DNA from: an uncultured Leptospiraceae bacterium | Lineage (GTDB): Bacteria; Spirochaetota; UBA4802; UB4802 | Length of the DNA: 63,605 bases | NCBI GenBank assembly: GCA_964629365.1 | Contig: CAZVRB010000005.1 | Location: 1-63,605 of the forward strand | Direction: 5' to 3' | In this document: piece after piece, positions 1-63,605 of the stretch | Layout: the number at the start of each line of letters is the position of its first letter | Position numbering within the stretch: the stretch's first letter is position 1 | The notes under the pieces: model-generated | The model's input: the letters and a program-made list of their open reading frames with translations, nothing else | The model's database searches: none | What the model was told of the DNA's origin: nothing | Made by a program: the position numbers and the translations under genes

Positions 1-1
1 G

Positions 2-1180
2 GTGGGTGACATCGAGTCCATACCCTTCCTTGAAGCTATTCGCCAGATACGACAGGAACTGGGGAGAAAAAGAGTGCTCAATTCGCATCTTACCCTGGTC
101 CCGACGATTGCAGTGGCGGGAGAACAAAAAACCAAGCCCACCCAGCATTCGGTAAAAGAATTGATGGAACTGGGGATACTCCCTGACATCCTGTTATGCC
201 GCACTGCCCGTCCCCTTGCTGAAGAATTGAAAAGTAAGATCGCACTTTTTTGTAATGTTTCAGAACAAAATGTAATATCCGCGGTGGATATTAAGAGTTC
301 AATATATGAAATTCCTTATATGCTGCATGAAAACAAGTATGACACTGTTGTGCTTGAACACTTCGGTTTAGAGGTGAGTCCACTGAAAATACCGGAATGG
401 GATTCTTTTTGTAAAAATATAAATAACCTGAAGCATAAGGTCCGTATCGCTGTAGTTGGAAAATATATTTCACTTCAGGATGCCTACAGGTCAATTTACG
501 AGGCATTACTTCATGGTGCGGCTTCAAATAACGCTGAACTTGAGATAGTAAAAATCGATTCAGAAGATATTGAAAAAAAATCAAAAAGCATAAAAAATAT
601 CTTTCAGAAAGTGGATGGAATTCTCATACCGGGAGGATTCGGTACAAGGGGTATTGAGGGAAAAATCGCGGCTGTTGAGTATGCCAGGAAGCAGGGGATA
701 CCTCTTTTCGGTATATGCCTGGGACTTCATTGCGCGGTGATCGAATATGCCCGAAATGTGTGCGGTTTGAAGAATGCCAATTCATCCGAATTTGATCCGC
801 ATAGTGAAAACCCGGTGATCTCTCTTCTGGAAGAGCAGGAGATAGTTGATAAAATGGGAGGCACCATGCGCCTGGGTGCATATCTCTGTGAATTCGAGGA
901 AGGAAGCCGGATAAAGAAAATATACGCTGAAGATTCCGCAATGGAACGCCATCGTCACCGGTTCGAATTTACCCTGAAGTACAAAGACCTCTTCGAGTCA
1001 AAGGGGTTGACTTTTTCTGGTATCCATCCTGAAAACAGGCTTGTCGAAACTATTGAATTAAAGGATCATCCATGGTTTATATGTACCCAGTTTCATCCTG
1101 AATTTAAATCCAAACCTACACGTCCACATCCCCTTTTCAGAGATTTCATCAGTGCCTCTATAGCGGGCTCGATAAACTGA
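2..1180 (+). CDS. pyrG: CTP synthase, 5'-truncated by the window edge
   Basis: GDIESIPFLEAIRQ, KTKPTQHSVKEL, glutaminase motifs GICLG and QFHPEF; the ORF starts mid-protein. Confidence 0.96.
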   Translation: MGDIESIPFLEAIRQIRQELGRKRVLNSHLTLVPTIAVAGEQKTKPTQHSVKELMELGILPDILLCRTARPLAEELKSKIALFCNVSEQNVISAVDIKSSIYEIPYMLHENKYDTVVLEHFGLEVSPLKIPEWDSFCKNINNLKHKVRIAVVGKYISLQDAYRSIYEALLHGAASNNAELEIVKIDSEDIEKKSKSIKNIFQKVDGILIPGGFGTRGIEGKIAAVEYARKQGIPLFGICLGLHCAVIEYARNVCGLKNANSSEFDPHSENPVISLLEEQEIVDKMGGTMRLGAYLCEFEEGSRIKKIYAEDSAMERHRHRFEFTLKYKDLFESKGLTFSGIHPENRLVETIELKDHPWFICTQFHPEFKSKPTRPHPLFRDFISASIAGSIN

Positions 1181-1277
1181 AAAATTCTATCCATCCTGCT
1201 GCTGTTTCACAGAAATAATATTGATAAGATTGCCCCCGGAATGTATATTGATAAAGCAGTTGCGTCATAAAAATCGG

Positions 1278-1306
1278 TTGCGTAGTATGTCCATATTATG
1301 TATTGT
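1278..1306 (+). promoter_or_regulatory. Putative sigma-70 promoter of the rpoN operon
   Basis: TTGCGT (1278-1283), 17-bp spacer, TATTGT (1301-1306), about 40 nt before the rpoN ATG. Confidence 0.5.
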
Positions 1307-1346
1307 AACATGAATCCGGTAAGGGGAGACAGCATCTGAGGAACTT

Positions 1347-2795
1347 ATGGCAGTATCTTTAAAGCTGGGGATCAAGCAAAGTCAACGATTAAATCTAACG
1401 CAGTCCCTGCGTCAGTCGATAGAAATACTACAGTTATCTTCAATTGAACTCGCCGAGATCATTTCAGAGGAGTTACAGCAAAACCCGGTTCTCGAAGAAG
1501 AAGGAAGTTCCACTGTACCTTCAGTGGCCGATGCTGACGGAGCCGTGGCCAGTGCCAACAAAGAGCTGAGCGGTGATGAGTCAACGAACCGTCAACGAGA
1601 GGATCATCTTCTGCAATACGAGGACTCCAGCGACAGTGGACTGACATCATATTACGATGATGAAAGGAAGAGAAAATTCCTGGAGAATGCCGTAGCCCAG
1701 GAAGAATCACTGCAGCAGCACCTGCTTGCACAGGCACACGAGCATCCTATTGATGATAAGGACATGCCCCTTTATGAGAGTATCATTACCGCCATTGATG
1801 AAAGAGGGTTTGTCAACAACACCCCGGCCGAAATAGCTGTACATAACGACGTTTCTGAGGACAGGGTATTACACGTGCTGAAAACTATTCAGCTTTTTGA
1901 ACCCGTTGGCTGTGGTGTCTTCAGTGTGCAGGAGAGCCTGCTTGTACAGGCGCGGCAACAGTATCCGGAAGATACACTGCTTCACTCCATACTCGAAAAT
2001 TACTTCAAAGAACTTGAAAACCTTAGATATGATGAAATAGCAAAAAAACAGCGGATTACTATCAAGGACGTAGTAGAACGAAGTAACCTGATACAGAATC
2101 TTGACCCTTTTCCTGGTCAACGCTATTCTTCAGAAAAGATTACCTACATCATACCCGAAGTAGATGTTCAGTATATTGATGGTGAAATTATTATTACCCT
2201 CAATGACGACTGGGTGCCGTCCATACGGATAAATTCGTATTACCTGAATATGATGAAGAAAAAAAATATTGAAAAAAAACTAAAAGATTATATTCAGGAT
2301 AAAATGCAGTCCGCACGCTATCTTATTAAGAACGTAAGCAGCCGCAGGGATACCATACTCAGGGTTGTCAGGGCAATAATGGAGCATCAGAAGGATTTTC
2401 TGATCAGCGGACCGGGTAATCTTAACCCCCTTACCCACGCGGTCATTGCCGAAGAGGTTGGCCTGCACGAATCAACGGTCAGCCGGACAACAACCGGTAA
2501 ATATGTTCAGACTCCCTGGGGGGTGTTTGAATTGAAGTATTTTTTTGTAAGCAGGATACATTCGCAATCAAGTACGGATTATTCATCAGACAGGGTGATG
2601 AGTCTTATAAAAGACATCGTGGCGCAGGAGAAGCCGGATAAGCCCTACAGTGATGAAGATATTCTTTACAGGCTTGAGAAGGCGGGGGTAAAAATCGCAA
2701 GAAGAACCATTGCGAAATATCGTGATATCCTGGGGATTCCATCATCAGGGAAAAGAAAAAAATTAAATATGATAAAAGCAGAGGGTGACAAATGA
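1347..2795 (+). CDS. rpoN: RNA polymerase sigma-54 factor
   Basis: Q/L-rich region I (QSQRLNLTQSLRQSIEILQL), LHESTVSR helix-turn-helix, RpoN box ARRTIAKYR. Confidence 0.97.
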   Translation: MAVSLKLGIKQSQRLNLTQSLRQSIEILQLSSIELAEIISEELQQNPVLEEEGSSTVPSVADADGAVASANKELSGDESTNRQREDHLLQYEDSSDSGLTSYYDDERKRKFLENAVAQEESLQQHLLAQAHEHPIDDKDMPLYESIITAIDERGFVNNTPAEIAVHNDVSEDRVLHVLKTIQLFEPVGCGVFSVQESLLVQARQQYPEDTLLHSILENYFKELENLRYDEIAKKQRITIKDVVERSNLIQNLDPFPGQRYSSEKITYIIPEVDVQYIDGEIIITLNDDWVPSIRINSYYLNMMKKKNIEKKLKDYIQDKMQSARYLIKNVSSRRDTILRVVRAIMEHQKDFLISGPGNLNPLTHAVIAEEVGLHESTVSRTTTGKYVQTPWGVFELKYFFVSRIHSQSSTDYSSDRVMSLIKDIVAQEKPDKPYSDEDILYRLEKAGVKIARRTIAKYRDILGIPSSGKRKKLNMIKAEGDK

Positions 2796-3598
2796 ACATT
2801 ACAATTACAGGGCGACATATGGATGTTTCAGACAGTATCAAGGAATACGCAACGAAAAAAATCCAGAAAGTTGAGAAGTATTTTCATCAACTCATAGACG
2901 CCAACCTGATTATGTTCATAATAAAGCAGGATCATTTCGTAGAGTTACTGGTCAACGGTGACGGTGTGCAGTTCTTTGCCTCGGAAAAAGCGGGAGACAT
3001 GTATTCTTCCATTGATCTAATGATGGATAAAATGGAAAACCAGATAGTACGCTACAAGGAAAAACATTCAGGGCATAAAGCCACCGCGCTTGGCGAGCTG
3101 CCACTCATGGAAGAGACTACGGATAAGGGTGTGGACATCAGGCTTACCCAGACCAGTAATAAACCCATTGACGAGAAAGAGGCGTTTCTCGAGATGAGGG
3201 CTGATAATCAGGATTTTATTCTTTTTAAGAAAGGTGTACAGAAAATAGATTCAAAAATTGACTATGCTAATAGAAATTATGCCCTGATATTCAAGAATGA
3301 AAAAGGATATAAACTGGTTGAAATTCCATATGAGCTTATAAAGAATGATGATTATGATGTGAGCAAATTTATAGAATACAGCATGGTTATAAAAGACGAA
3401 TCACCGGCAAATCCTGTTATCAAGCTTAAAAAGCAGGATACATGCTGTAGTATCGGCGATATGACAATTGACGAGGCTGTTGAACAACTTGTTGACAATA
3501 CAGCAAGTTTTCTGCCATTCTTTAACAGGGAAAGCAATTCTCTAAATATTGTGTATAAAAACGGAAAAACAATAGAGGTTGTTGTTCCCGCATTCTGA
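2792..3598 (+). CDS. hpf: Ribosome hibernation promoting factor (long HPF/RaiA), apparently with two C-terminal domains
   Basis: N-terminal MNITITGRHMDVSDSIKEYATKK...DMYSSID typical of HPF; directly follows rpoN (ATGA overlap). Confidence 0.88.
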   Translation: MNITITGRHMDVSDSIKEYATKKIQKVEKYFHQLIDANLIMFIIKQDHFVELLVNGDGVQFFASEKAGDMYSSIDLMMDKMENQIVRYKEKHSGHKATALGELPLMEETTDKGVDIRLTQTSNKPIDEKEAFLEMRADNQDFILFKKGVQKIDSKIDYANRNYALIFKNEKGYKLVEIPYELIKNDDYDVSKFIEYSMVIKDESPANPVIKLKKQDTCCSIGDMTIDEAVEQLVDNTASFLPFFNRESNSLNIVYKNGKTIEVVVPAF

Positions 3599-3620
3599 TC
3601 GCTGATGTGTGAACGGGGTT

Positions 3621-4580
3621 ATGAGAAAAAAACAGATATTTGTACGTGACCTGGTGGAATATACCGGGAAGATTGACCTGCAGCTTCTGCTTGTGGCCGG
3701 TAATAACGGCCTGGACAAGGAAATATCTGTTGGTGAAATCAACAGGCCGGGGTTAAGCCTGGCCGGTTTCTTTGAATTCTTTGCCTATGACCGGATTCAG
3801 ATCTTTGGGCTGGGTGAAACAGCCTTTATGAAGAACCTGGACCGCATGAGACGTAATGAAATATATCAGAAATATTTTTCTTACGATGTTCTTTGCTGCG
3901 TGTTTACCCATAATGAATATCCTGATGAAATATTTATTGAGTTCGCACAAAAAAACAGTGTTCCTGTTTTTGTGACTAAACATCAAACTACAAGATTCAT
4001 AAGTCTTCTTACACATGTTGTTGAGGATTCTTTTGCCCCTTTCACCAGCATTCATGGGACGCTGGTGGATGTGTTTGGTCTTGGTGTACTTTTGATTGGG
4101 AAAAGTGGTGTTGGTAAGAGTGAATGCGCCCTGGAACTGGTTGAACGTGGACAGCGGCTGGTGGCTGATGACGTTGTCGAAGTCACCAGGGTGGACGAGT
4201 CCCTGGTCATGGGAAACGGCTCCGAGGTCATACGTCACCATATGGAGATAAGGGGACTTGGAATTATCAACGTGAAAGATATTTTTGGAATAAGCTCTGT
4301 ACGCAACAGGAAACGTATAGAGCTCGTGGCAATGCTTGAAGAATGGAATCCCGAGACACATTATGATCGGCTGGGAATAGATGAAACCAGGTATACCATA
4401 CTTGACATAGATCTTCCGTATATAGTTATACCGGTGCGACCGGGAAGAAATATTCCGATTATTATTGAAACCGCGGCCCTTAACCAGCGGCTGAAGAAAA
4501 TGGGAGTATACTCTGCCAGGGAACTGGATATGAAGATACAAGACTGGATGCAAAAGGAGAATAAACGTTCCAATGGTTGA
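3621..4580 (+). CDS. hprK: HPr kinase/phosphorylase
   Basis: INRPGLSLAG, Walker A GKSGVGKSE, LVADD, MEIRGLGII, PVRPGRN. ATG 3621 preferred over GTG 3609. Confidence 0.96.
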   Translation: MRKKQIFVRDLVEYTGKIDLQLLLVAGNNGLDKEISVGEINRPGLSLAGFFEFFAYDRIQIFGLGETAFMKNLDRMRRNEIYQKYFSYDVLCCVFTHNEYPDEIFIEFAQKNSVPVFVTKHQTTRFISLLTHVVEDSFAPFTSIHGTLVDVFGLGVLLIGKSGVGKSECALELVERGQRLVADDVVEVTRVDESLVMGNGSEVIRHHMEIRGLGIINVKDIFGISSVRNRKRIELVAMLEEWNPETHYDRLGIDETRYTILDIDLPYIVIPVRPGRNIPIIIETAALNQRLKKMGVYSARELDMKIQDWMQKENKRSNG

Positions 4581-4839
4581 GAAAGAGGTTAAGGTTAGAA
4601 GCGACGCGGGAGTTCACGCCCGGCCTGCCATGATGTTCGTGCGTGAAGCTATGAAATATCCATGTGAGGTATTTCTGATAAAAGATGAAGTTGAGGCCAA
4701 CGGCAAATCAATCATGTCTGTGCTGGGATTGGCAATTACCTCCGGCTCGCAGCTTATAGTACGCGCCCATGGGGACCAGGAGACGGAGGCTGTTGATACC
4801 CTGACAAGCCTGATAGAGAATGACTTTCAGCAGAAATAA
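4573..4839 (+). CDS. ptsH: Phosphocarrier protein HPr
   Basis: GVHARPA (His15 site) and NGKSIMSVL (Ser46 site); 88 aa. Confidence 0.95.
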   Translation: MVEKEVKVRSDAGVHARPAMMFVREAMKYPCEVFLIKDEVEANGKSIMSVLGLAITSGSQLIVRAHGDQETEAVDTLTSLIENDFQQK

Positions 4840-4859
4840 AGAGGGAGCAGGTTATTATT

Positions 4860-5471
4860 ATGACTGAAAAGAACAGGGCGATCTCATCAAGAAACCCGGG
4901 GGTGCGATTTGTGTTGATGTGTTTCATTTCAGCAATGATCTTTATTTCTGTGCCTGCTGTCACAGCTCATGCTCAAGAAGAGGGTGACAGATCACCACTT
5001 ACCGCTGAAGAAGAATACGAGACCATGGTATTGCTTGAGCATAAAAAAGACCCCCTGTTCGCAGGTATTCTTTCCATGTACATGCCCGGCCTGGGCCAGT
5101 ATTATACAGGTGAGATGGTGAAGGGTACCGTGTTCCTTATGACAGAGTACACCCTTCTTTTCGGTTCACTTTTGTATTTCCTCGATTTTAATTTTTCAGC
5201 AGGTGGTGATTCCGGTTTTAATATGCGGGTTGATGCCAAAAGAACTGAACTGGGGGGGGTGTCCACCGAACGGAGAAATATATTTTATGGTATGCTCTCG
5301 GCGCTTTTAGTTATCCACGCGTACAATATATCTGATGCTGTTCAGTCTGCAAAAGATTATAATGGATGGCTGGAAGAGGAAAGACTCAGGATAAACAGGA
5401 AATATCCTGAAATCGAAATGAGTTATCGTGATGACGGAGGTTTCTTCATTGGATTTACTACGCGTATGTAA
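4860..5471 (+). CDS. Exported/membrane protein with a TM2-like (DUF5683-like) motif
   Basis: Signal-like N-terminus; KDPLFAGILSMYMPGLGQYYTG motif followed by hydrophobic helices. Confidence 0.65.
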   Translation: MTEKNRAISSRNPGVRFVLMCFISAMIFISVPAVTAHAQEEGDRSPLTAEEEYETMVLLEHKKDPLFAGILSMYMPGLGQYYTGEMVKGTVFLMTEYTLLFGSLLYFLDFNFSAGGDSGFNMRVDAKRTELGGVSTERRNIFYGMLSALLVIHAYNISDAVQSAKDYNGWLEEERLRINRKYPEIEMSYRDDGGFFIGFTTRM

Positions 5472-6030
5472 ATGGTTTCCCGTACATATTATCCTGGCCG
5501 CATGTGTGATGGTGTGTGTTCTGCCGCGTATCCTTAATGCTGCTGATACTAACAGGGCCACTCAACAATCCGAGGATACGCAGGATAAACCCGGCGTTGA
5601 AAGAGCCTTCCCGTATGTTCCCCAATACAAAGATCCTTTTGTAGCGGGTGTGCTGTCATGGTCATGGACAGGACTGGGGCAATTTTATGCCCAGGACTAT
5701 GCGAAAGGTTCGTTGTTCCTTGTGGCCGACATGTCACAGAAGGGACTGTTTCTGTATATGCTGTTTCATCTTTCCGAGAAATACCAGTCAGATGATGAGA
5801 TCATAAACTGGACAGATATGAGTATGCAGGACAGGGGGGTGATACTGGGACTGGCTTTTTCAATCCTGGTCACCAAGGTGCTTTGTGTGGTTGACGCGGT
5901 TGATTCCACCAGGGATTACAACAGGGAAGTGTATTACCCGTACTGGCGTCAGAAACAGAATATCGATATATCATATAATCCTGACGCGGGTAACGTAAAC
6001 CTGTCAGTAAAGAGAAGATTCAGTTTTTAA
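5449..6030 (+). CDS. Paralogous TM2-like (DUF5683-like) membrane protein
   Basis: KDPFVAGVLSWSWTGLGQFYA mirrors the upstream gene; likely TTG start at 5449 after GGAGG (track ORF begins 5428). Confidence 0.6.
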   Translation: MDLLRVCKWFPVHIILAACVMVCVLPRILNAADTNRATQQSEDTQDKPGVERAFPYVPQYKDPFVAGVLSWSWTGLGQFYAQDYAKGSLFLVADMSQKGLFLYMLFHLSEKYQSDDEIINWTDMSMQDRGVILGLAFSILVTKVLCVVDAVDSTRDYNREVYYPYWRQKQNIDISYNPDAGNVNLSVKRRFSF

Positions 6031-6600
6031 ATGAAAACACGTTATATTGCATGCATTTCAGTGTTGTTATTGCACCTGCTGGGTATTCCGGGAGGTGCTG
6101 CTGAAGTGAAGTATGAATCTTTAACATTTAAAGATAACGACCTGGTTATACAGTTTTCGATTACGAAATTTCACCGAAATGACCTTGCCGAAGCGGTTAA
6201 GAGGGGAATAGAAGGGAAAGTCATCTATTCTTTCGAGGTTGTAGAAGATTCAACACTCCCATTACTCAAGAAGAAAGTGCTGGTGAGAAGGCGAATAACC
6301 AGAAATGTTAAATATGACTTTTTTAAACAGGCGTTCGTCGTGTATGAGCGTGATATACCGCATTACCTGTATAATAACGATTCTTTTTTAAGTGACCTTT
6401 TTTATTCCCATACATTTGTTCTCAAGGATGTAAAGAGATACCAGGGACGTGATTGCTATGTTCGTTCACGGGTGGAATTTACCTCCATGAAGCTGTATTT
6501 CCCCATAAATTATATATTTGAGTATATTATTGGTCTTTGGGATTTTAACACCGGATGGCAGGATGGCCCCAGCCTGCGGTCAATCAGCGATGAAAGATAA
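6031..6600 (+). CDS. Exported protein, probably DUF4390 family
   Basis: Signal peptide; 'L.EAVKRGI....Y.FEV...RR.TRNVKYD' pattern; sits directly before an NtrY/NtrX-like pair, the usual DUF4390 context. Confidence 0.55.
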   Translation: MKTRYIACISVLLLHLLGIPGGAAEVKYESLTFKDNDLVIQFSITKFHRNDLAEAVKRGIEGKVIYSFEVVEDSTLPLLKKKVLVRRRITRNVKYDFFKQAFVVYERDIPHYLYNNDSFLSDLFYSHTFVLKDVKRYQGRDCYVRSRVEFTSMKLYFPINYIFEYIIGLWDFNTGWQDGPSLRSISDER

Positions 6601-6638
6601 CCGGGGTTACCCGGATTAACGTACCATACAGGAATATA

Positions 6639-8447
6639 ATGACAGAAACCGGACACAACAGAAAAAAACTAATGGGGGGATACCTGAGACGTCCAAAATT
6701 CCAGGACGTGTTGTTTTTGCTTGGTGTGTTCCTCTTTACTGCTGTCATGCTTTTGAGCCTGTATCCACGGTATCAGCAGGATGAAATAGGAAGAAATTTT
6801 TTCCTGTATACGGTAATGCTGGTTCCCCTGATCGCTGCCATCTATTTCCTGGTCATATCATTCAGGTCTCAAATTCGGAAGCAGGACGCCGAAATTACCA
6901 CAAGTATTCGACTGAAAATCGCGGTTGCCCTGATCGTTGTTGCTATCTTGCCATCCATACCCATCATTATTATTTCGAATAACATGATCAATACAACAAT
7001 AAGCGAACTGATAACCGGTAAAACAGCAGTGGCCCTTGAAGAAGCCATTGAAATGTCCCAGGAATCATTGCAGGATGACATTGAGGACATGCGGCGACAG
7101 CTGAAGCTTGTACGGTTTAACATTATAAATGGGGTGTATTCAACAGGATATTACAAGCGCCAGTATGCTGAATTTCTTGGCGAAGGCAACAGCCCCCATT
7201 ACAGTATTCTTGTGGGTTATGTTACATCGTCTTTACCTTTCAGAAAGACTATTTCTTTCGACACGTCTACGGTTGATAAAAAGGAAGTTGAAGACGTTGA
7301 ACAGCTGAAACAATTTCTCAGCGTGGCTGATCTCCTGAATGATGTGCAGGTTGACCGGTTATCCATAAACGGGAAAACCATCATTGTGGCGCACACCCTG
7401 TATGGAAAAAATCTACTGGTAATGTACCAGTACATATCACCCGAGAAAACACAAAGGTTAACACTGTTTGAAAAGACATATGGTAATTATCGTCAACAGG
7501 AATTTCTGAAACCCTATTTCCAGACCGGGGTTGGCATTGCACTGGTAACTATATCGCTGGTAATTATAATGCTTGCTGCAATTATAAGTTTTGTGCTGTC
7601 AAAAAGCATTTCCCGACCTGCGTTTGAGCTTGTGGATGCTGCAAAACAGGTTGCTTCCGGTGATTTCTCTGTGAAATTGTATAGAAGTGAGAAAGACGAG
7701 ATGACCCTTCTGTTTAATTCTTTCAATCGCATGGTCGAACAGCTGGAACATGGACGTAATGTAATGTACCAGACGCAGAAACTACAGGCATGGCGTGATA
7801 TAGCCCGAAAGCTGGTACATGAGATCAAGAACCCGTTAACCCCTATACGTCTTTCTGCTGAGAGGATATATCGCCGCTACAGCGAGGGGCATCAAGACCT
7901 TGATGCCATTGTGAAACAGGGCACCTCTACTATTGTTGAAGAGGTGAATGTATTAATGCGGCTTCTTTCCGAATTTTCCAGGTTTGCCCGTTTACCTGAA
8001 ATTCAGCCTGAATACCAGCCATTGAACGAGATTGTTGAGAATTGTGTACATTTTTTTAAGGGACATGAAAATATTCATTTCATTATTGACCTGGATGATT
8101 CATTGCCTGAACTGTACGTGGACAGGGGGCTTATCCGACAGGCACTGACAAACCTTATACAAAATGCCATAGAGGCCAGTAATGATGAGGGTGATATTGA
8201 AGTGCACACCATGTATATTGAGGATCCAGATAATAAAATGGCGAAGATCGTTATACGTGATTATGGTATTGGAATTGAAGTAGAAGATATCTCAAATATT
8301 TTTGAACCTACTTTCTCAAAAAAAGAAAATGGTACAGGACTGGGGTTGACAATTGTTGAAAAGATTATTATAGAACATGGTGGACGGATTTACTGCCAGT
8401 CGGAATATGGCAAAGGCAGTACATTCACCATTGAGTTGCCTGTATAA
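6639..8447 (+). CDS. NtrY-like membrane sensor histidine kinase (HAMP, HisKA, HATPase)
   Basis: Several TM helices, AWRDIARKLVHEIKNPLTPIRLSAER H-box, NLIQNA N-box, DYGIG and GTGLGL G-boxes. Confidence 0.92.
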   Translation: MTETGHNRKKLMGGYLRRPKFQDVLFLLGVFLFTAVMLLSLYPRYQQDEIGRNFFLYTVMLVPLIAAIYFLVISFRSQIRKQDAEITTSIRLKIAVALIVVAILPSIPIIIISNNMINTTISELITGKTAVALEEAIEMSQESLQDDIEDMRRQLKLVRFNIINGVYSTGYYKRQYAEFLGEGNSPHYSILVGYVTSSLPFRKTISFDTSTVDKKEVEDVEQLKQFLSVADLLNDVQVDRLSINGKTIIVAHTLYGKNLLVMYQYISPEKTQRLTLFEKTYGNYRQQEFLKPYFQTGVGIALVTISLVIIMLAAIISFVLSKSISRPAFELVDAAKQVASGDFSVKLYRSEKDEMTLLFNSFNRMVEQLEHGRNVMYQTQKLQAWRDIARKLVHEIKNPLTPIRLSAERIYRRYSEGHQDLDAIVKQGTSTIVEEVNVLMRLLSEFSRFARLPEIQPEYQPLNEIVENCVHFFKGHENIHFIIDLDDSLPELYVDRGLIRQALTNLIQNAIEASNDEGDIEVHTMYIEDPDNKMAKIVIRDYGIGIEVEDISNIFEPTFSKKENGTGLGLTIVEKIIIEHGGRIYCQSEYGKGSTFTIELPV

Positions 8448-8462
8448 TAAAGGTGGTTATTT

Positions 8463-9818
8463 ATGGCTAAGATACTTGTGGTTGACGATGAAACTCATAT
8501 ACTCTCTACGCTTGGTGCTATCTTGCAGGATGAGGGGCATATTGTGTATACGGCTGAAACGGGAAACCAGGCGCTGCAGTTTATACGGAACAATGAATGC
8601 GAGGTTGTTTTTCTTGACGTATGGCTGCCGGATATTGATGGCCTGGAGATCCTTGCTAATATCCGGCAGACAAAACCGGATACATCAGTTATTATGATTT
8701 CAGGACATGGATCAATTGATATCGCGGTACGCTCAACAAAAATGGGGGCGTATGATTTCCTGGAAAAACCTCCGTCAATGGAAAGGGTGCTCACATCGCT
8801 GAACAATGCCCTGGAGAAGGTTCGGCTGAAACGAGAAAACATTCAATTAAGGCAGAATATAATGATGGAAGATGACATGATAGGCGAGTCGTCTCCCATC
8901 CGGGAAGTGAAGACTGTTATTGAAACAGCTGCATCAACTAATGCCAGGGTATTTATTACAGGCGATAACGGAACAGGAAAAGAACTGGTGGCAAAGGCCA
9001 TTTACAGAAAATCACAGCGTAATGATAAACCATTCATAAAGGTTAATTGCGCGGCAATACCTGACGAGTTGATCGAAAGTGAATTGTTCGGACACGAGAA
9101 GGGTTCTTTTACGGGAGCAGTTTCCAGGAGACTTGGAAAATTCGAGCTTGCCAACCAGGGAACACTTTTTCTTGACGAGGTTTGTGACATGAGCCCAAGC
9201 GCGCAGGCAAAAGTGCTCAGGGTATTGCAGGAACAGGAGTTCGAACGTGTTGGGGGTAATGATGTTATCAGCGTGGATGTACGTGTTATATCGGCTACCA
9301 ATATTGATATAAAAGAAGCGATTGAATCGGGACAGTTCCGCGAGGACCTGTATTACCGGCTGAATGTAATTCCCATTCATGTACCTGCCCTGTCAGATCG
9401 GGTAAAGGATATACCGCTTCTGGTAGATTATTTTCTCAAGAAAAGCACCAATGAACATGGACTTGGAGATAAGGAAATATCCGAAGATGGTATGGATTTT
9501 CTTATGGAATATTCCTGGCCGGGTAATGTTCGGGAGTTGAAGAACGTAATAGAACGGCTCTCAATAATGGTGCAGGGTGAAGTAATTACACTGGATGACA
9601 TCAAAAAGCATATCAGTTCTTACGATTACGAAGATACAATTTCCAGGGATTATTCTAATCTAAAAAAAGCAAGGGAAGAATTTGAAAAGGACTATATTAT
9701 AAATGCCCTGAAGAAGAATAATAAGAATATATCCGAAACCGCCCGGGCCCTGGGCATAGAAAGAACCAATCTTCACAGGAAGATAAACCAGTATCATGTG
9801 GATGTTGACAGGCTTTGA
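8463..9818 (+). CDS. Sigma-54-dependent response regulator (REC-AAA+-Fis HTH), NtrX/NtrC-like
   Basis: VVDDE and FLDVWLP receiver; GDNGTGKELVA Walker A; ESELFGHEKGSFTGA; LFLDEV Walker B; FREDLYYRLNV; WPGNVREL; C-terminal HTH. Confidence 0.95.
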   Translation: MAKILVVDDETHILSTLGAILQDEGHIVYTAETGNQALQFIRNNECEVVFLDVWLPDIDGLEILANIRQTKPDTSVIMISGHGSIDIAVRSTKMGAYDFLEKPPSMERVLTSLNNALEKVRLKRENIQLRQNIMMEDDMIGESSPIREVKTVIETAASTNARVFITGDNGTGKELVAKAIYRKSQRNDKPFIKVNCAAIPDELIESELFGHEKGSFTGAVSRRLGKFELANQGTLFLDEVCDMSPSAQAKVLRVLQEQEFERVGGNDVISVDVRVISATNIDIKEAIESGQFREDLYYRLNVIPIHVPALSDRVKDIPLLVDYFLKKSTNEHGLGDKEISEDGMDFLMEYSWPGNVRELKNVIERLSIMVQGEVITLDDIKKHISSYDYEDTISRDYSNLKKAREEFEKDYIINALKKNNKNISETARALGIERTNLHRKINQYHVDVDRL

Positions 9819-10501
9819 AAAACGAATTGTACAAAAACCTGGCATTGCATGTTGCCTCCCGAAAGAACAGGTTTCCCCTGTTGAAGGTACGTAACGACCT
9901 TCAAAGATCCATACTTAATGAATGGATATCGTTGAGGGTTTCCGGGGGAACAGGCGTTGACGAAGTAACCCCTCCTGTTGTGATGACCGCCGATCCAGTG
10001 AACCTTAACGAATTGAACGAAATGATAATGAATTGTTCCCGTTGTGCCGGAGCTGAAGATAAAAAATGCGGTGTGGGAAGCGGAGCCAACGGCATAATGA
10101 TAATACTCAATGCCCCTGCCATGGTATCTTCATTTGAGAAGAAGCAGTTCAAAGCGGAATCAGTTGACCTGTTAAAAAAAATGCTGACGGCTATCGATGT
10201 TGAGTTCTCAAAATGCTATATAACCAGTATAATAAAGTGTGAACCATCAGAAACAATGCATCGTCCCAGTTCCATGTTCAGGGAATGCCAGCATATTTTA
10301 AAAAAGGAGATTGAACTGATAAAGCCCCTGCTGGTCATGGTATTTGGTGAAATAGTACCCCTTCAAAAAATAATACATGAAAGTGAAGGCATATCCTGGT
10401 ATAACATTGAACATCCGATTACCCTTATAAAGAATCCTGACTTAAAAGGTAAGGCGTGGAAAACACTGAAACTTGTCAGTGCAGAAATGAACAGTGTATG
10501 A
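9815..10501 (+). CDS. Family-4 uracil-DNA glycosylase-like protein with a degenerate active site
   Basis: CSRC...KCEP...EC putative Fe-S cysteines, EIELIKP, HP motif; canonical GE(A/G)PG replaced by LNAPA. Confidence 0.7.
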   Translation: MKNELYKNLALHVASRKNRFPLLKVRNDLQRSILNEWISLRVSGGTGVDEVTPPVVMTADPVNLNELNEMIMNCSRCAGAEDKKCGVGSGANGIMIILNAPAMVSSFEKKQFKAESVDLLKKMLTAIDVEFSKCYITSIIKCEPSETMHRPSSMFRECQHILKKEIELIKPLLVMVFGEIVPLQKIIHESEGISWYNIEHPITLIKNPDLKGKAWKTLKLVSAEMNSV

Positions 10502-12489
10502 AAGAAAACCACGTTACTATTGACGAATCACTTTATGCTGATGTATACGTGGGTTACCCGGTTAAGGGAAGTTTTACCTATCAGGTGCCGGCAGATTTTC
10601 ACGTGCAGCCCGGTATGCGGGTAAAGGTGCATTTTAAAAACAGGATTACCAGGGGATTCGTTCATCATGTTCATGACCAGAAACCGGATTTTCCCGGTTT
10701 AAAGATGTTGCACAGCGTGATCGATTCTGAACCCATTTTCGACCACAGGCTGGTCCATCTGGCCCGTTATGTTGCCGATTCGTACGTGTGCGAAACAGGT
10801 GAGGCCATGTCAATGGCGTTGCCCTCCGGTGACAAACCGTCAAACCGTTTTACCCATCCTTTTGAGAAAGATGAAACTGCCTGTGTGTTGTTGACAGAAA
10901 GGCAGGAGGAAATATATACCAATGTGCTTGCCCAAAGGGAAGCTGGCAGTATGGTTCACCTGCTTTATGGCATCACCGGAAGCGGTAAAACAGAAGTGTA
11001 TGTCAGGCTTGCCCAGAAGGTTATGGAAGAAGGCCGTTCGGTAATATACCTGGTTCCGGAGATATCTCTTTCTTCACAGATATACCAGCGCCTGTATCAT
11101 GTGTTTGGGGATGACCTGATTGTATATCACAGCCAGCTGACGAAAAACCAGAGGCTTCACAGCTGGAAGCGTTTTTTTTCCGGGGACGCGAAAATAGCTA
11201 TCGGCACCCGTTCGGCCATATTTCTGCAGGGGCCTGATACCGGGCTGATAATCGTAGACGAAGAACATGACAGTTCATATAAAGAGCACAGCACCCCCAG
11301 GTATAATGCCAGGCGCCTGGCCTTTTACCGCTCAAAAACTGAAAATGCCATGCTGGTGCTGGGGTCGGCCACTCCTTCGGTTGAATCTCTTTTTGCCGCG
11401 GAGAGAGGACAAATGGTTTTGCACCGCCTGGAAGAACGGTTTGGTAACGCGAAATTACCCGGTCTTGAGATTGTGAAACTTAACTCGTCTCGCCCGGAGA
11501 AGATGATCTCTCCAATTTTAACCCTGTATACTAAAAAGGCAGTTGATCGAAACGAACAGGTGATACTTTTACTGAACCGCCGCGGCTTTTCACCGGTGGT
11601 AGTGTGCGATGAATGTGGTCATATCCTGCAATGCCCCTCTTGCAGTATCAGCCTCACCAGTCATGGCAGTGATTCATTATTATGTCATTATTGCGGATTT
11701 AAAAGAAAAATTCCGCCGAAATGTCCAGAATGTGAATCAGAAGAACTGGTACGGCTTGGTTCCGGAACACAACGACTGGAAGAAATAATACAGGGGGTGT
11801 TTAATGGATATTCAATATTTCGCCTGGACCATGACAGCGCCAGGAAAAAAGGTGCCGTGTATGACCTGATGGAAAAGATGAAAAACGGTGAGGTGAACAT
11901 TTTGCTTGGTACGCAGATGGTGGCCAAGGGGTTTGATTTTCACAATGTATCAGTTGTGGGTATAATCCTCGCTGATGTGGGGATGAGCCTTCCTGATTTC
12001 AGGGCACAGGAACGCATTTTTTCCCTGCTTATGCAGGTATCGGGTAGATGCGGCAGGGGCTCAATCCCCGGCAGGGTTGTTGTGCAAACCCTGAATGACG
12101 GGTACCCACTCTTTGATTTTCTAAGAAGAAATGATTACATGGGATTTTACCGATACGAACTTGAGGCAAGACGGGCACTTGGATATCCCCCATTTACACG
12201 GCTTGCAAGGCTTTTGATACGTGGAATACGGGAAGATCGCGTTATTAAGGTTGTGAATGAATGCGCAGATGTTTTGAACAGAACTATTTCCAGGGAAAAC
12301 CTGCCTGTACAGGTGGTCGGCCCGTCCCCGGCTCCCCTGACAAAGATCGCCAAAAACTACAGGCATCATATAATATTAAAAAGCACCTCGAGCATAAACC
12401 TTACCCGGGCTGCTGAAATGGTGAAGAAAAGCATGGGATCAAGTGATGTCTACCTGGAAATTGATATAGATCCTTATGACCTGTTGTGA
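10498..12489 (+). CDS. priA: Primosomal protein N' helicase
   Basis: GITGSGKTEVY, DEEH, four CxxC zinc motifs, GTQMVAKGFDF, QVSGRCGR. ATG 10498 overlaps the upstream stop (ATGA). Confidence 0.96.
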   Translation: MKENHVTIDESLYADVYVGYPVKGSFTYQVPADFHVQPGMRVKVHFKNRITRGFVHHVHDQKPDFPGLKMLHSVIDSEPIFDHRLVHLARYVADSYVCETGEAMSMALPSGDKPSNRFTHPFEKDETACVLLTERQEEIYTNVLAQREAGSMVHLLYGITGSGKTEVYVRLAQKVMEEGRSVIYLVPEISLSSQIYQRLYHVFGDDLIVYHSQLTKNQRLHSWKRFFSGDAKIAIGTRSAIFLQGPDTGLIIVDEEHDSSYKEHSTPRYNARRLAFYRSKTENAMLVLGSATPSVESLFAAERGQMVLHRLEERFGNAKLPGLEIVKLNSSRPEKMISPILTLYTKKAVDRNEQVILLLNRRGFSPVVVCDECGHILQCPSCSISLTSHGSDSLLCHYCGFKRKIPPKCPECESEELVRLGSGTQRLEEIIQGVFNGYSIFRLDHDSARKKGAVYDLMEKMKNGEVNILLGTQMVAKGFDFHNVSVVGIILADVGMSLPDFRAQERIFSLLMQVSGRCGRGSIPGRVVVQTLNDGYPLFDFLRRNDYMGFYRYELEARRALGYPPFTRLARLLIRGIREDRVIKVVNECADVLNRTISRENLPVQVVGPSPAPLTKIAKNYRHHIILKSTSSINLTRAAEMVKKSMGSSDVYLEIDIDPYDLL

Positions 12490-12499
12490 GTTCTGAAAA

Positions 12500-13000
12500 T
12501 TACTTTTCTTCCAGGACAATCTTGTTGCCCTTGATGGTCAGATAATAGGTGTCGTCAGTTTCCTGCAGGCGCTCGAGCAGCTGAAATGACGGGGATCGTT
12601 TGAACTTTGCAGGCATACGTCCATCTCTTACCCTGCAGTACAGTCCTTCTGGTTGTTTGTAGTGCAGCGTTGCTTCATCAAGCTCTTCTTCTTCACCTGA
12701 AGAGAGGGTGATAAATATTTTCTCAAAAAAACTGAATCCTTCAATTCGAACGCCGGTGACAAAAATGGGGGTGTCTTCCACTTCTATTGGATATACAAAG
12801 TCATCGTAATGAATGACATACTGGCCCTCTGCGGTTACATCAATTGATCGGTTGAAAAAATCAATAATTCGCTGGTTGATAAATGGTTCGCCTTCATGAA
12901 ACCAGTTTCCTTCACTGTCAATACGGATCTGGTCAATCTTCTCTCCTGACTCCATCAACTGCTGTATGTATTCTGGTATTTCCGGGTAGTCTTCACTCAT
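12500..13000 (-). CDS. DUF1285-like protein
   Basis: IRIDSEGNWFHEGEPF...FFNR...PIEVEDTP pattern recalled for DUF1285. Confidence 0.65.
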   Translation of the reverse strand: MSEDYPEIPEYIQQLMESGEKIDQIRIDSEGNWFHEGEPFINQRIIDFFNRSIDVTAEGQYVIHYDDFVYPIEVEDTPIFVTGVRIEGFSFFEKIFITLSSGEEEELDEATLHYKQPEGLYCRVRDGRMPAKFKRSPSFQLLERLQETDDTYYLTIKGNKIVLEEK

Positions 13001-13014
13001 GTTCTGTCGTCCAT

Positions 13015-15102
13015 CTAATCCATGGAAAGTTCTTTTTCGTACGCTTCCATCGCCACCTTTCTGTTTATCCTGGTATCTTCCCTTGAAGGGTCAAGCTCCA
13101 GTGACTGGGTGAAGAATTGAAGGGATTTCTTGTAATTCTCTTTCTTGTAATGACATTTACCCAGGTTGTGATAAGATTCTGCCATAAGGGTCTCGTCGTT
13201 TGTAGCCTGTAATGCCTGGTGGAAAAGTTCTATGGCGTCATCGTACATATTCTTTTTCATCAGGATGGTGCCCATCGATAAAAGTGCCTGGGGGTCACCG
13301 GGCTTTATAAGCAGCGCTTTTTGTATAGACTGCCGTGCCTGGTCAAGTGATTCGTCGGTTTCCCTGTTGGCAAGGATGACTCCCCTGTTTATATAGGCTT
13401 TTCGGGCAAGGTCATTATCCCCCTGTATCTCAATTACCCTGTTAAAGGCATCAATGGCATAATCCGGCTGGTTTTTCCTGTAGTAGATGGTTCCAAGCTT
13501 AAACTGTGCTTCCTGGATATTGGGCCATCTCCGTAAAATGCGCACATACTCATCCATGGCCTGGTTGTAATGGCCGCCTTCGTAATACATATTGGCAATG
13601 GCAAGCAGGGGGTTTGCGTTGTCCGGGTTAAGGTTTGCCGCCCTGTTCCAGGTTTCAACGGCTTTCTCAGGGATACCCGCATGATCATAGGCGATACCCA
13701 GGTTGTACAGTGCCGTGTCATCTTTTGGGTTGATAGAAAGTGCCTTCTGGTATGAGTCGATGGCATCCCTGAACTGCTGCTGGTCATCTAAAATGTTTCC
13801 CATGTTGAGATAGGCGATCCGGGCGTTCTCTGATGCCGGTTCAAGTGTGGTTATTTTCTTGTAGTAGTCATAAGCCCTGTCAAGCTCACCTTTGCGGTAG
13901 TACAGCTCGGCAATACGGGAGAGTATTCGTACATTGTTTTCCTGCAATGGTTTGAGCCGTTCATATACTTCCAGGCTTTTATCATACTGTTGAAGAGAAG
14001 CGTAGGCTTCCCCCAGGTTTTCCAGCAGATTTTCGTCTTTTACCCCAAGGGCTTCGGCCTTGTGAAAAGACTCAAGTGCCTTTTGAGGATTATCCTGTTT
14101 CAGGTATGTAATTCCAAGATTATAATGATACAGGGGTTCCCCCGGGTCAATCTTTGCTGCCATGGACAGGTACTTTTCGGCAAGCTGGAAGTCTCTTCGT
14201 TTCGTAAAAATGGTTCCAAGCCTTCCGTACGCCATGGATGCGATATTCCCTGACTGGTCAAGGGATCCTGCTTTCTTGAGATAATCTATTGCCGACACCT
14301 CGTCGCCTGACTTCTGTAATGCAAGTGCCATATTATAATGTGCAGAAGCACTGCTATTATCAGTATCTATGGCCCGCCGGTAGGCCTGTACCGCTTTTTC
14401 GTAGCTGCCCATCTCGTAGAGAATGTTCCCTTTTAACAGCAGGTAGTCGAAAGTATCAGGATACTGATCAAGTGCCTCATCTATGGCTCCCATGGCCTTT
14501 GAATAATCTCCCTGGTGCCTGTAGGCAATGGCAAGATTTTTCAAGGCTGAGCCGCTTTCAGGGTCGTATTTTAAGGCGCGGGTATAACTTTCTATGGCTT
14601 TTGTTGTGTTTCCCTGCTCATCATAAATCATACCTGTGTAGGTGAGGGCAATGGCTTTTTCTTTATCAGGGGCGTCCGATTGAATCACGCCACTGAATTC
14701 TGCTATGGCGTCCCTGTAGAATTTCTTTTCATAACTCTGTATACCCTGTCGCAACCGGGGGTTGGAAAATTCTTTACGGGGTGCTTCCCTGGAATCACCT
14801 TTTGAGAGGAATAGATCGTCTTTTGAAACGCTTGATGAAGAAAGAAATGATGGTGGTTCCTTGTATACAAGGGTTACCACTACTAACGCTGCCACGGCTA
14901 CTGCCGCTACTATGGCGGGGATTATCGCGGGATGAAGCTTTTTCTTTCCCGCCCTGGATATGTTAAACCTGTTGGTTTTAACGCCTTCAGGGGTCTCTTG
15001 CTGGTCTTCCTCTGACAGGGAAAACCTATTCCTCTTTATTGCTGTCACCTCCCGCTCTCTCCTCCTTCCCAGGTTGTAACTCTTTTTTCTTGATGGCATC
15101 AA
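13015..15102 (-). CDS. Membrane-anchored tetratricopeptide-repeat protein
   Basis: One N-terminal TM helix (PAIIPAIVAAVAVAALVVVTLVY) followed by many 34-aa TPR units (A.Y.LG...A...Y.KAL..P). The true start may be GTG 15048. Confidence 0.9.
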   Translation of the reverse strand: MMPSRKKSYNLGRRREREVTAIKRNRFSLSEEDQQETPEGVKTNRFNISRAGKKKLHPAIIPAIVAAVAVAALVVVTLVYKEPPSFLSSSSVSKDDLFLSKGDSREAPRKEFSNPRLRQGIQSYEKKFYRDAIAEFSGVIQSDAPDKEKAIALTYTGMIYDEQGNTTKAIESYTRALKYDPESGSALKNLAIAYRHQGDYSKAMGAIDEALDQYPDTFDYLLLKGNILYEMGSYEKAVQAYRRAIDTDNSSASAHYNMALALQKSGDEVSAIDYLKKAGSLDQSGNIASMAYGRLGTIFTKRRDFQLAEKYLSMAAKIDPGEPLYHYNLGITYLKQDNPQKALESFHKAEALGVKDENLLENLGEAYASLQQYDKSLEVYERLKPLQENNVRILSRIAELYYRKGELDRAYDYYKKITTLEPASENARIAYLNMGNILDDQQQFRDAIDSYQKALSINPKDDTALYNLGIAYDHAGIPEKAVETWNRAANLNPDNANPLLAIANMYYEGGHYNQAMDEYVRILRRWPNIQEAQFKLGTIYYRKNQPDYAIDAFNRVIEIQGDNDLARKAYINRGVILANRETDESLDQARQSIQKALLIKPGDPQALLSMGTILMKKNMYDDAIELFHQALQATNDETLMAESYHNLGKCHYKKENYKKSLQFFTQSLELDPSREDTRINRKVAMEAYEKELSMD

Positions 15103-15478
15103 GAATGCCGTTTATGAACTGGCTGGAGTTTTCACCGCCGTACATCTTTGCCAGTTCGATACCTTCATCAATGGTTACCGCGAATGGTATTGATTGAATA
15201 TTGCAAAGGGCATAAATGGATATTCTGAGAATAGACTTGTCAACAGGGCTGATTCTCTCGAATTTCCAGTTCCTGGAATGCCTGTTAATAAGTTCGTCAA
15301 TTTCAGGGAGATTCTCAATAGTACCTTTGATAAGAGTGGTGGAAAAATCCCTTATATCTTCGGATATATCACGATCTACCCATTCAAGGAGGAGCAGATC
15401 GTCCATATCCGCCTGTACGGATTCGTACATGTAAAGAGCCTGCAGGGCGTATTCGCGCGCCTTTCTTCGATGTCCCAT
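15026..15478 (-). CDS. nusB: Transcription antitermination factor NusB
   Basis: RRKAREYALQALY, DKSILRISIY, IDEGIELAKMYG, FINGILD; follows ribH. Confidence 0.95.
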   Translation of the reverse strand: MGHRRKAREYALQALYMYESVQADMDDLLLLEWVDRDISEDIRDFSTTLIKGTIENLPEIDELINRHSRNWKFERISPVDKSILRISIYALCNIQSIPFAVTIDEGIELAKMYGGENSSQFINGILDAIKKKELQPGKEERAGGDSNKEE

Positions 15479-15487
15479 GTATGGTAA

Positions 15488-15955
15488 CTATTTGCTGATC
15501 TGACTATAGAGTTGTGCCATCTCGATGGCCGACATGGCGGCATCAAATCCCTTGTTGCCCGACTTGGTGCCAGCCCTTTCTATTGCCTGTTCTATGGTGT
15601 CGGTGGTAATCACGCCGTAAATAACCGGAACAGGTGAGTTGATCCCAACCTGTGCCACCCCCTTGGATACTTCTGCGGCAACATAGTCAAAATGCGGGGT
15701 TGAGCCGCGGATAACAGCTCCCAGGCATATGATGGCATCATATTTTCCCGATTCTACAAGTTTACGGGTTATGGCGGGAATCTCGAATGCGCCGGGTACC
15801 CACGCCACGGTGATGTCATCTTCTACCGCGTTATTTCTTCTCAGGCAGTCAACAGCACCACCCAGGAGTTTCTGTGTGATAAATTCATTAAACCGGGATA
15901 TAACAATGGCTATTTTCAGCCCGGAGGCATCAAGTTTGCCTTCAATAACCTTCAT
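15488..15955 (-). CDS. ribH: 6,7-dimethyl-8-ribityllumazine synthase
   Basis: [47 protein letters not shown] 15955 has a GAGG Shine-Dalgarno. Confidence 0.97.
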
Positions 15956-16049
15956 GTGTTTCCTCATTTCTGGAACTTTTTACGTATACTGGTATATATA
16001 GTCGTTTCCGCAACAGCCGCAAGTCAAGCGTTTTTTTACGTGTAAGGAT

Positions 16050-16268
16050 TCACCACGGAGGCATAGAGAGACAGAGGTACCTTAAAAGATTACCGCAAAG
16101 ACACGAAGTACGCGAAGGGCGCAAAGAAGAACTGCTTTTATTCATGAAGAACAAGGGGCTTAAGCCCCTTGTTCTATATAATTCCGTCTTTGCGATTCTC
16201 TGCGCCCTTTGCGGTAAAAACATACTAATCATTTCCCTGGCTCTCTGTACCTCTGTGTCTCTGTGGTC
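16050..16268. repeat. Triple-nested palindromic intergenic element (element A)
   Basis: Outer arms CACCACGGAG..ACAGAG / CTCTGTG..CTCTGTGGT; middle arms ACCGCAAAG..GCGCAAAG / CTTTGCG..CTTTGCGGT; core is a perfect 28-bp palindrome AGAACAAGGGGCTTAAGCCCCTTGTTCT (16148-16175). Confidence 0.9.
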
Positions 16269-16269
16269 C

Positions 16270-17034
16270 CTACTTTGACATGGCAGACTGCACGAATTCC
16301 AGTGTCTTTCTTACGTCATCCTCAAAGAAGCATTTCAGTCCTTCTTTCCATGAGCCTTCGTCCAGTTCTTTTCGCATCCGTTCGGCGAAAGGTCGTCGAA
16401 CACAGAGCTTTAACGGTGTAAAGGCGTTGCCCGGGTTGTTCTTGAAGAGATTGATCATGTTCTTTGCCTGCTCTATCAGCTTGTCTTCTTCAACGATCTC
16501 GTCGATCATTTCCATTTCTTTTGCCTGTTCAACACCCGCCATCAGGCCGAAAAACATTACGTCCCTGAACTTCTTGTCGCTGTCCAGCCCGAAACGGACA
16601 ACGTTATACTGGGCAATAGAGAGGGGCAAACCGATCTTGATCTCGCTCATCCCAACCTTGATCTTGGGGTGATTCTTGATGATCCTGTAATCGCAGGCCA
16701 TGGCAAGGATCATGCCGCCGGCAACGGTATGGCCGTTTAAGGCGGCAATAACCGGTTTTTCGCACATGAAAAGGTCCATCAGTATCTCTTCTTCGAAATC
16801 AAAAAAGGCGCACACTTCGGCATGGTCCTTGAAACTGAGAAACATGGGAAGGTCAAAACCGGATGAGAAGAATTTGCCTTCACCGGTAAGAATGATGCCC
16901 TTTACAGAGTCATCTGCTTCGGCTTCTTTCACGTACTTCCCCAGGTCCTTTACCACGGTGTCGGTAAGGGCATTGGTCTTGCCGTCATTCAGTGTAAGAA
17001 TACACACGTTGTCTTCAATTTTCCGTTCGATCAT
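16270..17034 (-). CDS. Enoyl-CoA hydratase/isomerase family protein
   Basis: LTLNDGKTNAL, FFSSGFDL, KPVIAALNGHTVAGGMILAMACDYRI, GMSEIKIGL. Confidence 0.92.
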   Translation of the reverse strand: MIERKIEDNVCILTLNDGKTNALTDTVVKDLGKYVKEAEADDSVKGIILTGEGKFFSSGFDLPMFLSFKDHAEVCAFFDFEEEILMDLFMCEKPVIAALNGHTVAGGMILAMACDYRIIKNHPKIKVGMSEIKIGLPLSIAQYNVVRFGLDSDKKFRDVMFFGLMAGVEQAKEMEMIDEIVEEDKLIEQAKNMINLFKNNPGNAFTPLKLCVRRPFAERMRKELDEGSWKEGLKCFFEDDVRKTLEFVQSAMSK

Positions 17035-17166
17035 AAAAAGGCCTCCATGGAGTGTATTAGTATGATAAATGCGATAATTATTTACATCGAGTATCTGTCC
17101 ATTGTGAAGCGCAGTAAAATTTACACAAGTAAAAAAAGTTATTGTTGTTTTTCAAAAAAGAATTAC

Positions 17167-17184
17167 CTCTGCGCCTCTGTGGTA
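17167..17184. repeat. Solo right arm of the CACAGAG/CTCTGTG repeat family
   Basis: CTCTGCGCCTCTGTGGTA matches the outer right arm of elements A-D. Confidence 0.6.
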
Positions 17185-17203
17185 AATCCTTTTAAGAAAA
17201 CAC

Positions 17204-17230
17204 TTGACAATATGAGTGACAGCTCATTCT
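17204..17230 (+). promoter_or_regulatory. TTGACA element with an overlapping palindromic operator upstream of the ceramidase
   Basis: TTGACA 17204-17209 followed by ATGAG-N6-CTCAT (17212-17227), in the divergent intergenic region. Confidence 0.5.
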
Positions 17231-17272
17231 GTATGGGGTATAGTGTGATGAAGATCAATGGAGTGATATATA

Positions 17273-19294
17273 GTGAATAGAAAATCAATCCTGGCAACGG
17301 CAATTATAACAGTATCACTTATGCTGGTGGCATGCGGCAGTGCCCGGCAGGTGACGGTTCGTATTGAACGAAAAGAGCCGCTGAAATCAGAAAAGAATTC
17401 GTCATTGCTGGCGGGTATTGCCAAAACAGATATAACACCGCCACCGGGAATGCCCCTGGCCGGGTATTCATCACTGGGGAACAGGGGAGCGGGGTTTCGT
17501 CATCGCCTGTATGCCCGGGCCATATACCTTCGTGGAGCAGGGCAGCAAGGGGTTGCCATCGTGCAGTGTGACCTGTTGTTTGGATCCCGCATGCTGCATC
17601 ACCGGGTTGCAGAGCTTATAGCTGACAATACCGACGTTGACCTCACCCGACTGATGATAGCGGGCACCCATACCCATTCAGGGCCCGGTAACTACTATGC
17701 CAGTAAATTTTACAACCGGTTTGCCTCGTGCAGTTCGGGGTTTGACCCCGAGTTTTTCGACTTTCTTTCACGCCGCATGGCACAGGCCGTTATACAGGCC
17801 TACCGCGGGCGTAAGCCTGCCAAAATAGCAACCGGATCGGTAAACATAAAAGGAGCCTCCTGGAACAGAAGTATTGACGCGTACATGAAAAACTTCGATG
17901 AAGATGAAAGGCAAAAGATATCAGCAGAAGAAGCAGTGAACACCACAATGCACATGGTAAGAATTGACTGTATTACCCCGGAAGGTACTTATAAACCCGC
18001 CGGAACCCTTTGCAGCTTTTCCCTTCATGGCACCATAATTCCACCAGAAAACAGGCTCTACAACGGTGACGTGTTCGGCTGGGCCGAACGACAGGTTGAA
18101 TGGTCGATGAGTAAAACCTTCGGCACGAAAGATCCTGTCTGTGCCCTGGTGAACGCCACCCATGCCGACAATTCACCACTGTATAACCGAAAACAGCGGG
18201 GCTTTTCAGAGGCAAAACGCCTGGGGTTGATGATTGGCACCAGGGCCTTTGCCCTGTTTGAGCGTCTTGGAAAGAGTTTGACCGGGGATGTGAAAATAAG
18301 GGCAACGGCACAAGAGGTGGACGTATACCGGGATGGGGCAATAGATGGTATAGCCCTTTGTCAGAGACCGGTTGTGGGAGCATCACTCACCGTGGGCAGC
18401 ACCGAGGACGGGGCAACACCCGTTTTGAAGTGGCTGCCCTTATTCCGCGAGGGATGGGGATCTGCCAGGTGGATATTCACCGGTGGCTGCCAGGGACACA
18501 AGCGGTATGCCGGTGGTCCTATGCAGTCACTGATCCTTCCCCGTGATGATTTTCCACACGTGATGTTTTTCCAGGTAATGCAGCTTGATTCACTGTACCT
18601 GCTGCCTATGCCTTTTGAAGTAACCTGTCACGCCGGCAGAAGCATTCAGAAGAGATGCGCCGCTGTTACAGGAAAAAGTGATGCCGCCTTTGCCGTTATA
18701 AGCTGTGCAAACGGCATGTTCGGGTATGCCACCGCACCCGGTGAATACAGTGCCCAGCATTACGAGGGGGGGCATACCCTGTATGGGCCGCAAACAGTTC
18801 CCTTCCTGAAAGCACATGCAGAAAAGATTGTATCATCATTTAACGATACACCAGTAAATATGCCAGATGGCTGGGAGTTTGAGCAGCAGGCGACCTCTTT
18901 CTGGCCGGAACCCGCCCGAAGCAGGGGCGAACGAAAAGAACAGACCCCGCCGCGAATAGTACACAACGATGACGATGCAGGCAGCATGGTGGAGTTCACC
19001 TGGCTGGACACGGCACCCGCCAATATCCGGTTTCACCAGCCGCTGGTACGGGTTGAAACAAGCAGTGATGGGGCACGCTGGACCACACTGAAATTGCAGG
19101 GAATTCCCATTGATGATGATTGCGGCGATATCTCCGTTGAATGTGTTGATGAGGAGGGTAAGGGAATGGCCCTTTACAAAACGGTGTGGTATAACCCGAA
19201 ATTCACCCCGGGACAGATGTATCGTTTCGTTATACTTCCCCGGGATAATTTCACTGAACTGGTTTCATCTGTCCTAATTGCCCCGGAAGAATAA
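17273..19294 (+). CDS. Neutral/alkaline ceramidase-family lipoprotein
   Basis: Lipobox LVAC21; GTHTHSGPG, SLHGT, PFEVT and GY...EYSAQHYEGGHTLYGP motifs of neutral ceramidases. Confidence 0.85.
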   Translation: MNRKSILATAIITVSLMLVACGSARQVTVRIERKEPLKSEKNSSLLAGIAKTDITPPPGMPLAGYSSLGNRGAGFRHRLYARAIYLRGAGQQGVAIVQCDLLFGSRMLHHRVAELIADNTDVDLTRLMIAGTHTHSGPGNYYASKFYNRFASCSSGFDPEFFDFLSRRMAQAVIQAYRGRKPAKIATGSVNIKGASWNRSIDAYMKNFDEDERQKISAEEAVNTTMHMVRIDCITPEGTYKPAGTLCSFSLHGTIIPPENRLYNGDVFGWAERQVEWSMSKTFGTKDPVCALVNATHADNSPLYNRKQRGFSEAKRLGLMIGTRAFALFERLGKSLTGDVKIRATAQEVDVYRDGAIDGIALCQRPVVGASLTVGSTEDGATPVLKWLPLFREGWGSARWIFTGGCQGHKRYAGGPMQSLILPRDDFPHVMFFQVMQLDSLYLLPMPFEVTCHAGRSIQKRCAAVTGKSDAAFAVISCANGMFGYATAPGEYSAQHYEGGHTLYGPQTVPFLKAHAEKIVSSFNDTPVNMPDGWEFEQQATSFWPEPARSRGERKEQTPPRIVHNDDDAGSMVEFTWLDTAPANIRFHQPLVRVETSSDGARWTTLKLQGIPIDDDCGDISVECVDEEGKGMALYKTVWYNPKFTPGQMYRFVILPRDNFTELVSSVLIAPEE

Positions 19295-19360
19295 AAAATA
19301 TTGACAAAACATTCTTTACTTTCTCACAATTGCACCCTCTTGCGAAAAGGTTGATAAAAA

Positions 19361-20635
19361 ATGAAATATATTGTGAGAAAATCCCCTTTGTCGGGAAGGG
19401 TTGATATTCCCGGTTCCAAGTCACATACAATACGCGCGCTGGTATGCGCCCTGCTTTCAGAGGGAAACTCCGAGATCATCGCACCCCTTCATTCATCGGA
19501 TACCCGTTCATGCCTGGATATGATAAGTCAATACGGGGCGAAGGTCACCGAAAAAAAAGACCGCTGGCTTATAGTAGGACGGGGAAAAGACCTGCTTGTT
19601 CCCGATAACGTGGTTGATGTGGGTAACTCGGGCACCTCTCTCTACTTCGGTATAGGGGTGGCCTCGCTGGTAAAGGGTACCACCATATTCACCGGTGACA
19701 GCCAGATCCGCAACAGGCCGGCAGACGGATTACTTCGTGCCATCAACGACCTGGGTGCACAGGCCTTCTCAAGCAGGGACAACGGAAAACCACCCCTGGT
19801 TATACAGGGAAGAATGACGGGGGGAACCACCAGCGTGGAAGCAGTTACTTCCCAGTACCTGTCATCACTGCTGCTGACAGCTCCCGGTGCCATGGGGGAT
19901 ACCAATATCCTGGTGCCCCTGTTAAACGAGGCACCCTATGTCACCATGACCCTTGACTGGCTTGAGTTACTGAATATCCAGTACAGCAATAACAAGATGA
20001 AAGAATTTTTTATTCCCGGCCGCCAGACATTCAGGGGATTCAGCCGGCAGATACCCGCTGACTTTTCATCGGCAACATTCTTTCTGGCAGCAGCAGCTGT
20101 CACCGGCAGCACCCTTGAATTGCATGGCCTGGATTTCAAGGACAGCCAGGGCGACAAGGAGGTTGTCAATATACTTGAAAAGATGGGGGCCGTTGTTGAA
20201 AAAAAGAAACAATCCATTGTCATATCAGGAGGCAGCTTAAAGGGGGGCACCTTCGACCTGAACGCCATACCCGATGCCCTGCCCGCCCTGTCGGTGGTGG
20301 CGTGTTTCGCCGATGGTGAAACACGGCTTACCCGTGTTCCCCAGGCACGGCTGAAAGAAACCGATCGTATCGCGGTAATGCACCGTGAGCTGTCCCGGAT
20401 GGGGGCGGATATAGAAGAGCTCGAAGACGGCCTGGTAATCAGGGGAAGCAGGCTAAGAGGGGCGCAGGTAGACGGGCATCATGATCACCGGGTAGTAATG
20501 GCACTGGCAGTAGCGGCATTGGGGGCGGACGGGGATACTGTCATCGACACCGCTGAATCTGTCGCCGTGACCTTTCCCACCTTCCCTGAACTTATGCGCC
20601 AGGCCGGTGCATCAATTGAAGAAACAAAGGAGTAA
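19361..20635 (+). CDS. aroA: 3-phosphoshikimate 1-carboxyvinyltransferase
   Basis: PGSKSHTIRAL, GNSGT, SQYLSSLL, PADFSSA, RLKETDRI, HHDHRVVM. Confidence 0.96.
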   Translation: MKYIVRKSPLSGRVDIPGSKSHTIRALVCALLSEGNSEIIAPLHSSDTRSCLDMISQYGAKVTEKKDRWLIVGRGKDLLVPDNVVDVGNSGTSLYFGIGVASLVKGTTIFTGDSQIRNRPADGLLRAINDLGAQAFSSRDNGKPPLVIQGRMTGGTTSVEAVTSQYLSSLLLTAPGAMGDTNILVPLLNEAPYVTMTLDWLELLNIQYSNNKMKEFFIPGRQTFRGFSRQIPADFSSATFFLAAAAVTGSTLELHGLDFKDSQGDKEVVNILEKMGAVVEKKKQSIVISGGSLKGGTFDLNAIPDALPALSVVACFADGETRLTRVPQARLKETDRIAVMHRELSRMGADIEELEDGLVIRGSRLRGAQVDGHHDHRVVMALAVAALGADGDTVIDTAESVAVTFPTFPELMRQAGASIEETKE

Positions 20636-20639
20636 ACCC

Positions 20640-21035
20640 ATGACAGTAAGAGGAATTCGTGGTGCCACAACAGTGGAAAAAAATGATTCGGCTGAAATGA
20701 TACAGAAAACCAGGGAGTTGCTGGAGATAATTATAAAGAAGAACGGGTTCGCTGTTGAAGATGTTGCCTCGGTAGTGTTTACCGTAACAGATGACCTCGA
20801 CGCCGAATTTCCAGCTGTTGCCGCAAGAGAGATGGGCTGGTTGTATACTCCGCTCATGTGTGGAAGAGAGATACCGGTTCCCGGATCGGTGGGGAAATGT
20901 ATCCGGGTGTTGCTTCACGTGAACACATCCAGTCCTCAGAAAAACATGGTGCATGTGTACCTTCATGACGCGAGAAAACTGCGACCGGATATTGATTCTG
21001 ACCACGAAGACCGGTATTATATCTCTGAGCCGTAA
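20640..21035 (+). CDS. aroH: AroH-type chorismate mutase
   Basis: VRGIRGATT, FTVTDDLDAEFPA, KCIRVLLH, HVYL..A..LRPD. ATG at 20640. Confidence 0.93.
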   Translation: MTVRGIRGATTVEKNDSAEMIQKTRELLEIIIKKNGFAVEDVASVVFTVTDDLDAEFPAVAAREMGWLYTPLMCGREIPVPGSVGKCIRVLLHVNTSSPQKNMVHVYLHDARKLRPDIDSDHEDRYYISEP

Positions 21036-21086
21036 AGATCATATCAAAAACCCGGCCGTAGGAAATATTGTGTGAAAAGTGTTTAA

Positions 21087-21872
21087 ATGAAATATATGTG
21101 TAACAAGATAACCGCTGTATTCCTGGTAGTACTGGCAATAATACTGTATAATTCGCCAGGGGTTATGGCACAGGATGAAAGGGACGTAGAACTGACCGCG
21201 CAGGAAATTCTTGCCAGGGTAGACGCTATGCTGGCCTATCCCGAGGGAATTCTCAAGGGTGCATTTCTGCACATAACTCCTGACGGGGCAACAAGGCGGA
21301 TAGAGCTGAAAGGGTTTATCAGTGATTCAAATTTTCTTTTCAAGATGGAAACATCCTCGCGGGGTGAAGAACAAAAGGTGTTATATACCCTCAGCGGTGA
21401 GGATATCTGGATGTATAACGTGCTATCCCGTCAATTGTATCATAAGATGAGTGTTGACAGGTATGACCCCATAATGAATACAAATTTTTACTACGTGGAT
21501 CTTTCCAATGCTGACCTTCAGAGTAACTATACCGCGGCCATCGACGGGGAGGTCTATATCAAGGGACAAGACGCGCTGCGATTAAAATGTGAACCCCTGC
21601 TGAAATCCGGAAGATACGGGGTTCTTACGTTGTACGTGTCCCGTGAGGAATATATCCCTCTTCGGGTGGATTATCACGATAACGACATGGTCATATTCAA
21701 AACCATGTCCATTGCAAAGATTGCTGAACGGAAGAATAGAAAATTTCCCGTGCGCTATGATATGCTGAACATCAAAACCGGCACTGTAACCATATTCGAA
21801 ATTTTTGGAATAGATGAAGACGCGCAATTTGATAAAAAAATATTCAGGCCCCAAAAGCTTGGAGAGAATTGA
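21087..21872 (+). CDS. Outer-membrane lipoprotein-sorting (LolA-like) protein
   Basis: Signal peptide; 'KVL...EDIWMY', 'MNTNF.Y.DL', 'PLRVDYHD', 'MLN...G..T' pattern recalled for the LolA-like family. Confidence 0.7.
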   Translation: MKYMCNKITAVFLVVLAIILYNSPGVMAQDERDVELTAQEILARVDAMLAYPEGILKGAFLHITPDGATRRIELKGFISDSNFLFKMETSSRGEEQKVLYTLSGEDIWMYNVLSRQLYHKMSVDRYDPIMNTNFYYVDLSNADLQSNYTAAIDGEVYIKGQDALRLKCEPLLKSGRYGVLTLYVSREEYIPLRVDYHDNDMVIFKTMSIAKIAERKNRKFPVRYDMLNIKTGTVTIFEIFGIDEDAQFDKKIFRPQKLGEN

Positions 21873-21874
21873 GC

Positions 21875-22603
21875 ATGCCCCAGTTCTTTATTGACGAAAG
21901 AAGAATCGTTGACCGGCAGTTTAACGTGCAGGGAGACGATCTCCATCACCTGCTGCGGGTAAGACGGGTAAAACCCGGTGACAGGCTGCAGTTTAGAGAT
22001 GAACGGGGAAGGCTGTATGAGACAAAAGTGAGCAGCGTTGGGGATGAAACCATTAAATGCACCGTACTTTCCCGTTCAGAACCTGTAGAAAACAGTTTCA
22101 ACCTGCGGCTTGCTGTAGCAGTATTAAAGGGCAAAAAATTTGACCTGGTAATACAAAAGGCTGTTGAAACAGGTGTGTCAGAGATTATTCCTGTCACCAC
22201 CGAGCGAACAATCCCTGAATTTGGTGACAACATCCAAAAGAAAACAGAACGCTGGCAGCGTATAGCACATGAGGCTTCGAAGCAGTCCCTTCGCCAGACA
22301 ATGCCCGTTATCCGAGATGTCGAATCATACGGGGAGTTGGTTAAGTGCGGCTATGACGGATGTAACATCCTGGCCCATGCTGATCCAAAGAGTAATGATC
22401 TACGCACTTTTTTAAAAGAAACACCGCCTCCTTCCGAGGTTACCATTATCATAGGGCCCGAGGGCGGTTTTTCTGGAAAAGAGGTTGAAATTGCGAGGGG
22501 TTTTAATTGGAATGTATTGCATACCGGCATTTCGCAGTTCAGGGCGGAAACCGCGGCTATTGTGATTCCCGCAATAATTCTTTATGAATGGGGTTGGAGA
22601 TGA
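21875..22603 (+). CDS. rsmE: 16S rRNA m3U1498 methyltransferase
   Basis: HHLLRVRR, KFDLVIQKAVETGV, EASKQS, IIIGPEGGFS, RAETAA. Confidence 0.95.
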   Translation: MPQFFIDERRIVDRQFNVQGDDLHHLLRVRRVKPGDRLQFRDERGRLYETKVSSVGDETIKCTVLSRSEPVENSFNLRLAVAVLKGKKFDLVIQKAVETGVSEIIPVTTERTIPEFGDNIQKKTERWQRIAHEASKQSLRQTMPVIRDVESYGELVKCGYDGCNILAHADPKSNDLRTFLKETPPPSEVTIIIGPEGGFSGKEVEIARGFNWNVLHTGISQFRAETAAIVIPAIILYEWGWR

Positions 22604-22797
22604 AGATTCGGGTGAATGGAAGGGATATTGAATTTATTAAAACAACGGTGTCAGACCTTTTGAAACTGTACAGGTTTGATCCTGAGAAAATAATGGTTGA
22701 GCGGAATGGCTCAATAGTAGAAAAAACCCAGTATGATACACTGGAACTCCAGGAAGGTGACGTACTTGAGATAGCCCGGTTTGTAGGGGGCGGCTGA
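22600..22797 (+). CDS. thiS: ThiS/MoaD-family sulfur carrier
   Basis: MKIRVNG...VERNG.IV...EIARFVGGG with a C-terminal diglycine; ATG 22600 overlaps the rsmE stop. Confidence 0.85.
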   Translation: MKIRVNGRDIEFIKTTVSDLLKLYRFDPEKIMVERNGSIVEKTQYDTLELQEGDVLEIARFVGGG

Positions 22798-22803
22798 TAA
22801 TCT

Positions 22804-23043
22804 ATGGACATGGAAGACGAGATTCTTGAAAAGCGTGATACCTGGCGAAAAATTCGCGCACAGCGTCTTGAGGTGAAAAAAAACATGATGGCTGCCGGAA
22901 AGGTCAGCCAGGAAATAAGAAAGATCCCCGAATACCGCCGCCTCGAAAAATTACAGAAACAACTTTCAACACGACTCAGGCACCTGGAGAAAAAGATGAA
23001 CCGTAAACGAAGCCGCCTGACACGTGATATATTAAAAGGCTGA
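22804..23043 (+). CDS. Small basic hypothetical protein
   Basis: 79 aa, K/R-rich, helical-looking; fills the gap between thiS and the radical SAM gene with short spacers. Confidence 0.55.
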   Translation: MDMEDEILEKRDTWRKIRAQRLEVKKNMMAAGKVSQEIRKIPEYRRLEKLQKQLSTRLRHLEKKMNRKRSRLTRDILKG

Positions 23044-23047
23044 TTAA

Positions 23048-24313
23048 ATGAATCCTGTTTATTGTGACACACATGGTAATGTATTTGACCTTCCCGGTCA
23101 TGTTCCCGCTTTTAGAACGGGAAACCGGGTAGTTCCTGTGCAGGATGAGGAGCTCATTCCTCTTCCATACGGCAGCCTGCTGTTTTCCATGCCGGGACGT
23201 TACCCGGTGTTCTATGACGGCATAACAGGCGAACCTGAAATTATTGACGAGGTCGACCATGAACAGGTATGGGCGGCGTCGGCCTTTCTCAGTTCAGGCT
23301 ATCTGCGCACATACCTGCCAGCCAGCCGGCTGCAGGAAGGGTCACCATCGCTGCCCCTGTGGGCATATTCCGGGGTAGTCTATGAGGATGGCCAATTCAT
23401 GGTGCCCGCCCTTCGAATAGATGAAGATCCCCGTTCTGATCCCGAGATACATGAAAATGAAAAAGAGCTGAAGAAGGCCGCGGTGCAGTTGCGCAAGATG
23501 TACCCTGAAAATCGTCTTGTGCGGCAGCTTGAGCATTGTGCCACGGAATACAGGTGTTTGTGCGCCAGGAATTTTTTTCTCAGCAGGTACGAGGCACCGG
23601 TGCCCACCACACCATCGTGTAATGCAAGGTGCGCGGGCTGTCTTTCATTTCAGGAAGAGGACGGTGTGCATGCCTCCCAGTACCGGTTAAAGATGGCACC
23701 CACTCCCGAAGAGATCGCAGAGGTGATGCTGCACCATGCCGGGATTGTTGATGAGTCGGTTCTGAGTTTCGGGCAGGGATGCGAGGGAGAGCCGCTTCTC
23801 CGGGCAAAAGACCTGTCCGCCGCCATTGAAATGGTACGTGATAAAACCGACAGGGGTACTATTCATCTTAATACAAATGGTTCTTTGCCAGGTGGACTTG
23901 ATGGGATGATCAAGGCAGGCCTGCAGTCGGTAAGGATAAGTCTTAATTCACCAGGTGAGAAATACTATAACGCGTATTACCGTCCACAGGGGTATTCCTA
24001 TGGGGATGTGCTGCAAAGTATACGGTTGTCCCTCGATTCAGGTTTGTTCGTTTCGCTGAACCTGTTCTTTATGCCGGGTTTTACGGACATGGAAAGCGAG
24101 GTTGATGCGCTCTTTACCCTTCTGGACAGCTACCCCGTTCACATGATCCAAACCAGGAACTTGAACATAGATCCTGATTATTATTTCGACGCCATCGGTT
24201 TTGTGGAGGACACCCCGCTTGGTATTCGTACCATGCTGGATATGATAAAGAAAGAATACCCGGGGATAACACTGGGGTATTACAACCCTCCCCGTGAGCA
24301 GTTTCGCAAATAG
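23048..24313 (+). CDS. Radical SAM protein of unknown function
   Basis: CNARCAGC (CxxxCxxC), FGQGCEGEP, NTNG, RISLNS. Confidence 0.9.
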   Translation: MNPVYCDTHGNVFDLPGHVPAFRTGNRVVPVQDEELIPLPYGSLLFSMPGRYPVFYDGITGEPEIIDEVDHEQVWAASAFLSSGYLRTYLPASRLQEGSPSLPLWAYSGVVYEDGQFMVPALRIDEDPRSDPEIHENEKELKKAAVQLRKMYPENRLVRQLEHCATEYRCLCARNFFLSRYEAPVPTTPSCNARCAGCLSFQEEDGVHASQYRLKMAPTPEEIAEVMLHHAGIVDESVLSFGQGCEGEPLLRAKDLSAAIEMVRDKTDRGTIHLNTNGSLPGGLDGMIKAGLQSVRISLNSPGEKYYNAYYRPQGYSYGDVLQSIRLSLDSGLFVSLNLFFMPGFTDMESEVDALFTLLDSYPVHMIQTRNLNIDPDYYFDAIGFVEDTPLGIRTMLDMIKKEYPGITLGYYNPPREQFRK

Positions 24314-24338
24314 CGGGTACACGTCACGTGTAATATTC

Positions 24339-24366
24339 TTGACGAATGAAATTATAGCTGTACAGT
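24339..24366 (+). promoter_or_regulatory. Putative sigma-70 promoter
   Basis: TTGACG, 16-bp spacer, TACAGT, upstream of the Lrp-like gene. Confidence 0.45.
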
Positions 24367-24435
24367 TTTGATTTTATTCCTGTATATTACTATTGAAGAC
24401 TTAATCGTACAAGACAATAATTAATGGAGGATACA

Positions 24436-25050
24436 ATGAATTCTAATATACTTCAAGCCGTTGTATATATTCAGAACTGGGGTGAAAGCAGTGATGTTGT
24501 TGATATATTGAAGTTCAACAGCAACGTCATATCGGTGTTTCATATCATGGGTGGATACAGTTACCTGATTGATGCAAATTTCGATTCAAAGGCAGAACTG
24601 GAAAAGTGGATTGAACACATGAAATCCATCAAGCTTTCTTCAGGGGTCCCCGCGGTGACCGCCATCAAGACACAGAAAATCATCGAAATAAATAAGAACA
24701 AGTCGGATTTTTCACTCTCTGATTACATGGAGATGGATAATGCCTATCACTTTTTCATCCTGGTAGACGTGCCCCATCGGGACGAGCAGCTCATTGAGAT
24801 GGCACAAAACAGCCAGCGGGTATCATCACTTGTGCACATACAGGGAGATCATTCGTATGTGGCCGAAGTTATCTGTGATGACTATGACGAATATAGAAAA
24901 TTTCTGCGGAATATCAAGCAGTTGGAATCCATCAACAGGGTGGAAACCCAGGAAGTTATTTCAGTAATAAAATACAGAAATCAGATTCTTGATGAATCCG
25001 GCAAGTTGTCAACCCCCAGGGAGGACAACCGGGAGATGTATACGTTATGA
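24436..25050 (+). CDS. Tandem Lrp/AsnC ligand-binding (RAM) domain protein without an HTH
   Basis: Two repeats of the 'V..V.HI.G..SY......D....E...' pattern; no N-terminal HTH. ATG 24436 follows GGAGG. Confidence 0.7.
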   Translation: MNSNILQAVVYIQNWGESSDVVDILKFNSNVISVFHIMGGYSYLIDANFDSKAELEKWIEHMKSIKLSSGVPAVTAIKTQKIIEINKNKSDFSLSDYMEMDNAYHFFILVDVPHRDEQLIEMAQNSQRVSSLVHIQGDHSYVAEVICDDYDEYRKFLRNIKQLESINRVETQEVISVIKYRNQILDESGKLSTPREDNREMYTL

Positions 25051-25457
25051 GTAACATGGTAGATAATCCACTTGAGTATGCCAGGGATATTGTTGGCAAA
25101 GATCCCATGGCCGTGTTTCTTGGTATAAATGTTGATGAAGCAAAAGAAGGGTATGCCCGATGCTCGGTTACAGTTAAACCGGAGTATTTAAACGCGGTGG
25201 AAAGGGCCCACGGGTCAATTATTCATGCTGTTGCTGACCAGGCTTTTGCCGTGGCATGCAATTCCATGGGTTCTCTTGGCATTGCCCTTTCTATGACGTT
25301 GAACTACCTGGCGGGTGCATCGGATGGTGAAAAAATATTTGCCGAGGCGATGCCGGTTCATACAGGCAGAAAGATCAGCACCTGGCGCATCGAGGTGCGA
25401 GGGGTTAATGATACGCTTATCGCATCAGGAGAGTCAATCGCCTATCATAAGTCATGA
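25047..25457 (+). CDS. PaaI-family hotdog-fold thioesterase
   Basis: FLGI...GYARC, LNAVERAHGSIIHAVADQAFA, LNYL, GRK. Confidence 0.88.
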   Translation: MSNMVDNPLEYARDIVGKDPMAVFLGINVDEAKEGYARCSVTVKPEYLNAVERAHGSIIHAVADQAFAVACNSMGSLGIALSMTLNYLAGASDGEKIFAEAMPVHTGRKISTWRIEVRGVNDTLIASGESIAYHKS

Positions 25458-25659
25458 TTTAATGCAGAATGAAGCCGGGCTGTTTATATGAAAAAACACT
25501 AAATGGGACTTGCACGGGCAGTTGTATTGTGGTAGAAATACTAACATAAATACTACTTGACACCTTTAGGTTACGTTAATACCGGTACAGTCATCCTTCC
25601 GATGTTCCATGTGTTTTCAGTGAATGCGGGCGAATAAAAACAGGTACAGGAAAGCAATT

Positions 25660-26025
25660 ATGCGTTCAAAAAAAAATATTTCAGCAGCATCGGTTCTCAT
25701 GATCTTAACCCTGGTGCTGTCATGCGCCACCTTTATCGAGGACGAACAGGCCGCATCTCTGGATAAATACCAGGAAGGTTTATACAGGATGAAACAGGAT
25801 GTTAAGGTTAACGACCTGGTCTTGAAGAAGGGTGAAAAGGTAAAGCTGATGGTGGTAGTAGAAGAAGACGCGGTTAAGGCCTATGCCTATCCGGCCGATG
25901 TTGCTTACCTTAAGGCTGATCGTGTACTGATTTTGTACATGTTCGATGCAGATTTCGAGGAAGGGGTTTTTGATAATAAATATTTTCATACCAGGCTTAT
26001 GGAGATGGTTGAACCCCTGGGTTAG
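25660..26025 (+). CDS. Small lipoprotein (resembles spirochaete T2SS-associated lipoproteins; tentative)
   Basis: Basic N-terminus and lipobox VLSC; the family assignment is from memory only. Confidence 0.55.
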   Translation: MRSKKNISAASVLMILTLVLSCATFIEDEQAASLDKYQEGLYRMKQDVKVNDLVLKKGEKVKLMVVVEEDAVKAYAYPADVAYLKADRVLILYMFDADFEEGVFDNKYFHTRLMEMVEPLG

Positions 26026-26139
26026 TTTTTTGTATGCATGTTTTTTTCTTTTCCACTAATCAAACTTGACAAAAACCATTCATAATTGAATAATACTTTG
26101 ATAATTACTATCTAATTTTGCGAAAAACAGGATAATGCC

Positions 26140-27018
26140 ATGTTTTCCGGAGTACACACTGCGCTTATAACACCGTTTAAAAACGGAAATATTGATTACG
26201 ATTCACTGGAGAAAATAATTGAACACCAGGTGGCAGGTGGTGTGGACGGGGTTGTCCCCATGGGAACAACCGGTGAATCGCCTACTCTCTCTCATGACAA
26301 GCATAAAGAGCTTATCGCCAGGGTGGTAGAGATGGTTAACGGTCGGGTGAAAGTAGTGGCTGGAACGGGTTCCAACTCAACCGCCGAAGCCATATCGTTG
26401 TCCCAGTCTGCAGAGAAATCAGGGGTAGACGCGTTATTGCAGGTTAACCCTTACTATAATAAGCCGCCCCAGCATGGTTTGATCGAGCATTTTGATGCCG
26501 TGGCAAAGTCGGTATCCATCCCGATCATACTGTATAATATACCAGGAAGAACCGGGATTAACTTTTTACCTGAAAGCGTTGCAAGGCTGCTGGACAGGGC
26601 AGACAACGTGGTGGCAATCAAAGAGGCCTCTGGCGACATTAACCAGATGATGAGGGTTGTGGAACTCTGTGGTGACAGGCTGACCCTTCTTTCCGGCGAT
26701 GATAACATGCTGTTGCCTCTTTTGAGTATCGGCGGCAGGGGAATCGTTTCAGTTTTATCAAACCTTCTTCCAGCTGATATAAAGAAAATTGTGACCCTTT
26801 ATGAAGAGGGAAACCTGTCAGAAGCAAGATCACGGTTTTACAAGATACTGCCGCTTTGCCGGGCCATGTTCTTCGAGACTAATCCTATACCAATCAAGGC
26901 TGCCATGGCAATGTCTGGCTTTTGCGATCCAGAAATGCGATTGCCGTTAACCAGCCTTTCAGATGAATACAGGCCGAAACTGCAAAAAGCACTTCGGGAG
27001 TACGGGTTGAATATATGA
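26140..27018 (+). CDS. dapA: 4-hydroxy-tetrahydrodipicolinate synthase
   Basis: ALITPF, GTTGESPTL, AGTGSN, PYYNKP, LYNIPGRT, IKEASG (Schiff-base Lys), SGDD. Confidence 0.97.
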   Translation: MFSGVHTALITPFKNGNIDYDSLEKIIEHQVAGGVDGVVPMGTTGESPTLSHDKHKELIARVVEMVNGRVKVVAGTGSNSTAEAISLSQSAEKSGVDALLQVNPYYNKPPQHGLIEHFDAVAKSVSIPIILYNIPGRTGINFLPESVARLLDRADNVVAIKEASGDINQMMRVVELCGDRLTLLSGDDNMLLPLLSIGGRGIVSVLSNLLPADIKKIVTLYEEGNLSEARSRFYKILPLCRAMFFETNPIPIKAAMAMSGFCDPEMRLPLTSLSDEYRPKLQKALREYGLNI

Positions 27019-27809
27019 AAGTTGGACTCATGGGTATTGGCGGACGAATGGGGGCAGCCCTCCTTGAAACACTGCTGCACAGGGAGCATACCCTTTCCTG
27101 CGCTATCGAGGCGCCGGGATCGCCACTCTCAGGTAGTGACGCGGGTATGCTTTCAGGTGGACAATCCCTGGGTGTTCTGGTTTCGCCTCTTCATGAAACG
27201 GAATTGTCGGGAACTGAAGCGATAATCGATTTTTCATCAACAGAGGGAACAATGTCCCTTTTGCCGGTTGCGGTGGCAGCGTCTATACCGCTTGTGATAG
27301 GAACCACAGGTTTAGGTAAAAACCAGGTTGCTGAAATTGAAGATGCTGCCGGGTCTATTCCGATTCTCTTCTCGCCAAACATGTCTGTGGGGGTCAACCT
27401 TCTGTTCAAGTTAACCGAACTGGTATCCGGGATCCTCGATGAAGGATATGACGTTGAGCTTTTTGAAGCGCATCATCGCTTTAAAAAGGATGCACCGTCG
27501 GGAACTGCGCGAAAGCTTATTGATATAATCAAAAAGGCAAATCCTTCTCTTGCGTCTGCTGATGAAAAACATGGCAGGGAAGGGATGACCGGTGAAAGAA
27601 GCAGTAACGAGATAGGGGTCATGACAATGCGTGGTGGCGATATCGTTGGAGAACATACCGTGTATTACGCGGGAATGGGAGAACGTATAGAACTCACTCA
27701 TAAAGCAACAAGCCGAAATACGTTTGCAAGTGGCGCGGTAAGAGGTGCAGAGTTTATTGCCAAACAGGAGCCTGGCCTCTACTCAATGTTTGATGTTCTG
27801 GGTATTTAG
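27015..27809 (+). CDS. dapB: 4-hydroxy-tetrahydrodipicolinate reductase
   Basis: G..GRMG, IDFS, IGTTG, PNMSVGVNL, EAHHRFKKDAPSGTA, RGGDIVGEH. Confidence 0.97.
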   Translation: MKVGLMGIGGRMGAALLETLLHREHTLSCAIEAPGSPLSGSDAGMLSGGQSLGVLVSPLHETELSGTEAIIDFSSTEGTMSLLPVAVAASIPLVIGTTGLGKNQVAEIEDAAGSIPILFSPNMSVGVNLLFKLTELVSGILDEGYDVELFEAHHRFKKDAPSGTARKLIDIIKKANPSLASADEKHGREGMTGERSSNEIGVMTMRGGDIVGEHTVYYAGMGERIELTHKATSRNTFASGAVRGAEFIAKQEPGLYSMFDVLGI

Positions 27810-28766
27810 ATGGGCGAGAATGAGAAAAAACTACCTGACGATTCTTTAAAGAAAATTGAACAAAACCCATACGACCCTGCGGGGAAAAAACCAGAAGACC
27901 TGGTTAGAATATTCTATTCTCACAATATTCCACTTATGCCGGTTGTTTCAAAAAGGGGAATCCTGCTTGGTGTGTTGAAAAAAGATGAAGTGATCAGGGA
28001 ATTAAGCGATATTGCTCATTCGTCAAATCAGAAAATAGATGAACTGATTCAGCGACTGGCAAAAAAAATGTCGCTGGATGAGCTTCTCCCCCTTGTAGGC
28101 AACGCGAAAGAGTTCATGGTAATCAACCTTTTTGGAGAGGTACAGGGAAGATGGAGCAGGATCGAGCTTTTTTCAGCTTGTGAGCGGGGACATGTAGTTG
28201 AGGAAAGCACGGGTGAAATGGATTCACAGAAGGAAGCCCAGGTGCTGGAATGGATGATCTACCTGATACTTGAACACATTCCCAGGGCATTATACGCGGT
28301 AAACGAAAGAGGAAAAACTATTTTCTATAACAGTTATTTTGAAAAATTATATGATGGCAGTGGTAAAGATGATGTTGATGTCCAGTTAGTCGAAAAGACC
28401 CTGGCTGATCCTGAGAAAAACGAGATATTTACCCGTTATGCACAGGATGATGCCCATTATTTTTATAACCTTGACCTTGCTATATACTATGAAAAGATAC
28501 CAATGGTAAGCAGTGACAGGAAAGTAGGTTACCTGTATTATTGTGACAATGACATCAACAGAAAGGGGGACGTGCTGCTTCCCGGGATTCAGAGTGGGGT
28601 TGAATCCCTGAAAGATATCCTGGATTCCGTTGAGAGGCATGTAATCGTTGAGGCTATCAAGCATAACAATGGAAATACCACTACCGCGGCAGATATGCTG
28701 CAGGTATCCAGAAGTACCCTTTCGAAAAAGTTTAAAAAACATGCTATTGATATCAACGAACAGTGA
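27810..28766 (+). CDS. CBS + PAS-like + Fis-type HTH protein without an AAA+ domain
   Basis: CBS-like IPLMPVVSKRGILLGVL; PAS-like ILEHIPRALYAVNERGKTIFYN; HTH_8-like VERHVIVEAI...NTTTAADMLQVSRSTL; no Walker A/B or GAFTGA. Confidence 0.72.
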   Translation: MGENEKKLPDDSLKKIEQNPYDPAGKKPEDLVRIFYSHNIPLMPVVSKRGILLGVLKKDEVIRELSDIAHSSNQKIDELIQRLAKKMSLDELLPLVGNAKEFMVINLFGEVQGRWSRIELFSACERGHVVEESTGEMDSQKEAQVLEWMIYLILEHIPRALYAVNERGKTIFYNSYFEKLYDGSGKDDVDVQLVEKTLADPEKNEIFTRYAQDDAHYFYNLDLAIYYEKIPMVSSDRKVGYLYYCDNDINRKGDVLLPGIQSGVESLKDILDSVERHVIVEAIKHNNGNTTTAADMLQVSRSTLSKKFKKHAIDINEQ

Positions 28767-28859
28767 CGAAAACTTTTAGTAATCGTAGATAAAAAATGGA
28801 ATTATTTCCACTTGATGCTAATATCTAATTTCAAAGGGTAGCTGTTCTGTATATTTTTC

Positions 28860-28887
28860 TTGACTTAAAATGATTACTGGGTATATT
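28860..28887 (+). promoter_or_regulatory. Putative sigma-70 promoter of rho, implying a leader of about 420 nt
   Basis: TTGACT, 16-bp spacer, TATATT. Confidence 0.45.
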
Positions 28888-29311
28888 GGTATTAATAGGT
28901 TACAATGTTAACTGTATGCCTCCTTGCCTCGAATGAATAATCGATATAGACTAGTGTATTTAAACATTCATGATTTTTAAAAAAAGGTTTAAGGGATATA
29001 GCAACCCGTCATCTTCCTAAAGAGTATATAGTTTTATTTACAATATAATAATACAAAAAGCTTCCAGAGAGGTATACGCACACCCTTCGTGTGTAGTTTT
29101 AATTTGAAAATCGGAATTGATATAGTTAATAAGCAAGATCATTCAACCCTTCAGAATAATATGAGCAATTAAATAATAATGAAATGACCCGGCCCATAAT
29201 GTTGAAAACAGATGCCTGATGCTACGAAAAGAGTATTGTGGAACATGCCGGGAGAAATCTCCAGGTACGTGTATCGCGTACCAATAAATAAAAGTAAATT
29301 AAAGGTGCACT

Positions 29312-30729
29312 ATGAGTAATGAGATGAATGAGTCCGGAACTGAAAACAAGAATACAACCAGGCCCGTCAGCCGGAAAACAGGACAGGGTGGCAAACGTGC
29401 CGGTAATGGCAGTGGTGGAACTACCGGGACAAGCACCCCAAACGGGGATAAAATTATTAAAGAGAACATGAGTGGTAATCGACTGGATCTTGCCGAGTTG
29501 AAGAATAACACTATCAGCGAGTTGATCCAGGTTGCAAAGACAATCGGACTTGACGGGGTATCGGGGCTGAAGAAACAGGATCTCATTTTTGAGATACTGA
29601 AAACCCAGACCGAAAGGAACGGCCTGATATTCTCAAGTGGTGTACTCGAGATACTCAATGATGGATATGGTTTTCTGCGCTCTCCTAATTATAATTACCT
29701 GCCGGGTCCGGATGATATCTACGTGTCTCCATCGCAGATAAGGCTTTTTGGCCTTCGAACAGGTGATACCGTTACCGGTCAGATTCGTCCTCCAAAGGAT
29801 AACGAGAGGTTCTTTGCGCTTTTAAGGGTTGAAGCCGTAAACTTCGAAAATCCTGAAAATCTGCAAAACAGGGTACTCTTTGACAACCTCACCCCGTTGT
29901 ATCCAGAAGAGCGGTTAAACCTGGAGACAATTACCGAAGACGTTGACATGAGGATAGTAAATATAATCACCCCTATCGGACTTGGACAGAGGGCCCTGAT
30001 CGTCGCACCACCAAGAACCGGTAAAACCATCGTATACAGAAGGTGGCGAATGCTATTACTACTAATAATCCGGACATTTACCTCATAGTGCTGCTTATTG
30101 ATGAGCGTCCTGAAGAGGTTACCGACATGGAACGATCGGTACGGGGCGAGGTGGTGTCTTCAACTTTTGATGAACCTGCAACCAGGCATGTTCAGGTGGT
30201 TGAAATGGTGCTGGAAAAAGCCAAAAGGCTGGTTGAACATAAAAAGGACGTGGTAATACTTCTCGACTCAATTACCAGGCTTGCAAGGGCATATAACCAG
30301 GTTGTTCCCACCAGTGGAAAAATTCTTTCAGGTGGTGTTGATTCAAATGCCCTGCATAAACCGAAAAGATTTTTCGGCGCGGCCCGTAACATTGAAGAGG
30401 GTGGAAGTCTTACTATTCTGGCCACGGCACTGATCGATACAGGCAGCAGAATGGACGAGGTAATTTTTGAAGAATTCAAAGGTACCGGTAACTGTGAAAT
30501 ACACCTGGATCGCAAGTTGGCTGACAGAAGAATTTTCCCCGCAATAGATGTCAACAAGTCCGGCACGCGAAAAGAGGAATTATTGCTTGACAAAGAGGAG
30601 CTTAACAAGTTGTGGGTATTACGTAAGGTAATCGCATCAATGAGTTCCACAGAGGCAATGGAGCTTCTTATTGACAAGATGCGGGCCACAAAAAACAACA
30701 GGGCATTTTTTAAAGCCATGAATACATAA
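29312..30729 (+). pseudogene. rho: Transcription termination factor Rho, split by a 1-nt deletion at about 30035 (real lesion or assembly error)
   Basis: ORF 29312-30088 holds the N-terminal half ([24 protein letters not shown]); ORF 30043-30729 holds the rest ([32 protein letters not shown]). Adding one base after GTA (30032-30034) restores ...[14 protein letters not shown]. Confidence 0.93.
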
Positions 30730-30797
30730 TTTTTGTATATTGATAGTAAAAGATTTAAATTGTGAACTGATGAAACGAATAGCACGAGGAGTATAAA

Positions 30798-30998
30798 ATG
30801 AAAAAAGACATTCACCCTGAATATTCTGAAACTACTATAAAATGTGCATGTGGGAACGAGATTAAGACCAGGTCTACTTCAAAAGATCTGCATGTGGAAG
30901 TATGCTCGAACTGTCATCCTTTTTACACGAAGAAACAGAAGATTGTTGACAGTACAGGCCGGGTTGAAAAGTTCAAAAAGAAATACAATATCAAGTAA
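30798..30998 (+). CDS. rpmE: 50S ribosomal protein L31 (Zn-binding type)
   Basis: [27 protein letters not shown]. Confidence 0.96.
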
Positions 30999-31028
30999 TA
31001 ACCGGGCATTTCATAAGACATTGATCCC

Positions 31029-31063
31029 TCAGGGCAGGTGCATCGTACCTGCTCTGATTTATT
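31029..31063 (+). terminator. Intrinsic terminator after rpmE
   Basis: TCAGGGCAGGT / ACCTGCTCTGA 11-bp stem (one G-U) followed by TTTATT. Confidence 0.6.
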
Positions 31064-31204
31064 AATAGTGCACGGGGCAGGTTCCCCAGGCGGAGGATGA
31101 AGTATAGTGTGCAAATATTACACATACTGCTGCCACTGCTCTGTGTAATATCTACACATGTGTAACAAAAATTCCGGGTATTAGTAAAATATTATTGAAT
31201 ATGG

Positions 31205-31233
31205 TTGACGTTTATTAATTATTATTGTATTTT
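31205..31233 (+). promoter_or_regulatory. Putative distal sigma-70 promoter of the sigma-factor gene
   Basis: TTGACG, 17-bp spacer, TATTTT; AT-rich region, so chance matches are possible. Confidence 0.4.
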
Positions 31234-31370
31234 ACACAGGTGACCGCGAAGATGTACAATACATTTGTTAAGATGTAAGTCATCAGGCGACATACTAATT
31301 AGCCATTTATACAATGTATTATCTGCTATTCACACAATCCCGGGAAAAAATATAAATGAAATAATCCCAA

Positions 31371-31388
31371 TTGGTATGAATATTGCTT
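31371..31388 (+). promoter_or_regulatory. Sigma-54 (-24/-12) promoter
   Basis: TTGGTATGAATATTGCTT: GG at 31373-31374, exactly 10 nt, then GC at 31385-31386 (consensus TGGCACG-N4-TTGCW). Predicted +1 near 31398, 28 nt before the ATG. Confidence 0.78.
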
Positions 31389-31425
31389 ATTATATAAGTA
31401 AGTGTTACAAGAGAAGGAGGCAATT

Positions 31426-32262
31426 ATGAGAAGGTATTCTGACGCAGACGACATTTCCATGACAAATTATTTCAGTTCTATTAATGAAGTGAACCTCCTT
31501 ACAAGTGAAGAGGAAGTTACCCTGGCAAAAGCAAAATGTGAGGGTGATGAGAAGTCCAAGGAAAAACTAATAAATGCAAACTTGAGGCTGGTTGTTAAGA
31601 TTGCAAAAAACTATACAAGTCTTGAACCATCTTTGATTGACCTTATACAGGAGGGAAACCTGGGGCTTATCCGTGCAGCTGAAAAGTTCGACTACACTAT
31701 GGGTTGCAGATTTTCAACGTATGCATCCTACTGGATTAAGCATTATATTACCCGATTTATTGCCAAGAGAAGCAGAACGATACGGGTACCCATACGAAAA
31801 GGCGATCTATTTAAAAAAATAAAGAGAGCACAGGATTCACTTGTCAATTCACTTGGTAAGGAACCAAGCCATAAAGAAATAGCTGATATGCTGGGTATTG
31901 AAGAAAAAAGCGTGTCTGATATAATGGAAGTATTTCAGCCAACAATATCACTTGAATACCCGTTGAATGACGATGAATTCAACCTGTATGAAGTGGTGAG
32001 TGATGAGAAATTTCAGTCACCTGACATGGGTATTTACAAGAGAGATCTTAAAGAAGAACTTGAACATGCCATGGAATCTCTCATGGATAACGAGAAACAA
32101 ATACTTAAAAAAAGATTTGGCTTTGAAGATGAAGAACCGGTAACCCTTAAAGAAGTGGGAAACGAATTCGGCATCTCGGCAGAAACAGTTCGCCAGATTG
32201 AAGCCCGTGCCATGTCAAAAATCAAACAGAAGTATTCATTTCTTCAGGATTACATAGATTAG
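31426..32262 (+). CDS. Group-2 sigma-70 family factor, RpoS-like
   Basis: Regions 1.2-4 without 1.1: ANLRLVVKIAK, DLIQEGNLGLIRAAEKFD, RFSTYASYWI, TLKEVG..FGISAETVRQIE. ATG 31426 follows AAGGAGG. Confidence 0.9.
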   Translation: MRRYSDADDISMTNYFSSINEVNLLTSEEEVTLAKAKCEGDEKSKEKLINANLRLVVKIAKNYTSLEPSLIDLIQEGNLGLIRAAEKFDYTMGCRFSTYASYWIKHYITRFIAKRSRTIRVPIRKGDLFKKIKRAQDSLVNSLGKEPSHKEIADMLGIEEKSVSDIMEVFQPTISLEYPLNDDEFNLYEVVSDEKFQSPDMGIYKRDLKEELEHAMESLMDNEKQILKKRFGFEDEEPVTLKEVGNEFGISAETVRQIEARAMSKIKQKYSFLQDYID

Positions 32263-32308
32263 AAGTATACAGGCCATCGATTTAGAATCCGAAGCCGATC
32301 TCACACAT

Positions 32309-32340
32309 ACAAGAGGCAGCCTAAAGGCTGCCTCTTGTGT
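32309..32340 (+). terminator. Strong hairpin (probable terminator) after the sigma gene
   Basis: ACAAGAGGCAGCC-TAAA-GGCTGCCTCTTGT, a perfect 13-bp stem. Confidence 0.75.
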
Positions 32341-32361
32341 ATTATAACAGTTCAAAATTCG

Positions 32362-32390
32362 TTGACAATCCACCCCCGCGTGAATACGTT
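32362..32390 (+). promoter_or_regulatory. Putative sigma-70 promoter of the dikinase-like gene
   Basis: TTGACA, 17-bp spacer, TACGTT. Confidence 0.5.
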
Positions 32391-32464
32391 TAATATTAAA
32401 TATACACAAAACAGTAAATTCTCATGAAATATGTGATAATGAGATTTATTTTGGACTATATCAA

Positions 32465-35400
32465 ATGATAGATCAAGATGTATATGACGTACATAATATT
32501 ATACTTCCAGTAAAGGACAAGGTGGGTGCCAGGAAAAAGGTTGAGAACCTGGTGTCAGAGATGACCCACCCAAATATTGACTGGAAATATATGGTTTCTG
32601 GTCTACGTTCCTACCTGTATGATTATATATACGAACTCGAGGAATACAGCAGCACCGTGTTGCCTGTATTATTTCACTATCTCGCAGAAGCAACCCAGAG
32701 AAAAAGGGGATCCACATTACGTGCGGCAGATACTTTTTTTGACCGGTATATATTTCTCATCCGGAAGGATATATCTGGTGAAACTGCTTTAAGTGAAACC
32801 ACCACGTATTTTGATCACGCGGCAATTGAGTTTTGTGAAATTCTTGAAGAAGACAGCAAAGATGGTTTTTTTCTCGAGGGTGTAAATGAGAGAATACTCA
32901 ACTGCGCAGAACTTTTACTTGAGAGGGATGATGATTACAGTGAAATCGCATACAGGCTTTTAAAACTTCTGATACTACAATATGGAATTTATGTTAGAAA
33001 TGCAGTAGTGATTAAAAATGATGAATTTGAAAAATTGAAGGAAATCTGGCGTCATGATGAAAGTGAGCCGAAAGATGACCGGGATGTTTTACGAAAGCTT
33101 TTATACAGTGTCTCACAAACACAATATGAAGATAGTCTTCAGTCACTTGAAAACCAGGGAGGGAGTAATCCACGAGGGCAACTTGAGTCGTTCAAAAACA
33201 TAATCGATTTTACCCATAACGCGAAAACCTGGGAGAGAATATGTGTTATCAGCAGGGATCTCATCGAAGAGGATGTAATCAAAAACGATAGATACATCCT
33301 GAACCTGTTATCATACCTTGTCGAGAAGTCACAGCAGGGTAATGACTCACAGCTGCAGTTGTTCATGTCACGCACGGTTGCCTCTGTGTGTTCAATACTT
33401 GTCCGAAAGAATAAAACAAATCTTTTACGACAGGTGTTAAACCTTGTGCTGCCACAGCTCTTAAGAGAAATCGAACGGGGTGGAAACTATTATTCCGCCT
33501 TTGCGGCAATATACAACCTGGGTAAAACAATAATTGAGACCGAAAAAGTATACCTGGTTGATCACTTCGTTGACATGCTTGTCAGGTCACGATTCTGCTT
33601 TCCCAGTTTTACCGGTATTGCATCAGACTGGTCGGTGATGGTCAACTCCAGTCACCTTGAGAACATACGTACCTGGATGAGACTGATTGAGTTGAATCCG
33701 CCGCTGATGAAAAAACTTGCTGCCAGCCTGATTGCCAACCTGAAACTCGGGGGTGTCTTTTTAAAGGACACCGATGTTTTCCAGCGTGATGTGTCAAGAC
33801 TTCTTAACAGTGATTATGGTAAAGTCTTTTACCTTATAACTTCTCTGGCCGCCGTGTTTCCCGCGTTCTACCATGATATTGGTGCCACAGGCAACATTCG
33901 TACGTTTACCGAAAGAATTGATACAAATCACCAGATGAATGACATGATCCACTTTATACGCAAGCAGGTGCATGTTGAGTCCAGCAGCCGCACCGTGATA
34001 TTATTGCAGCGGGTCATGGAGTTCTGGATGATCGGTGACAAGACAGTACTTGAAGGCCTTGTTCCCGATGAGGTATACGCCAGCCTTGATCACGTCTACC
34101 GCCTGATAAACCTGGACAATGAGTCAGTGGCCATGCGTATCTATATGGAAATACGTCATGATTTCCCCGAGCTCGTTCATGAAAAATTCTGGGATTTCTT
34201 AAGCAGGGTGGAAAAAAACCGTTTTGTCGAAGCGGTGAAAAACCATGATTTCAAGGACATGGACCCGGATGAGAAAGAAGACGCGTTACGCTGTTTCATC
34301 GAATATTTCAATACAGGGTTTCCCGCCGAGATGACCAAGATGCTGCATCATATAGCTGGAATGTTTGACATAGATACCTCCAGGAAAAAAATATGGCGTT
34401 TCGTATATGAAATTCCTGACGATGATTTTCGACAGCTGTTTGAGAATGTGAGTCGTCTTGACGTCTCGAAGGTAAATGTAGAGAGATTTATTACATTTCT
34501 GCATATATATAGAATGATATTTGATAAGTACAATTTCTCCGACGTACGGGCGGTTGAGAAACTTGAATTGTACGCGGAAGAAGACTTGTTTACTCCCGTG
34601 GATGATCTTTTTAAAGCATTGCGTGGTGATGATGTTTTTTACGCCCTTTCTGTTCTGCTGGAGCAGCAGTATCATCTGAAATGGGATGTCCTTCTTTCTG
34701 ATAAGGTGTTTGAGCCGGTTGACACGATAGAATTTAAACGTCATATCGCTTTCGGAATACCATCCATGTACGGCTCGTACAAGGAGAAAAAGTTCGACAC
34801 GTTGAAAGTCTTTTTTCACTGTAATCTCATACGACAGAGGCTTTTTGAAACACTTATTGAAAAAATAAACATTTATCCCCACGAACCTGTACAATATACG
34901 AACCTGAAAAGGGTATTCAAGTTGTTTATTCAATCATTCGAGGTGGACGGAATCGCCAATTACGAGATGCGCTCTATTGCCAGCCTTCTTGATACACCAA
35001 ACTGTACACTTACCCAGTTCAGGGACATCGTAAAAAGTCTTCTGGATATTCATGGGGAGATATCGGATACATTTAACGATACATTCAAAGTTGTCAGCAA
35101 GGTGGCGGTAAAAAATATCGGTATTGAGAATATTCATGCCGACTTTATTCCCCCCGATCAGCCGGATAATCCCGAAGTGATCATTGATCGTTTTATGAGA
35201 AACCAGATAATGCAGTCACCACTCCTGCAACTGATGGACAACCTGCTGCTTCGGCTGAAGCTGCACCTGGCAAAGGTTACCGGTTATATTGAAGACCAGG
35301 TGGTACTTAACAAGGTGAATCGTCGTACACACAGGGGAAACCTTGTGCAGCCAATCAGGAAAAGCGAATCAGCGGAGAGGATGGACGAACTGTTCGTTCC

Positions 35401-36877
35401 ACTCTGGGAGGCGGGTGCCAAGGCCCAGGGGCTTGTTATAGCCGCAAATATGGATGGCATCAATGTACCCGATGGAATTGTACTGTCAGCTGATCTATAC
35501 AAGCGGGTTAAAGATGGAAATATTGATAATCCCCGTTTTAAACGTAAGCTCATATACATGCTGAAAAAATATATCGATCAGTTCACCGATTACCGTTTCG
35601 GTAATCCCCACAAGCCAATGCTCTTGTCAGTGAGAAGCGGTGCGGTATTCTCCATGCCTGGTGTTATGGATACAATAACTAATGTGGGTATAACCCAGGA
35701 AATTGTTGAAACACTTACTGGATTAGATGAATGGTTTGCCTATGACTGCTACAGAAGGCTTATTCATGATTTTGCCATATCGTTTTTCGATATGGACAGG
35801 TGGGTGTTCGAGGATTTGATATCACAGGCTAAGGATGAAGCGGGTGTTCCGCTAAAGGAGCAATTGTCCGGAAAGCAGATGGAGATTCTTACAAAAAAAT
35901 ACAGGTTTGCCATCAACAGGGAGGGGTATTCAATCCCCAAGGATCCTTACGAACAGCTTTTTTATGCAATTGTTGCCGTGTATAAATCATGGGATTCGCA
36001 GCTTGCCGGTGACTACAGGAAATTTGTCAACATCTCCGACGAATGGGGAACCTCGGTGGTTGTTCAGAGAATGGTATTCGGTAATCTTTCACCGGTATCC
36101 ATTACCGGCGTGGTACACAGTAAGTATATCGGATATGAAAACATAAGTCTTTTCGGAGAGTACAAGACGCGGGCCCAGGGACACGATATTGTAAGCGGTG
36201 TGGCACGGGTGTTTCCCATAAGCGATGAACAGAAACGAAAACATTCACAGTCGGCCCAATACCCGTCTCTTGAGTCTACCTATCCCGGGCATTATAAGAA
36301 ATTATTTGAAGCGGTAAAGCGTATCAGGGACCGTTGGAACAATGATGTTGAGATCGAGTTTACTTTCGAGAATGACGTCCTGTATGTACTACAGGTAAGG
36401 GGTATGACTCACCATATTTTTGAAACGGAAGAACTGGTGGAAACCCCGGAGGAATTAAAAGAATATCTTCTCGGACAGGGACTGGCAGCCTCGGGCGGCG
36501 CGTTATCAGGAAGAGCAGTGTTCTCCCTTGACCGGATTGACACGTTGAGAATGCGCTATCCCCGGGGAAGATTAATATTCATAAGGGCAGAAACAAACCC
36601 GGAGGACGTGGTGGGTTTGCAGAAAACCGATGGTATTTTAACAAGCGTCGGGGGTATGACATCTCACGCCGTATTGCAGATGCGGCGTCTTGAAAAAGCT
36701 GGTGTCAGTGATTTCTCCATCATGAAAACGAATGAACGTGACGGTATGGCAGTTATAAACAGGGAAACCCAGGAGAAAGGGAAAGTGGTAATACGGGAAG
36801 GCGATTTCCTCACTATCGACGGAAACAATGGAAATGTATATCTTGGTTACCATGAAACCAAAAAAAGGCGTGTTTGA
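32465..36877 (+). CDS. 1470-aa PPDK-related protein: about 950-aa unknown N-terminal region, nucleotide-binding domain, phospho-His domain; no PEP/pyruvate barrel
   Basis: PMLLSVRSGAVFSMPGVMDT, WGTSVVVQRMVFGN, AQGHDIVSG, EIEFT, LQVR, and GILTSVGGMTSHA; the protein ends about 70 aa after the His motif. Confidence 0.85.
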   Translation: MIDQDVYDVHNIILPVKDKVGARKKVENLVSEMTHPNIDWKYMVSGLRSYLYDYIYELEEYSSTVLPVLFHYLAEATQRKRGSTLRAADTFFDRYIFLIRKDISGETALSETTTYFDHAAIEFCEILEEDSKDGFFLEGVNERILNCAELLLERDDDYSEIAYRLLKLLILQYGIYVRNAVVIKNDEFEKLKEIWRHDESEPKDDRDVLRKLLYSVSQTQYEDSLQSLENQGGSNPRGQLESFKNIIDFTHNAKTWERICVISRDLIEEDVIKNDRYILNLLSYLVEKSQQGNDSQLQLFMSRTVASVCSILVRKNKTNLLRQVLNLVLPQLLREIERGGNYYSAFAAIYNLGKTIIETEKVYLVDHFVDMLVRSRFCFPSFTGIASDWSVMVNSSHLENIRTWMRLIELNPPLMKKLAASLIANLKLGGVFLKDTDVFQRDVSRLLNSDYGKVFYLITSLAAVFPAFYHDIGATGNIRTFTERIDTNHQMNDMIHFIRKQVHVESSSRTVILLQRVMEFWMIGDKTVLEGLVPDEVYASLDHVYRLINLDNESVAMRIYMEIRHDFPELVHEKFWDFLSRVEKNRFVEAVKNHDFKDMDPDEKEDALRCFIEYFNTGFPAEMTKMLHHIAGMFDIDTSRKKIWRFVYEIPDDDFRQLFENVSRLDVSKVNVERFITFLHIYRMIFDKYNFSDVRAVEKLELYAEEDLFTPVDDLFKALRGDDVFYALSVLLEQQYHLKWDVLLSDKVFEPVDTIEFKRHIAFGIPSMYGSYKEKKFDTLKVFFHCNLIRQRLFETLIEKINIYPHEPVQYTNLKRVFKLFIQSFEVDGIANYEMRSIASLLDTPNCTLTQFRDIVKSLLDIHGEISDTFNDTFKVVSKVAVKNIGIENIHADFIPPDQPDNPEVIIDRFMRNQIMQSPLLQLMDNLLLRLKLHLAKVTGYIEDQVVLNKVNRRTHRGNLVQPIRKSESAERMDELFVPLWEAGAKAQGLVIAANMDGINVPDGIVLSADLYKRVKDGNIDNPRFKRKLIYMLKKYIDQFTDYRFGNPHKPMLLSVRSGAVFSMPGVMDTITNVGITQEIVETLTGLDEWFAYDCYRRLIHDFAISFFDMDRWVFEDLISQAKDEAGVPLKEQLSGKQMEILTKKYRFAINREGYSIPKDPYEQLFYAIVAVYKSWDSQLAGDYRKFVNISDEWGTSVVVQRMVFGNLSPVSITGVVHSKYIGYENISLFGEYKTRAQGHDIVSGVARVFPISDEQKRKHSQSAQYPSLESTYPGHYKKLFEAVKRIRDRWNNDVEIEFTFENDVLYVLQVRGMTHHIFETEELVETPEELKEYLLGQGLAASGGALSGRAVFSLDRIDTLRMRYPRGRLIFIRAETNPEDVVGLQKTDGILTSVGGMTSHAVLQMRRLEKAGVSDFSIMKTNERDGMAVINRETQEKGKVVIREGDFLTIDGNNGNVYLGYHETKKRRV

Positions 36878-36932
36878 CAGCGAAAAAGTATTGCGATATT
36901 ATTAAGCCATGTACGTGTATACTAAAAGAATA

Positions 36933-37122
36933 TCACCACAGAGGCACAGAGGTGGTATCTACAAAGATCAACGCAAAGGCGCGAAGAACGCGAAGAGCGC
37001 AAAGAAAAGAAAAAGATATTATATTTTTTAAATATTTCCTCTTTGCGTTTCTCTGCGCCCTTTGCGCCTTTGCGGTAAAAAAATACTGATCATTTCTCTG
37101 TCTCTCTGTGCCTCTGTGGTGA
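36933..37122. repeat. Double-nested palindromic intergenic element (element B)
   Basis: Outer TCACCACAGAGGCACAGAG / CTCTGTGCCTCTGTGGTGA; inner ACGCAAAG..GCGCAAAG / CTTTGCG..CTTTGCGGT; right-hand portion closely resembles element A. Confidence 0.9.
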
Positions 37123-37146
37123 GATTTATGATTATGGAGGAGATCT

Positions 37147-38301
37147 ATGGCAGCGGTGATATCACCTGATGCACCTGTTGGTGTTGCGGGGATTGGTAGA
37201 ATAGGTAAATTACTTGTATGGTTTCTCTCGGCAAGGAAACAGCATGATGAGATCGTTGTTTCAACAGGGAGAGAAGTTGGTAAATCTCTTGAAGATCTTG
37301 CAATGTACTTCGAATATGATTCTACATATGGGCCGTATTCCAGGTTCATCGGGGGATTCCAAAACCAGCAGGCAGTGGAAATAAAGAATGATACCCTGTA
37401 CATGAACGGGGTGAAGATAACCTGGCTGAACGATCCCGAGTTCAGAACACCGGGGAACATTCCCTGGTCACGTCATGGTGTTGAAGTTGTGTTCGATACT
37501 ACCGGTAATATGACCGACCCTGTGAAAAAAGATGAAAACTCGCTGCGGGGGCATTTGAACCAGGCACGAAAGGTTATACTAACTGCCCCGTTCAAGATAA
37601 AGGATAAAGGTACTCCGATGCCGGATGACGCCATCACACTGGTTGGCGGAGTTAACTTTGAGAAATATGACGGTGCGGTACATAATGTTATATCCAACGC
37701 GTCGTGTACTACCAATTGTTGTGCCCCCCCTATAAAGGCACTGGTAGATCATTTTGGTGAGAAACTGGTTTCCTACTCGTTAACTACTGTACACGCGGCC
37801 ACTAATTCGCAGGCTGTACTTGATACCCTGCCAAAGGCAGGAGACAAAGATACACGGAAACGGCGAAGTATCATCAATACCATTATCCCCACGTCAACCG
37901 GGGCGGCAAACGCGGTGCTGGAGGTGATCCCGGAGATACGTGAACTTGGCATCGGCTCGCAGGCTTCAGCAATCCGGGTGCCCACCAATACAGGCTCAAT
38001 AGTTGTGCTGGATATCTCGGTGCTGGGTGAATTTGATAATGACTATATTCACCAGATTTTCAGTGAGTATTCAAAGAAGTATCCTGATATTCTTAAATAT
38101 TCCAACCAGCAGCTTGTCAGCAGCGATATAGTTGGCAGCGTTTATTCCACCATATACGATGAAAGCTTTACCCATCACCGGACATCAAGAAGAGGTGATG
38201 AGTACTATACGATGGTAGACCTGAACTTCTGGTATGACAATGAATTTGGCTATGTCAACTCCCTTGGAAGACTCTATGATCTTGTTACCGGACGACGATA
38301 A
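37147..38301 (+). CDS. Atypical type I glyceraldehyde-3-phosphate dehydrogenase-family protein
   Basis: GIGRIGK, SNASCTTNC (catalytic Cys), TVHAAT, IIPTSTGAA, RVPT, WYDNEFGY; 384 aa with insertions. Confidence 0.85.
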   Translation: MAAVISPDAPVGVAGIGRIGKLLVWFLSARKQHDEIVVSTGREVGKSLEDLAMYFEYDSTYGPYSRFIGGFQNQQAVEIKNDTLYMNGVKITWLNDPEFRTPGNIPWSRHGVEVVFDTTGNMTDPVKKDENSLRGHLNQARKVILTAPFKIKDKGTPMPDDAITLVGGVNFEKYDGAVHNVISNASCTTNCCAPPIKALVDHFGEKLVSYSLTTVHAATNSQAVLDTLPKAGDKDTRKRRSIINTIIPTSTGAANAVLEVIPEIRELGIGSQASAIRVPTNTGSIVVLDISVLGEFDNDYIHQIFSEYSKKYPDILKYSNQQLVSSDIVGSVYSTIYDESFTHHRTSRRGDEYYTMVDLNFWYDNEFGYVNSLGRLYDLVTGRR

Positions 38302-39230
38302 TGCATTCTCATGATCATTCTCATTCACACGGCCATAATCATTCAGGTGGTGTAAGTACTAATGCCCGTTTTTTCTGGGTAATCCTGTTCAATGTTGTTA
38401 TTACCGTTGCGGAGTATATCGGTGGTATTTTATCAGGAAGTCTTGCCCTGCTATCCGATGCGGGACATAACCTGTCTGATGTCCTTTCCCTGGTGCTGGG
38501 TTATATCGGGCAGAAGGTGTCAGCAAGGGAGCCTGGAAGAAAGTATACCTTTGGCCTGAAGCGTTTTGAAGTGCTGATTGCCCTGGTCAATGCCCTTGGC
38601 CTGCTGTTTATCGGGGGGTATATCGTGGTGGAAGCCTTTCAGAGGTATAACAATCCCGTTGATATCCAGCCGGGAATTATGCTTCCCGTAGCCCTTATCG
38701 GGCTGGCGGGGAATGTGTTTTCCATTATGGTTTTGCAAAGCAGCCGAAAGGACAATCTTAATATGAAGGCGGCATTTCTCCACCTGCTGTATGATGCCAT
38801 ATCTTCCGTAGCAGTTATTATTACCGGGGTGGTGGTGTTATTTACCGGGTGGATGATGCTTGACCTTGTGGTCAGCCTTGTGATTGTATTCATGATAGTG
38901 TGGAGTTCCATGGAGATATTGCGTGATGCCGTCCGCATTTTTATGCAGGGCGTGCCCCGAAATATTGATCCCGAAGAGGTTTACCAGGGTATACTGGATG
39001 TGCCGCAGGTATCAACCGTGCATGGCCTGCATATATGGTCAGTGAGTTCAACGGAGATTTTTCTTTCATGTCACATCTGTGTGGACGCAGAACCTGGAAC
39101 TGTTGATACCGACCAGGTAATTAATGACGTAAACACGGTTCTGGATCGACAGTTTGGGATACAGCACACGACCCTGCAGGTTGAAAATGTCAACCTTTGC
39201 CGGGAAAATGGCGGAACGTGCTGCAGGTGA
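38301..39230 (+). CDS. Cation diffusion facilitator (CzcD/ZitB-like)
   Basis: His-rich N-terminus, SLALLSDAGHNLSD, TFGLKRFE, LHLLYDA, HGLHIW, HTTLQVE. Confidence 0.93.
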   Translation: MHSHDHSHSHGHNHSGGVSTNARFFWVILFNVVITVAEYIGGILSGSLALLSDAGHNLSDVLSLVLGYIGQKVSAREPGRKYTFGLKRFEVLIALVNALGLLFIGGYIVVEAFQRYNNPVDIQPGIMLPVALIGLAGNVFSIMVLQSSRKDNLNMKAAFLHLLYDAISSVAVIITGVVVLFTGWMMLDLVVSLVIVFMIVWSSMEILRDAVRIFMQGVPRNIDPEEVYQGILDVPQVSTVHGLHIWSVSSTEIFLSCHICVDAEPGTVDTDQVINDVNTVLDRQFGIQHTTLQVENVNLCRENGGTCCR

Positions 39231-39241
39231 ACTGCCGGCTG

Positions 39242-40165
39242 TCATTCCCACTTCACCTTCCCGATAAGTGCGTCAAGATTTGGTACCAGCAGGTCTTGTT
39301 CTTTACGTCCCCGAACGGGTGTTGCGCCGTACTCTTTAATTAGTAAGGGATTGCCCTTAGCGCTTTCTGGATATTCTGCGTATTCAGTAACGAAAAGGGG
39401 TGTCTTGTGGTGGACGGCCGATTTGCCTGCCTCGAATATTCCACCTTCTTCGGGTGCTTCAACTATGTATACGGCCAGTGTCATGGCACAGATAATACTA
39501 TTTCGGCTGTAGGAGTTATATACCGAGTATTCTTCTACGGGGTAGAACGGTGAAACAAAACAGAACCTGGTAAGATCCATAACCTCTGCCAGCGCCTCGG
39601 GAACGTTCAGGTGAAACATGCCGTGTGGAAGCACGGCGATGCTGCTCCCACCGTGTTCAAGGGCGCCCCGATGTGCCAGGTGTCCTGCACCTCTTGAAAA
39701 ACCGCTGGCAACAGGAATGTCATGCCGTGAAAGTTCCCGTGAGGCTAAAAATGAGATCATCTCACCCCTGTCGCTTACATCCCGGTATCCCAGGACCGCG
39801 GCTGACTTTTTCTTCAGAATTGACTTTTCTCCATACGTGTAGAGTACCGGTGGTGCCGTGTTTTTCATTGTATCAGCCAGGCGACGCGGGTATGACTCAT
39901 CAAAAAGCAGTATTGTATCAATGCCTGCCTCGATAAGCCGGGTGTAATCCTCGTCAATTTTTGGAAGGAGTTCCCTGGCCTGGAGAAGAAGATCGCTTAA
40001 CTTTTCAGTGAAGCCAAGCTCATGTTGTATTTCTTTACCGTCAAGGTCGAACATGTCAGTAACAGTCAACTGCAGTTCTGACAATTTCTGATGAACCTGG
40101 GTAAGGGAAGCCGTACCAATACCCTTCGTGGACGCGAGTGCGATCCAGTACTTGTGTTGACTCAT
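39242..40165 (-). CDS. dprA: Divergent DprA/Smf (SLOG) family DNA-processing protein
   Basis: YP..L....PPVLY..G, SGFSRG...AHRGAL, SRN.II......IVEA...G; no C-terminal winged helix apparent. Confidence 0.72.
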   Translation of the reverse strand: MSQHKYWIALASTKGIGTASLTQVHQKLSELQLTVTDMFDLDGKEIQHELGFTEKLSDLLLQARELLPKIDEDYTRLIEAGIDTILLFDESYPRRLADTMKNTAPPVLYTYGEKSILKKKSAAVLGYRDVSDRGEMISFLASRELSRHDIPVASGFSRGAGHLAHRGALEHGGSSIAVLPHGMFHLNVPEALAEVMDLTRFCFVSPFYPVEEYSVYNSYSRNSIICAMTLAVYIVEAPEEGGIFEAGKSAVHHKTPLFVTEYAEYPESAKGNPLLIKEYGATPVRGRKEQDLLVPNLDALIGKVKWE

Positions 40166-40208
40166 GCATTATCCTGGTATGATAGATTTCATCGTAAATT
40201 GAACGTGA

Positions 40209-40236
40209 ATTGTATATACAGGCATATGGCTGTCAA
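40209..40236 (-). promoter_or_regulatory. Putative sigma-70 promoter of dprA
   Basis: Minus strand: TTGACA, 16-bp spacer, TACAAT. Confidence 0.55.
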
Positions 40237-40316
40237 TCATTAACTTTCTGCCAATTGCTATTCACTTTTCGCCAAACAGATTTCTGTTAAATATACAAAA
40301 AAATATATTTTCATTA

Positions 40317-40344
40317 TTGACATATAGTATGCAATTATTAGTGT
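40317..40344 (+). promoter_or_regulatory. Putative promoter of acyl-CoA dehydrogenase 1
   Basis: TTGACA, 16-bp spacer, TAGTGT; a second TTGACA lies at 40393-40398. Confidence 0.45.
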
Positions 40345-40486
40345 AACAATGTGCCCCAACCAGCATTATTTTTTGTTAGTCGGGTACAATAGTTGACAAT
40401 TCTCTGGAAGTCTCATCGAATTGTAACATAAAGGGACTGTGTAGTTTTAATTATTTTATTTTTTACAAACGTGTAGGAGGTTTTAT

Positions 40487-42358
40487 ATGGCGTTAAATCC
40501 ATTGGTTGATTCTCGGGATGTGCGCTTTGTACTGTATGAAATGATGGACGTGGAAAGCCTTACGAAGTTTGAAAAATACGCTGACTTCGACAAGGACATG
40601 TTTGAAGACATGCTCAACCTGGCAGAAACAATGGCCGTGGAAGAGATCTACCCCACATTTGAAGAAGGTGACAAAGATGGCTGCCATTACATTGGCGACA
40701 CAAAGGAAGTAAAAATTCCTGAGTGCTATCATCCCGCTCTTAACAAGTTTTATGAAGCCGGTTTCGGCGGTATGGACGTTGACGCGGAATGGGGCGGCAT
40801 GGGTATCCCACAGGTTATCGCGTGGGCATGTAACGAGTATTTTTGCTCGGCTAACTATCCGCTTATGATGTATCCAGGCCTTACACATGGGGCGGCAGAG
40901 CTTATCGAGGTTTTTGGTACACAGGAACAGAAAGAAACCTATCTTGAAAAGATGTATCTTGGAGAGTGGGGTGGTTCCATGTGTCTTACCGAACCGGATG
41001 CCGGTTCAGATGTTGGCGCTCTGAAAACAAAGGCTGTCCGACAGGATGACGGCACCTATAAAATTGTTGGACAGAAAATATTTATATCATCAGGTGACAA
41101 TGATTACTATGGCAACATGATACACCCGGTACTTGCAAGAATTGAAGGAGATCCCCCCGGAACAAAGGGAATCTCAATCTTTATTGTTCCAAAATACCTT
41201 GTGAAAGAAGATGGTAGTAACGGTGAATTTAATGATGTATCATGCGCGGGCATAGAGCACAAGATGGGAATCAAGGGCTCTGCCACCTGTACACTCAGCT
41301 TCGGTGACAACGGTAATTGTGTTGGGTATCTTCTGGGTGAAGAGCGAAAAGGTATGAAGATCATGTTCAGAATGATGAACTATGCCAGGATGGGTGTTGG
41401 TCTTCAGGGACATGCCACCGCTTCTGCCGCATATATGCATTCTGTTACTTACGCAAAAAACCGTATACAGGGTGTTCATGTAACACAGATGCTGAATCCT
41501 GAAGCAAAAGGGGTAAGTATTGTTAATCACCCTGACATCAAGAGGATGCTGATGTATATGAAGTCTCATCTTGAAGCGCAAAGGGCTATGATTTACTACC
41601 TTTACAAGAACTACGAGCTTGCCACATTACTTGATGGTGAAGAGGCAAAAGAAGCACAGGCCCTTGTTGAGATCATCACTCCCGTAGAAAAGGCAGGCTG
41701 CACAGATTCATCAGTTTTCTTGACTTCTGAGGCAATGCAGGTTTTTGGTGGATACGGTTATTGCGGGGACTATCCAATTGAGCAGATGATGAGAAACGCA
41801 AAGATTACTGCTATATACGAAGGTACAAACGGTATCCAGGCAATGGACCTTACCATGAGAAAGATTCTTATGAACCCTGAACAGTATAACTACGGTGTTC
41901 TGAAGAAAAGAATCATGGATACAGTCAGCAAGGCCAGGGGTGTTGTAGATGATAAGTATGTTGACCTGGTTGAAAGAGGAGTTAACAAGCTTGACGAGGT
42001 TGTTGAGATGCTGAAAGGCCAGATGGCAGGTGGTAAGTTTCTCCATCTCTTTGCCAATGCCACACCTCTTGAGCAGGCTATGTACATGCTGATTCTTGGA
42101 TGGATGCACCTCTGGATGATGACCATCACAGTTCCCAAGATGAAAGAACTGGTTGGTGACAAGAAAGGTGAAGAGAGAGATGCCCTTCTTAAAGATAACC
42201 AGGAAGCAGCTTTCTATTCAGGCAAGGTTCTGTCTTCACAGTTCTATATCGGCGCAGAATTTCCCAAGTATTTCGGTAACATTGAAGCACTTCTGGGTGG
42301 TGAAAGCGCTGTTATCAAGGCCAGCGAAGAAATTTTTACAGGCGCTCTTGACGAATAA
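40487..42358 (+). CDS. Long-form acyl-CoA dehydrogenase, copy 1
   Basis: MCLTEPDAGSDVG, GQKIFIS, IEHKMGI, FGGYGY, IYEGTNGIQ (catalytic Glu). Confidence 0.95.
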   Translation: MALNPLVDSRDVRFVLYEMMDVESLTKFEKYADFDKDMFEDMLNLAETMAVEEIYPTFEEGDKDGCHYIGDTKEVKIPECYHPALNKFYEAGFGGMDVDAEWGGMGIPQVIAWACNEYFCSANYPLMMYPGLTHGAAELIEVFGTQEQKETYLEKMYLGEWGGSMCLTEPDAGSDVGALKTKAVRQDDGTYKIVGQKIFISSGDNDYYGNMIHPVLARIEGDPPGTKGISIFIVPKYLVKEDGSNGEFNDVSCAGIEHKMGIKGSATCTLSFGDNGNCVGYLLGEERKGMKIMFRMMNYARMGVGLQGHATASAAYMHSVTYAKNRIQGVHVTQMLNPEAKGVSIVNHPDIKRMLMYMKSHLEAQRAMIYYLYKNYELATLLDGEEAKEAQALVEIITPVEKAGCTDSSVFLTSEAMQVFGGYGYCGDYPIEQMMRNAKITAIYEGTNGIQAMDLTMRKILMNPEQYNYGVLKKRIMDTVSKARGVVDDKYVDLVERGVNKLDEVVEMLKGQMAGGKFLHLFANATPLEQAMYMLILGWMHLWMMTITVPKMKELVGDKKGEERDALLKDNQEAAFYSGKVLSSQFYIGAEFPKYFGNIEALLGGESAVIKASEEIFTGALDE

Positions 42359-42384
42359 TAGCTTTCAATGGTTTGCATTCAATC

Positions 42385-42416
42385 AAAAAGACGGGGACTT
42401 CTCCCCGTCTTTTTTT
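42385..42416 (+). terminator. Intrinsic terminator
   Basis: AAAAAGACGGGGA-CTTC-TCCCCGTCTTTTT stem followed by further T residues. Confidence 0.85.
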
Positions 42417-42573
42417 ATGCTTGAGGTTTATCCGGCCATATTTCTTCTGTTTATCAATCAAATCAATAAAACATATTTTTATATATAAAATATAATTAAC
42501 AACTTGTTGGTAATGGTCAAAGTCACATTTACACAAATGAACAAAATATGAATGATGATAACATAACAAATAA

Positions 42574-42601
42574 TTGACAAATACAGGTGAAATTTTATGC
42601 T
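42574..42601 (+). promoter_or_regulatory. Putative promoter of acyl-CoA dehydrogenase 2
   Basis: TTGACAAAT-N13-TATGCT. Confidence 0.55.
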
Positions 42602-42670
42602 GAGTACTGGTAACTTGATGTGTTACAACTTACCACTAAATATATATTAAAATTTTTACAGGAGGTCTTT

Positions 42671-44557
42671 ATGGCAACGGCAGTAATGTCAATAAACCCG
42701 CTTGTCGACACCAGGGACACTCGTTTTGTGCTTTTTGAAGCACTCGAGGTTGATAAGCTGACACAGTACGAGAAGTTCGCTGATTTCGACAGGGATATGT
42801 TTGAGGATGTTCTCAACCTGGCTGAAAAGATTGCAGTTGATGAAATATATCCGGCAAACATGGAAGGGGACAAGGAATCAGTTCAGTATGATCCTGAAAC
42901 AAAGCAGGTAAAAATTCCGGAAGCGTATAAACCTGCTCTTAAAGCATTTAATGAGGCCGGGTTTGTATCACTTTCAAATGACCAGGAAATCGGCGGCATG
43001 GGTATGCCTGATTCAATCGCGCAGTGCTGTACCGAGTATTTTACCGCTGCAAGTGTTGCTTTTTCAATGTACCCTGCTCTTACTATCGGTTCGATGAACC
43101 TGGTAAAAAATTTTGGTACAGACGAAATGAAGGAAAAGTTTTTGAGCAAGATGGTATATGGGGAGTGGGGCGGTACCATGTGCCTTACCGAACCTGATGC
43201 CGGCTCAGATGTTGGTGCACTCAAGACAAAGGCAGTTAAGCAGGATGATGGCACTTACAAAATAACCGGACAGAAAATATTCATCAGTGGTGGAGATTAC
43301 GATTCTGTTGAGAATATTATACACCCGGTACTCGCACGAATTGAAGGAGATCCACCCGGAACAAAGGGGATCTCAATTTTCATCGTGCCCAAGTTCAGGG
43401 TAAAGGATGATGGCTCACTGGGCGAATTGAATGATGTTGTATGTTCAGGTATTGAACACAAAATGGGAATAAAGGCTTCGGCAACATGTACCCTCAGTTT
43501 TGGTGATGATAATAATTGTATTGGATACCTGCTTGGAGAAGAGCGCAAAGGCATGAAGATCATGTTCCAGATGATGAACGAAGCGCGATTGTACGTAGGT
43601 CTTCAGGGACTTGCAGTATCAAGTGCCGCCTACATGCATGCTATCACCTACGCGAAAAACAGGGAACAGGGATCTGACGTGACTCAGATGATGAATCCTG
43701 ATGCACCCAAGGTTTCCATTATCAAGCATCCTGATGTGAAAAGAATGCTCCTGTACATGAAGTCATATGTTGAAGGCATGCGAATGCTTACCTATTACGC
43801 AAGTAATAATATTGACCTTGAACATGCACTTGATGGAGAAGCATCAAAAGAAGCTAAGGCCATTGTAGAAATTCTCATCCCTATTGTAAAGGCCGGTAAT
43901 ACCGATAATTCGTGGCGGGTTACCGCTGAAGCTATCCAGGTTTATGGTGGGTATGGCTTCTGTTCTGATTATCCCGTTGAGCAGTTCGCAAGGGATGCGA
44001 AAATACTTTCTATTTATGAAGGTACCAATGGTATTCAGTCAATGGACCTCACCATGAGAAAGATCCTCATGAATGCAGATCAATATAACTATTCAATCTA
44101 CAAGAAAAGAATCGCTGAAACCGTTGCAAAAGCAAAAGGGGTTGTTGACGATAAGTATGTGGAAGCAGTAGAAAAAGGTGTGGAAAAACTTGATACGGCC
44201 ATTAACATGATGAAAGAGCAGATGGCAGCCGGCAAGTTTCTGCATATATTTTCAAATGCCACACCGCTGCAGCAGGCAATGGTGATGCTGACACTGGCGT
44301 GGATGCATCTCTGGATGCTCACCCTGACTACACCCAAGATGAAAGAGCTGGTTGGCGACCTTAAGGGTGAAGAAAGAGATAAGCTTCTCACTGATAATAA
44401 CGAGGCCGCGTATTATTCCGGAAAAGTTCTCTCATCACAGTTTTTCATCGGTGCTGAATTCAAGAAATTTTTTGGCATGATCGACTACATAACCGACGGA
44501 GAAAGTGCCGTGGTGAAAGCGTCAGATCAAATCTTTACCGGCGCACCTGAAGAATAA
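42671..44557 (+). CDS. Long-form acyl-CoA dehydrogenase, copy 2
   Basis: Same motifs as copy 1; ATG 42671 follows CAGGAGG. Confidence 0.95.
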   Translation: MATAVMSINPLVDTRDTRFVLFEALEVDKLTQYEKFADFDRDMFEDVLNLAEKIAVDEIYPANMEGDKESVQYDPETKQVKIPEAYKPALKAFNEAGFVSLSNDQEIGGMGMPDSIAQCCTEYFTAASVAFSMYPALTIGSMNLVKNFGTDEMKEKFLSKMVYGEWGGTMCLTEPDAGSDVGALKTKAVKQDDGTYKITGQKIFISGGDYDSVENIIHPVLARIEGDPPGTKGISIFIVPKFRVKDDGSLGELNDVVCSGIEHKMGIKASATCTLSFGDDNNCIGYLLGEERKGMKIMFQMMNEARLYVGLQGLAVSSAAYMHAITYAKNREQGSDVTQMMNPDAPKVSIIKHPDVKRMLLYMKSYVEGMRMLTYYASNNIDLEHALDGEASKEAKAIVEILIPIVKAGNTDNSWRVTAEAIQVYGGYGFCSDYPVEQFARDAKILSIYEGTNGIQSMDLTMRKILMNADQYNYSIYKKRIAETVAKAKGVVDDKYVEAVEKGVEKLDTAINMMKEQMAAGKFLHIFSNATPLQQAMVMLTLAWMHLWMLTLTTPKMKELVGDLKGEERDKLLTDNNEAAYYSGKVLSSQFFIGAEFKKFFGMIDYITDGESAVVKASDQIFTGAPEE

Positions 44558-44582
44558 AAAAAGATATTTATAAATAAAGAGC

Positions 44583-44613
44583 AAGGCAGGCTGAAAAGCC
44601 TGCCTTTTTTTTT
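44583..44613 (+). terminator. Intrinsic terminator
   Basis: AAGGCAGGCT-GAAA-AGCCTGCCTT followed by a T-run. Confidence 0.88.
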
Positions 44614-44672
44614 GAGAAAAATAATGAATATATAAAACATTTTTCTGTAATGGTGAAAGTGTTAAATAACTA

Positions 44673-44721
44673 TTGACAAATGATATTACAATATTATGCA
44701 CATACTTGTGCAATATTACAA
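44673..44721 (+). promoter_or_regulatory. Putative promoter and operator of acyl-CoA dehydrogenase 3
   Basis: TTGACAAAT-N13-TATGCA; palindrome TGCACA-N4-TGTGCA (44697-44712) flanked by ATATTACAA direct repeats. Confidence 0.55.
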
Positions 44722-44766
44722 ATTTTATGTAAAAAAAATTCACTTTTAATCAAAATGGGGGTTGTC

Positions 44767-46638
44767 ATGGCGTTAAACAAGCTTGTTGATTCGAGAGATA
44801 TCCGGTTCGTATTATTTGAAATGCTTGAGACTGAGTCACTGCAATCTTTTGAAAAATTCGCGGATTATGACAGGGATATGTATGAAGATACACTTGCCCT
44901 TGCTGAAAAAATGGCAGTTGAAGAAGTATATCCTGTAAATTCAGAAAGTGACAAAACGGGAGTTACATATGATCCCAATACCGGCAAGGTCATCATACCA
45001 GAACAGTTGAAGCCGGCGCTTGATGCCTATAATGCCGCCGGGTTTGTGGCAATTAACGAAGATGTTGATCTTGGTGGAATGGGAATGCCTGTATCCATAG
45101 GTATGTCATGTAATGAAATATTTACAGCGGCAAGCCTGGCCTTTACCAGTTATCCAACTCTTTCAAGGGGGGCTGCCGAACTCATTAAAACTTTCGGAAG
45201 TGATGACCTGAAGGATGCCTACCTGGAGAAGATGCTTACAGGACAATGGGGAGGGACGATGTGTTTAACCGAACCCGATGCCGGCTCCGATGTGGGTGCT
45301 CTGAAGACAAAAGCAATACCACAGGATGATGGTACATACCTGATTCAGGGGCAGAAAATATTTATTACATCCGGTGACAATGACTATTATGAAAATATTA
45401 TTCATCCCGTGCTTGCGCGGATAGAGGGTGACCCGCCTGGTACCAAGGGAATATCAATTTTCATTGTGCCAAAATATCGTGTGAATACAGATGGCTCTGT
45501 TGGTGAATTAAATGACGTGGTGTGTTCGGGTATAGAGCATAAGATGGGTATTCACGCGTCAGCCACCTGTACTTTAAATTTTGGGGATAATGACAACTGT
45601 AGAGGTTATCTTCTCGGGCAGCCCCGAAAGGGTATGAGGATAATGTTTCAGATGATGAACGAGGCAAGGCTTGCTGTCGGCATACAGGGGCTTGCCCTCT
45701 CATCGGCTGCGTATATGCACGCAGCCACGTACGCGAAAAACAGGGTTCAGGGTGTAGACGTTACCCAGATGATGAACCCTGAAGCTGAACCGGTAACCAT
45801 CAGCAGGCATCCTGATGTGAAACGAATGTTGTTATGGATGAAATCATATGTTGAAGGTATGAGGATGTTGATCTATTCTCTTGCCAAAAATATTGATATC
45901 GAACACCTGGTTGAAGGTGAAGAGTCAAAAGAGGCTGCAGCCATAGTAGAAATATTAATACCCATTTGCAAGGCTGGATGTACTGACGCGTCGGTGAATA
46001 TCACCTCTGAGGCCATGCAGGTATATGGGGGATATGGATACACTTCAGATTACCCGGTTGAGCAGTATATGCGTGATTCGAAAATTACAACTATCTACGA
46101 GGGTACCAACGGGATTCAGTCTATGGATCTTACAATGAGAAAGATACTCATGAATCCCGACCTGTATAATTATTCCGTGTTTAAAAAACGCATGGCTGAA
46201 ACAATTGAAAAGGCGAAAGGAGTAGTTGATGACAGGTATGTTGATATGGTTGAACGGGGGGTTGAGAAACTGGATGAAGTAATAGCAATGCTGGCTGGAT
46301 TTATGAAAGAAGGGAAATTTCTTAATATCTTCGCGGCAGCTACCCCCCTGCAGCAGGCTATGTTCATGTTGTCCCTTGCATGGGTGCACCTGTGGTCGTT
46401 GACAATATCATTGCCTCAAATGAAGCAGAAGGTAGGCGAGGCAAAAGGTGACGAGAGAGAAGCAATCCTGGCAGGTGATGATGAAGCAGCGTATTATTCA
46501 GGTAAGGTTTTGTCGTCACAATTTTATCTTGGATCAGAATTTCCAAAATATTTTGGGAAAATAGAAGCTATATTATTTAATGAAACAGCGGTTAACAAGT
46601 TTTCAGACAGGCTTCTTTCCGGCACGCCAGAAGAATAA
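44767..46638 (+). CDS. Long-form acyl-CoA dehydrogenase, copy 3
   Basis: Same motifs; MALNKLVDSRD start aligns with the other copies. Confidence 0.95.
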   Translation: MALNKLVDSRDIRFVLFEMLETESLQSFEKFADYDRDMYEDTLALAEKMAVEEVYPVNSESDKTGVTYDPNTGKVIIPEQLKPALDAYNAAGFVAINEDVDLGGMGMPVSIGMSCNEIFTAASLAFTSYPTLSRGAAELIKTFGSDDLKDAYLEKMLTGQWGGTMCLTEPDAGSDVGALKTKAIPQDDGTYLIQGQKIFITSGDNDYYENIIHPVLARIEGDPPGTKGISIFIVPKYRVNTDGSVGELNDVVCSGIEHKMGIHASATCTLNFGDNDNCRGYLLGQPRKGMRIMFQMMNEARLAVGIQGLALSSAAYMHAATYAKNRVQGVDVTQMMNPEAEPVTISRHPDVKRMLLWMKSYVEGMRMLIYSLAKNIDIEHLVEGEESKEAAAIVEILIPICKAGCTDASVNITSEAMQVYGGYGYTSDYPVEQYMRDSKITTIYEGTNGIQSMDLTMRKILMNPDLYNYSVFKKRMAETIEKAKGVVDDRYVDMVERGVEKLDEVIAMLAGFMKEGKFLNIFAAATPLQQAMFMLSLAWVHLWSLTISLPQMKQKVGEAKGDEREAILAGDDEAAYYSGKVLSSQFYLGSEFPKYFGKIEAILFNETAVNKFSDRLLSGTPEE

Positions 46639-46675
46639 CAGTTGACCGACTGTCCAAATTTATTTTCAAAATGCG

Positions 46676-46720
46676 TTGACAAATATGTAAGGCATTATAT
46701 GTATTACATTAATACATATA
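46676..46720 (+). promoter_or_regulatory. Putative promoter and operator of acyl-CoA dehydrogenase 4
   Basis: TTGACAAAT-N13-TATGTA; perfect palindrome TATATGTATTA-CAT-TAATACATATA (46696-46720) over the -10. Confidence 0.55.
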
Positions 46721-46753
46721 ATGCCTGGTGGAACTTCTCACTAAATGAAAATT

Positions 46754-46784
46754 AGTCCAGGCGATACGCCTGGACTTCTATTTT
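46754..46784 (+). terminator. Terminator-like hairpin between the copy-4 promoter and its ATG
   Basis: AGTCCAGGCG-ATA-CGCCTGGACT followed by TCTATTTT. Confidence 0.55.
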
Positions 46785-46817
46785 ATAAAAAAAGAAAATT
46801 ACACAAGGAGGTTTCTC

Positions 46818-48689
46818 ATGGCTTTAAATCCACTTATTGATTCACGAGATTTACGTTTTGTCCTTTTTGAACTGCTGGAAGTGGATAAACTTTCGGATTA
46901 TGCAGAATACGCGGATTATGACAGGGATATGTACGAAGATGTACTCAACCTGGCTGAGAAAATGGCTGTTGAGGAAGTATATTCGGTAAACTCTGAAACC
47001 GACAAGGAAGGGGTGAAATATGATCCTGATAACAGGAAAGTCATCATACCTGAAGGTTTTAAAAAAGCCCTGGACGCCTATAATGAAGCCGGGTTTGTAG
47101 GTATCACGGAAGAACCTGAAATTGGGGGAATGGGCATGCCGGTCACAATTGGTATGTCGTGCAGTGAGTATTTTACCGCGGCAAGCCTTTCTTTTACTAC
47201 ATACCCGGGCCTGGCGCATGGAGCCGCGGCGCTCATTAAGAATTACGGCACTGATGATCTGAAAAACATCTATCTTGAGAAAATGCTATCCGGGAAATGG
47301 GGTGGCAGTATGTGTCTTACAGAACCTGATGCCGGTTCAGACGTTGGCGCGTTAAAGACAAAGGCTATTCCCAGTGATGACGGTACCTACCTGATACAGG
47401 GGCAGAAGATTTTTATCACTTCAGGTGACAATGATTACTATGAAAACATTATCCATCCCGTACTTGCTAGAATTGAAGGAGACCCCCCGGGAACCAAGGG
47501 AATCTCGATATTCATCGTACCCAAGTACAGGATAAAGGATGATGGTTCAATCGGTGAACTTAATGACGTGGTGTGTTCAGGTATTGAGCACAAAATGGGT
47601 ATCCACGCATCGGCCACCTGTACAATGAGTTTCGGTGACAACGGTGAATGCAGGGGCTATCTTCTTGGTGAAGCGCGTAAAGGTATGAGAATCATGTTCC
47701 AGATGATGAACGAGGCACGGCTTGGTGTTGCCATGCAGGGATTGTCACTTTCTACTGCCGGATATATGCATGCGGTCACCTATGCAAGGAACAGGGTGCA
47801 GGGAGTTGATGTTACCCAGATGCTTAACCCTGATGCACCAAAGGTAACCATAAGCCAGCACCCTGATGTCAAGCGCATGCTGCTGTGGATGAAGTCATAC
47901 GTGGAAGGTATGCGTATGCTGGTATATTACCTCTCGCATAATATTAATATTGCTGAACTGCTTGATGGGGAAGAGAAGAAAGAAGCAGAGGCAATGATGG
48001 AGATACTTATACCCATCTGCAAGGCGGGATGTACGGATTCTTCCCTTTTTGTTACTTCACAGGCAGTACAGGTGTATGGTGGATATGGTTATACAAATGA
48101 TTATCCTGTTGAACAATATCTCAGGGATTCAAAGATTACCGCCATATACGAGGGAACCAACGGGATACAGTCTATGGACCTCACCATGAGAAAGATACTC
48201 ATGAATCCAGAGCAGTATAATTACCAGGTCTGGAGAAAGCATGTGGCGGATTCTGTTGAGAAGGCCAGGGGAATAGTGGATGACAAGTACATCGACCTGG
48301 TAACCCGGGGCATGGAAAGGCTTGACGAAGTGATAGAAATGCTGAAAGAGTTTATGGCCGGTGGAAAATTTCTTCATATTTTTGCCAATTGTACTCCCCT
48401 CCAGGAGGCAATGTACATGATGTCACTTGCGTGGATGCACCTGAAAGCACTTACAATTGTTACTCCAAAGATGAAAGAGCTGGTAGGTGATACCAAGGGA
48501 GAGGACAGGGAAAAACTACTTAACGACAATGCTGAAGCCGCGTTTTACAGTGGTAAGGTGTTGTCCTCACAGTTTTATCTTGGTTCAGAATTTCCCAAGT
48601 ATTTTGGTAAAATTGAAGCCCTTTTATTCAACGAATCGGCAACTATCAAAGCATCAGATCCTGTGTTTACGGGTGCCCTTGAAGAGTGA
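46818..48689 (+). CDS. Long-form acyl-CoA dehydrogenase, copy 4
   Basis: Same motifs; ATG follows AAGGAGG. Confidence 0.95.
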   Translation: MALNPLIDSRDLRFVLFELLEVDKLSDYAEYADYDRDMYEDVLNLAEKMAVEEVYSVNSETDKEGVKYDPDNRKVIIPEGFKKALDAYNEAGFVGITEEPEIGGMGMPVTIGMSCSEYFTAASLSFTTYPGLAHGAAALIKNYGTDDLKNIYLEKMLSGKWGGSMCLTEPDAGSDVGALKTKAIPSDDGTYLIQGQKIFITSGDNDYYENIIHPVLARIEGDPPGTKGISIFIVPKYRIKDDGSIGELNDVVCSGIEHKMGIHASATCTMSFGDNGECRGYLLGEARKGMRIMFQMMNEARLGVAMQGLSLSTAGYMHAVTYARNRVQGVDVTQMLNPDAPKVTISQHPDVKRMLLWMKSYVEGMRMLVYYLSHNINIAELLDGEEKKEAEAMMEILIPICKAGCTDSSLFVTSQAVQVYGGYGYTNDYPVEQYLRDSKITAIYEGTNGIQSMDLTMRKILMNPEQYNYQVWRKHVADSVEKARGIVDDKYIDLVTRGMERLDEVIEMLKEFMAGGKFLHIFANCTPLQEAMYMMSLAWMHLKALTIVTPKMKELVGDTKGEDREKLLNDNAEAAFYSGKVLSSQFYLGSEFPKYFGKIEALLFNESATIKASDPVFTGALEE

Positions 48690-48696
48690 TGCAGAG

Positions 48697-48766
48697 GTTG
48701 TTGAGGTTAGTTGGATGTTGTTGAGGTTAAAAACACCTTTAGTACCTTAAATAACATCCAACTAAC
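48697..48766. repeat. Inverted and direct repeat between convergent genes
   Basis: GTTAGTTGGATGTT (48706-48719) / AACATCCAACTAAC (48753-48766); direct repeat GTTGTTGAGGTTA at 48697 and 48717. Confidence 0.75.
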
Positions 48767-48771
48767 GTTAT

Positions 48772-49218
48772 TTATTGTGGAAAGAGCTGCAGCAGTGCAT
48801 CAGGTATTGTAAGCTTTGCCTGCTTCAGCTTGTGTATGTGGCCGTACAACGGAGCGATGCATTCAAGGGTTATTGTGCCTTCATTCCTGATCTTTTTTAA
48901 AAAGTTTTTATTGCCGGCATTCTTTTTCAATGCAAAGGCATGATGTGCATCTTCGAAGCTGGCTTTTATGAACATGGTTAACATGTACCTGTCTTTATCT
49001 TCGTTGAATGTCCATGTGACAATCTCATCTGATATCTCATCCTGTATATCAGCGAAATCGAAATAAAGCAGCAAGTAGTTCTCCCCGCTTTTCAATAACA
49101 GGGATTGCCCCGCGTCATTGAAATAACTGTAAAGGTCGTTAAAGTTTTTATCACGGGGCAGCGGGTTGTCATATTCGATCTTATTATAAGCGGTTATTAC
49201 TGTTTTTGGTGACGGCAT
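48772..49218 (-). CDS. Hypothetical protein
   Basis: 148-aa ORF with natural composition, 22 nt downstream of the LysE gene; no family recognised. Confidence 0.6.
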   Translation of the reverse strand: MPSPKTVITAYNKIEYDNPLPRDKNFNDLYSYFNDAGQSLLLKSGENYLLLYFDFADIQDEISDEIVTWTFNEDKDRYMLTMFIKASFEDAHHAFALKKNAGNKNFLKKIRNEGTITLECIAPLYGHIHKLKQAKLTIPDALLQLFPQ

Positions 49219-49240
49219 GTGTGTATATCCCGGATAATTA

Positions 49241-49918
49241 TTACATAGACGAAATGAACGCTATGTGTACATTGAAAAGGATTGTTAACAGCTTCAGGAA
49301 AAAATATACAATAACAAATGTGAGCAATACCATAATAATTATGTTCATCCTGTCAAGTAGCTTATCTGAAAGAGATTCCTGTACCCTGTTCAACAGCAGT
49401 GCCACAAATGAGAGATATCCGCCAAGCCCGAAACAGCATGAAAGAAGAAATATGCTGCGGATACAAATTGTCATTTCATCAAACAGGCCAAGGTCAAGCA
49501 GCAGCCTGTATCCCACGATCCACCATACGATCATGCCCGGGTTTGTAATGGCAATTGTAAACCCGGTAAGAAAGGATGTTCTTTTTCTATAAGTAATATG
49601 GGGGGCATGTGCGGGTGGAATATGCCTGTGTTCACGGTATGATCGGTACAACAGGAAAGACAATACAATAACGCCAAGACTGTATACAATTATCTGGAAG
49701 TTTTTCTGCTGCAAAAAAGGTGCAAGACCGAACAGTACAAGTACCCCATAAATAAAATCAGATGTGACAGAGCCCATCGCAACAGAGATGGCTGGTTTCA
49801 GGTGCCCCCCGATAGCTTTCTTAATAACTTCAAGCTGAACGGCACCAACCGGTATAGACGATATAAATCCGATAAAGATACCATACAGTATCAACATTCC
49901 TATATGCGCATAAAACAT
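49241..49918 (-). CDS. LysE/RhtB-family exporter
   Basis: GFISSIPVGAV, G....D, GF.IAITNPG...W; six hydrophobic segments. Confidence 0.85.
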   Translation of the reverse strand: MFYAHIGMLILYGIFIGFISSIPVGAVQLEVIKKAIGGHLKPAISVAMGSVTSDFIYGVLVLFGLAPFLQQKNFQIIVYSLGVIVLSFLLYRSYREHRHIPPAHAPHITYRKRTSFLTGFTIAITNPGMIVWWIVGYRLLLDLGLFDEMTICIRSIFLLSCCFGLGGYLSFVALLLNRVQESLSDKLLDRMNIIIMVLLTFVIVYFFLKLLTILFNVHIAFISSM

Positions 49919-50069
49919 ATTATTGTCTCTAATCGTGAATTTAATACTAATGCGGGATTGTCCCGGGCCAACTGATGGGCTTGATGTACGATCCTATATT
50001 TATGGGTAAATGTCAAGTAAATGGTGGTTGTTTGCTGGTAAAAATAGAGCATGGATGGGGATCAAATTC

Positions 50070-50118
50070 ACCTCATTCCTTCTCCTCCCCCTTTAAAGGG
50101 GGAGGTTGGGAGGGGGTC
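50070..50118. repeat. Purine/pyrimidine-skewed palindromic element after btuB
   Basis: Perfect 22-bp palindrome CCTCCCCCTTTAAAGGGGGAGG (50084-50105) with CCT/GGGAGGGG flanks. Confidence 0.7.
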
Positions 50119-50132
50119 GTTCCAGTATCTTA

Positions 50133-52151
50133 TTACAATACTGCTTTCAGGCCGGCGTAGTATGAACGGCCAGGGGTGTTGTAGCCTATGGGGAATTCGT
50201 AGTCTTCATTAAGCATGTTCTCAATTCTGCCGAATACCTGTATTGATTCAAGCAGCCAGTAGGATGTAGAAATATCAATGGTATAGTATTCATCCATTTT
50301 AACATCCCTGGTGTCGAATATTGACTCATCGTACCACGCATCATCACGTTTACCCATGTAATTAATCCCAAGGTTGAGATTGCCACCTGGTAAAAACTTC
50401 CAGTTTGTGTGTAAGCTTCCCTGGTGACGGGGCCTTCGGATAAGGCGTTCATAGTTTTCCATGTCTTTTGCAATTGGTAAATAAGTATAGGCTGCATCAA
50501 AAGATAACGTATCAGCAGGTGCAAAATGCAAAGCACATTCTATACCTTTAGTAATTACTTCCTCCTTGTTGATATACTGCGTAAAGGCGTCATTGATATC
50601 GATTTTGTTTTTGTATTCAGTTTCGAAATATGATACTTCAAAAATGAATTTCCCATTCATTATCGGCTGGCTGATACCTATGTCCCACGTTATGCTGGTT
50701 TCAGGCTTAAGGTCAGGGTTACCAGTTGTATATGCGGTATCATATATCTGTGTCATTACAGGCGCCCTGAAGCCGGTTGCATAATTTCCTTTCAATCTCG
50801 TGTCAAGTAGTGGGGAAATTATACTGCCTGAAAGGCTGTAGGTTATTTCATTGCCAAATGTTTCGTGATCATTGTACCTGATCCCTGCTATGGCAAAAAT
50901 CCGATTCATCAACTTGAGATGATTCTGTATGTATGCGGCGCGTTCCCATATATCACGTTCGTCGAATTGATCTGTAGACGCGCCAAAACCTATATCCGAG
51001 TAGGTAGTTGAAGTGGTGCTGTTTTCCTGCATCTCGGCTCCCATGGTTATTTCATCAACATCTCCAATACTGAAGATGTGTTGCCATTCAGCCTTATGGT
51101 GTGTACCTTCATACCAGCTCTTTGTGAATTCTGAAGGTTCGGCATCGTCAGTTTTATCCTCGTAACGTCTTTCAATGTTCATATATGATAAGATAATTTT
51201 GTGTGACCACCAAATGAATAGTTCCTGGTCAAGACTGAGAGCCGAGGAAATCTGCTTTGAAGACTGTGCGTAGTTGGGATCATCATAGTATGCCCCGTCA
51301 TCAAGTTCAGCGTCAGCGTCGGTATATCGTAATACATGAGTGAGCCATGTTGAATCTGTAATACGGTAACCAGTACGGCCGGAAAATGTGGTGTTTGTGT
51401 AACCATCTTCGTCCATGTGCCCACTGGTTCCTGGTTCCCTTGCAGCGGTAGAAAACCCTTTGGTATCGATCCTGGCTATGCCAAAAGAGTAATGGGCATC
51501 GTCTGACCCGCCATTGACTGTAAGTGATTCTCTGAACGAATTATATGACCCGGCTTCGGCCTTCAGTGTTAATGATGGCTTTCCTTTCCCTTTTTTTGTG
51601 ATGATATTAATAATACCACCGGTTGCGTCTGAGCCGTAGAGTGTGCTCTGGGCGCCGCGAATTACTTCGATTCGTTCAATATTATCCGTGGTAAGGTTGG
51701 CGAAATCAAAACTCCTGTCAATTCCTGAAGGATCGTTTACTTCTACCCCATCGATTAATACCAGCATATTTTTTGAGTCGGCACCCCGTATGAATAGTGT
51801 TGATACTCCACCGGGTGCACCCTGACGGTATACGGTAAGTCCCGGAACACTGTGAAGTGCTTCAATAACACTGCGTTCACCACGATTTTCAAGTTGCTCT
51901 TCCTCTATAATGCTAATAGAAGCCCCCGTTTCCTTCGGGTCAATCTCAGTTTTGGTGGCGCTCACCACCACGTCATCAAGCCTGAACACTCTGCTCTTTG
52001 TTTTTTCTTTTTCCTGTGTTTCCTGTTCTTCTTCTTCGGCCGGGGCATCTTGTGCCCGAAGCAGTGATGTGCTGAAGGTGATAGTGAAGCACAAAATAAA
52101 TGTGAGAAAAACGTAAAAAGTAATTTTGTTGCGACGATTAAAACTGTTCAT
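50133..52151 (-). CDS. btuB: TonB-dependent receptor, BtuB-like cobalamin transporter
   Basis: Signal peptide, TonB box DDVVVSA, plug (IRGAD, LVLIDGV, IERIEVIRGAQSTLYGSDA.GG.INIITK), C-terminal YYAGLKAVL; cobalamin riboswitch upstream. ATG 52151 has AGGAGG. Confidence 0.9.
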   Translation of the reverse strand: MNSFNRRNKITFYVFLTFILCFTITFSTSLLRAQDAPAEEEEQETQEKEKTKSRVFRLDDVVVSATKTEIDPKETGASISIIEEEQLENRGERSVIEALHSVPGLTVYRQGAPGGVSTLFIRGADSKNMLVLIDGVEVNDPSGIDRSFDFANLTTDNIERIEVIRGAQSTLYGSDATGGIINIITKKGKGKPSLTLKAEAGSYNSFRESLTVNGGSDDAHYSFGIARIDTKGFSTAAREPGTSGHMDEDGYTNTTFSGRTGYRITDSTWLTHVLRYTDADAELDDGAYYDDPNYAQSSKQISSALSLDQELFIWWSHKIILSYMNIERRYEDKTDDAEPSEFTKSWYEGTHHKAEWQHIFSIGDVDEITMGAEMQENSTTSTTYSDIGFGASTDQFDERDIWERAAYIQNHLKLMNRIFAIAGIRYNDHETFGNEITYSLSGSIISPLLDTRLKGNYATGFRAPVMTQIYDTAYTTGNPDLKPETSITWDIGISQPIMNGKFIFEVSYFETEYKNKIDINDAFTQYINKEEVITKGIECALHFAPADTLSFDAAYTYLPIAKDMENYERLIRRPRHQGSLHTNWKFLPGGNLNLGINYMGKRDDAWYDESIFDTRDVKMDEYYTIDISTSYWLLESIQVFGRIENMLNEDYEFPIGYNTPGRSYYAGLKAVL

Positions 52152-52235
52152 GAAAAATCCTCCTGTGATGTGTTCATTTAATTTTCTGGAGTCAGGAGGA
52201 GGGTGGGAACGCATCGGGAAGTCGATTGATGTTAC

Positions 52236-52266
52236 AAACGAAAAAACACGCCTCAAGAGGCGTGTT
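52236..52266 (-). terminator. Intrinsic terminator in the riboswitch expression platform
   Basis: Minus strand: AACACGCCTC-TT-GAGGCGTGTT followed by T residues. Confidence 0.8.
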
Positions 52267-52329
52267 ATGGTTTGTCAGTATCAAATGATGCCTGATGCTA
52301 ACTGGTCCCATTCCTCGAGGATATCCAGT

Positions 52330-52424
52330 TACATGGAGTGTCTGGCTCACCAGGGGTAGTGTGTAATACACCCGGTTCACAGTTGCGGGACAGCGCGGGA
52401 TTCACACCCGACTTCCTCCGTGTA
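52330..52424 (-). ncRNA. Cobalamin riboswitch, compact form
   Basis: Minus strand: GGAAGTCGGGTGTGAATCCCGCGCTGTCCCGCAACTGTGA...GAGCCAGACACTCC, closed by TACACGGAG / CTCCATGTA; upstream of btuB. Confidence 0.9.
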
Positions 52425-52451
52425 GAGATACAAAAGATCAAATATAGGAAA

Positions 52452-52480
52452 ACACTATTTTGAAGACATAACTTTGTAAA
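52452..52480 (-). promoter_or_regulatory. Putative sigma-70 promoter of the riboswitch-btuB transcript
   Basis: Minus strand: TTTACA, 17-bp spacer, TAGTGT, just upstream of the aptamer. Confidence 0.55.
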
Positions 52481-52483
52481 GGA

Positions 52484-52594
52484 TTTTTTTTCACCACAGG
52501 GGCACAAAGGGCACAGAGAAAATTATTATATAAATAATGATCTTCTTACTTAAATACCCCCTCTGTGTCCATTGTGTCTCTGTGGTGAAAAAAA
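52484..52594. repeat. CACAGAG/CTCTGTG palindromic element (element C)
   Basis: TTTTCACCACAGGGGCACAAAGGGCACAGAG / CTCTGTGTCCATTGTGTCTCTGTGGTGAAAA around an AT-rich loop. Confidence 0.85.
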
Positions 52595-52606
52595 TAAGCT
52601 TATGGA

Positions 52607-53395
52607 TTATTTACGGTATCTCCCTGGAACGGGGTAGGTGTAGGGCTTTCCGGTGATGGGGTTTTCGTGTACAACGCATACGGTGTCAAACAGGGATTCG
52701 ATGGCCTGGTAGGTGATGATCTCCGATGGTGTACCGTCGGTGAATATTGTGCCGTCTTTAATGGCGATTATGCGGCTGCAGTAATCGGCGGCAAGGTTTA
52801 TATCATGCAGTACCGTGATGATGGTGGTGTCCTGAAGGTTCAGCTCTACCAGGTGGTCCATCACCTGGGTAACGTGGTTGATGTCCAGGTGGGCCACCGG
52901 TTCGTCAAGCAGGATTACCTGTTCTGCCTGTGCCACAGCCCTGGCGATAAATGAACGCTGCTGTTCACCACCTGAGAGTTGGGTGATTGGTTTTTCGCGT
53001 AACGGGTCAAGGTCCATGACCTTCAGGGCTTTTTCTACCACCTGACCATGACGGGCTTTTGCCCTGTTGAAGAATCTCTGGTGAGGAAACCTTCCCATTG
53101 ATACGAACTTTTCTACGGTGAAGGGGAGCAGGTTCTCAAGTTTCTGGTGTACAATGGCAACCTGCGGAGCGTACCGGTATGGAGGGATAGCTTTCACGTC
53201 CTGCCCCTTGAACTTGAGGGTGCCTTCGAGGGGAGAGAGTTGCCGGCTTAACAGTTTCAGTAGTGTTGATTTACCGGCGCCGTTTGGGCCGATGATGCCG
53301 ATAAATTCTCCTGGTTGTATGGAAAGTGAGATGTCGCGGAGTACAACCTGTTCGCCGTATCCCGCGTGAATATTTTTGAGGGAAAATAATGACAT
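52607..53395 (-). CDS. ABC transporter ATPase (BtuD/FecE-like)
   Basis: GPNGAGKSTLL, LSGGEQQR, LLDEP, HD; ATG 53395 overlaps the permease stop. Confidence 0.93.
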   Translation of the reverse strand: MSLFSLKNIHAGYGEQVVLRDISLSIQPGEFIGIIGPNGAGKSTLLKLLSRQLSPLEGTLKFKGQDVKAIPPYRYAPQVAIVHQKLENLLPFTVEKFVSMGRFPHQRFFNRAKARHGQVVEKALKVMDLDPLREKPITQLSGGEQQRSFIARAVAQAEQVILLDEPVAHLDINHVTQVMDHLVELNLQDTTIITVLHDINLAADYCSRIIAIKDGTIFTDGTPSEIITYQAIESLFDTVCVVHENPITGKPYTYPVPGRYRK

Positions 53396-54393
53396 CAGCC
53401 TGACCACCCCCTTTTGAGCAGTATGACGAGAAAAAAGATCCCGCCGAAAAAACCCATGATTATGCCGGCGGGTATTTCATAGGGGGATACCATTGTTCTC
53501 CCCATGGTGTCGGCCATGACCAGGAGCAGCCCGCCGGTGACGGCGGTTACCGGCAGTAATACCCTGTGTTCGGGGCCCGACAGCACCCGTACGGCGTGGG
53601 GGGTGATGAGACCGATAAATCCGATTACCCCTGCCAGTGATACCGAGATGGCCGCAAGCATGGAGGCCACCCAGAAAATAATCAGTATTTCTGAGCTGGT
53701 TATGCCGTGGCTGGCGGCGAAGTCGTCCCCGAAAGAGAGTATGTTCAGATGCCGTGAATAGAGCAGGGTGATAATCAGCAGGGCCCCCAGCGCGATGGCT
53801 GATTTTCCCAGGTAGTCATAACGGGCCAGCGAGAGATCTCCCATCAGCCACATGAGTGCCTTGTGTACCTGGTCGGCGCTGCTGAAGGCAAACAGCAGAA
53901 GCACTGCTGATGAAAAGATGAAGCTGAGTGACAGCCCTCCCAGGATCAGGGCGGGACTTGAAAATCCAAACTTTCGTGCCAGCAGGTAAACCAGCAGGAT
54001 TACGAATATGCTGCCGGCAAATGCACCTGCAAAAATGAAGCCGGTTGACAGTGACATGATAATGGCAAAGGCCGCGCCGCACGCCGCGCCGCTTGATATC
54101 CCCAGGGTAAAGGGTTCGGCCAGGGGGTTTTTCAGCAGGGCCTGGTAAAGTACTCCGCTTGCCCCCAGTGATGCCCCTATGATGAGTGCCATCAGGATGC
54201 GGGGAATTCTCAGTTTATACAGGATGATGGAAACGCTTTCAGGGGTGCCGTGAAAAAGTGCCTCTACTATGGTGGATGGGGCTATGTTTACCTGGCCCAG
54301 TATCATGGCCATTAATAGTATGCCTGTGCCGGCTAGAAGAATCAGCAGGGTGATGAAGAGGTTTCTTTTTTTTGTCATTGTCAGTTTCTTCAT
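53395..54393 (-). CDS. ABC transporter permease (BtuC/FecCD-like)
   Basis: LRIPRILMA, QALLKNPLAEPFTLGISSGA, WLMGDL, IGFIGLITPH. Confidence 0.93.
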   Translation of the reverse strand: MKKLTMTKKRNLFITLLILLAGTGILLMAMILGQVNIAPSTIVEALFHGTPESVSIILYKLRIPRILMALIIGASLGASGVLYQALLKNPLAEPFTLGISSGAACGAAFAIIMSLSTGFIFAGAFAGSIFVILLVYLLARKFGFSSPALILGGLSLSFIFSSAVLLLFAFSSADQVHKALMWLMGDLSLARYDYLGKSAIALGALLIITLLYSRHLNILSFGDDFAASHGITSSEILIIFWVASMLAAISVSLAGVIGFIGLITPHAVRVLSGPEHRVLLPVTAVTGGLLLVMADTMGRTMVSPYEIPAGIIMGFFGGIFFLVILLKRGWSG

Positions 54394-55301
54394 TGGATGT
54401 GTGCCGGTTGTTGTGTGTCTTTATTGAAAATATTTCTGAATTCCGCAAGGGTTTTTACATAATCACCCGGTGTATAATAACAGGCTGGATCGTAGCTTAT
54501 ATAATGTATGGCCCTATTGCGAATGGCATCAAGATGGTTGACATGATCTCCCAGTAATTCTTTCAGCCGTTGGCCGGTTGACGAAGAAGTTGTAATGATG
54601 ACCTGTGGATTTTTATGTATGATAAGTTCTGCCGTTATAACGGGGTACTGATGACGGGTGGTGGTTATAATGTTGTGTCCCCCGGCGTCGTTTATTATGT
54701 TTCCAATAAATGAAGTATGGTTTGCCGCGATAAGGGGACGGTCGGATAAAAGGAAGAGCACGTCAACCGGTGCTTCGGGGGTTGCCAGTATTTTTTCCCG
54801 AATGGTTCTGTATTGATGGAGTTTCTTTCGGGCCAGTTGCTGTTTTCCGGTTATGGTACCTATGGTCGTATATGTTTCTGCTATGGAGTCAAAGGTGGTG
54901 TACCCGGCAAATTTTTTTATGTTAATAGAAAGTGATGTAAGCCGTTCTGTAAATTGAGTGGGGTTGTCTTCACCGGAGAGAATAACAAGATCAGGTTTCT
55001 GCATGATTATTTTTTCCATGTTGAGGTTTACAAGGGTTCCCACAACCGGTATTTCTCTTTGCAATGGCGGATGATAGCTTGTTACCCCGGACAGGCGTGA
55101 TTCGGCATTCATATCCATGATCATTCTTGTGAGTGATGGGGAAAGAGATATTATGCGATGGTATTGTTGGTGTTGACTGGAGATACCGGCAGTTTCGGAT
55201 TCTGATGGCAGCAGCAAAAAAAATGTGATGGCAGACAGCAGCACAACAGGGATAAACGCATACATAATGCGGATATATATTGTCCGGGTATTGCTGAACA
55301 T
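54390..55301 (-). CDS. Helical-backbone substrate-binding protein (BtuF-like)
   Basis: RIISLSPSLT, E.II..KPDLVI, FIGNII..AGG.N. Confidence 0.88.
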   Translation of the reverse strand: MFSNTRTIYIRIMYAFIPVVLLSAITFFLLLPSESETAGISSQHQQYHRIISLSPSLTRMIMDMNAESRLSGVTSYHPPLQREIPVVGTLVNLNMEKIIMQKPDLVILSGEDNPTQFTERLTSLSINIKKFAGYTTFDSIAETYTTIGTITGKQQLARKKLHQYRTIREKILATPEAPVDVLFLLSDRPLIAANHTSFIGNIINDAGGHNIITTTRHQYPVITAELIIHKNPQVIITTSSSTGQRLKELLGDHVNHLDAIRNRAIHYISYDPACYYTPGDYVKTLAEFRNIFNKDTQQPAHIQ

Positions 55302-55302
55302 T

Positions 55303-56562
55303 TCAGGCCAGTTTTACCCTGTTGGCCCATTCCACGGCCTGCAGGTAGGATAGGGATATGGATTCTTCGTCCAGGGAGAGTTTATTGGCAAGTGATTCCA
55401 TGGATTCCCAGTTCCCCTTTTCATGAAGCAGCATTAAGGTATAGTAATCAGTAAGTGGTCCCTGCTGTCCGATGAGGGCATCCTTGATTGAGTCATCGAG
55501 GTTTAACTCACCGAGAATTACATTTATCGGTTTGTCAACAAAGGCATCGATCAGTGAGAACATACCCATCAGAAAAAGATCGGATGATATTTCCTTCATT
55601 CCTGTTTTCAGGGCAAGATCTTCTGCGAAACGTGCCCGTATAATTGAAGTAGCCACCAGTTCTTCAGGTTTGTCGTCTCCCATCCCGCTTAATGCCATGA
55701 GGGAAATCCACTTGCGAAACTCCCTGATCCCCAGCAACGTGAGGGCCTGTTTGATTGAATGTATTTTACTGGTAAAGCCGAATGCGGCGGAATTGATGAA
55801 TTTCAGAAGTTTATAACTGAGCGACATGTCTCTTTTGATAATATTTTCAATATTACTATATTCAAAATCTCTTGAATGTACTTCCTGCAGTATCTCCAGG
55901 TAGTTCAACTTGTAACCGGGTATGTCCTTGCCTTCAATCACCTGGGGTTTGCTGAAAAAATACCCCTGGAAATATGAATACCCGTCAGAAAGAGCCTGGT
56001 GATATTCTTCATAGGTTTCAATCTTTTCAGCCAAAAGTTTTACCGGGTATTCTTCTGCAAGGGCAAGTATTACCCCGTGTGATTGGGGAGTAATTTTTCT
56101 GAAATCAATTTTTACAATATCAGCGATTTCAAGGAGGGGCCTGTATTTATCGTGAAATACGAAATCATCCAGGGCCAGCATATATCCTGCTTTCTTCAGT
56201 TTCCTGCATTTACTGATGATTTCGTCAGAGGGTTCAACGTTTTCAAGAATTTCAATAGTCAAAAGCTCCCTGGGGAATATGGTTGCCGCTTCGCTGTTTA
56301 GCAGGGTTTCTGTGAAATTAATAAATCCCCTTTTCCCACCTGTCATTGAGTCCATTCCGAATAACAGGAAACTTGAAAGAATGGTCTGTGAACTTGCGTA
56401 ATCCCCGTCAAGGGTATTGTAGAAGTTGTGAAATCCTTCACGAAAAAGCAGTTCATATCCGAATACATGTGTATGCCGATCAAATATTGGCTGGCGTGCA
56501 ATAAAGGTGCCTTTTGCCACATTGATTTTGGTTGTAGGGTCGGAATATACTTTATTTCTCAT
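55303..56562 (-). CDS. EAL + HDOD protein (YuxH/PdeH-like, c-di-GMP related)
   Basis: ARQPIFD, YELLFR, IEILE, ALDDF, LLAEKIET, FQGYFFSKP, then HDOD (DMSLSYKLLKFINSAAF, SIKQALTLLG). Confidence 0.9.
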   Translation of the reverse strand: MRNKVYSDPTTKINVAKGTFIARQPIFDRHTHVFGYELLFREGFHNFYNTLDGDYASSQTILSSFLLFGMDSMTGGKRGFINFTETLLNSEAATIFPRELLTIEILENVEPSDEIISKCRKLKKAGYMLALDDFVFHDKYRPLLEIADIVKIDFRKITPQSHGVILALAEEYPVKLLAEKIETYEEYHQALSDGYSYFQGYFFSKPQVIEGKDIPGYKLNYLEILQEVHSRDFEYSNIENIIKRDMSLSYKLLKFINSAAFGFTSKIHSIKQALTLLGIREFRKWISLMALSGMGDDKPEELVATSIIRARFAEDLALKTGMKEISSDLFLMGMFSLIDAFVDKPINVILGELNLDDSIKDALIGQQGPLTDYYTLMLLHEKGNWESMESLANKLSLDEESISLSYLQAVEWANRVKLA

Positions 56563-56661
56563 AATATTTTACTGCTTTATACCTGCCGGATTTTACCCGT
56601 TTTTTATATTATTTTTTAAACTATAGATTGCATAAGCATATTATTCAAATGTTTTTTACCT

Positions 56662-57378
56662 TCAACTGAAAAAGAGCACGACAGCCAGCACTATTAAAAG
56701 TATAAATACAATTTTTTTAAATACATCCTGGTTTATCCTTTCATATACAAACGAGCCTGCAACCACCCCCATGATCAATACTGGTAGTGTTAACACGAAG
56801 TAGTGCAGCACCTCAACGGTTATCAGTCCGTGAAATCCGTGCATTGTAATCAGCATGATCCCTGAAAGCAGAAAAAAAGACTGCAGGGTGATGGTGATAT
56901 CATTTTTATTCCATGACTGCATGGAGGTGTAGATGATTGCCGGGGGGCCGTTAGTGTTGAACGCTCCCCCCAGGCACCCGGATAGAAATCCGAAGAGATA
57001 CCCCCATTCTTTACGCAGAATGGTGTTGTGGGTCACATGTAATAGTGAATACAGTGAATATATCAGTAGAACAATGGCCAGAATCTTCTTCACGATATTT
57101 TCGGGAAAATGGGTAAGAAAATATATGCCAACGGGTATACCGGGAAGAGCCCCCGCAACAAGTGGTAATACTTTTTTTATATCAAAATGTCTTCTGAGGC
57201 GTAGAAATATGGAAATAGTGATAAAGGTTCCCATCATAGCTACAAGGGGGGTTACAAAGGTAATAGGCAGCAGCAGGGTGAGAAGGGACATGCATACCAG
57301 TGCCGCTCCGAATCCTGCCACGGATTGGGTAAATGCCGCGAAAAAGACTATTATCAATACCGGTAGTACCTGTGTCAT
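56662..57378 (-). CDS. Sulfite exporter TauE/SafE (TSUP) family protein
   Basis: QSVAGFGAAL, G.PG..VG, GFLSGCLGGAFNTNGPP. Confidence 0.85.
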   Translation of the reverse strand: MTQVLPVLIIVFFAAFTQSVAGFGAALVCMSLLTLLLPITFVTPLVAMMGTFITISIFLRLRRHFDIKKVLPLVAGALPGIPVGIYFLTHFPENIVKKILAIVLLIYSLYSLLHVTHNTILRKEWGYLFGFLSGCLGGAFNTNGPPAIIYTSMQSWNKNDITITLQSFFLLSGIMLITMHGFHGLITVEVLHYFVLTLPVLIMGVVAGSFVYERINQDVFKKIVFILLIVLAVVLFFS

Positions 57379-57604
57379 TTTCTATTCACTTAACGCTGCC
57401 CATGTGGATTGCGTACTTTTACCCTGTCTTTCTTCAGTTTCATCTACTATTGTGATCTCCTGCGTCATGTTTTACGTGTATATTATACTATAATCATGAA
57501 GGGTGTTCAATGTATATAATATCTTGTATAGTAATAGTTAGCACTTGTTGTGAATATTAAACATTTTTATTGACTCAATGAGATTTTTTGTTGAAAGAAT
57601 TTGG

Positions 57605-57628
57605 CTATTTGGCTATATTGCCAAATAG
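57605..57628 (+). promoter_or_regulatory. Probable ArsR operator
   Basis: CTATTTGGC-TATATT-GCCAAATAG inverted repeat immediately before the arsR Shine-Dalgarno. Confidence 0.75.
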
Positions 57629-57646
57629 AAGTGCAAGGAGATCACA

Positions 57647-57991
57647 ATGAATGAACAGGAAAAAAATCAATATAACGCACGGGCGCGGGTGATAAAGGCC
57701 ATGGGGCATCCCAGCAGGCTGTTCATGGTAGACCAGTTACAAAAAGGGCCTCTTTGCGTGTGTGAGCTTACCGAAATGGTTGGGGCTGATACCTCAACAG
57801 TGTCCAAACACCTGAGTGTATTAAAAAATGCCGGCCTCGTGTATGATCAGCGTGAGGGGAATACCGTGTATTACCATCTCCGTGTTCCCTGTGTGCTGGA
57901 TTTTCTCAATTGTGTGGACTCCGTTCTCGAAGTGAACATGGATGAGCAGATTCGTATTGTACGTTCCTGCCAGGCGAAAAATATTTCATAA
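57647..57991 (+). CDS. arsR: ArsR/SmtB-family repressor
   Basis: KAMGHPSRL, LCVCEL (metalloid-binding CVC), STVSKHL, REG..VYY. Confidence 0.92.
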   Translation: MNEQEKNQYNARARVIKAMGHPSRLFMVDQLQKGPLCVCELTEMVGADTSTVSKHLSVLKNAGLVYDQREGNTVYYHLRVPCVLDFLNCVDSVLEVNMDEQIRIVRSCQAKNIS

Positions 57992-58019
57992 TTGCTAAAA
58001 GATTTAATTAAGGGAGTAA

Positions 58020-59321
58020 ATGATGAACTGGAAAACCGAGTGGAAACCGCTGGTATATATTGTGGGTGCGTTTCTTGTCTTTTTCTACCTGCCTGTGGGG
58101 ATGCCCAGGTTTGATAATGCCGTATTTGAAGCGTTACACCTTACAAAGTGGTACGCGCAGGAGCATGTACTCTTGTGTCTTGTTCCGGCTTTTTTTATCG
58201 CCGGTGCTATTGCGGTATTCGTCAGCCAGGCGTCGGTGATGAAATACCTTGGCCCAACCGCCCCAAAGATGCTGGCCTACGGGGTGGCTTCGGTGTCGGG
58301 TACAATTCTGGCGGTATGTTCGTGTACGGTGCTTCCCCTTTTCGCGGGGATCCACACCATGGGTGCGGGTCTTGGCCCGGCCTCGGCATTTCTGTATTCG
58401 GGTCCCGCCATCAATGTGCTGGCTATTATTCTTACCGCCCGTGTGCTGGGACTTGAGATTGGTATCGCCAGGGCGGTAGGAGCCATTGTTTTCAGCGTCG
58501 TTATCGGTCTTATTATGCATTTTATCTATCGTAAAGAAGAAATTGAGAAAGCTAATGCCATGATGGCAACACCTGATCCGGAAGTATCGCGGCCCCTGTG
58601 GCAGAACATGATCTATTTCGGACTCATGGTGGCTATCCTGGTATTCGCCAACTGGGGAAAGCCTGAAACAGCAGAAGGGGCGTGGTATTTTATCTACAGC
58701 ATGAAGTGGCAGATAACCGGTATGTCAACACTGCTGCTTGGCATCGTTATGGTACAGTGGTTTAACGTGAAATTGTGGAAGATGGCAGTTGCAGGGCTTG
58801 CAGTAGCAGCTTCAATATTTCTGTTTCCCGGTTCTCACATGATCCCCTTCGCCGTTGGAGTGGTGGGCCTCGGGGTAATCACCAGCACCGGTAAGGGTGA
58901 GACAAAAGAGTGGTTCGAACAGACATGGACATTTACGAAGCAGATACTGCCCCTTCTGCTTTTTGGTGTACTGATTGCCGGATTCCTGCTTGGACGACCG
59001 GGCCACGAAGGGATGATCCCTTCAGAATGGGTGGCGGGCATGGTTGGCGGTAATTCAATATGGGCCAACCTGTTTGCTTCGGTGGCGGGGGCCTTCATGT
59101 ACTTCGCCACACTCACGGAAGTTCCCATCCTGCAGGGACTGATGGGAAGCGGTATGGGACAGGGACCCGCCCTTGCGTTGCTGCTTGCGGGCCCGGCATT
59201 GTCTTTGCCCAATATGCTGGTAATACGAAGCGTCATCGGCACGAAGAAGACCATCGTCTATGTACTGCTGGTAGTGGTCATGTCCACGGTATGCGGAGTT
59301 CTATATGGACTTATTATGTAA
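58020..59321 (+). CDS. Permease, DUF318/ArsP-like
   Basis: Many TM helices; VCSCTVLPLF, FLYSGPAIN, YFATLTEVPI, LLAGPALSLP. Confidence 0.82.
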   Translation: MMNWKTEWKPLVYIVGAFLVFFYLPVGMPRFDNAVFEALHLTKWYAQEHVLLCLVPAFFIAGAIAVFVSQASVMKYLGPTAPKMLAYGVASVSGTILAVCSCTVLPLFAGIHTMGAGLGPASAFLYSGPAINVLAIILTARVLGLEIGIARAVGAIVFSVVIGLIMHFIYRKEEIEKANAMMATPDPEVSRPLWQNMIYFGLMVAILVFANWGKPETAEGAWYFIYSMKWQITGMSTLLLGIVMVQWFNVKLWKMAVAGLAVAASIFLFPGSHMIPFAVGVVGLGVITSTGKGETKEWFEQTWTFTKQILPLLLFGVLIAGFLLGRPGHEGMIPSEWVAGMVGGNSIWANLFASVAGAFMYFATLTEVPILQGLMGSGMGQGPALALLLAGPALSLPNMLVIRSVIGTKKTIVYVLLVVVMSTVCGVLYGLIM

Positions 59322-59338
59322 TAAACGTAACTAAGTAG

Positions 59339-59432
59339 AACCACAGAGACCCGGAGAAACAGAGAAAGGATTATATAGATTTCTAACTGAAACATGAAAA
59401 TTTTTTCTCTGTACCTCTGAGCCTCTGTGGTT
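59339..59432. repeat. CACAGAG/CTCTGTG palindromic element (element D)
   Basis: AACCACAGAGACCCGGAGAAACAGAG / CTCTGTACCTCTGAGCCTCTGTGGTT, inside the ars operon. Confidence 0.85.
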
Positions 59433-59456
59433 AATTATTTAAAAAGGAGATTAACT

Positions 59457-59693
59457 ATGAAGACTATTGAAATACTGGGTACTGGATGTGCAAAGTGTAA
59501 TAAGCTGCAGGAAACGTCAGAAGAAGCCGCGAAAGAACTGGGGATTGAGTATACACTTAAGAAAGTATCTGACGTGAAAGACATAATGAAATACGGGGTG
59601 ATGATGACACCGGCGCTCGTGGTTGATGGTGAGGTGAAAGTTTCGGGAAAGGTGCCCTCGCTTGACGAAGTAAAGAAACTGATGCAGGATTGA
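59457..59693 (+). CDS. Small redox-active disulfide protein (MTH895-like thioredoxin)
   Basis: ILGTGCAKC, YGVMMTPALVVDG; ATG follows AAGGAG. Confidence 0.88.
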   Translation: MKTIEILGTGCAKCNKLQETSEEAAKELGIEYTLKKVSDVKDIMKYGVMMTPALVVDGEVKVSGKVPSLDEVKKLMQD

Positions 59694-59720
59694 TATACTG
59701 TAAAGTACAAAGAGGAATGT

Positions 59721-60119
59721 ATGAAATGTAAACTAACGATCATCGGTATGGTGATAATGCTTTCGGCCGCCCTATCATCATGCAGCGGAAAAGAGAATGA
59801 CATGGCTGAAAAGAAATCACCTGCTGATAAGGGCGATCATGTTGTTACCTTTGTTGAACTGGGGTCAGAGAATTGCATACCCTGTAAGATGATGAAGCCG
59901 GTCATGAAGAAGGTAGAAGAAAAATACGGAAGCCAGGTACGGGTGGTGTTTCATGATGTGGGCACCAGCGAGGGCCGGCCATACGCCCAGTCATACAGCA
60001 TCAGGGTTATACCCACACAGGTATTCCTGAATAAGGATGGAAGGGAGTATTATCGTCATGAAGGCTTTTTCCCTTTTGACGAGATTGAGAAGGTGTTGAA
60101 AAAGCAAGGGGTTCAGTAA
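59721..60119 (+). CDS. Thioredoxin-family lipoprotein
   Basis: Lipobox LSSC, CIPC active site, IPTQVF. Confidence 0.85.
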   Translation: MKCKLTIIGMVIMLSAALSSCSGKENDMAEKKSPADKGDHVVTFVELGSENCIPCKMMKPVMKKVEEKYGSQVRVVFHDVGTSEGRPYAQSYSIRVIPTQVFLNKDGREYYRHEGFFPFDEIEKVLKKQGVQ

Positions 60120-60832
60120 TGCTGCTTGAGCTGTTCACCTGGCTTTCGGGGGCACTGTACGCGTCAACCAGCATGGCCCTGCTGGCTGCTTTTACCTGGG
60201 GTATTTTAAGCATACTGCTTTCACCATGTCATCTTGCCAGTATTCCGCTTATCGTTGGTTTCATTGATGACCAGGGTGTGCGTACCCCGGGCAGGGCCTT
60301 CTTGCTGTCCCTCCTTTTTTCGCTGGGGATATTGATAACCATCGGACTCGTAGGAGTGGTTACCGGTCTGGCGGGCAGAATGATTGGAGACGTGGGTACC
60401 TGGGGTAACATCGGGGTTGCCATTATCTTCTTTATTATAGGACTGCACTTGATGGAGATCATCACACTGCCCTTTCTTTCTTCCTGCGCCTCTCCATCGG
60501 TCAAAAAGAAAGGAAAACTTGCCGCCTTCGTGCTTGGCCTGGTATTCGGCATCGCCCTTGGCCCCTGTACCTTCGCCTATATGGCCCCCATGCTGGGAGT
60601 AGCATTCAGCGTGGCATCAACCCGGTTCGTGTTCGCGGTATTACTGGTTGCTGTGTATGCCATCGGGCATTGCTCAATTATCGTGCTGGCAGGTACCTTT
60701 ACCGAGGTGCTGCAGAAATACCTTAACTGGAACGAGCGATCGCGGGGTGGGGTAATATTAAAAAAGGTATGCGGCGTGCTGGTGATACTGGGTGGTGTGT
60801 ACCTGGTTGTTACTTCAACCGGTATTCTATAA
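60119..60832 (+). CDS. CcdA/DsbD-type transmembrane thiol-disulfide electron transporter
   Basis: LSPCHL and LGPCT paired motifs in a six-TM protein. Confidence 0.85.
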
Positions 60833-60866
60833 TATTGTGAGTTATTACTTGCAGGAGGAGTTTTTG

Positions 60867-61949
60867 ATGACCGATAAAATAACCAGAAAACTTTCATTCA
60901 TAGACAGGTATCTTACCCTCTGGATATTCCTGGCCATGGCCGTGGGAGTACTCATCGGCTTTGTCTTCCAGGAGCCTGTTGAAACATTCAATAAAGCTCT
61001 CACCGTGGGAAAGCATACCAACCTTCTGATAGCATTTGGGCTGATACTGATGATGTATCCCCCGCTGGCGAAAGTGAAATACAAGTTTATGCCGAAAGTG
61101 TTCGCTGATACAAAGATACTGGGACTTTCGCTGGTGCAGAACTGGATGGTGGGGCCGGTCATGATGTTTTTTCTTTCCATCCTGTTTTTCGGGTTTGTTG
61201 CACCGGCAATTTTCGGTCCCAACCCCCTGTGGGGATACTACATGACAGGTCTTATTCTGGTGGGAATCGCCCGCTGCATAGCCATGGTGCTGGTATGGAA
61301 CCAGCTTGCGGGTGGAAGCAGTGAATACGGGGCGGGACTTGTAGCGCTGAACAGTATATTCCAGATCTTTACATTTGGTATATATGCCTGGGTATTTATT
61401 ACCGTGTTGCCCCCATTGTTCGGTCTTCAGGGATCGGCGGTTGAAGTGACCATCGGCGAGGTCTTTGCAAGTGTAATTATATACCTGGGTATTCCATTCG
61501 CGGCCGGTATTCTGAGCCGTGTCATTCTTATCCCAATGAAGGGGGAAGAATGGTATGACAGGGAGTTTGTTCCGAAAATTTCTCCCATAACACTGGTGGC
61601 GCTGTTGTTTACCATCGTGGTTATGTTCAGCACACAGGGCACGCAGATCATTGAAAGGCCCCAGGACGTGCTGTGGATTGCCATACCTTTAAGCTTCTAT
61701 TTCGTGATAATGTTCCTGGTGAGCTTTTTTATGGCTTCTAAACTCGGGGCTGATTATGAAAGAAGCGCCACCCTGGCCTTTACCGCGTCGGGGAACAACT
61801 TTGAACTGGCCATAGCGGTGGCCATAGCAGTGTTCGGTATCGCCTCACCCATCGCCTTTGCAACCGTGGTTGGCCCCCTGGTTGAAGTACCGGTGCTCAT
61901 CAGCCTGGTGAACGTGTCGTTGTATTTTCGGAGAAAGTATTTCGATTAA
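60867..61949 (+). CDS. acr3: Acr3-family arsenite efflux pump
   Basis: [52 protein letters not shown]. Confidence 0.95.
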
Positions 61950-62039
61950 TTAAAACTTAATGAATTCTTCACTTTTTCTTAAAATACTTACAGTAATATC
62001 AGAACAGTAATTCTAAAAAATGATGGGGAATATCAGGAT

Positions 62040-62510
<471 letters not shown>

Positions 62511-62525
62511 GTACTATCCTGAGAT

Positions 62526-63584
62526 ATGGAAGATCAGGGTACGCAAAAACTGCAGACAGCGGCATTAACTTTTATCGCGCTGATCGGTCTTGGTGTGTTT
62601 CTGCACATCACAAGATCGTTCGTGGTTCCATTCGTTGTGGCGGTGCTGCTCTCATTTCTGCTGGTTCCGGTAGCCGATTTCTTTGCCAGGCTAAAGGTGC
62701 CCGGCTTTATCATCAACAGCATGGTTATCCTGGGTATGTTCATAGTGCTGGCTGCTGTTGGCTTCCTGGCATTCGGGGCGATGAATTCCATCAAGTCTGA
62801 ACTGCCTGAATACGCGGGAAAATTCAGGTCTTCTATACAGACCATGATGGATTTTTTAAAAGGATTTATACAGGTGGATATTGCCACAGAATACCGTGAT
62901 GTCACCTTTCAGCAGTTGTTTAACATGATATCCCCCGCATCAATATTTCAAACCATCAACCAGAGTGTTGGCACTTTCATAACATTTCTTTCAAAACTAA
63001 CCCTTATGATGATCTTTCTGATCTTCATTCTTTCAGGTAGAAAGGTGCTGGTAGACAAGATACTGTTTGTGCTTGATGCCAGGGAGGATATATCTTCAAG
63101 TAATTTCAAAGCCCTGCAGTCAATAAGCAGACAGATTCAAACCTATCTCTGGCTGAAAGCGGTGATCAGTATCGTAACGGGCCTGGTGTTTGGCATTGTC
63201 GCCTATGTTATGGGACTGGATTTTGCCATAATATGGGGATTCATGGGATTTCTTTTGAATTTTATACCTACCATCGGTCCCATCGTCGCGTCAGTTCCCC
63301 CAATTATCCTGAGCTTTCTCCAGTTTGAAAGTATACTGTGGGCACTTTTTACGTCAATATGCCTTGCCGGTGTTCAGTTTCTGTCGGGAAGTGTTATTGA
63401 GCCAATCGTTATGGGTGATCGTTTAAACCTTAATATAATCACCATCCTGCTTTCCCTCTTCCTATGGGGGCTAATCTGGGGAATACCGGGTATGATCCTG
63501 GCGGTTCCTATAACCGCGGCGGTAAATATCATGTTTCAGAATATACCACGGTATAATGGTATCGCGGTACTGATGAGTAAATGA
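62526..63584 (+). CDS. AI-2E family transporter
   Basis: Hydrophobic; NFIPTIGP, EP.VMG..LNL, WG.IWGIPGMILAVP. Confidence 0.88.
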   Translation: MEDQGTQKLQTAALTFIALIGLGVFLHITRSFVVPFVVAVLLSFLLVPVADFFARLKVPGFIINSMVILGMFIVLAAVGFLAFGAMNSIKSELPEYAGKFRSSIQTMMDFLKGFIQVDIATEYRDVTFQQLFNMISPASIFQTINQSVGTFITFLSKLTLMMIFLIFILSGRKVLVDKILFVLDAREDISSSNFKALQSISRQIQTYLWLKAVISIVTGLVFGIVAYVMGLDFAIIWGFMGFLLNFIPTIGPIVASVPPIILSFLQFESILWALFTSICLAGVQFLSGSVIEPIVMGDRLNLNIITILLSLFLWGLIWGIPGMILAVPITAAVNIMFQNIPRYNGIAVLMSK

Positions 63585-63605
63585 TTTTCAATAAAAGTTG
63601 TTGAA

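Follow-up and report, generated by a model that had tools for sequence, protein, structure and literature searches.

The question raised by this locus is whether a sigma-54-dependent cascade leading to a second sigma factor exists in spirochaetes other than Borrelia. The RpoN-RpoS pathway is the central host-adaptation switch of the Lyme disease agent, reviews describe the RpoN-to-RpoS cascade as unique to Lyme Borrelia, and the pathway has so far been treated as a Borrelia peculiarity. Further, RpoS of B. burgdorferi (BB0771) is considered a "divergent" RpoS, an orphan of unclear origin. The stretch of DNA analysed here (63,605 nucleotides from an uncultured Leptospiraceae bacterium; hereafter the window) contains a gene for a short sigma factor at 31426-32262, preceded by a -24/-12 sequence. 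The features of the window are listed in Table 1.

Table 1. Coordinates of features in the window
Feature	Position	Strand	Remarks
rpoN (sigma-54)	1347-2795	+	TIGR02395 414 bits (cut-off 277); RpoN box ARRTIAKYR at residue 451
hpf	2792-3598		After rpoN; Pfam
hprK	3609-4580		After hpf; Pfam
Sensor histidine kinase (HAMP-HisKA-HATPase_c)	6639-8447	+	Pfam; directly upstream of the activator gene
NtrC-family sigma-54 activator (REC, AAA+ Sigma54_activat, HTH_8)	8463-9818	+	Pfam, NCBIfam
Intrinsic terminator after rpmE	31029-31057	+	13-bp stem, then TTTATT
Palindrome 1, TGTGCAAATATTACACA	31108-31124		Differs from TGTRTA-N5-TAYACA at one position; distal half of the putative enhancer
Palindrome 2, TGTGTAATATCTACACA	31142-31158		Perfect; 34 bp from palindrome 1; the -24 GG follows approximately 223 bp downstream
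Sigma-54 (-24/-12) promoter, TGGTATGAATATTGCT	31372-31387	+	GG-N10-GC; predicted start near 31398
Shine-Dalgarno sequence, GAAGGAGG	31413-31420	+	5 nt ahead of the sigma ATG
Alternative sigma-70-family factor, 278 aa	31426-32262	+	Regions 1.2, 2, 3 and 4; without region 1.1
Hairpin past the sigma stop codon	32307-32340	+	15-bp perfect stem; -27.5 kcal/mol; z -7.25

The gene encodes a short alternative sigma factor

The coding sequence starts with ATG at 31426 and ends with the stop codon at 32262. In its product, Pfam recognized Sigma70 r1_2, r2, r3 and r4, and the first of these domains (region 1.2) begins at residue 12. The GGAGG core of the Shine-Dalgarno sequence GAAGGAGG was kept in orthologues. 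The initial annotation of this DNA, made from the letters alone, had described a group-2 sigma gene whose ATG follows a strong Shine-Dalgarno sequence, and had singled out the peptides VPIRK and GISAETVRQIE; the gene was recovered as described, and the peptides were located at residues 121-125 and 249-259, respectively. A second sigma-70-family gene was not found within the window.

Homologues of this protein are named RpoD/SigA or primary sigma factor by NCBI and JGI, and RpoD-type models were its best NCBIfam matches, as would be the case for a housekeeping sigma factor. However, the protein reached none of the equivalog cut-offs for RpoD or RpoS, and the best RpoD-type scores were 259 against a cut-off of 384.5 and 256 against 572. 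Further, it is only 278 aa long and lacks region 1.1, and key promoter-reading residues are altered. At the position that reads the extended -10 element, H455 of E. coli sigma-70 corresponds to R124, which is followed by K125, and at the positions that read the -35 element, R584 and R586 correspond to A252 and T254. The residues reading both elements thus differ from those of RpoD, and they are common to a class of approximately 280-aa sigma factors, all source-named members of which come from Spirochaetota. It would also be implausible for a housekeeping sigma factor to need sigma-54 and an activator. With the cut-offs missed and region 1.1 absent, we rejected the identification as RpoD/SigA, which we regard as very improbable.

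The RpoS models scored 239.1 against a cut-off of 378.7 (TIGR02394) and 232.5 against 394 (PRK05657), and no NCBIfam model identified the protein as FliA. D127 occupies the column of E. coli K173, and the protein stops 19 residues past RQIE without a C-terminal extension. In B. burgdorferi RpoS, the corresponding residues are I79, R121 and K122, and neither an equivalent of K173 nor a C-terminal tail is present (PMC6719511). I82, R124, K125, D127 and the short C-terminus of the window protein match these features, the Borrelia side being taken from the text of that paper. We defined a Borrelia-type region 3.0 by Arg-Lys at 42-43 residues after the conserved Ile. The top NCBIfam matches included no Borrelia-specific RpoS model.

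A conserved sigma-54 promoter precedes the gene

In TGGTATGAATATTGCT, GG (31373-31374) and GC (31385-31386) are separated by exactly N10, and 10 of the 12 specified positions agree with the TGGCAC/TTGCW context. This sequence was the single match to TGGYAYN5TTGCW in the whole window. When C31386 was taken as -12, the predicted transcription start fell at approximately 31398, giving a leader of 28 nt. The correctly spaced -24/-12 promoter with its start about 28 nt before the ATG, as previously proposed for this locus, therefore holds for the spacing, and the start agrees as a prediction from position.

A match to the strict pattern is by itself not above chance, because 0.36 matches were expected and at least one occurred in 30 of 100 shuffled windows. 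The significance of TGGTATGAATATTGCT comes instead from its conservation upstream of orthologues and homologues. Of 24 non-redundant loci (orthologous or homologous), 20 had a match at 10 or more of the 12 positions within the stretch 30-100 nt before the start codon, where the background expectation was 0.0014 per -100 to -30 interval, whereas an RpoD control (79 loci, 110 kb) gave 4 scattered matches. Conservation of GG-N10-GC upstream of orthologues, a comparison suggested together with the promoter, was thus observed. The element with TGGCAC/TTGC-like flanks lay 37-85 nt before the ATG in 19 of 21 family loci and likewise in all 10 sampled lineages of the Spirochaetia class, among them MAGs of a Treponema sp. 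and of Spirochaetaceae/Spirochaetales. The orthologues that share it span 47-100% protein identity.

When ten intergenic regions were aligned (36% mean column identity), invariant columns were confined to palindrome 2, the -24/-12 element, the Shine-Dalgarno sequence and the ATG; within the -24/-12 element, the GG and TGCT columns were invariant. One lineage of the family (L098/L099, 67% identity) possessed neither the promoter nor the palindromes. A chance match in AT-rich intergenic DNA, which the frequency of the strict pattern in shuffled windows might suggest, is contradicted by the positional constancy over 20-23 of 24 loci and by the negative controls, and we give it practically no weight.

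The initial annotation had also raised a possible upstream sigma-70 promoter, and this was not supported. Two weak matches were found, TTGACG-17-TATTTT at 31205-31233 (9/12) and TTTACA-18-TACAAT at 31231-31260 (10/12); matches of this kind numbered 12 against 6.0 expected in AT-rich DNA, and neither of the two fell within a conserved block when orthologues were aligned. We therefore rejected it as a conserved feature. The BosR direct repeat TAAATTAAAT was likewise rejected as a conserved element, since it was confined to L098/L099, the lineage without a sigma-54 promoter.

The terminator after rpmE is predicted to insulate the sigma gene from rho-rpmE read-through. At the other end, the strong hairpin that had been noted after the gene was confirmed (Table 1). 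Its U-tract is weak and the consensus terminator scan did not call it; it is a probable terminator. A search of 30700-32600 against Rfam gave nothing near any gathering score, and significant structure was not found in the 28-nt leader.

Tandem palindromes lie upstream of the promoter

Palindrome 1 showed almost no variation among the aligned orthologues, and in palindrome 2 the invariant columns were T143, G144, T145, T147, A148, T154, A155 and C158. TGTRTA-N5-TAYACA with at most one mismatch occurred 3 times in the window, compared with 0.52 expected. Across the loci, 37 palindromes were counted in approximately 13 kb of upstream DNA, compared with 13 in 214 kb elsewhere. Palindromes paired at 31-34 bp were present in most promoter-bearing loci of the family, and L089 and L100 had a single palindrome within 500 nt. 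Most of L161, L166, L168, L170, L173 and L174 carried one N5 or N6 palindrome approximately 100-125 bp upstream of the -24 element, with that of L173 at approximately 45 bp. Because the palindromes accompany the promoter throughout the family and also in several homologues from the Spirochaetia, we consider the tandem pair, which is new here, a putative enhancer.

The palindromes might instead be operators for an ordinary transcription factor, with the activator working from solution as reported for Rrp2. In B. burgdorferi, Rrp2 reportedly does not need an enhancer and did not bind the 238 bp upstream of rpoS; such enhancer independence would fit this explanation. Further, rho is preceded at 116 nt by a single palindrome in L083-L086, L088 and L092, where there is no sigma-54 promoter, so that proteins other than enhancer-binding proteins may be what binds it. 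Candidate binders are the conserved neighbour at 27810-28766 (Fis-type HTH) and a CRP-like regulator; the gene for this neighbour, an HTH_8 protein of 318 aa, keeps its linkage to the sigma gene in several lineages, and 220-280 bp is a long distance for an enhancer. On the other hand, the palindromes strictly accompany the sigma-54 promoter, and the two are lost jointly. In the L083 group, tblastn detected no HTH_8 neighbour, although both palindromes are kept there, and the activator at 8463-9818 has an intact HTH_8 domain. NtrC-family sites are typically tandem dimer sites of 6-N5-6 geometry about three helical turns apart, and the arrangement found here is of this type. Operators for an ordinary transcription factor thus appear rather unlikely, though they deserve serious consideration, and we retain the putative enhancer as the preferred interpretation.

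RpoN, a kinase and an activator are encoded in the same window

The co-occurrence of rpoN and a sigma-54 activator in this DNA, another element of the initial annotation, was borne out by the TIGR02395 score of RpoN (Table 1) and by the REC-AAA+-HTH_8 architecture of the activator. The latter scored 242 bits with Sigma54_activat and has GSFTGA at residue 214, the Walker A sequence GDNGTGKE and the receiver Asp within FLDVWLPD. The activator gene sits 22 kb from the sigma gene.

Among the scanned ORFs of the window, 8463-9818 encodes the only AAA+ activator, and we take it as the candidate cognate activator of the sigma gene. The kinase encoded at 6639-8447 may be its partner, as judged from adjacency. 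For Rrp2, a form of the activator without its receiver domain was used earlier with a reporter in E. coli (PMC1976401).

The protein belongs to a class of short sigma factors in Spirochaetota

We defined the class as sigma factors of approximately 275-305 aa whose region 3.0 contains R-x-[IV]-[RQ]-x-P-x-R-K, whose region 4.2 contains S-x-E-T-x-R-Q-I-E and whose gene has a sigma-54 promoter located 37-85 nt ahead of its ATG. The window protein has all of these features. P-x-R-K and S-x-E-T-x-R-Q-I-E were invariant across the class and, among approximately 190 next-best sigma factors, were found only in this spirochaete class. Every source-named match to the class profile came from Spirochaetota. 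The best 120 matches of the protein searches consisted only of uncultured spirochaete clusters, and the best 150 of the exhaustive representative search included no obvious Borrelia entry. In the contig pattern scan, QEGN[LIM]GL[IM]R was generic and matched mostly RpoD; the sole family locus that it returned was L001.

With the family profile, family representatives scored 436 and 422 bits, after which the scores dropped; the Spirochaetia class reached 280 bits compared with 273 for RpoD, a marginal gap. With the Spirochaetia-class profile, the family median was 321 bits compared with 287 for RpoD-like proteins. The best NCBIfam match of Spirochaetia-class members was TIGR02394, the proteobacterial RpoS model, and solved RpoS chains scored below RpoD/SigA chains. 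In a neighbour-joining tree, the window family was monophyletic (96.5% bootstrap) and formed a clade with P0124 and the Spirochaetia class (60% bootstrap), with E. coli RpoS outside this clade. P0124 is intermediate in sequence between the family and the Spirochaetia class and also carries a sigma-54 promoter. We rejected membership of proteobacterial RpoS on the position of E. coli RpoS in the tree, the scores under the cut-offs, the lower scores of the solved RpoS chains, Asp instead of Lys at residue 127 and the missing C-terminal extension.

The published gene order of B. burgdorferi is flgI-flgJ-rpoS, with a sigma-54 promoter in the flgJ-rpoS spacer. The Spirochaetia branch has the order flgI-flgJ-sigma-YibQ-like-tsaD, and its class homologues L166, L174, L175 and L176 lie directly downstream of flgI-flgJ with a sigma-54 promoter in the spacer. 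In contrast, the window gene is not linked to flgJ, and the order in its family is rho-rpmE-sigma. The family therefore could be paralogous, that is, an independent or paralogous rpoD duplicate that acquired a sigma-54 promoter or kept one in parallel, and not an orthologue of Borrelia RpoS. The different neighbourhoods (rho-rpmE-sigma versus flgJ-sigma-tsaD), the similarity to the Spirochaetia class barely above that to RpoD, the bootstrap value of the joint clade and family-specific residues (MGCRFSTYASYWIKHY and H106, where the wider class and RpoD have Q) are consistent with such a history. However, the rare combination of P-x-R-K with S-x-E-T-x-R-Q-I-E, the same size and domain limits, and the same promoter type at the same distance from the ATG argue against it, as does the intermediate P0124 with its promoter. 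TGTRTA...TAYACA is also present upstream in both branches, which would be hard to reach by convergence. We consider a separate origin improbable, and the window gene is a putative orthologue of BB0771; indirect evidence for their grouping comes from the synteny of the sister branch, the residues I82, R124 and K125, the lack of a K173 equivalent and of a C-terminal tail, and the joint clade with its 60% bootstrap.

Discussion

It is highly probable, in our judgement, that 31426-32262 is an alternative sigma factor gene transcribed by RNA polymerase containing sigma-54 (RpoN, 1347-2795), and that it represents a deep-branching, enhancer-bearing cascade of the Rrp2-RpoN-RpoS type. The link to the Borrelia-type cascade is drawn because the Spirochaetia branch holds both the flgI-flgJ-sigma position known from Borrelia and the sigma-54 promoter. 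The proposal in the initial annotation that an RpoN-to-RpoS-like cascade exists outside Borrelia and is older than the tick-borne lineage is thus well supported, since the promoter is conserved across orthologues and the wider class, and this class has the flgI-flgJ-sigma arrangement of B. burgdorferi.

In the mechanism that we propose from sequence, sigma-54 holoenzyme would form, on the -24/-12 element (31372-31387), a closed complex that an NtrC-type activator, with 8463-9818 and the kinase 6639-8447 as candidates, would remodel in an ATP-dependent manner. The activator would most likely assemble on the tandem TGTRTA-N5-TAYACA sites approximately 220-260 bp upstream and reach the promoter by DNA looping. 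The sigma mRNA would start near 31398, carry the 28-nt leader with its strong Shine-Dalgarno sequence and end at the hairpin at 32307-32340. The sigma factor would then redirect core polymerase to a regulon of its own.

The same arrangement is found across the phylum, and the RpoN-to-RpoS cascade is therefore probably an old spirochaete module. With a slight preference over other histories, we suggest that the common ancestor of the Spirochaetia and the deep free-living lineage already had three components: an NtrC-type activator acting from a TGTRTA-N5/6-TAYACA enhancer to which it binds, sigma-54, and a sigma factor of approximately 280 aa dedicated to this pathway, with its own promoter specificity. 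In this history, the enhancer would have been lost secondarily in Borrelia, where BosR was recruited, and the cascade would also operate in Treponema and other spirochaetes, though with different regulons. Were the cascade ancestral to spirochaetes, the origin of BB0771 would be explained as that of a member of a spirochaete-specific sigma class and not of a proteobacterial-type RpoS, and hundreds of Spirochaetota database entries named RpoD/SigA are probably misnamed. Cultivable, non-pathogenic or genetically easier spirochaetes would then be models for the activator, sigma-54 and the sigma factor. Further, the conserved palindrome would be a concrete candidate for the enhancer not found in Borrelia, and the original signal of the cascade would be directly testable by comparative regulon analysis.

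Comparison with known systems

The window resembles the Rrp2-RpoN-RpoS system of B. burgdorferi in several respects. A -24/-12 promoter immediately precedes a short sigma gene of group-2-like type; rpoN is present together with an NtrC-type activator (REC-AAA+-HTH) whose gene adjoins that of a kinase; and in the sigma factor, Arg-Lys follows the conserved Pro in region 3.0, and a K173 equivalent and a C-terminal tail are missing. The likeness in flgI-flgJ-sigma synteny belongs to the sister branch of the class, whereas the window gene follows rho-rpmE. Unlike the Rrp2 system, reported to lack an enhancer, the window gene has two conserved tandem palindromes, and a BosR-type direct repeat is not conserved in its family. 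The window kinase has a HAMP domain, whereas HK2 of Borrelia is described as wholly cytoplasmic, and the organism is an uncultured environmental spirochaete.

The palindromes resemble NtrC-type enhancers (TGCACC-N5-GGTGCA at glnA) as 17-bp 6-N5-6 palindromes in tandem, about three helical turns apart and upstream of a sigma-54 promoter, and the NifA UAS (TGT-N10-ACA) in their outer TGT...ACA triplets. They differ from both in their sequence, TGTRTA-N5-TAYACA (TGT-N11-ACA), and in lying farther away (220-280 bp in the family).

Proteobacterial RpoS (sigma-S, TIGR02394) shares group-2-like regions 1.2-4.2 and a similar length with the window protein, which differs in its score below the cut-off (239 versus 378.7), the Asp at the K173 position and the missing C-terminal extension. 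To our knowledge, no proteobacterial rpoS is transcribed from a sigma-54 promoter. In the flagellar cascades of Vibrio, Pseudomonas, Campylobacter and Helicobacter, sigma-54 and an NtrC-type activator stand above FliA (sigma-28). The window would have the same succession of sigma-54, NtrC-type activator and second sigma factor; the downstream factor in those cascades is the group-3 FliA, whereas here it is group-2-like with regions 1.2-4.2.

The sigma gene and the sigma-54 machinery in the window

The start codon of the sigma ORF, an ATG, lies 5 nt past the SD sequence GAAGGAGG, and Pfam recognized sigma-70 regions 1.2, 2, 3 and 4 in the product. No NCBIfam model reached its equivalog cut-off with this protein; the top models were of the RpoD/SigA type (259 and 256 bits vs. 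cut-offs of 384.5 and 572), and the proteobacterial RpoS model scored 239 bits (cut-off, 378.7). The gene is preceded by rho, rpmE with its own terminator and an AT-rich spacer of 427 bp, and a strong hairpin separates it from a PEP-utilizing-type gene (1470 aa). The strong SD and the hairpin were as described in the initial annotation, which had also placed rpoN and a sigma-54 activator in the same window. Both were recovered, the former above the model cut-off and in the classical order rpoN-hpf-hprK.

Features of the sigma locus and of the sigma-54 machinery in the window
Feature	Position	Strand	Details
Sigma-54 (rpoN)	1347-2795		TIGR02395, 414 bits vs. 277; RpoN box ARRTIAKYR
Histidine kinase with HAMP	6639-8447		
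NtrC-type activator, REC-AAA+-HTH_8	8463-9818		GSFTGA and Walker A motif
Terminator of rpmE	31029-31057		
Palindrome 1, TGTGCAAATATTACACA	31108-31124		17 bp
Palindrome 2, TGTGTAATATCTACACA	31142-31158		17 bp
Sigma-54 promoter, TGGTATGAATATTGCT	31372-31387		GG and GC exactly 10 nt apart
Alternative sigma-70-family ORF	31426-32262	+	278 aa; Pfam regions 1.2, 2, 3, 4
Hairpin 3' of the sigma gene	32307-32340		15-bp perfect stem; -27.5 kcal/mol, z -7.25

The only domains recognized in the 1470-aa protein (32465-36877) were PPDK_N and PEP-utilizers, in the last ~440 residues, and the ~1000 N-terminal residues contained none. Its gene follows the sigma gene in the window and in loci L081, L090 and L091, and not in the other lineages. 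The lack of one base near 30035 (CATCGTA-TACAG vs. CATTGTATTACAG in the near-identical contig L081) breaks the window rho (29312-30729) into two overlapping ORFs; this is an assembly error or the mark of a pseudogene, and L081 and L083 have an unbroken rho. Elsewhere, the window encodes four tandem paralogous long acyl-CoA dehydrogenases (623-652 aa; 40487-48689), a TonB-dependent receptor (50133-52256) and a neutral ceramidase-like protein (17273-19294).

Conservation of the sigma-54 promoter

The correctly spaced -24/-12 promoter that the initial annotation had reported before the sigma gene was confirmed, and it is the single match to TGGYAYN5TTGCW in the whole 63.6-kb window. A lone match to this pattern is not significant (0.36 expected; at least one in 30 of 100 shuffles). 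Using the family-specific peptides YWIKHYI and MGC[RK]FSTY, we retrieved 20 metagenomic loci and one genome locus of the family, the tight group of 278-aa homologues of the window sigma factor. A GG-N10-GC element was located 44-85 nt before the ATG in 19 of these 21 loci, flanked by TGGCAC, TGGAAC or TGGTAT and by TTGCT, ATGCT, GTGCT or CTGCT. When ten distinct spacers were aligned with MAFFT, the mean column identity was 36%, and no invariant column lay outside one upstream palindrome, the -24/-12 element, the SD and the ATG. Matches of at least 10/12 on the gene strand in the -100 to -30 interval were present in 20 of 24 non-redundant loci, whereas 0.0014 were expected per interval from the rest of the same loci. 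As a control, 110 kb of sequence upstream of 79 RpoD-type loci of other phyla yielded only four such matches, at scattered positions. These frequencies therefore argue that the -24/-12 element is a conserved, selected promoter element, and the expected retention of GG-N10-GC upstream of orthologues was borne out. The family lineage L098/L099 (67% identity) has no GG-N10-GC promoter.

Tandem palindromes upstream of the promoter

The two palindromes are 34 bp apart and about 223-257 bp upstream of the promoter GG. Within the window, TGTRTA-N5-TAYACA with at most one mismatch occurred three times (0.52 expected), and two of the three sites form the tandem pair. Two palindromes 31-34 bp apart were found at a similar distance in most family loci having a sigma-54 promoter; L089 and L100 have a single palindrome within 500 nt. 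Overall, 37 palindromes were counted in ~13 kb of sigma-upstream DNA vs. 13 in 214 kb elsewhere. In L098/L099, none was found in the 500 nt leading up to the sigma start codon at 3740, and in this lineage promoter and palindromes were either lost or never present. L098/L099 also carry, 87 nt ahead of this start codon, the Borrelia BosR repeat TAAATTAAAT in reverse complement (ATTTAATTTA), which may be a chance occurrence in AT-rich DNA.

Enhancer sites of the NtrC family have a 6-N5-6 geometry and are repeated in tandem about three helical turns apart. Since the palindrome pair matches both features, we consider it a putative enhancer of a cognate activator. Alternatively, the palindromes could be bound by the product of a conserved neighbouring gene (27810-28766), which has a Fis-type HTH, or this protein could be unrelated to them; the order dapB-(318-aa gene)-rho-rpmE-sigma is kept in the window, L081, L091, L093, L094 and L100. 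The 318-aa product has a C-terminal HTH_8 of the Fis type and weak CBS-like similarity near its N-terminus, and is without an AAA+ domain.

In the near-identical contig L081 (protein 99.6-100% identical), the palindromes lie 91 bp farther from the ATG than in the window (31000-31425), indicating a spacer indel between close strains with the palindrome pair and the promoter retained. An extra palindrome, CGTGTAAATTTTACACA, precedes the start codon of rho by 116 nt in L083 (1516-1532) and likewise in L084-L086, L088 and L092, with no sigma-54 promoter near this copy. A near-match, TGTATATGACGTACATA (32479-32495), lies just within the start of the 1470-aa gene.

The sigma family and the Spirochaetia class

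Homologues of the window sigma factor formed a tight 278-aa family (53-100% identity) from uncultured Spirochaetota MAGs, below which identity fell steeply to ~45% with RpoD of other phyla. The same gap appeared in an exhaustive profile search (436 and 422 bits, then at most 338), in which the next-best full-length short proteins were P0124, P0171, P0182, P0195, P0198 and P0214. The family and these proteins share two invariant motifs: in region 3.0, P-x-R-K after R-x-I-R (P-V-H-M in RpoD, P-I-H-I in E. coli RpoS), and in region 4.2, S-x-E-T-x-R-Q-I-E (T-R-E-R-[IV]-R-Q-I in RpoD and E. coli RpoS). Of ~190 further sigma factors with top scores, only spirochaete-class proteins (see below) had the two motifs.

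An alignment of these next-best proteins, used as query, retrieved thousands of ~280-aa proteins, here called the spirochaete class (its Spirochaetia branch is the Spirochaetia class below); among the matches listed, every source-named one was from a spirochaete (Treponema sp., Spirochaetaceae, Termitinemataceae, Spirochaetales or Spirochaetia). Nearly all source-named members are publicly labelled 'RpoD/SigA' or 'primary sigma factor', and none of those scanned reached an RpoD equivalog cut-off. The members P0129, P0192 and P0144 have long acidic or low-complexity N-terminal extensions (320-392 aa) and a very AT-rich-type amino-acid composition; of these, only P0144 has a source name (Spirochaetota bacterium).

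In a neighbour-joining tree, the window family was monophyletic (96.5%); a clade uniting it with P0124 and with the Spirochaetia class had 60% support and left E. coli RpoS and RpoD outside. Profile scores agreed weakly with this grouping: the Spirochaetia profile gave median scores of 321 bits for the family vs. 287 for RpoD-like proteins, and the family profile gave 280 bits for the Spirochaetia class vs. 273 for RpoD-like proteins. The window family appears to be a deep sister of the Spirochaetia class, or possibly a paralogue.

Proposed mechanism

A signal would act on a kinase/activator pair, for which the genes at 6639-9818 are candidates. Once phosphorylated, the activator would oligomerize on the tandem palindromes and, through a DNA loop, contact the sigma-54 holoenzyme in the closed complex at the promoter, leading to the open complex. 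Transcription is predicted to start near 31398, and the strong SD and a 28-nt leader, in which no structure was found, would allow efficient translation. The new sigma factor would then compete for core polymerase and read promoters in which the extended -10 and -35 determinants are altered. The window protein has R124, A252 and T254 where E. coli sigma-70 has H455, R584 and R586; the family also has H106 at Q437 and Y102 at W433.

Comparison with the Borrelia cascade

In all ten Spirochaetia-class lineages fetched, the start codon is preceded at 37-50 nt by a canonical sigma-54 promoter, for example CTGGCACGGTTATTGCA (Treponema sp. MAG) and TTGGCACGATGATTGCT (Spirochaetaceae). The palindrome seen in the window family (here N5 or N6, at most one mismatch) was present in six of the ten, in most of them ~100-125 bp 5' of the -24 element; two more had it in degenerate form. 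In locus L174, the public gene call (3001-3903, 300 aa) begins 5' of the gene's own promoter TTGGCATGGGACTTGCA (3021-3037); the start is likely the ATG at 3059, 58 nt on, giving ~281 aa as in its relatives.

In the open-access literature, we found sigma-54 control of an RpoS-like sigma factor reported for no spirochaete besides Borrelia: a survey of sigma-54 regulons cites control of sigma-S for Borrelia only, Leptospira is stated to be without RpoS, a review from 2025 describes the cascade as unique, and earlier phylogenies set BB0771, the B. burgdorferi rpoS, only against proteins annotated as RpoS. The initial annotation had proposed an RpoN-to-RpoS-like cascade outside Borrelia, and this reading is supported by the promoter conservation in the family and throughout the Spirochaetia-class sample. 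The sequence data support the view that the window locus is a variant, bearing a putative enhancer, of a known cascade type, and that its distribution is phylum-wide.

The gene order of the Spirochaetia class is flgG-flgA-flgI-flgJ-sigma-YibQ-like-tsaD or part thereof. B. burgdorferi rpoS is directly 3' of flgI-flgJ, with its sigma-54 promoter within the flgJ-rpoS spacer (PMC1976401; PMC6117026), and thus shares the flgI-flgJ-sigma order with the class. B. burgdorferi RpoS has the conserved Ile at position 79 and R121/K122 close to where K173 stands in E. coli, and lacks both K173 and the C-terminal extension (PMC6719511). The corresponding residues of the window protein, I82, R124 and K125, are spaced identically. 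Like B. burgdorferi RpoS, the window protein has no C-terminal extension, and its residue in the K173 column is Asp. Because synteny and promoter placement are shared and the published residues match, BB0771 and the Spirochaetia class very probably make up one orthologue group.

Follow-up and report, generated by a model that had tools for sequence, protein, structure and literature searches.

The window analysed here, a stretch of 63,605 nucleotides from an uncultured Leptospiraceae bacterium, encodes on its forward strand a long member of the GAPDH family (P0001, 384 residues, positions 37147..38301), delineated by its open reading frame and translation, by Pfam and TIGR01534 matches and by an AF2 model. 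No rival long open reading frame is found over these positions on either strand, and a Shine-Dalgarno-like GGAGGAG, read from the sequence (37137..37143, forward strand), stands upstream of the ATG. Both GAPDH domains are recognised above their Pfam cut-offs (Gp_dh_N, 53 bits; Gp_dh_C, 93 bits). The AF2 model, built from 96 homologues, adopts the GAPDH fold with a pLDDT of 95.3, and its best Foldseek matches are all solved GAPDHs, at a target-normalised TM-score of about 0.9. Upstream on the same strand lies the gene for a 1470-residue, barrel-less PPDK-type dikinase (32465..36877; Pfam PPDK_N at residues 1032-1326, PEP-utilizers at 1371-1456). The spacer between the two genes measures 269 bp, whereas in relatives it amounts to tens of bases or the genes overlap (35 bp at locus L007, overlap at L003). 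The spacer is this long because it contains nested inverted repeats, a MITE-like element of about 190 bp that was recognised by reading the sequence (36933..37122, no strand assigned). Downstream, the ATG of a CDF cation-efflux gene (38301..39230, forward strand; Pfam and NCBIfam) overlaps the GAPDH stop codon by one base, and the two genes are probably co-transcribed here. The CDF transporter was considered as a functional partner and rejected, since it is not part of the conserved neighbourhood that emerges when the open reading frames beside dikinase loci are clustered. The neighbours assigned by Pfam further include a DprA-like gene, there are no ars genes nearby, and an acyl-CoA dehydrogenase gene (Pfam) is found just downstream of the locus in the window.

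TIGR01534 (GAPDH-I) is the top NCBIfam model for the long GAPDH, at 294.5 bits, which is under the curated equivalog cut-off of 367.2. The models for Epd (TIGR01532; 134 bits, cut-off 530) and for the ArsJ-associated GAPDH (NF033735; 172.8 bits, cut-off 450) likewise score below their cut-offs, and these two and the remaining GAPDH models all lie far under the TIGR01534 score. The same genome encodes a canonical Gap of 336 residues (contig C47; 467 bits to TIGR01534), relative to which the long protein has 48 additional residues, distributed in the alignment over six insertions, in agreement with the original prediction of a protein about 50 residues longer than standard GapA. Homologues fall into three layers, namely proteins of 382-385 residues in Spirochaetota MAGs (66-75% identity), proteins of 415-445 residues in Thermodesulfobacteriota, Bacteroidales, Nitrospirales and others (39-47% identity), and, under about 160 bits, ordinary GAPDHs of 330-340 residues. 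A maximum-likelihood tree (LG+C20) was computed from 98 rows, comprising 36 dikinase-linked proteins, 21 library representatives and 41 canonical GAPDHs. In this unrooted tree the 57 long GAPDHs are split from the 41 canonical ones by a branch that has an SH-aLRT support of 100 and a length of about 1.4 substitutions per site. E. coli GapA and Epd lie on the canonical side, together with the Gap of the same genome and the canonical Gaps encoded beside the linked genes. As this fully supported split indicates, the long GAPDH is a deep, separate subfamily, neither GapA nor Epd. Three candidate GAPDH-dikinase fusions (P0122, P0141 and P0151) were rejected, as they lack dikinase domains and are either multi-GAPDH/PGK/TIM/FBPase proteins or HEAT fusions.

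The catalytic Cys and His motifs are intact, as had been predicted. Cys187, the equivalent of Cys149 (codon 37705..37707, forward strand), lies in the motif SNASCTTNC, and His216, the equivalent of His176 (37792..37794, forward strand), lies in TVHAAT, both as placed by alignment; the neighbouring S186 and T188, equivalent to Ser148 and Thr150, are conserved. Also retained are T219, R240, T251-G252 and R277 (T179, R197, T208-G209 and R231 in standard numbering), as well as N365-E366-Y369 (N313-E314-Y317), where the motif WYDNE is found. Across 62 dikinase-linked homologues the equivalents of Cys149, His176, Thr179, Arg231, Thr208-Gly209 and Asn313 are invariant. Two positions depart from the canonical pattern: the equivalent of Arg195 is a lysine in 61 of the 62 (Lys238), and that of Asp181 is Ser or Thr in these linked homologues. 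Where the C3 phosphate, the inorganic phosphate and the nicotinamide are bound, their alignment shows unchanged residues. The sequence DTTG in place of E(S/C)TG had been taken as unusual, but an Asp stands there in 10 of the 49 canonical GAPDHs aligned. Nor does the idea of an altered substrate find support, as the phosphate-binding residues for G3P and 1,3-BPG are kept and the gene occurs in pgk/tpi operons in relatives; an ordinary triose-phosphate substrate is thus more likely.

The cofactor pocket is a different matter. Column counts over the 62 dikinase-linked homologues and 49 canonical GAPDHs show that the canonical Asn-Asp after strand beta-2, noted originally as reading STGR, is replaced in P0001 by S39-T40-G41-R42-E43, which results from a three-residue insertion, x-G-R, in the loop that binds the adenosine ribose (codons S39-G45, 37261..37281, forward strand). 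The inserted G41 and R42 are invariant in all 62 linked homologues, as is G45. Candidates for the place of Asp32 are position 40, which is neutral, and position 43, which is Glu or Asp in 39 of the 62; HMMER and MAFFT place the insertion in this loop differently. The S-loop carries a four-residue insertion (codons T227-G232, 37825..37842, forward strand) in which the Pro188 equivalent has basic residues on either side: position 227 is Arg or Lys in 43 of 62 linked homologues and K230 is Lys or Arg in 57. Mutagenesis and natural NADP-GAPDHs show that discrimination between NAD and NADP depends on position 32/34 and on positions 187-189, and natural NADP enzymes have Lys or Arg at the latter (PMC9145139). 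The altered ribose loop and S-loop coincide with these published specificity sites (PMC9145139), which makes acceptance of NADP(H) plausible and suggests that the long GAPDH may use it. The acidic E43 of P0001 may, on the other hand, be the equivalent of Asp32, which would be compatible with NAD. Of the predicted change of cofactor, the sequence thus supports an altered pocket, through the G-R insertion and the basic residues near the equivalent of Pro188.

Further signatures set these proteins apart. A clade-specific insertion of nine residues follows the SAP motif in the alignment (codons F149-A162, 37591..37632, forward strand), in which F149, K150 and P159 are invariant among linked homologues and D161 is found in 58 of 62. 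The column counts also define a motif H-x-R-T (codons H343-H344-R345-T346, 38173..38184, forward strand) that heads an insertion of 7 to 30 residues before WYDNE, with the His in 62, the Arg in 61 and the Thr in 61 of the 62. R134-G135-H136 and a new helix after YDSTYG are additional marks of the long GAPDHs, and P0001 carries the whole set of x-G-R insertion, R-G-H, F-K with the P..D insertion, and H-x-R-T.

The gene context of the long GAPDHs is dominated by the dikinase. Among eight GAPDH homologues with contigs (39-75% identity), seven adjoin a gene for a protein of 1364-1470 residues with PPDK_N and PEP-utilizers domains. This gene lies either upstream on the same strand, with stop and start codons sometimes overlapping, or in convergent orientation, and the other neighbours all differ. 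In the eighth context, that of P0085, the large neighbour (991 residues) is DNA polymerase III alpha, not a dikinase. A scan from the dikinase side, using a family-specific alignment of the N-domain and one genome per species, matched at least 600 species. Eighty dikinase loci were kept, 65 of which, in genomes of named species, have enough flanking DNA to be informative, and among the matches listed a long GAPDH stands directly beside the dikinase in 64 of these 65, L049 being a genuine exception. Clustering of the neighbouring open reading frames leaves the dikinase and the long GAPDH as the sole conserved genes of the neighbourhood.

Co-occurrence of the two genes was counted in 201 evenly sampled Spirochaetota genomes and in 201 genomes of Thermodesulfobacteriota. 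In Spirochaetota both are found in the same 18 genomes and neither in the remaining 183; in every carrier the two genes share contig and strand, the dikinase lying upstream, and all 18 carriers fall in the taxonomic order of the organism from which the window comes. In Thermodesulfobacteriota both are present in 51 genomes (adjacent in 43) and neither in 143, with the GAPDH only in five, in two of which it is cut by a contig end, and dikinase fragments only in two. The dikinase is therefore co-present in 18/18 Spirochaetota and 51/56 Thermodesulfobacteriota genomes with a long GAPDH, indicating that the linkage to the 1470-residue family is conserved. In eight Thermodesulfobacteriota genomes the two genes lie apart and yet are both retained, which points to a functional tie and not just a positional one. 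The pairwise distances of 57 dikinases and of their GAPDHs correlate with r = 0.96 (0.93 within the delta-type group alone), and odd cross-phylum groupings are identical for a dikinase and its GAPDH; as related genomes are not independent, these figures are descriptive and do not amount to tests. Carriers of the pair include sulfate reducers, syntrophs, Geobacter, Bacteroidales, Nitrospirales, Calditrichales and leptospira-like spirochaetes, and are mostly anaerobic. The two-enzyme module suggested originally for this locus is thus strongly supported by adjacency, by co-occurrence and by correlated divergence, and the long GAPDHs are a real and unusual subfamily whose putative partnership with the dikinase has strong support from the sequences.

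The subfamily extends beyond this partnership. No dikinase is near four long GAPDHs without H-x-R-T (P0124, P0125, P0140 and P0144), and the same is true of P0085 and P0136, which do have the motif; H-x-R-T was therefore rejected as a mark of the dikinase-linked members. In the 1-Mb genome of P0136 (G006) no match to the dikinase N-domain was found, and a canonical gap and pgk are present there. As the clade of long GAPDHs is wider than the pairing, its special features cannot all be adaptations to the dikinase, and both the x-G-R loop and the majority of the insertions either predate the partnership or are independent of it.

The surroundings of the pair in other genomes connect it to triose phosphates. 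The original prediction had remarked that neither pgk nor tpi is adjacent, which is correct for this window but does not extend to the family: pgk and tpi, frequently accompanied by a canonical gap, directly adjoin the pair at seven loci, which belong to Syntrophobacteraceae, Smithella and further Thermodesulfobacteriota. The order in Desulfoferrobacter suflitae is dikinase-longGAPDH-gap-pgk-tpi and that at L048 is dikinase-longGAPDH-pgk-tpi. The pair is split in G301; its long GAPDH is the first gene of an operon with pgk and tpi, and the canonical gap lies elsewhere. Canonical enzymes were checked in 11 genomes, comprising the source genome, five with an adjacent pair and five with an unlinked pair. 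A canonical gap above cut-off is present in 11/11, and one PGK in each of the six genomes checked for it; in the source genome the canonical Gap is encoded on contig C47, and pgk lies on a contig other than that of the window. Replacement of PGK or of the canonical Gap by the pair was accordingly rejected, and the dikinase-GAPDH pair is an extra module that accompanies the classical enzymes and does not take their place. Its additional status and the intact phosphate sites together make G3P/1,3-BPG the most likely substrate pair. With PFK-family proteins, a GlpX FBPase and also a true PPDK encoded in the source genome, the pathway could run in either direction.

The partner consists of a helical N-domain of about 950 residues, an ATP-grasp domain and a phospho-His domain, and Pfam finds no PEP/pyruvate barrel. 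With PPDK (EC 2.7.9.1, TIGR01828) it shares the ATP-grasp, the swivelling phospho-His domain and the conserved His motif TSHAA, which contains His1401. It differs from PPDK in lacking the PEP/pyruvate TIM barrel, in its unrelated helical N-domain and in a changed domain order, and it reaches 310 bits against the PPDK model, where the cut-off is 843. The ATP-grasp nevertheless matches PPDK far above PEP synthase (310 vs 42 bits), which suggests that the swivelling histidine is loaded by a reversible half-reaction of the type ATP + Pi / AMP + PPi. In the stead of the barrel, the N-domain has many invariant Arg, Lys, His and Asp residues. No recognisable 3-PG site is found in this domain, despite its own invariant polar residues, which are consistent with a new acceptor site.

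The reading that we prefer, with a confidence just short of even, is that the long GAPDH is a dedicated, phosphorylating G3P/1,3-BPG isoenzyme that acts as a unit with the dikinase at the 3-PG/1,3-BPG node. Through its phospho-histidine arm and a PPDK-type conversion of ATP + Pi to AMP + PPi, the dikinase would phosphorylate the carboxylate of 3-phosphoglycerate to the labile acyl phosphate 1,3-BPG, or catalyse the reverse. The partner GAPDH, probably accepting NADP(H), would reduce 1,3-BPG to G3P or form it from G3P, and the pair would amount to an AMP/PPi-linked route parallel to PGK and GapA at the 3-PG/G3P node. Such a route might serve gluconeogenesis in energy-limited anaerobes that oxidise fatty acids or acetate, or the recovery of extra ATP from PPi; the carriers are largely oxidisers of fatty acids, aromatic compounds or acetate. 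A dedicated GAPDH that diverges together with the dikinase makes most sense if the metabolite they share is the labile 1,3-BPG. Calculated from textbook standard free energies, the reaction 3-PG + ATP + Pi -> 1,3-BPG + AMP + PPi lies near equilibrium at about +4 kJ/mol, compared with about +19 kJ/mol for the PGK reaction in the same direction, and could thus push gluconeogenesis at low energy charge or regain ATP from AMP and PPi. The substrates of the GAPDH and of the dikinase, the use of NADP(H) and the direction of flux are what we infer in this scheme. Its most specific form, in which a "3-phosphoglycerate, phosphate dikinase" would hand 1,3-BPG to its own NADP(H)-accepting GAPDH in a PGK-independent, PPi-linked branch, is put forward tentatively, as something we would sooner doubt than assume.

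Several observations speak against the preferred scheme: the canonical gap and pgk are retained in the genomes checked, making the proposed route redundant with known enzymes, and pgk is found directly beside the pair in some genomes, which is unexpected for a simple bypass of PGK. The breadth of the long-GAPDH clade beyond the pairing, the acidic E43 and the N-domain in which no 3-PG site is recognisable also count against it. The frequent proximity of pgk would fit PGK still carrying out the 1,3-BPG step, with the GAPDH working on ordinary G3P and the dikinase acting one step away, or on the GAPDH itself, in supply or control and without a hand-over of 1,3-BPG. The dikinase might then phosphorylate glyceraldehyde, dihydroxyacetone or glycerate, just as phospho-His relays phosphorylate small alcohols elsewhere (PTS-type dihydroxyacetone kinase), or its target might be the GAPDH protein, by phosphorylation or regulation; the linkage data reveal coupling, not which metabolite is common. 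However, G3P is a stable intermediate that needs no dedicated, co-diverging GAPDH when a canonical Gap is present in every genome checked, and no kinase-target motif is known in the long GAPDH. We consider such supply or control unlikely.

The pair could alternatively handle a different phospho-aldehyde and acyl phosphate, for instance erythrose-4-phosphate and 4-phosphoerythronyl phosphate or another C3-C5 phospho-acid, and would then constitute a new pathway of carboxylate activation and reduction comparable to aspartokinase and ASA dehydrogenase. Pairs of a kinase and an acyl-phosphate reductase follow a known logic: in aspartokinase/ASA dehydrogenase, ArgB/ArgC and ProB/ProA, a carboxylate is converted to an acyl phosphate that is subsequently reduced by a Cys enzyme of the GAPDH superfamily or a related one, usually with NADPH. 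These kinases differ from the partner dikinase, to which they have no sequence relation: they are not dikinases, ADP is their product and their substrates are amino-acid carboxylates. The deep separate clade below the GAPDH-I cut-off, the clade-specific invariants R134, F149, P159, H343, R345 and T346, which have no assigned role, and the changes of Asp181 to Ser/Thr and of Arg195 to Lys near the substrate site would all be compatible with a new substrate, but both phosphate-binding sites and the GAPDH catalytic set are retained, and triose phosphates are indicated by the repeated occurrence of operons that also hold pgk, tpi and canonical gap. As the long GAPDHs are in addition far from Epd, both by score (134 vs 530 bits) and in the tree, a different substrate appears decidedly improbable. 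The very least probable reading is that of a redundant or lineage-specific GAPDH isoenzyme that lies near the dikinase by operon hitch-hiking and shares no function with it. Some relatives do occur alone, without a dikinase, and the neighbouring CDF gene is unrelated here, but adjacency is kept in several phyla where the orientation and every other neighbour change, presence and absence agree in both samples of 201 genomes, including the eight in which unlinked genes are both kept, and the divergence of dikinase and GAPDH is correlated.

Literature searches found no publications on the dikinase-GAPDH pair, on a phosphoglycerate dikinase or on PPDK-like/GAPDH clusters, and the lower part of the glycolytic trunk generally counts as completely known. 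A pair present in at least 600 species would indicate a missing activity at the 3-PG/1,3-BPG/G3P node or a new control of this node. That it marks a new central-metabolic reaction is possible, with a likelihood well below even. If the most specific form of the scheme is true, many anaerobes would possess a PGK-independent, PPi-linked branch of glycolysis or gluconeogenesis, comparable to PPDK beside pyruvate kinase. The pair matters for the question of how anaerobes short of energy power gluconeogenesis or profit from pyrophosphate. Metabolic models would be affected as well, since the two genes are now annotated plainly as "gap" and "ppdK".

Compared with known GAPDHs, the long form resembles the ArsJ-associated enzyme in being a paralogue that would rely on a dedicated neighbour to handle its acyl-anhydride product, but the partner of the ArsJ-associated enzyme is an MFS exporter of 1-arseno-3-phosphoglycerate, whereas here it is a cytoplasmic dikinase and the vicinity holds no ars genes. 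The resemblance to GapB (B. subtilis; P. putida GapB, PMC12663938; EC 1.2.1.13/59) lies in the presence of a second GAPDH beside the glycolytic GapA, in a position 32 loop and an S-loop (187-189) shifted towards basic or neutral residues, and in the plausibility of an anabolic direction. GapB is, however, of normal length, belongs to the canonical radiation and has no dikinase partner, and for the long GAPDH the use of NADP is a prediction from its residues. With GapA (EC 1.2.1.12; E. coli GapA, G. stearothermophilus 1gd1, Aquifex 2ep7) it has in common the two-domain fold (TM 0.9, 30-35% identity), the GxGRIG start, the SCTTN cysteine, His176, Thr179, Arg231, Thr208-Gly209 and WYDNE. It departs from GapA by about 48 extra residues in six insertions, by x-G-R in the Asp32 loop, a longer S-loop and H-x-R-T, by Lys for Arg195 and Ser/Thr for Asp181, and by a sub-cut-off TIGR01534 score and a separate deep clade; in the genomes checked it is a second copy, inherited with the dikinase.

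One genome (G315) carries two complete pairs of the barrel-less, PPDK-type dikinase with the long GAPDH, on separate contigs (C41 and C139), and another (G312) carries two long-GAPDH copies of equal score (C1:505494-506717 and C1:1778710-1779933), with a dikinase beside only one of them. In a third genome, G275 (C1:684571-685566), the dikinase is interrupted by five in-frame stops and may therefore be a pseudogene; the adjoining GAPDH is intact.

A canonical gap, encoding an ordinary type I GAPDH of 332-338 aa, is found within a few kb of the pair at nine loci (L010, 13770-14768; L020, 8699-9697; L042, L047, L060 and L061, at ~14.6-15.8 kb; and L052, L056 and L063), so that the dikinase is there flanked or followed by both GAPDH types. 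The genome from which the window derives carries, in addition to the barrel-less dikinase, a true PPDK, which scores 1422 bits, and another full-length PPDK-like gene, which at 717 bits falls short of the cut-off; these genes lie at C6:38206-40899 and C19:3120-5663. The genome also carries four PFK-family genes. Among the library representatives, three very long proteins (P0122, P0141 and P0151) join several GAPDH units to PGK, TIM, FBPase_3 or HEAT repeats; they probably represent eukaryotic fusions or merged gene models, and have no relation to the dikinase pairing.

Within the window, the spacer that runs from the dikinase stop to the start of the GAPDH gene contains a nested inverted-repeat, MITE-like element of ~190 bp (36933-37122), the outer arms of which are ATCACCACAGAGGCACAGAGG and CCTCTGTGCCTCTGTGGTGAGAT, and the inner arms of which are GC-rich repeats of the CGCAAAGG type. 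Downstream, a ZitB-like CDF cation-efflux gene (38301-39230) overlaps the GAPDH gene by a single base, the final one of its stop codon, and is not conserved as a neighbor of the pair at other loci. At L101, where the long GAPDH is unlinked, there is likewise a CDF gene (6330-7229) ~0.8 kb away from it, a proximity that may be coincidental. Elsewhere in the window, rho is present as two overlapping ORFs, each matching half of TIGR00767: the N-terminal and RNA-binding portion lies in the first (29312-30088) and the ATPase portion in the second (30043-30729). The split reflects a frameshift or else a misassembly.
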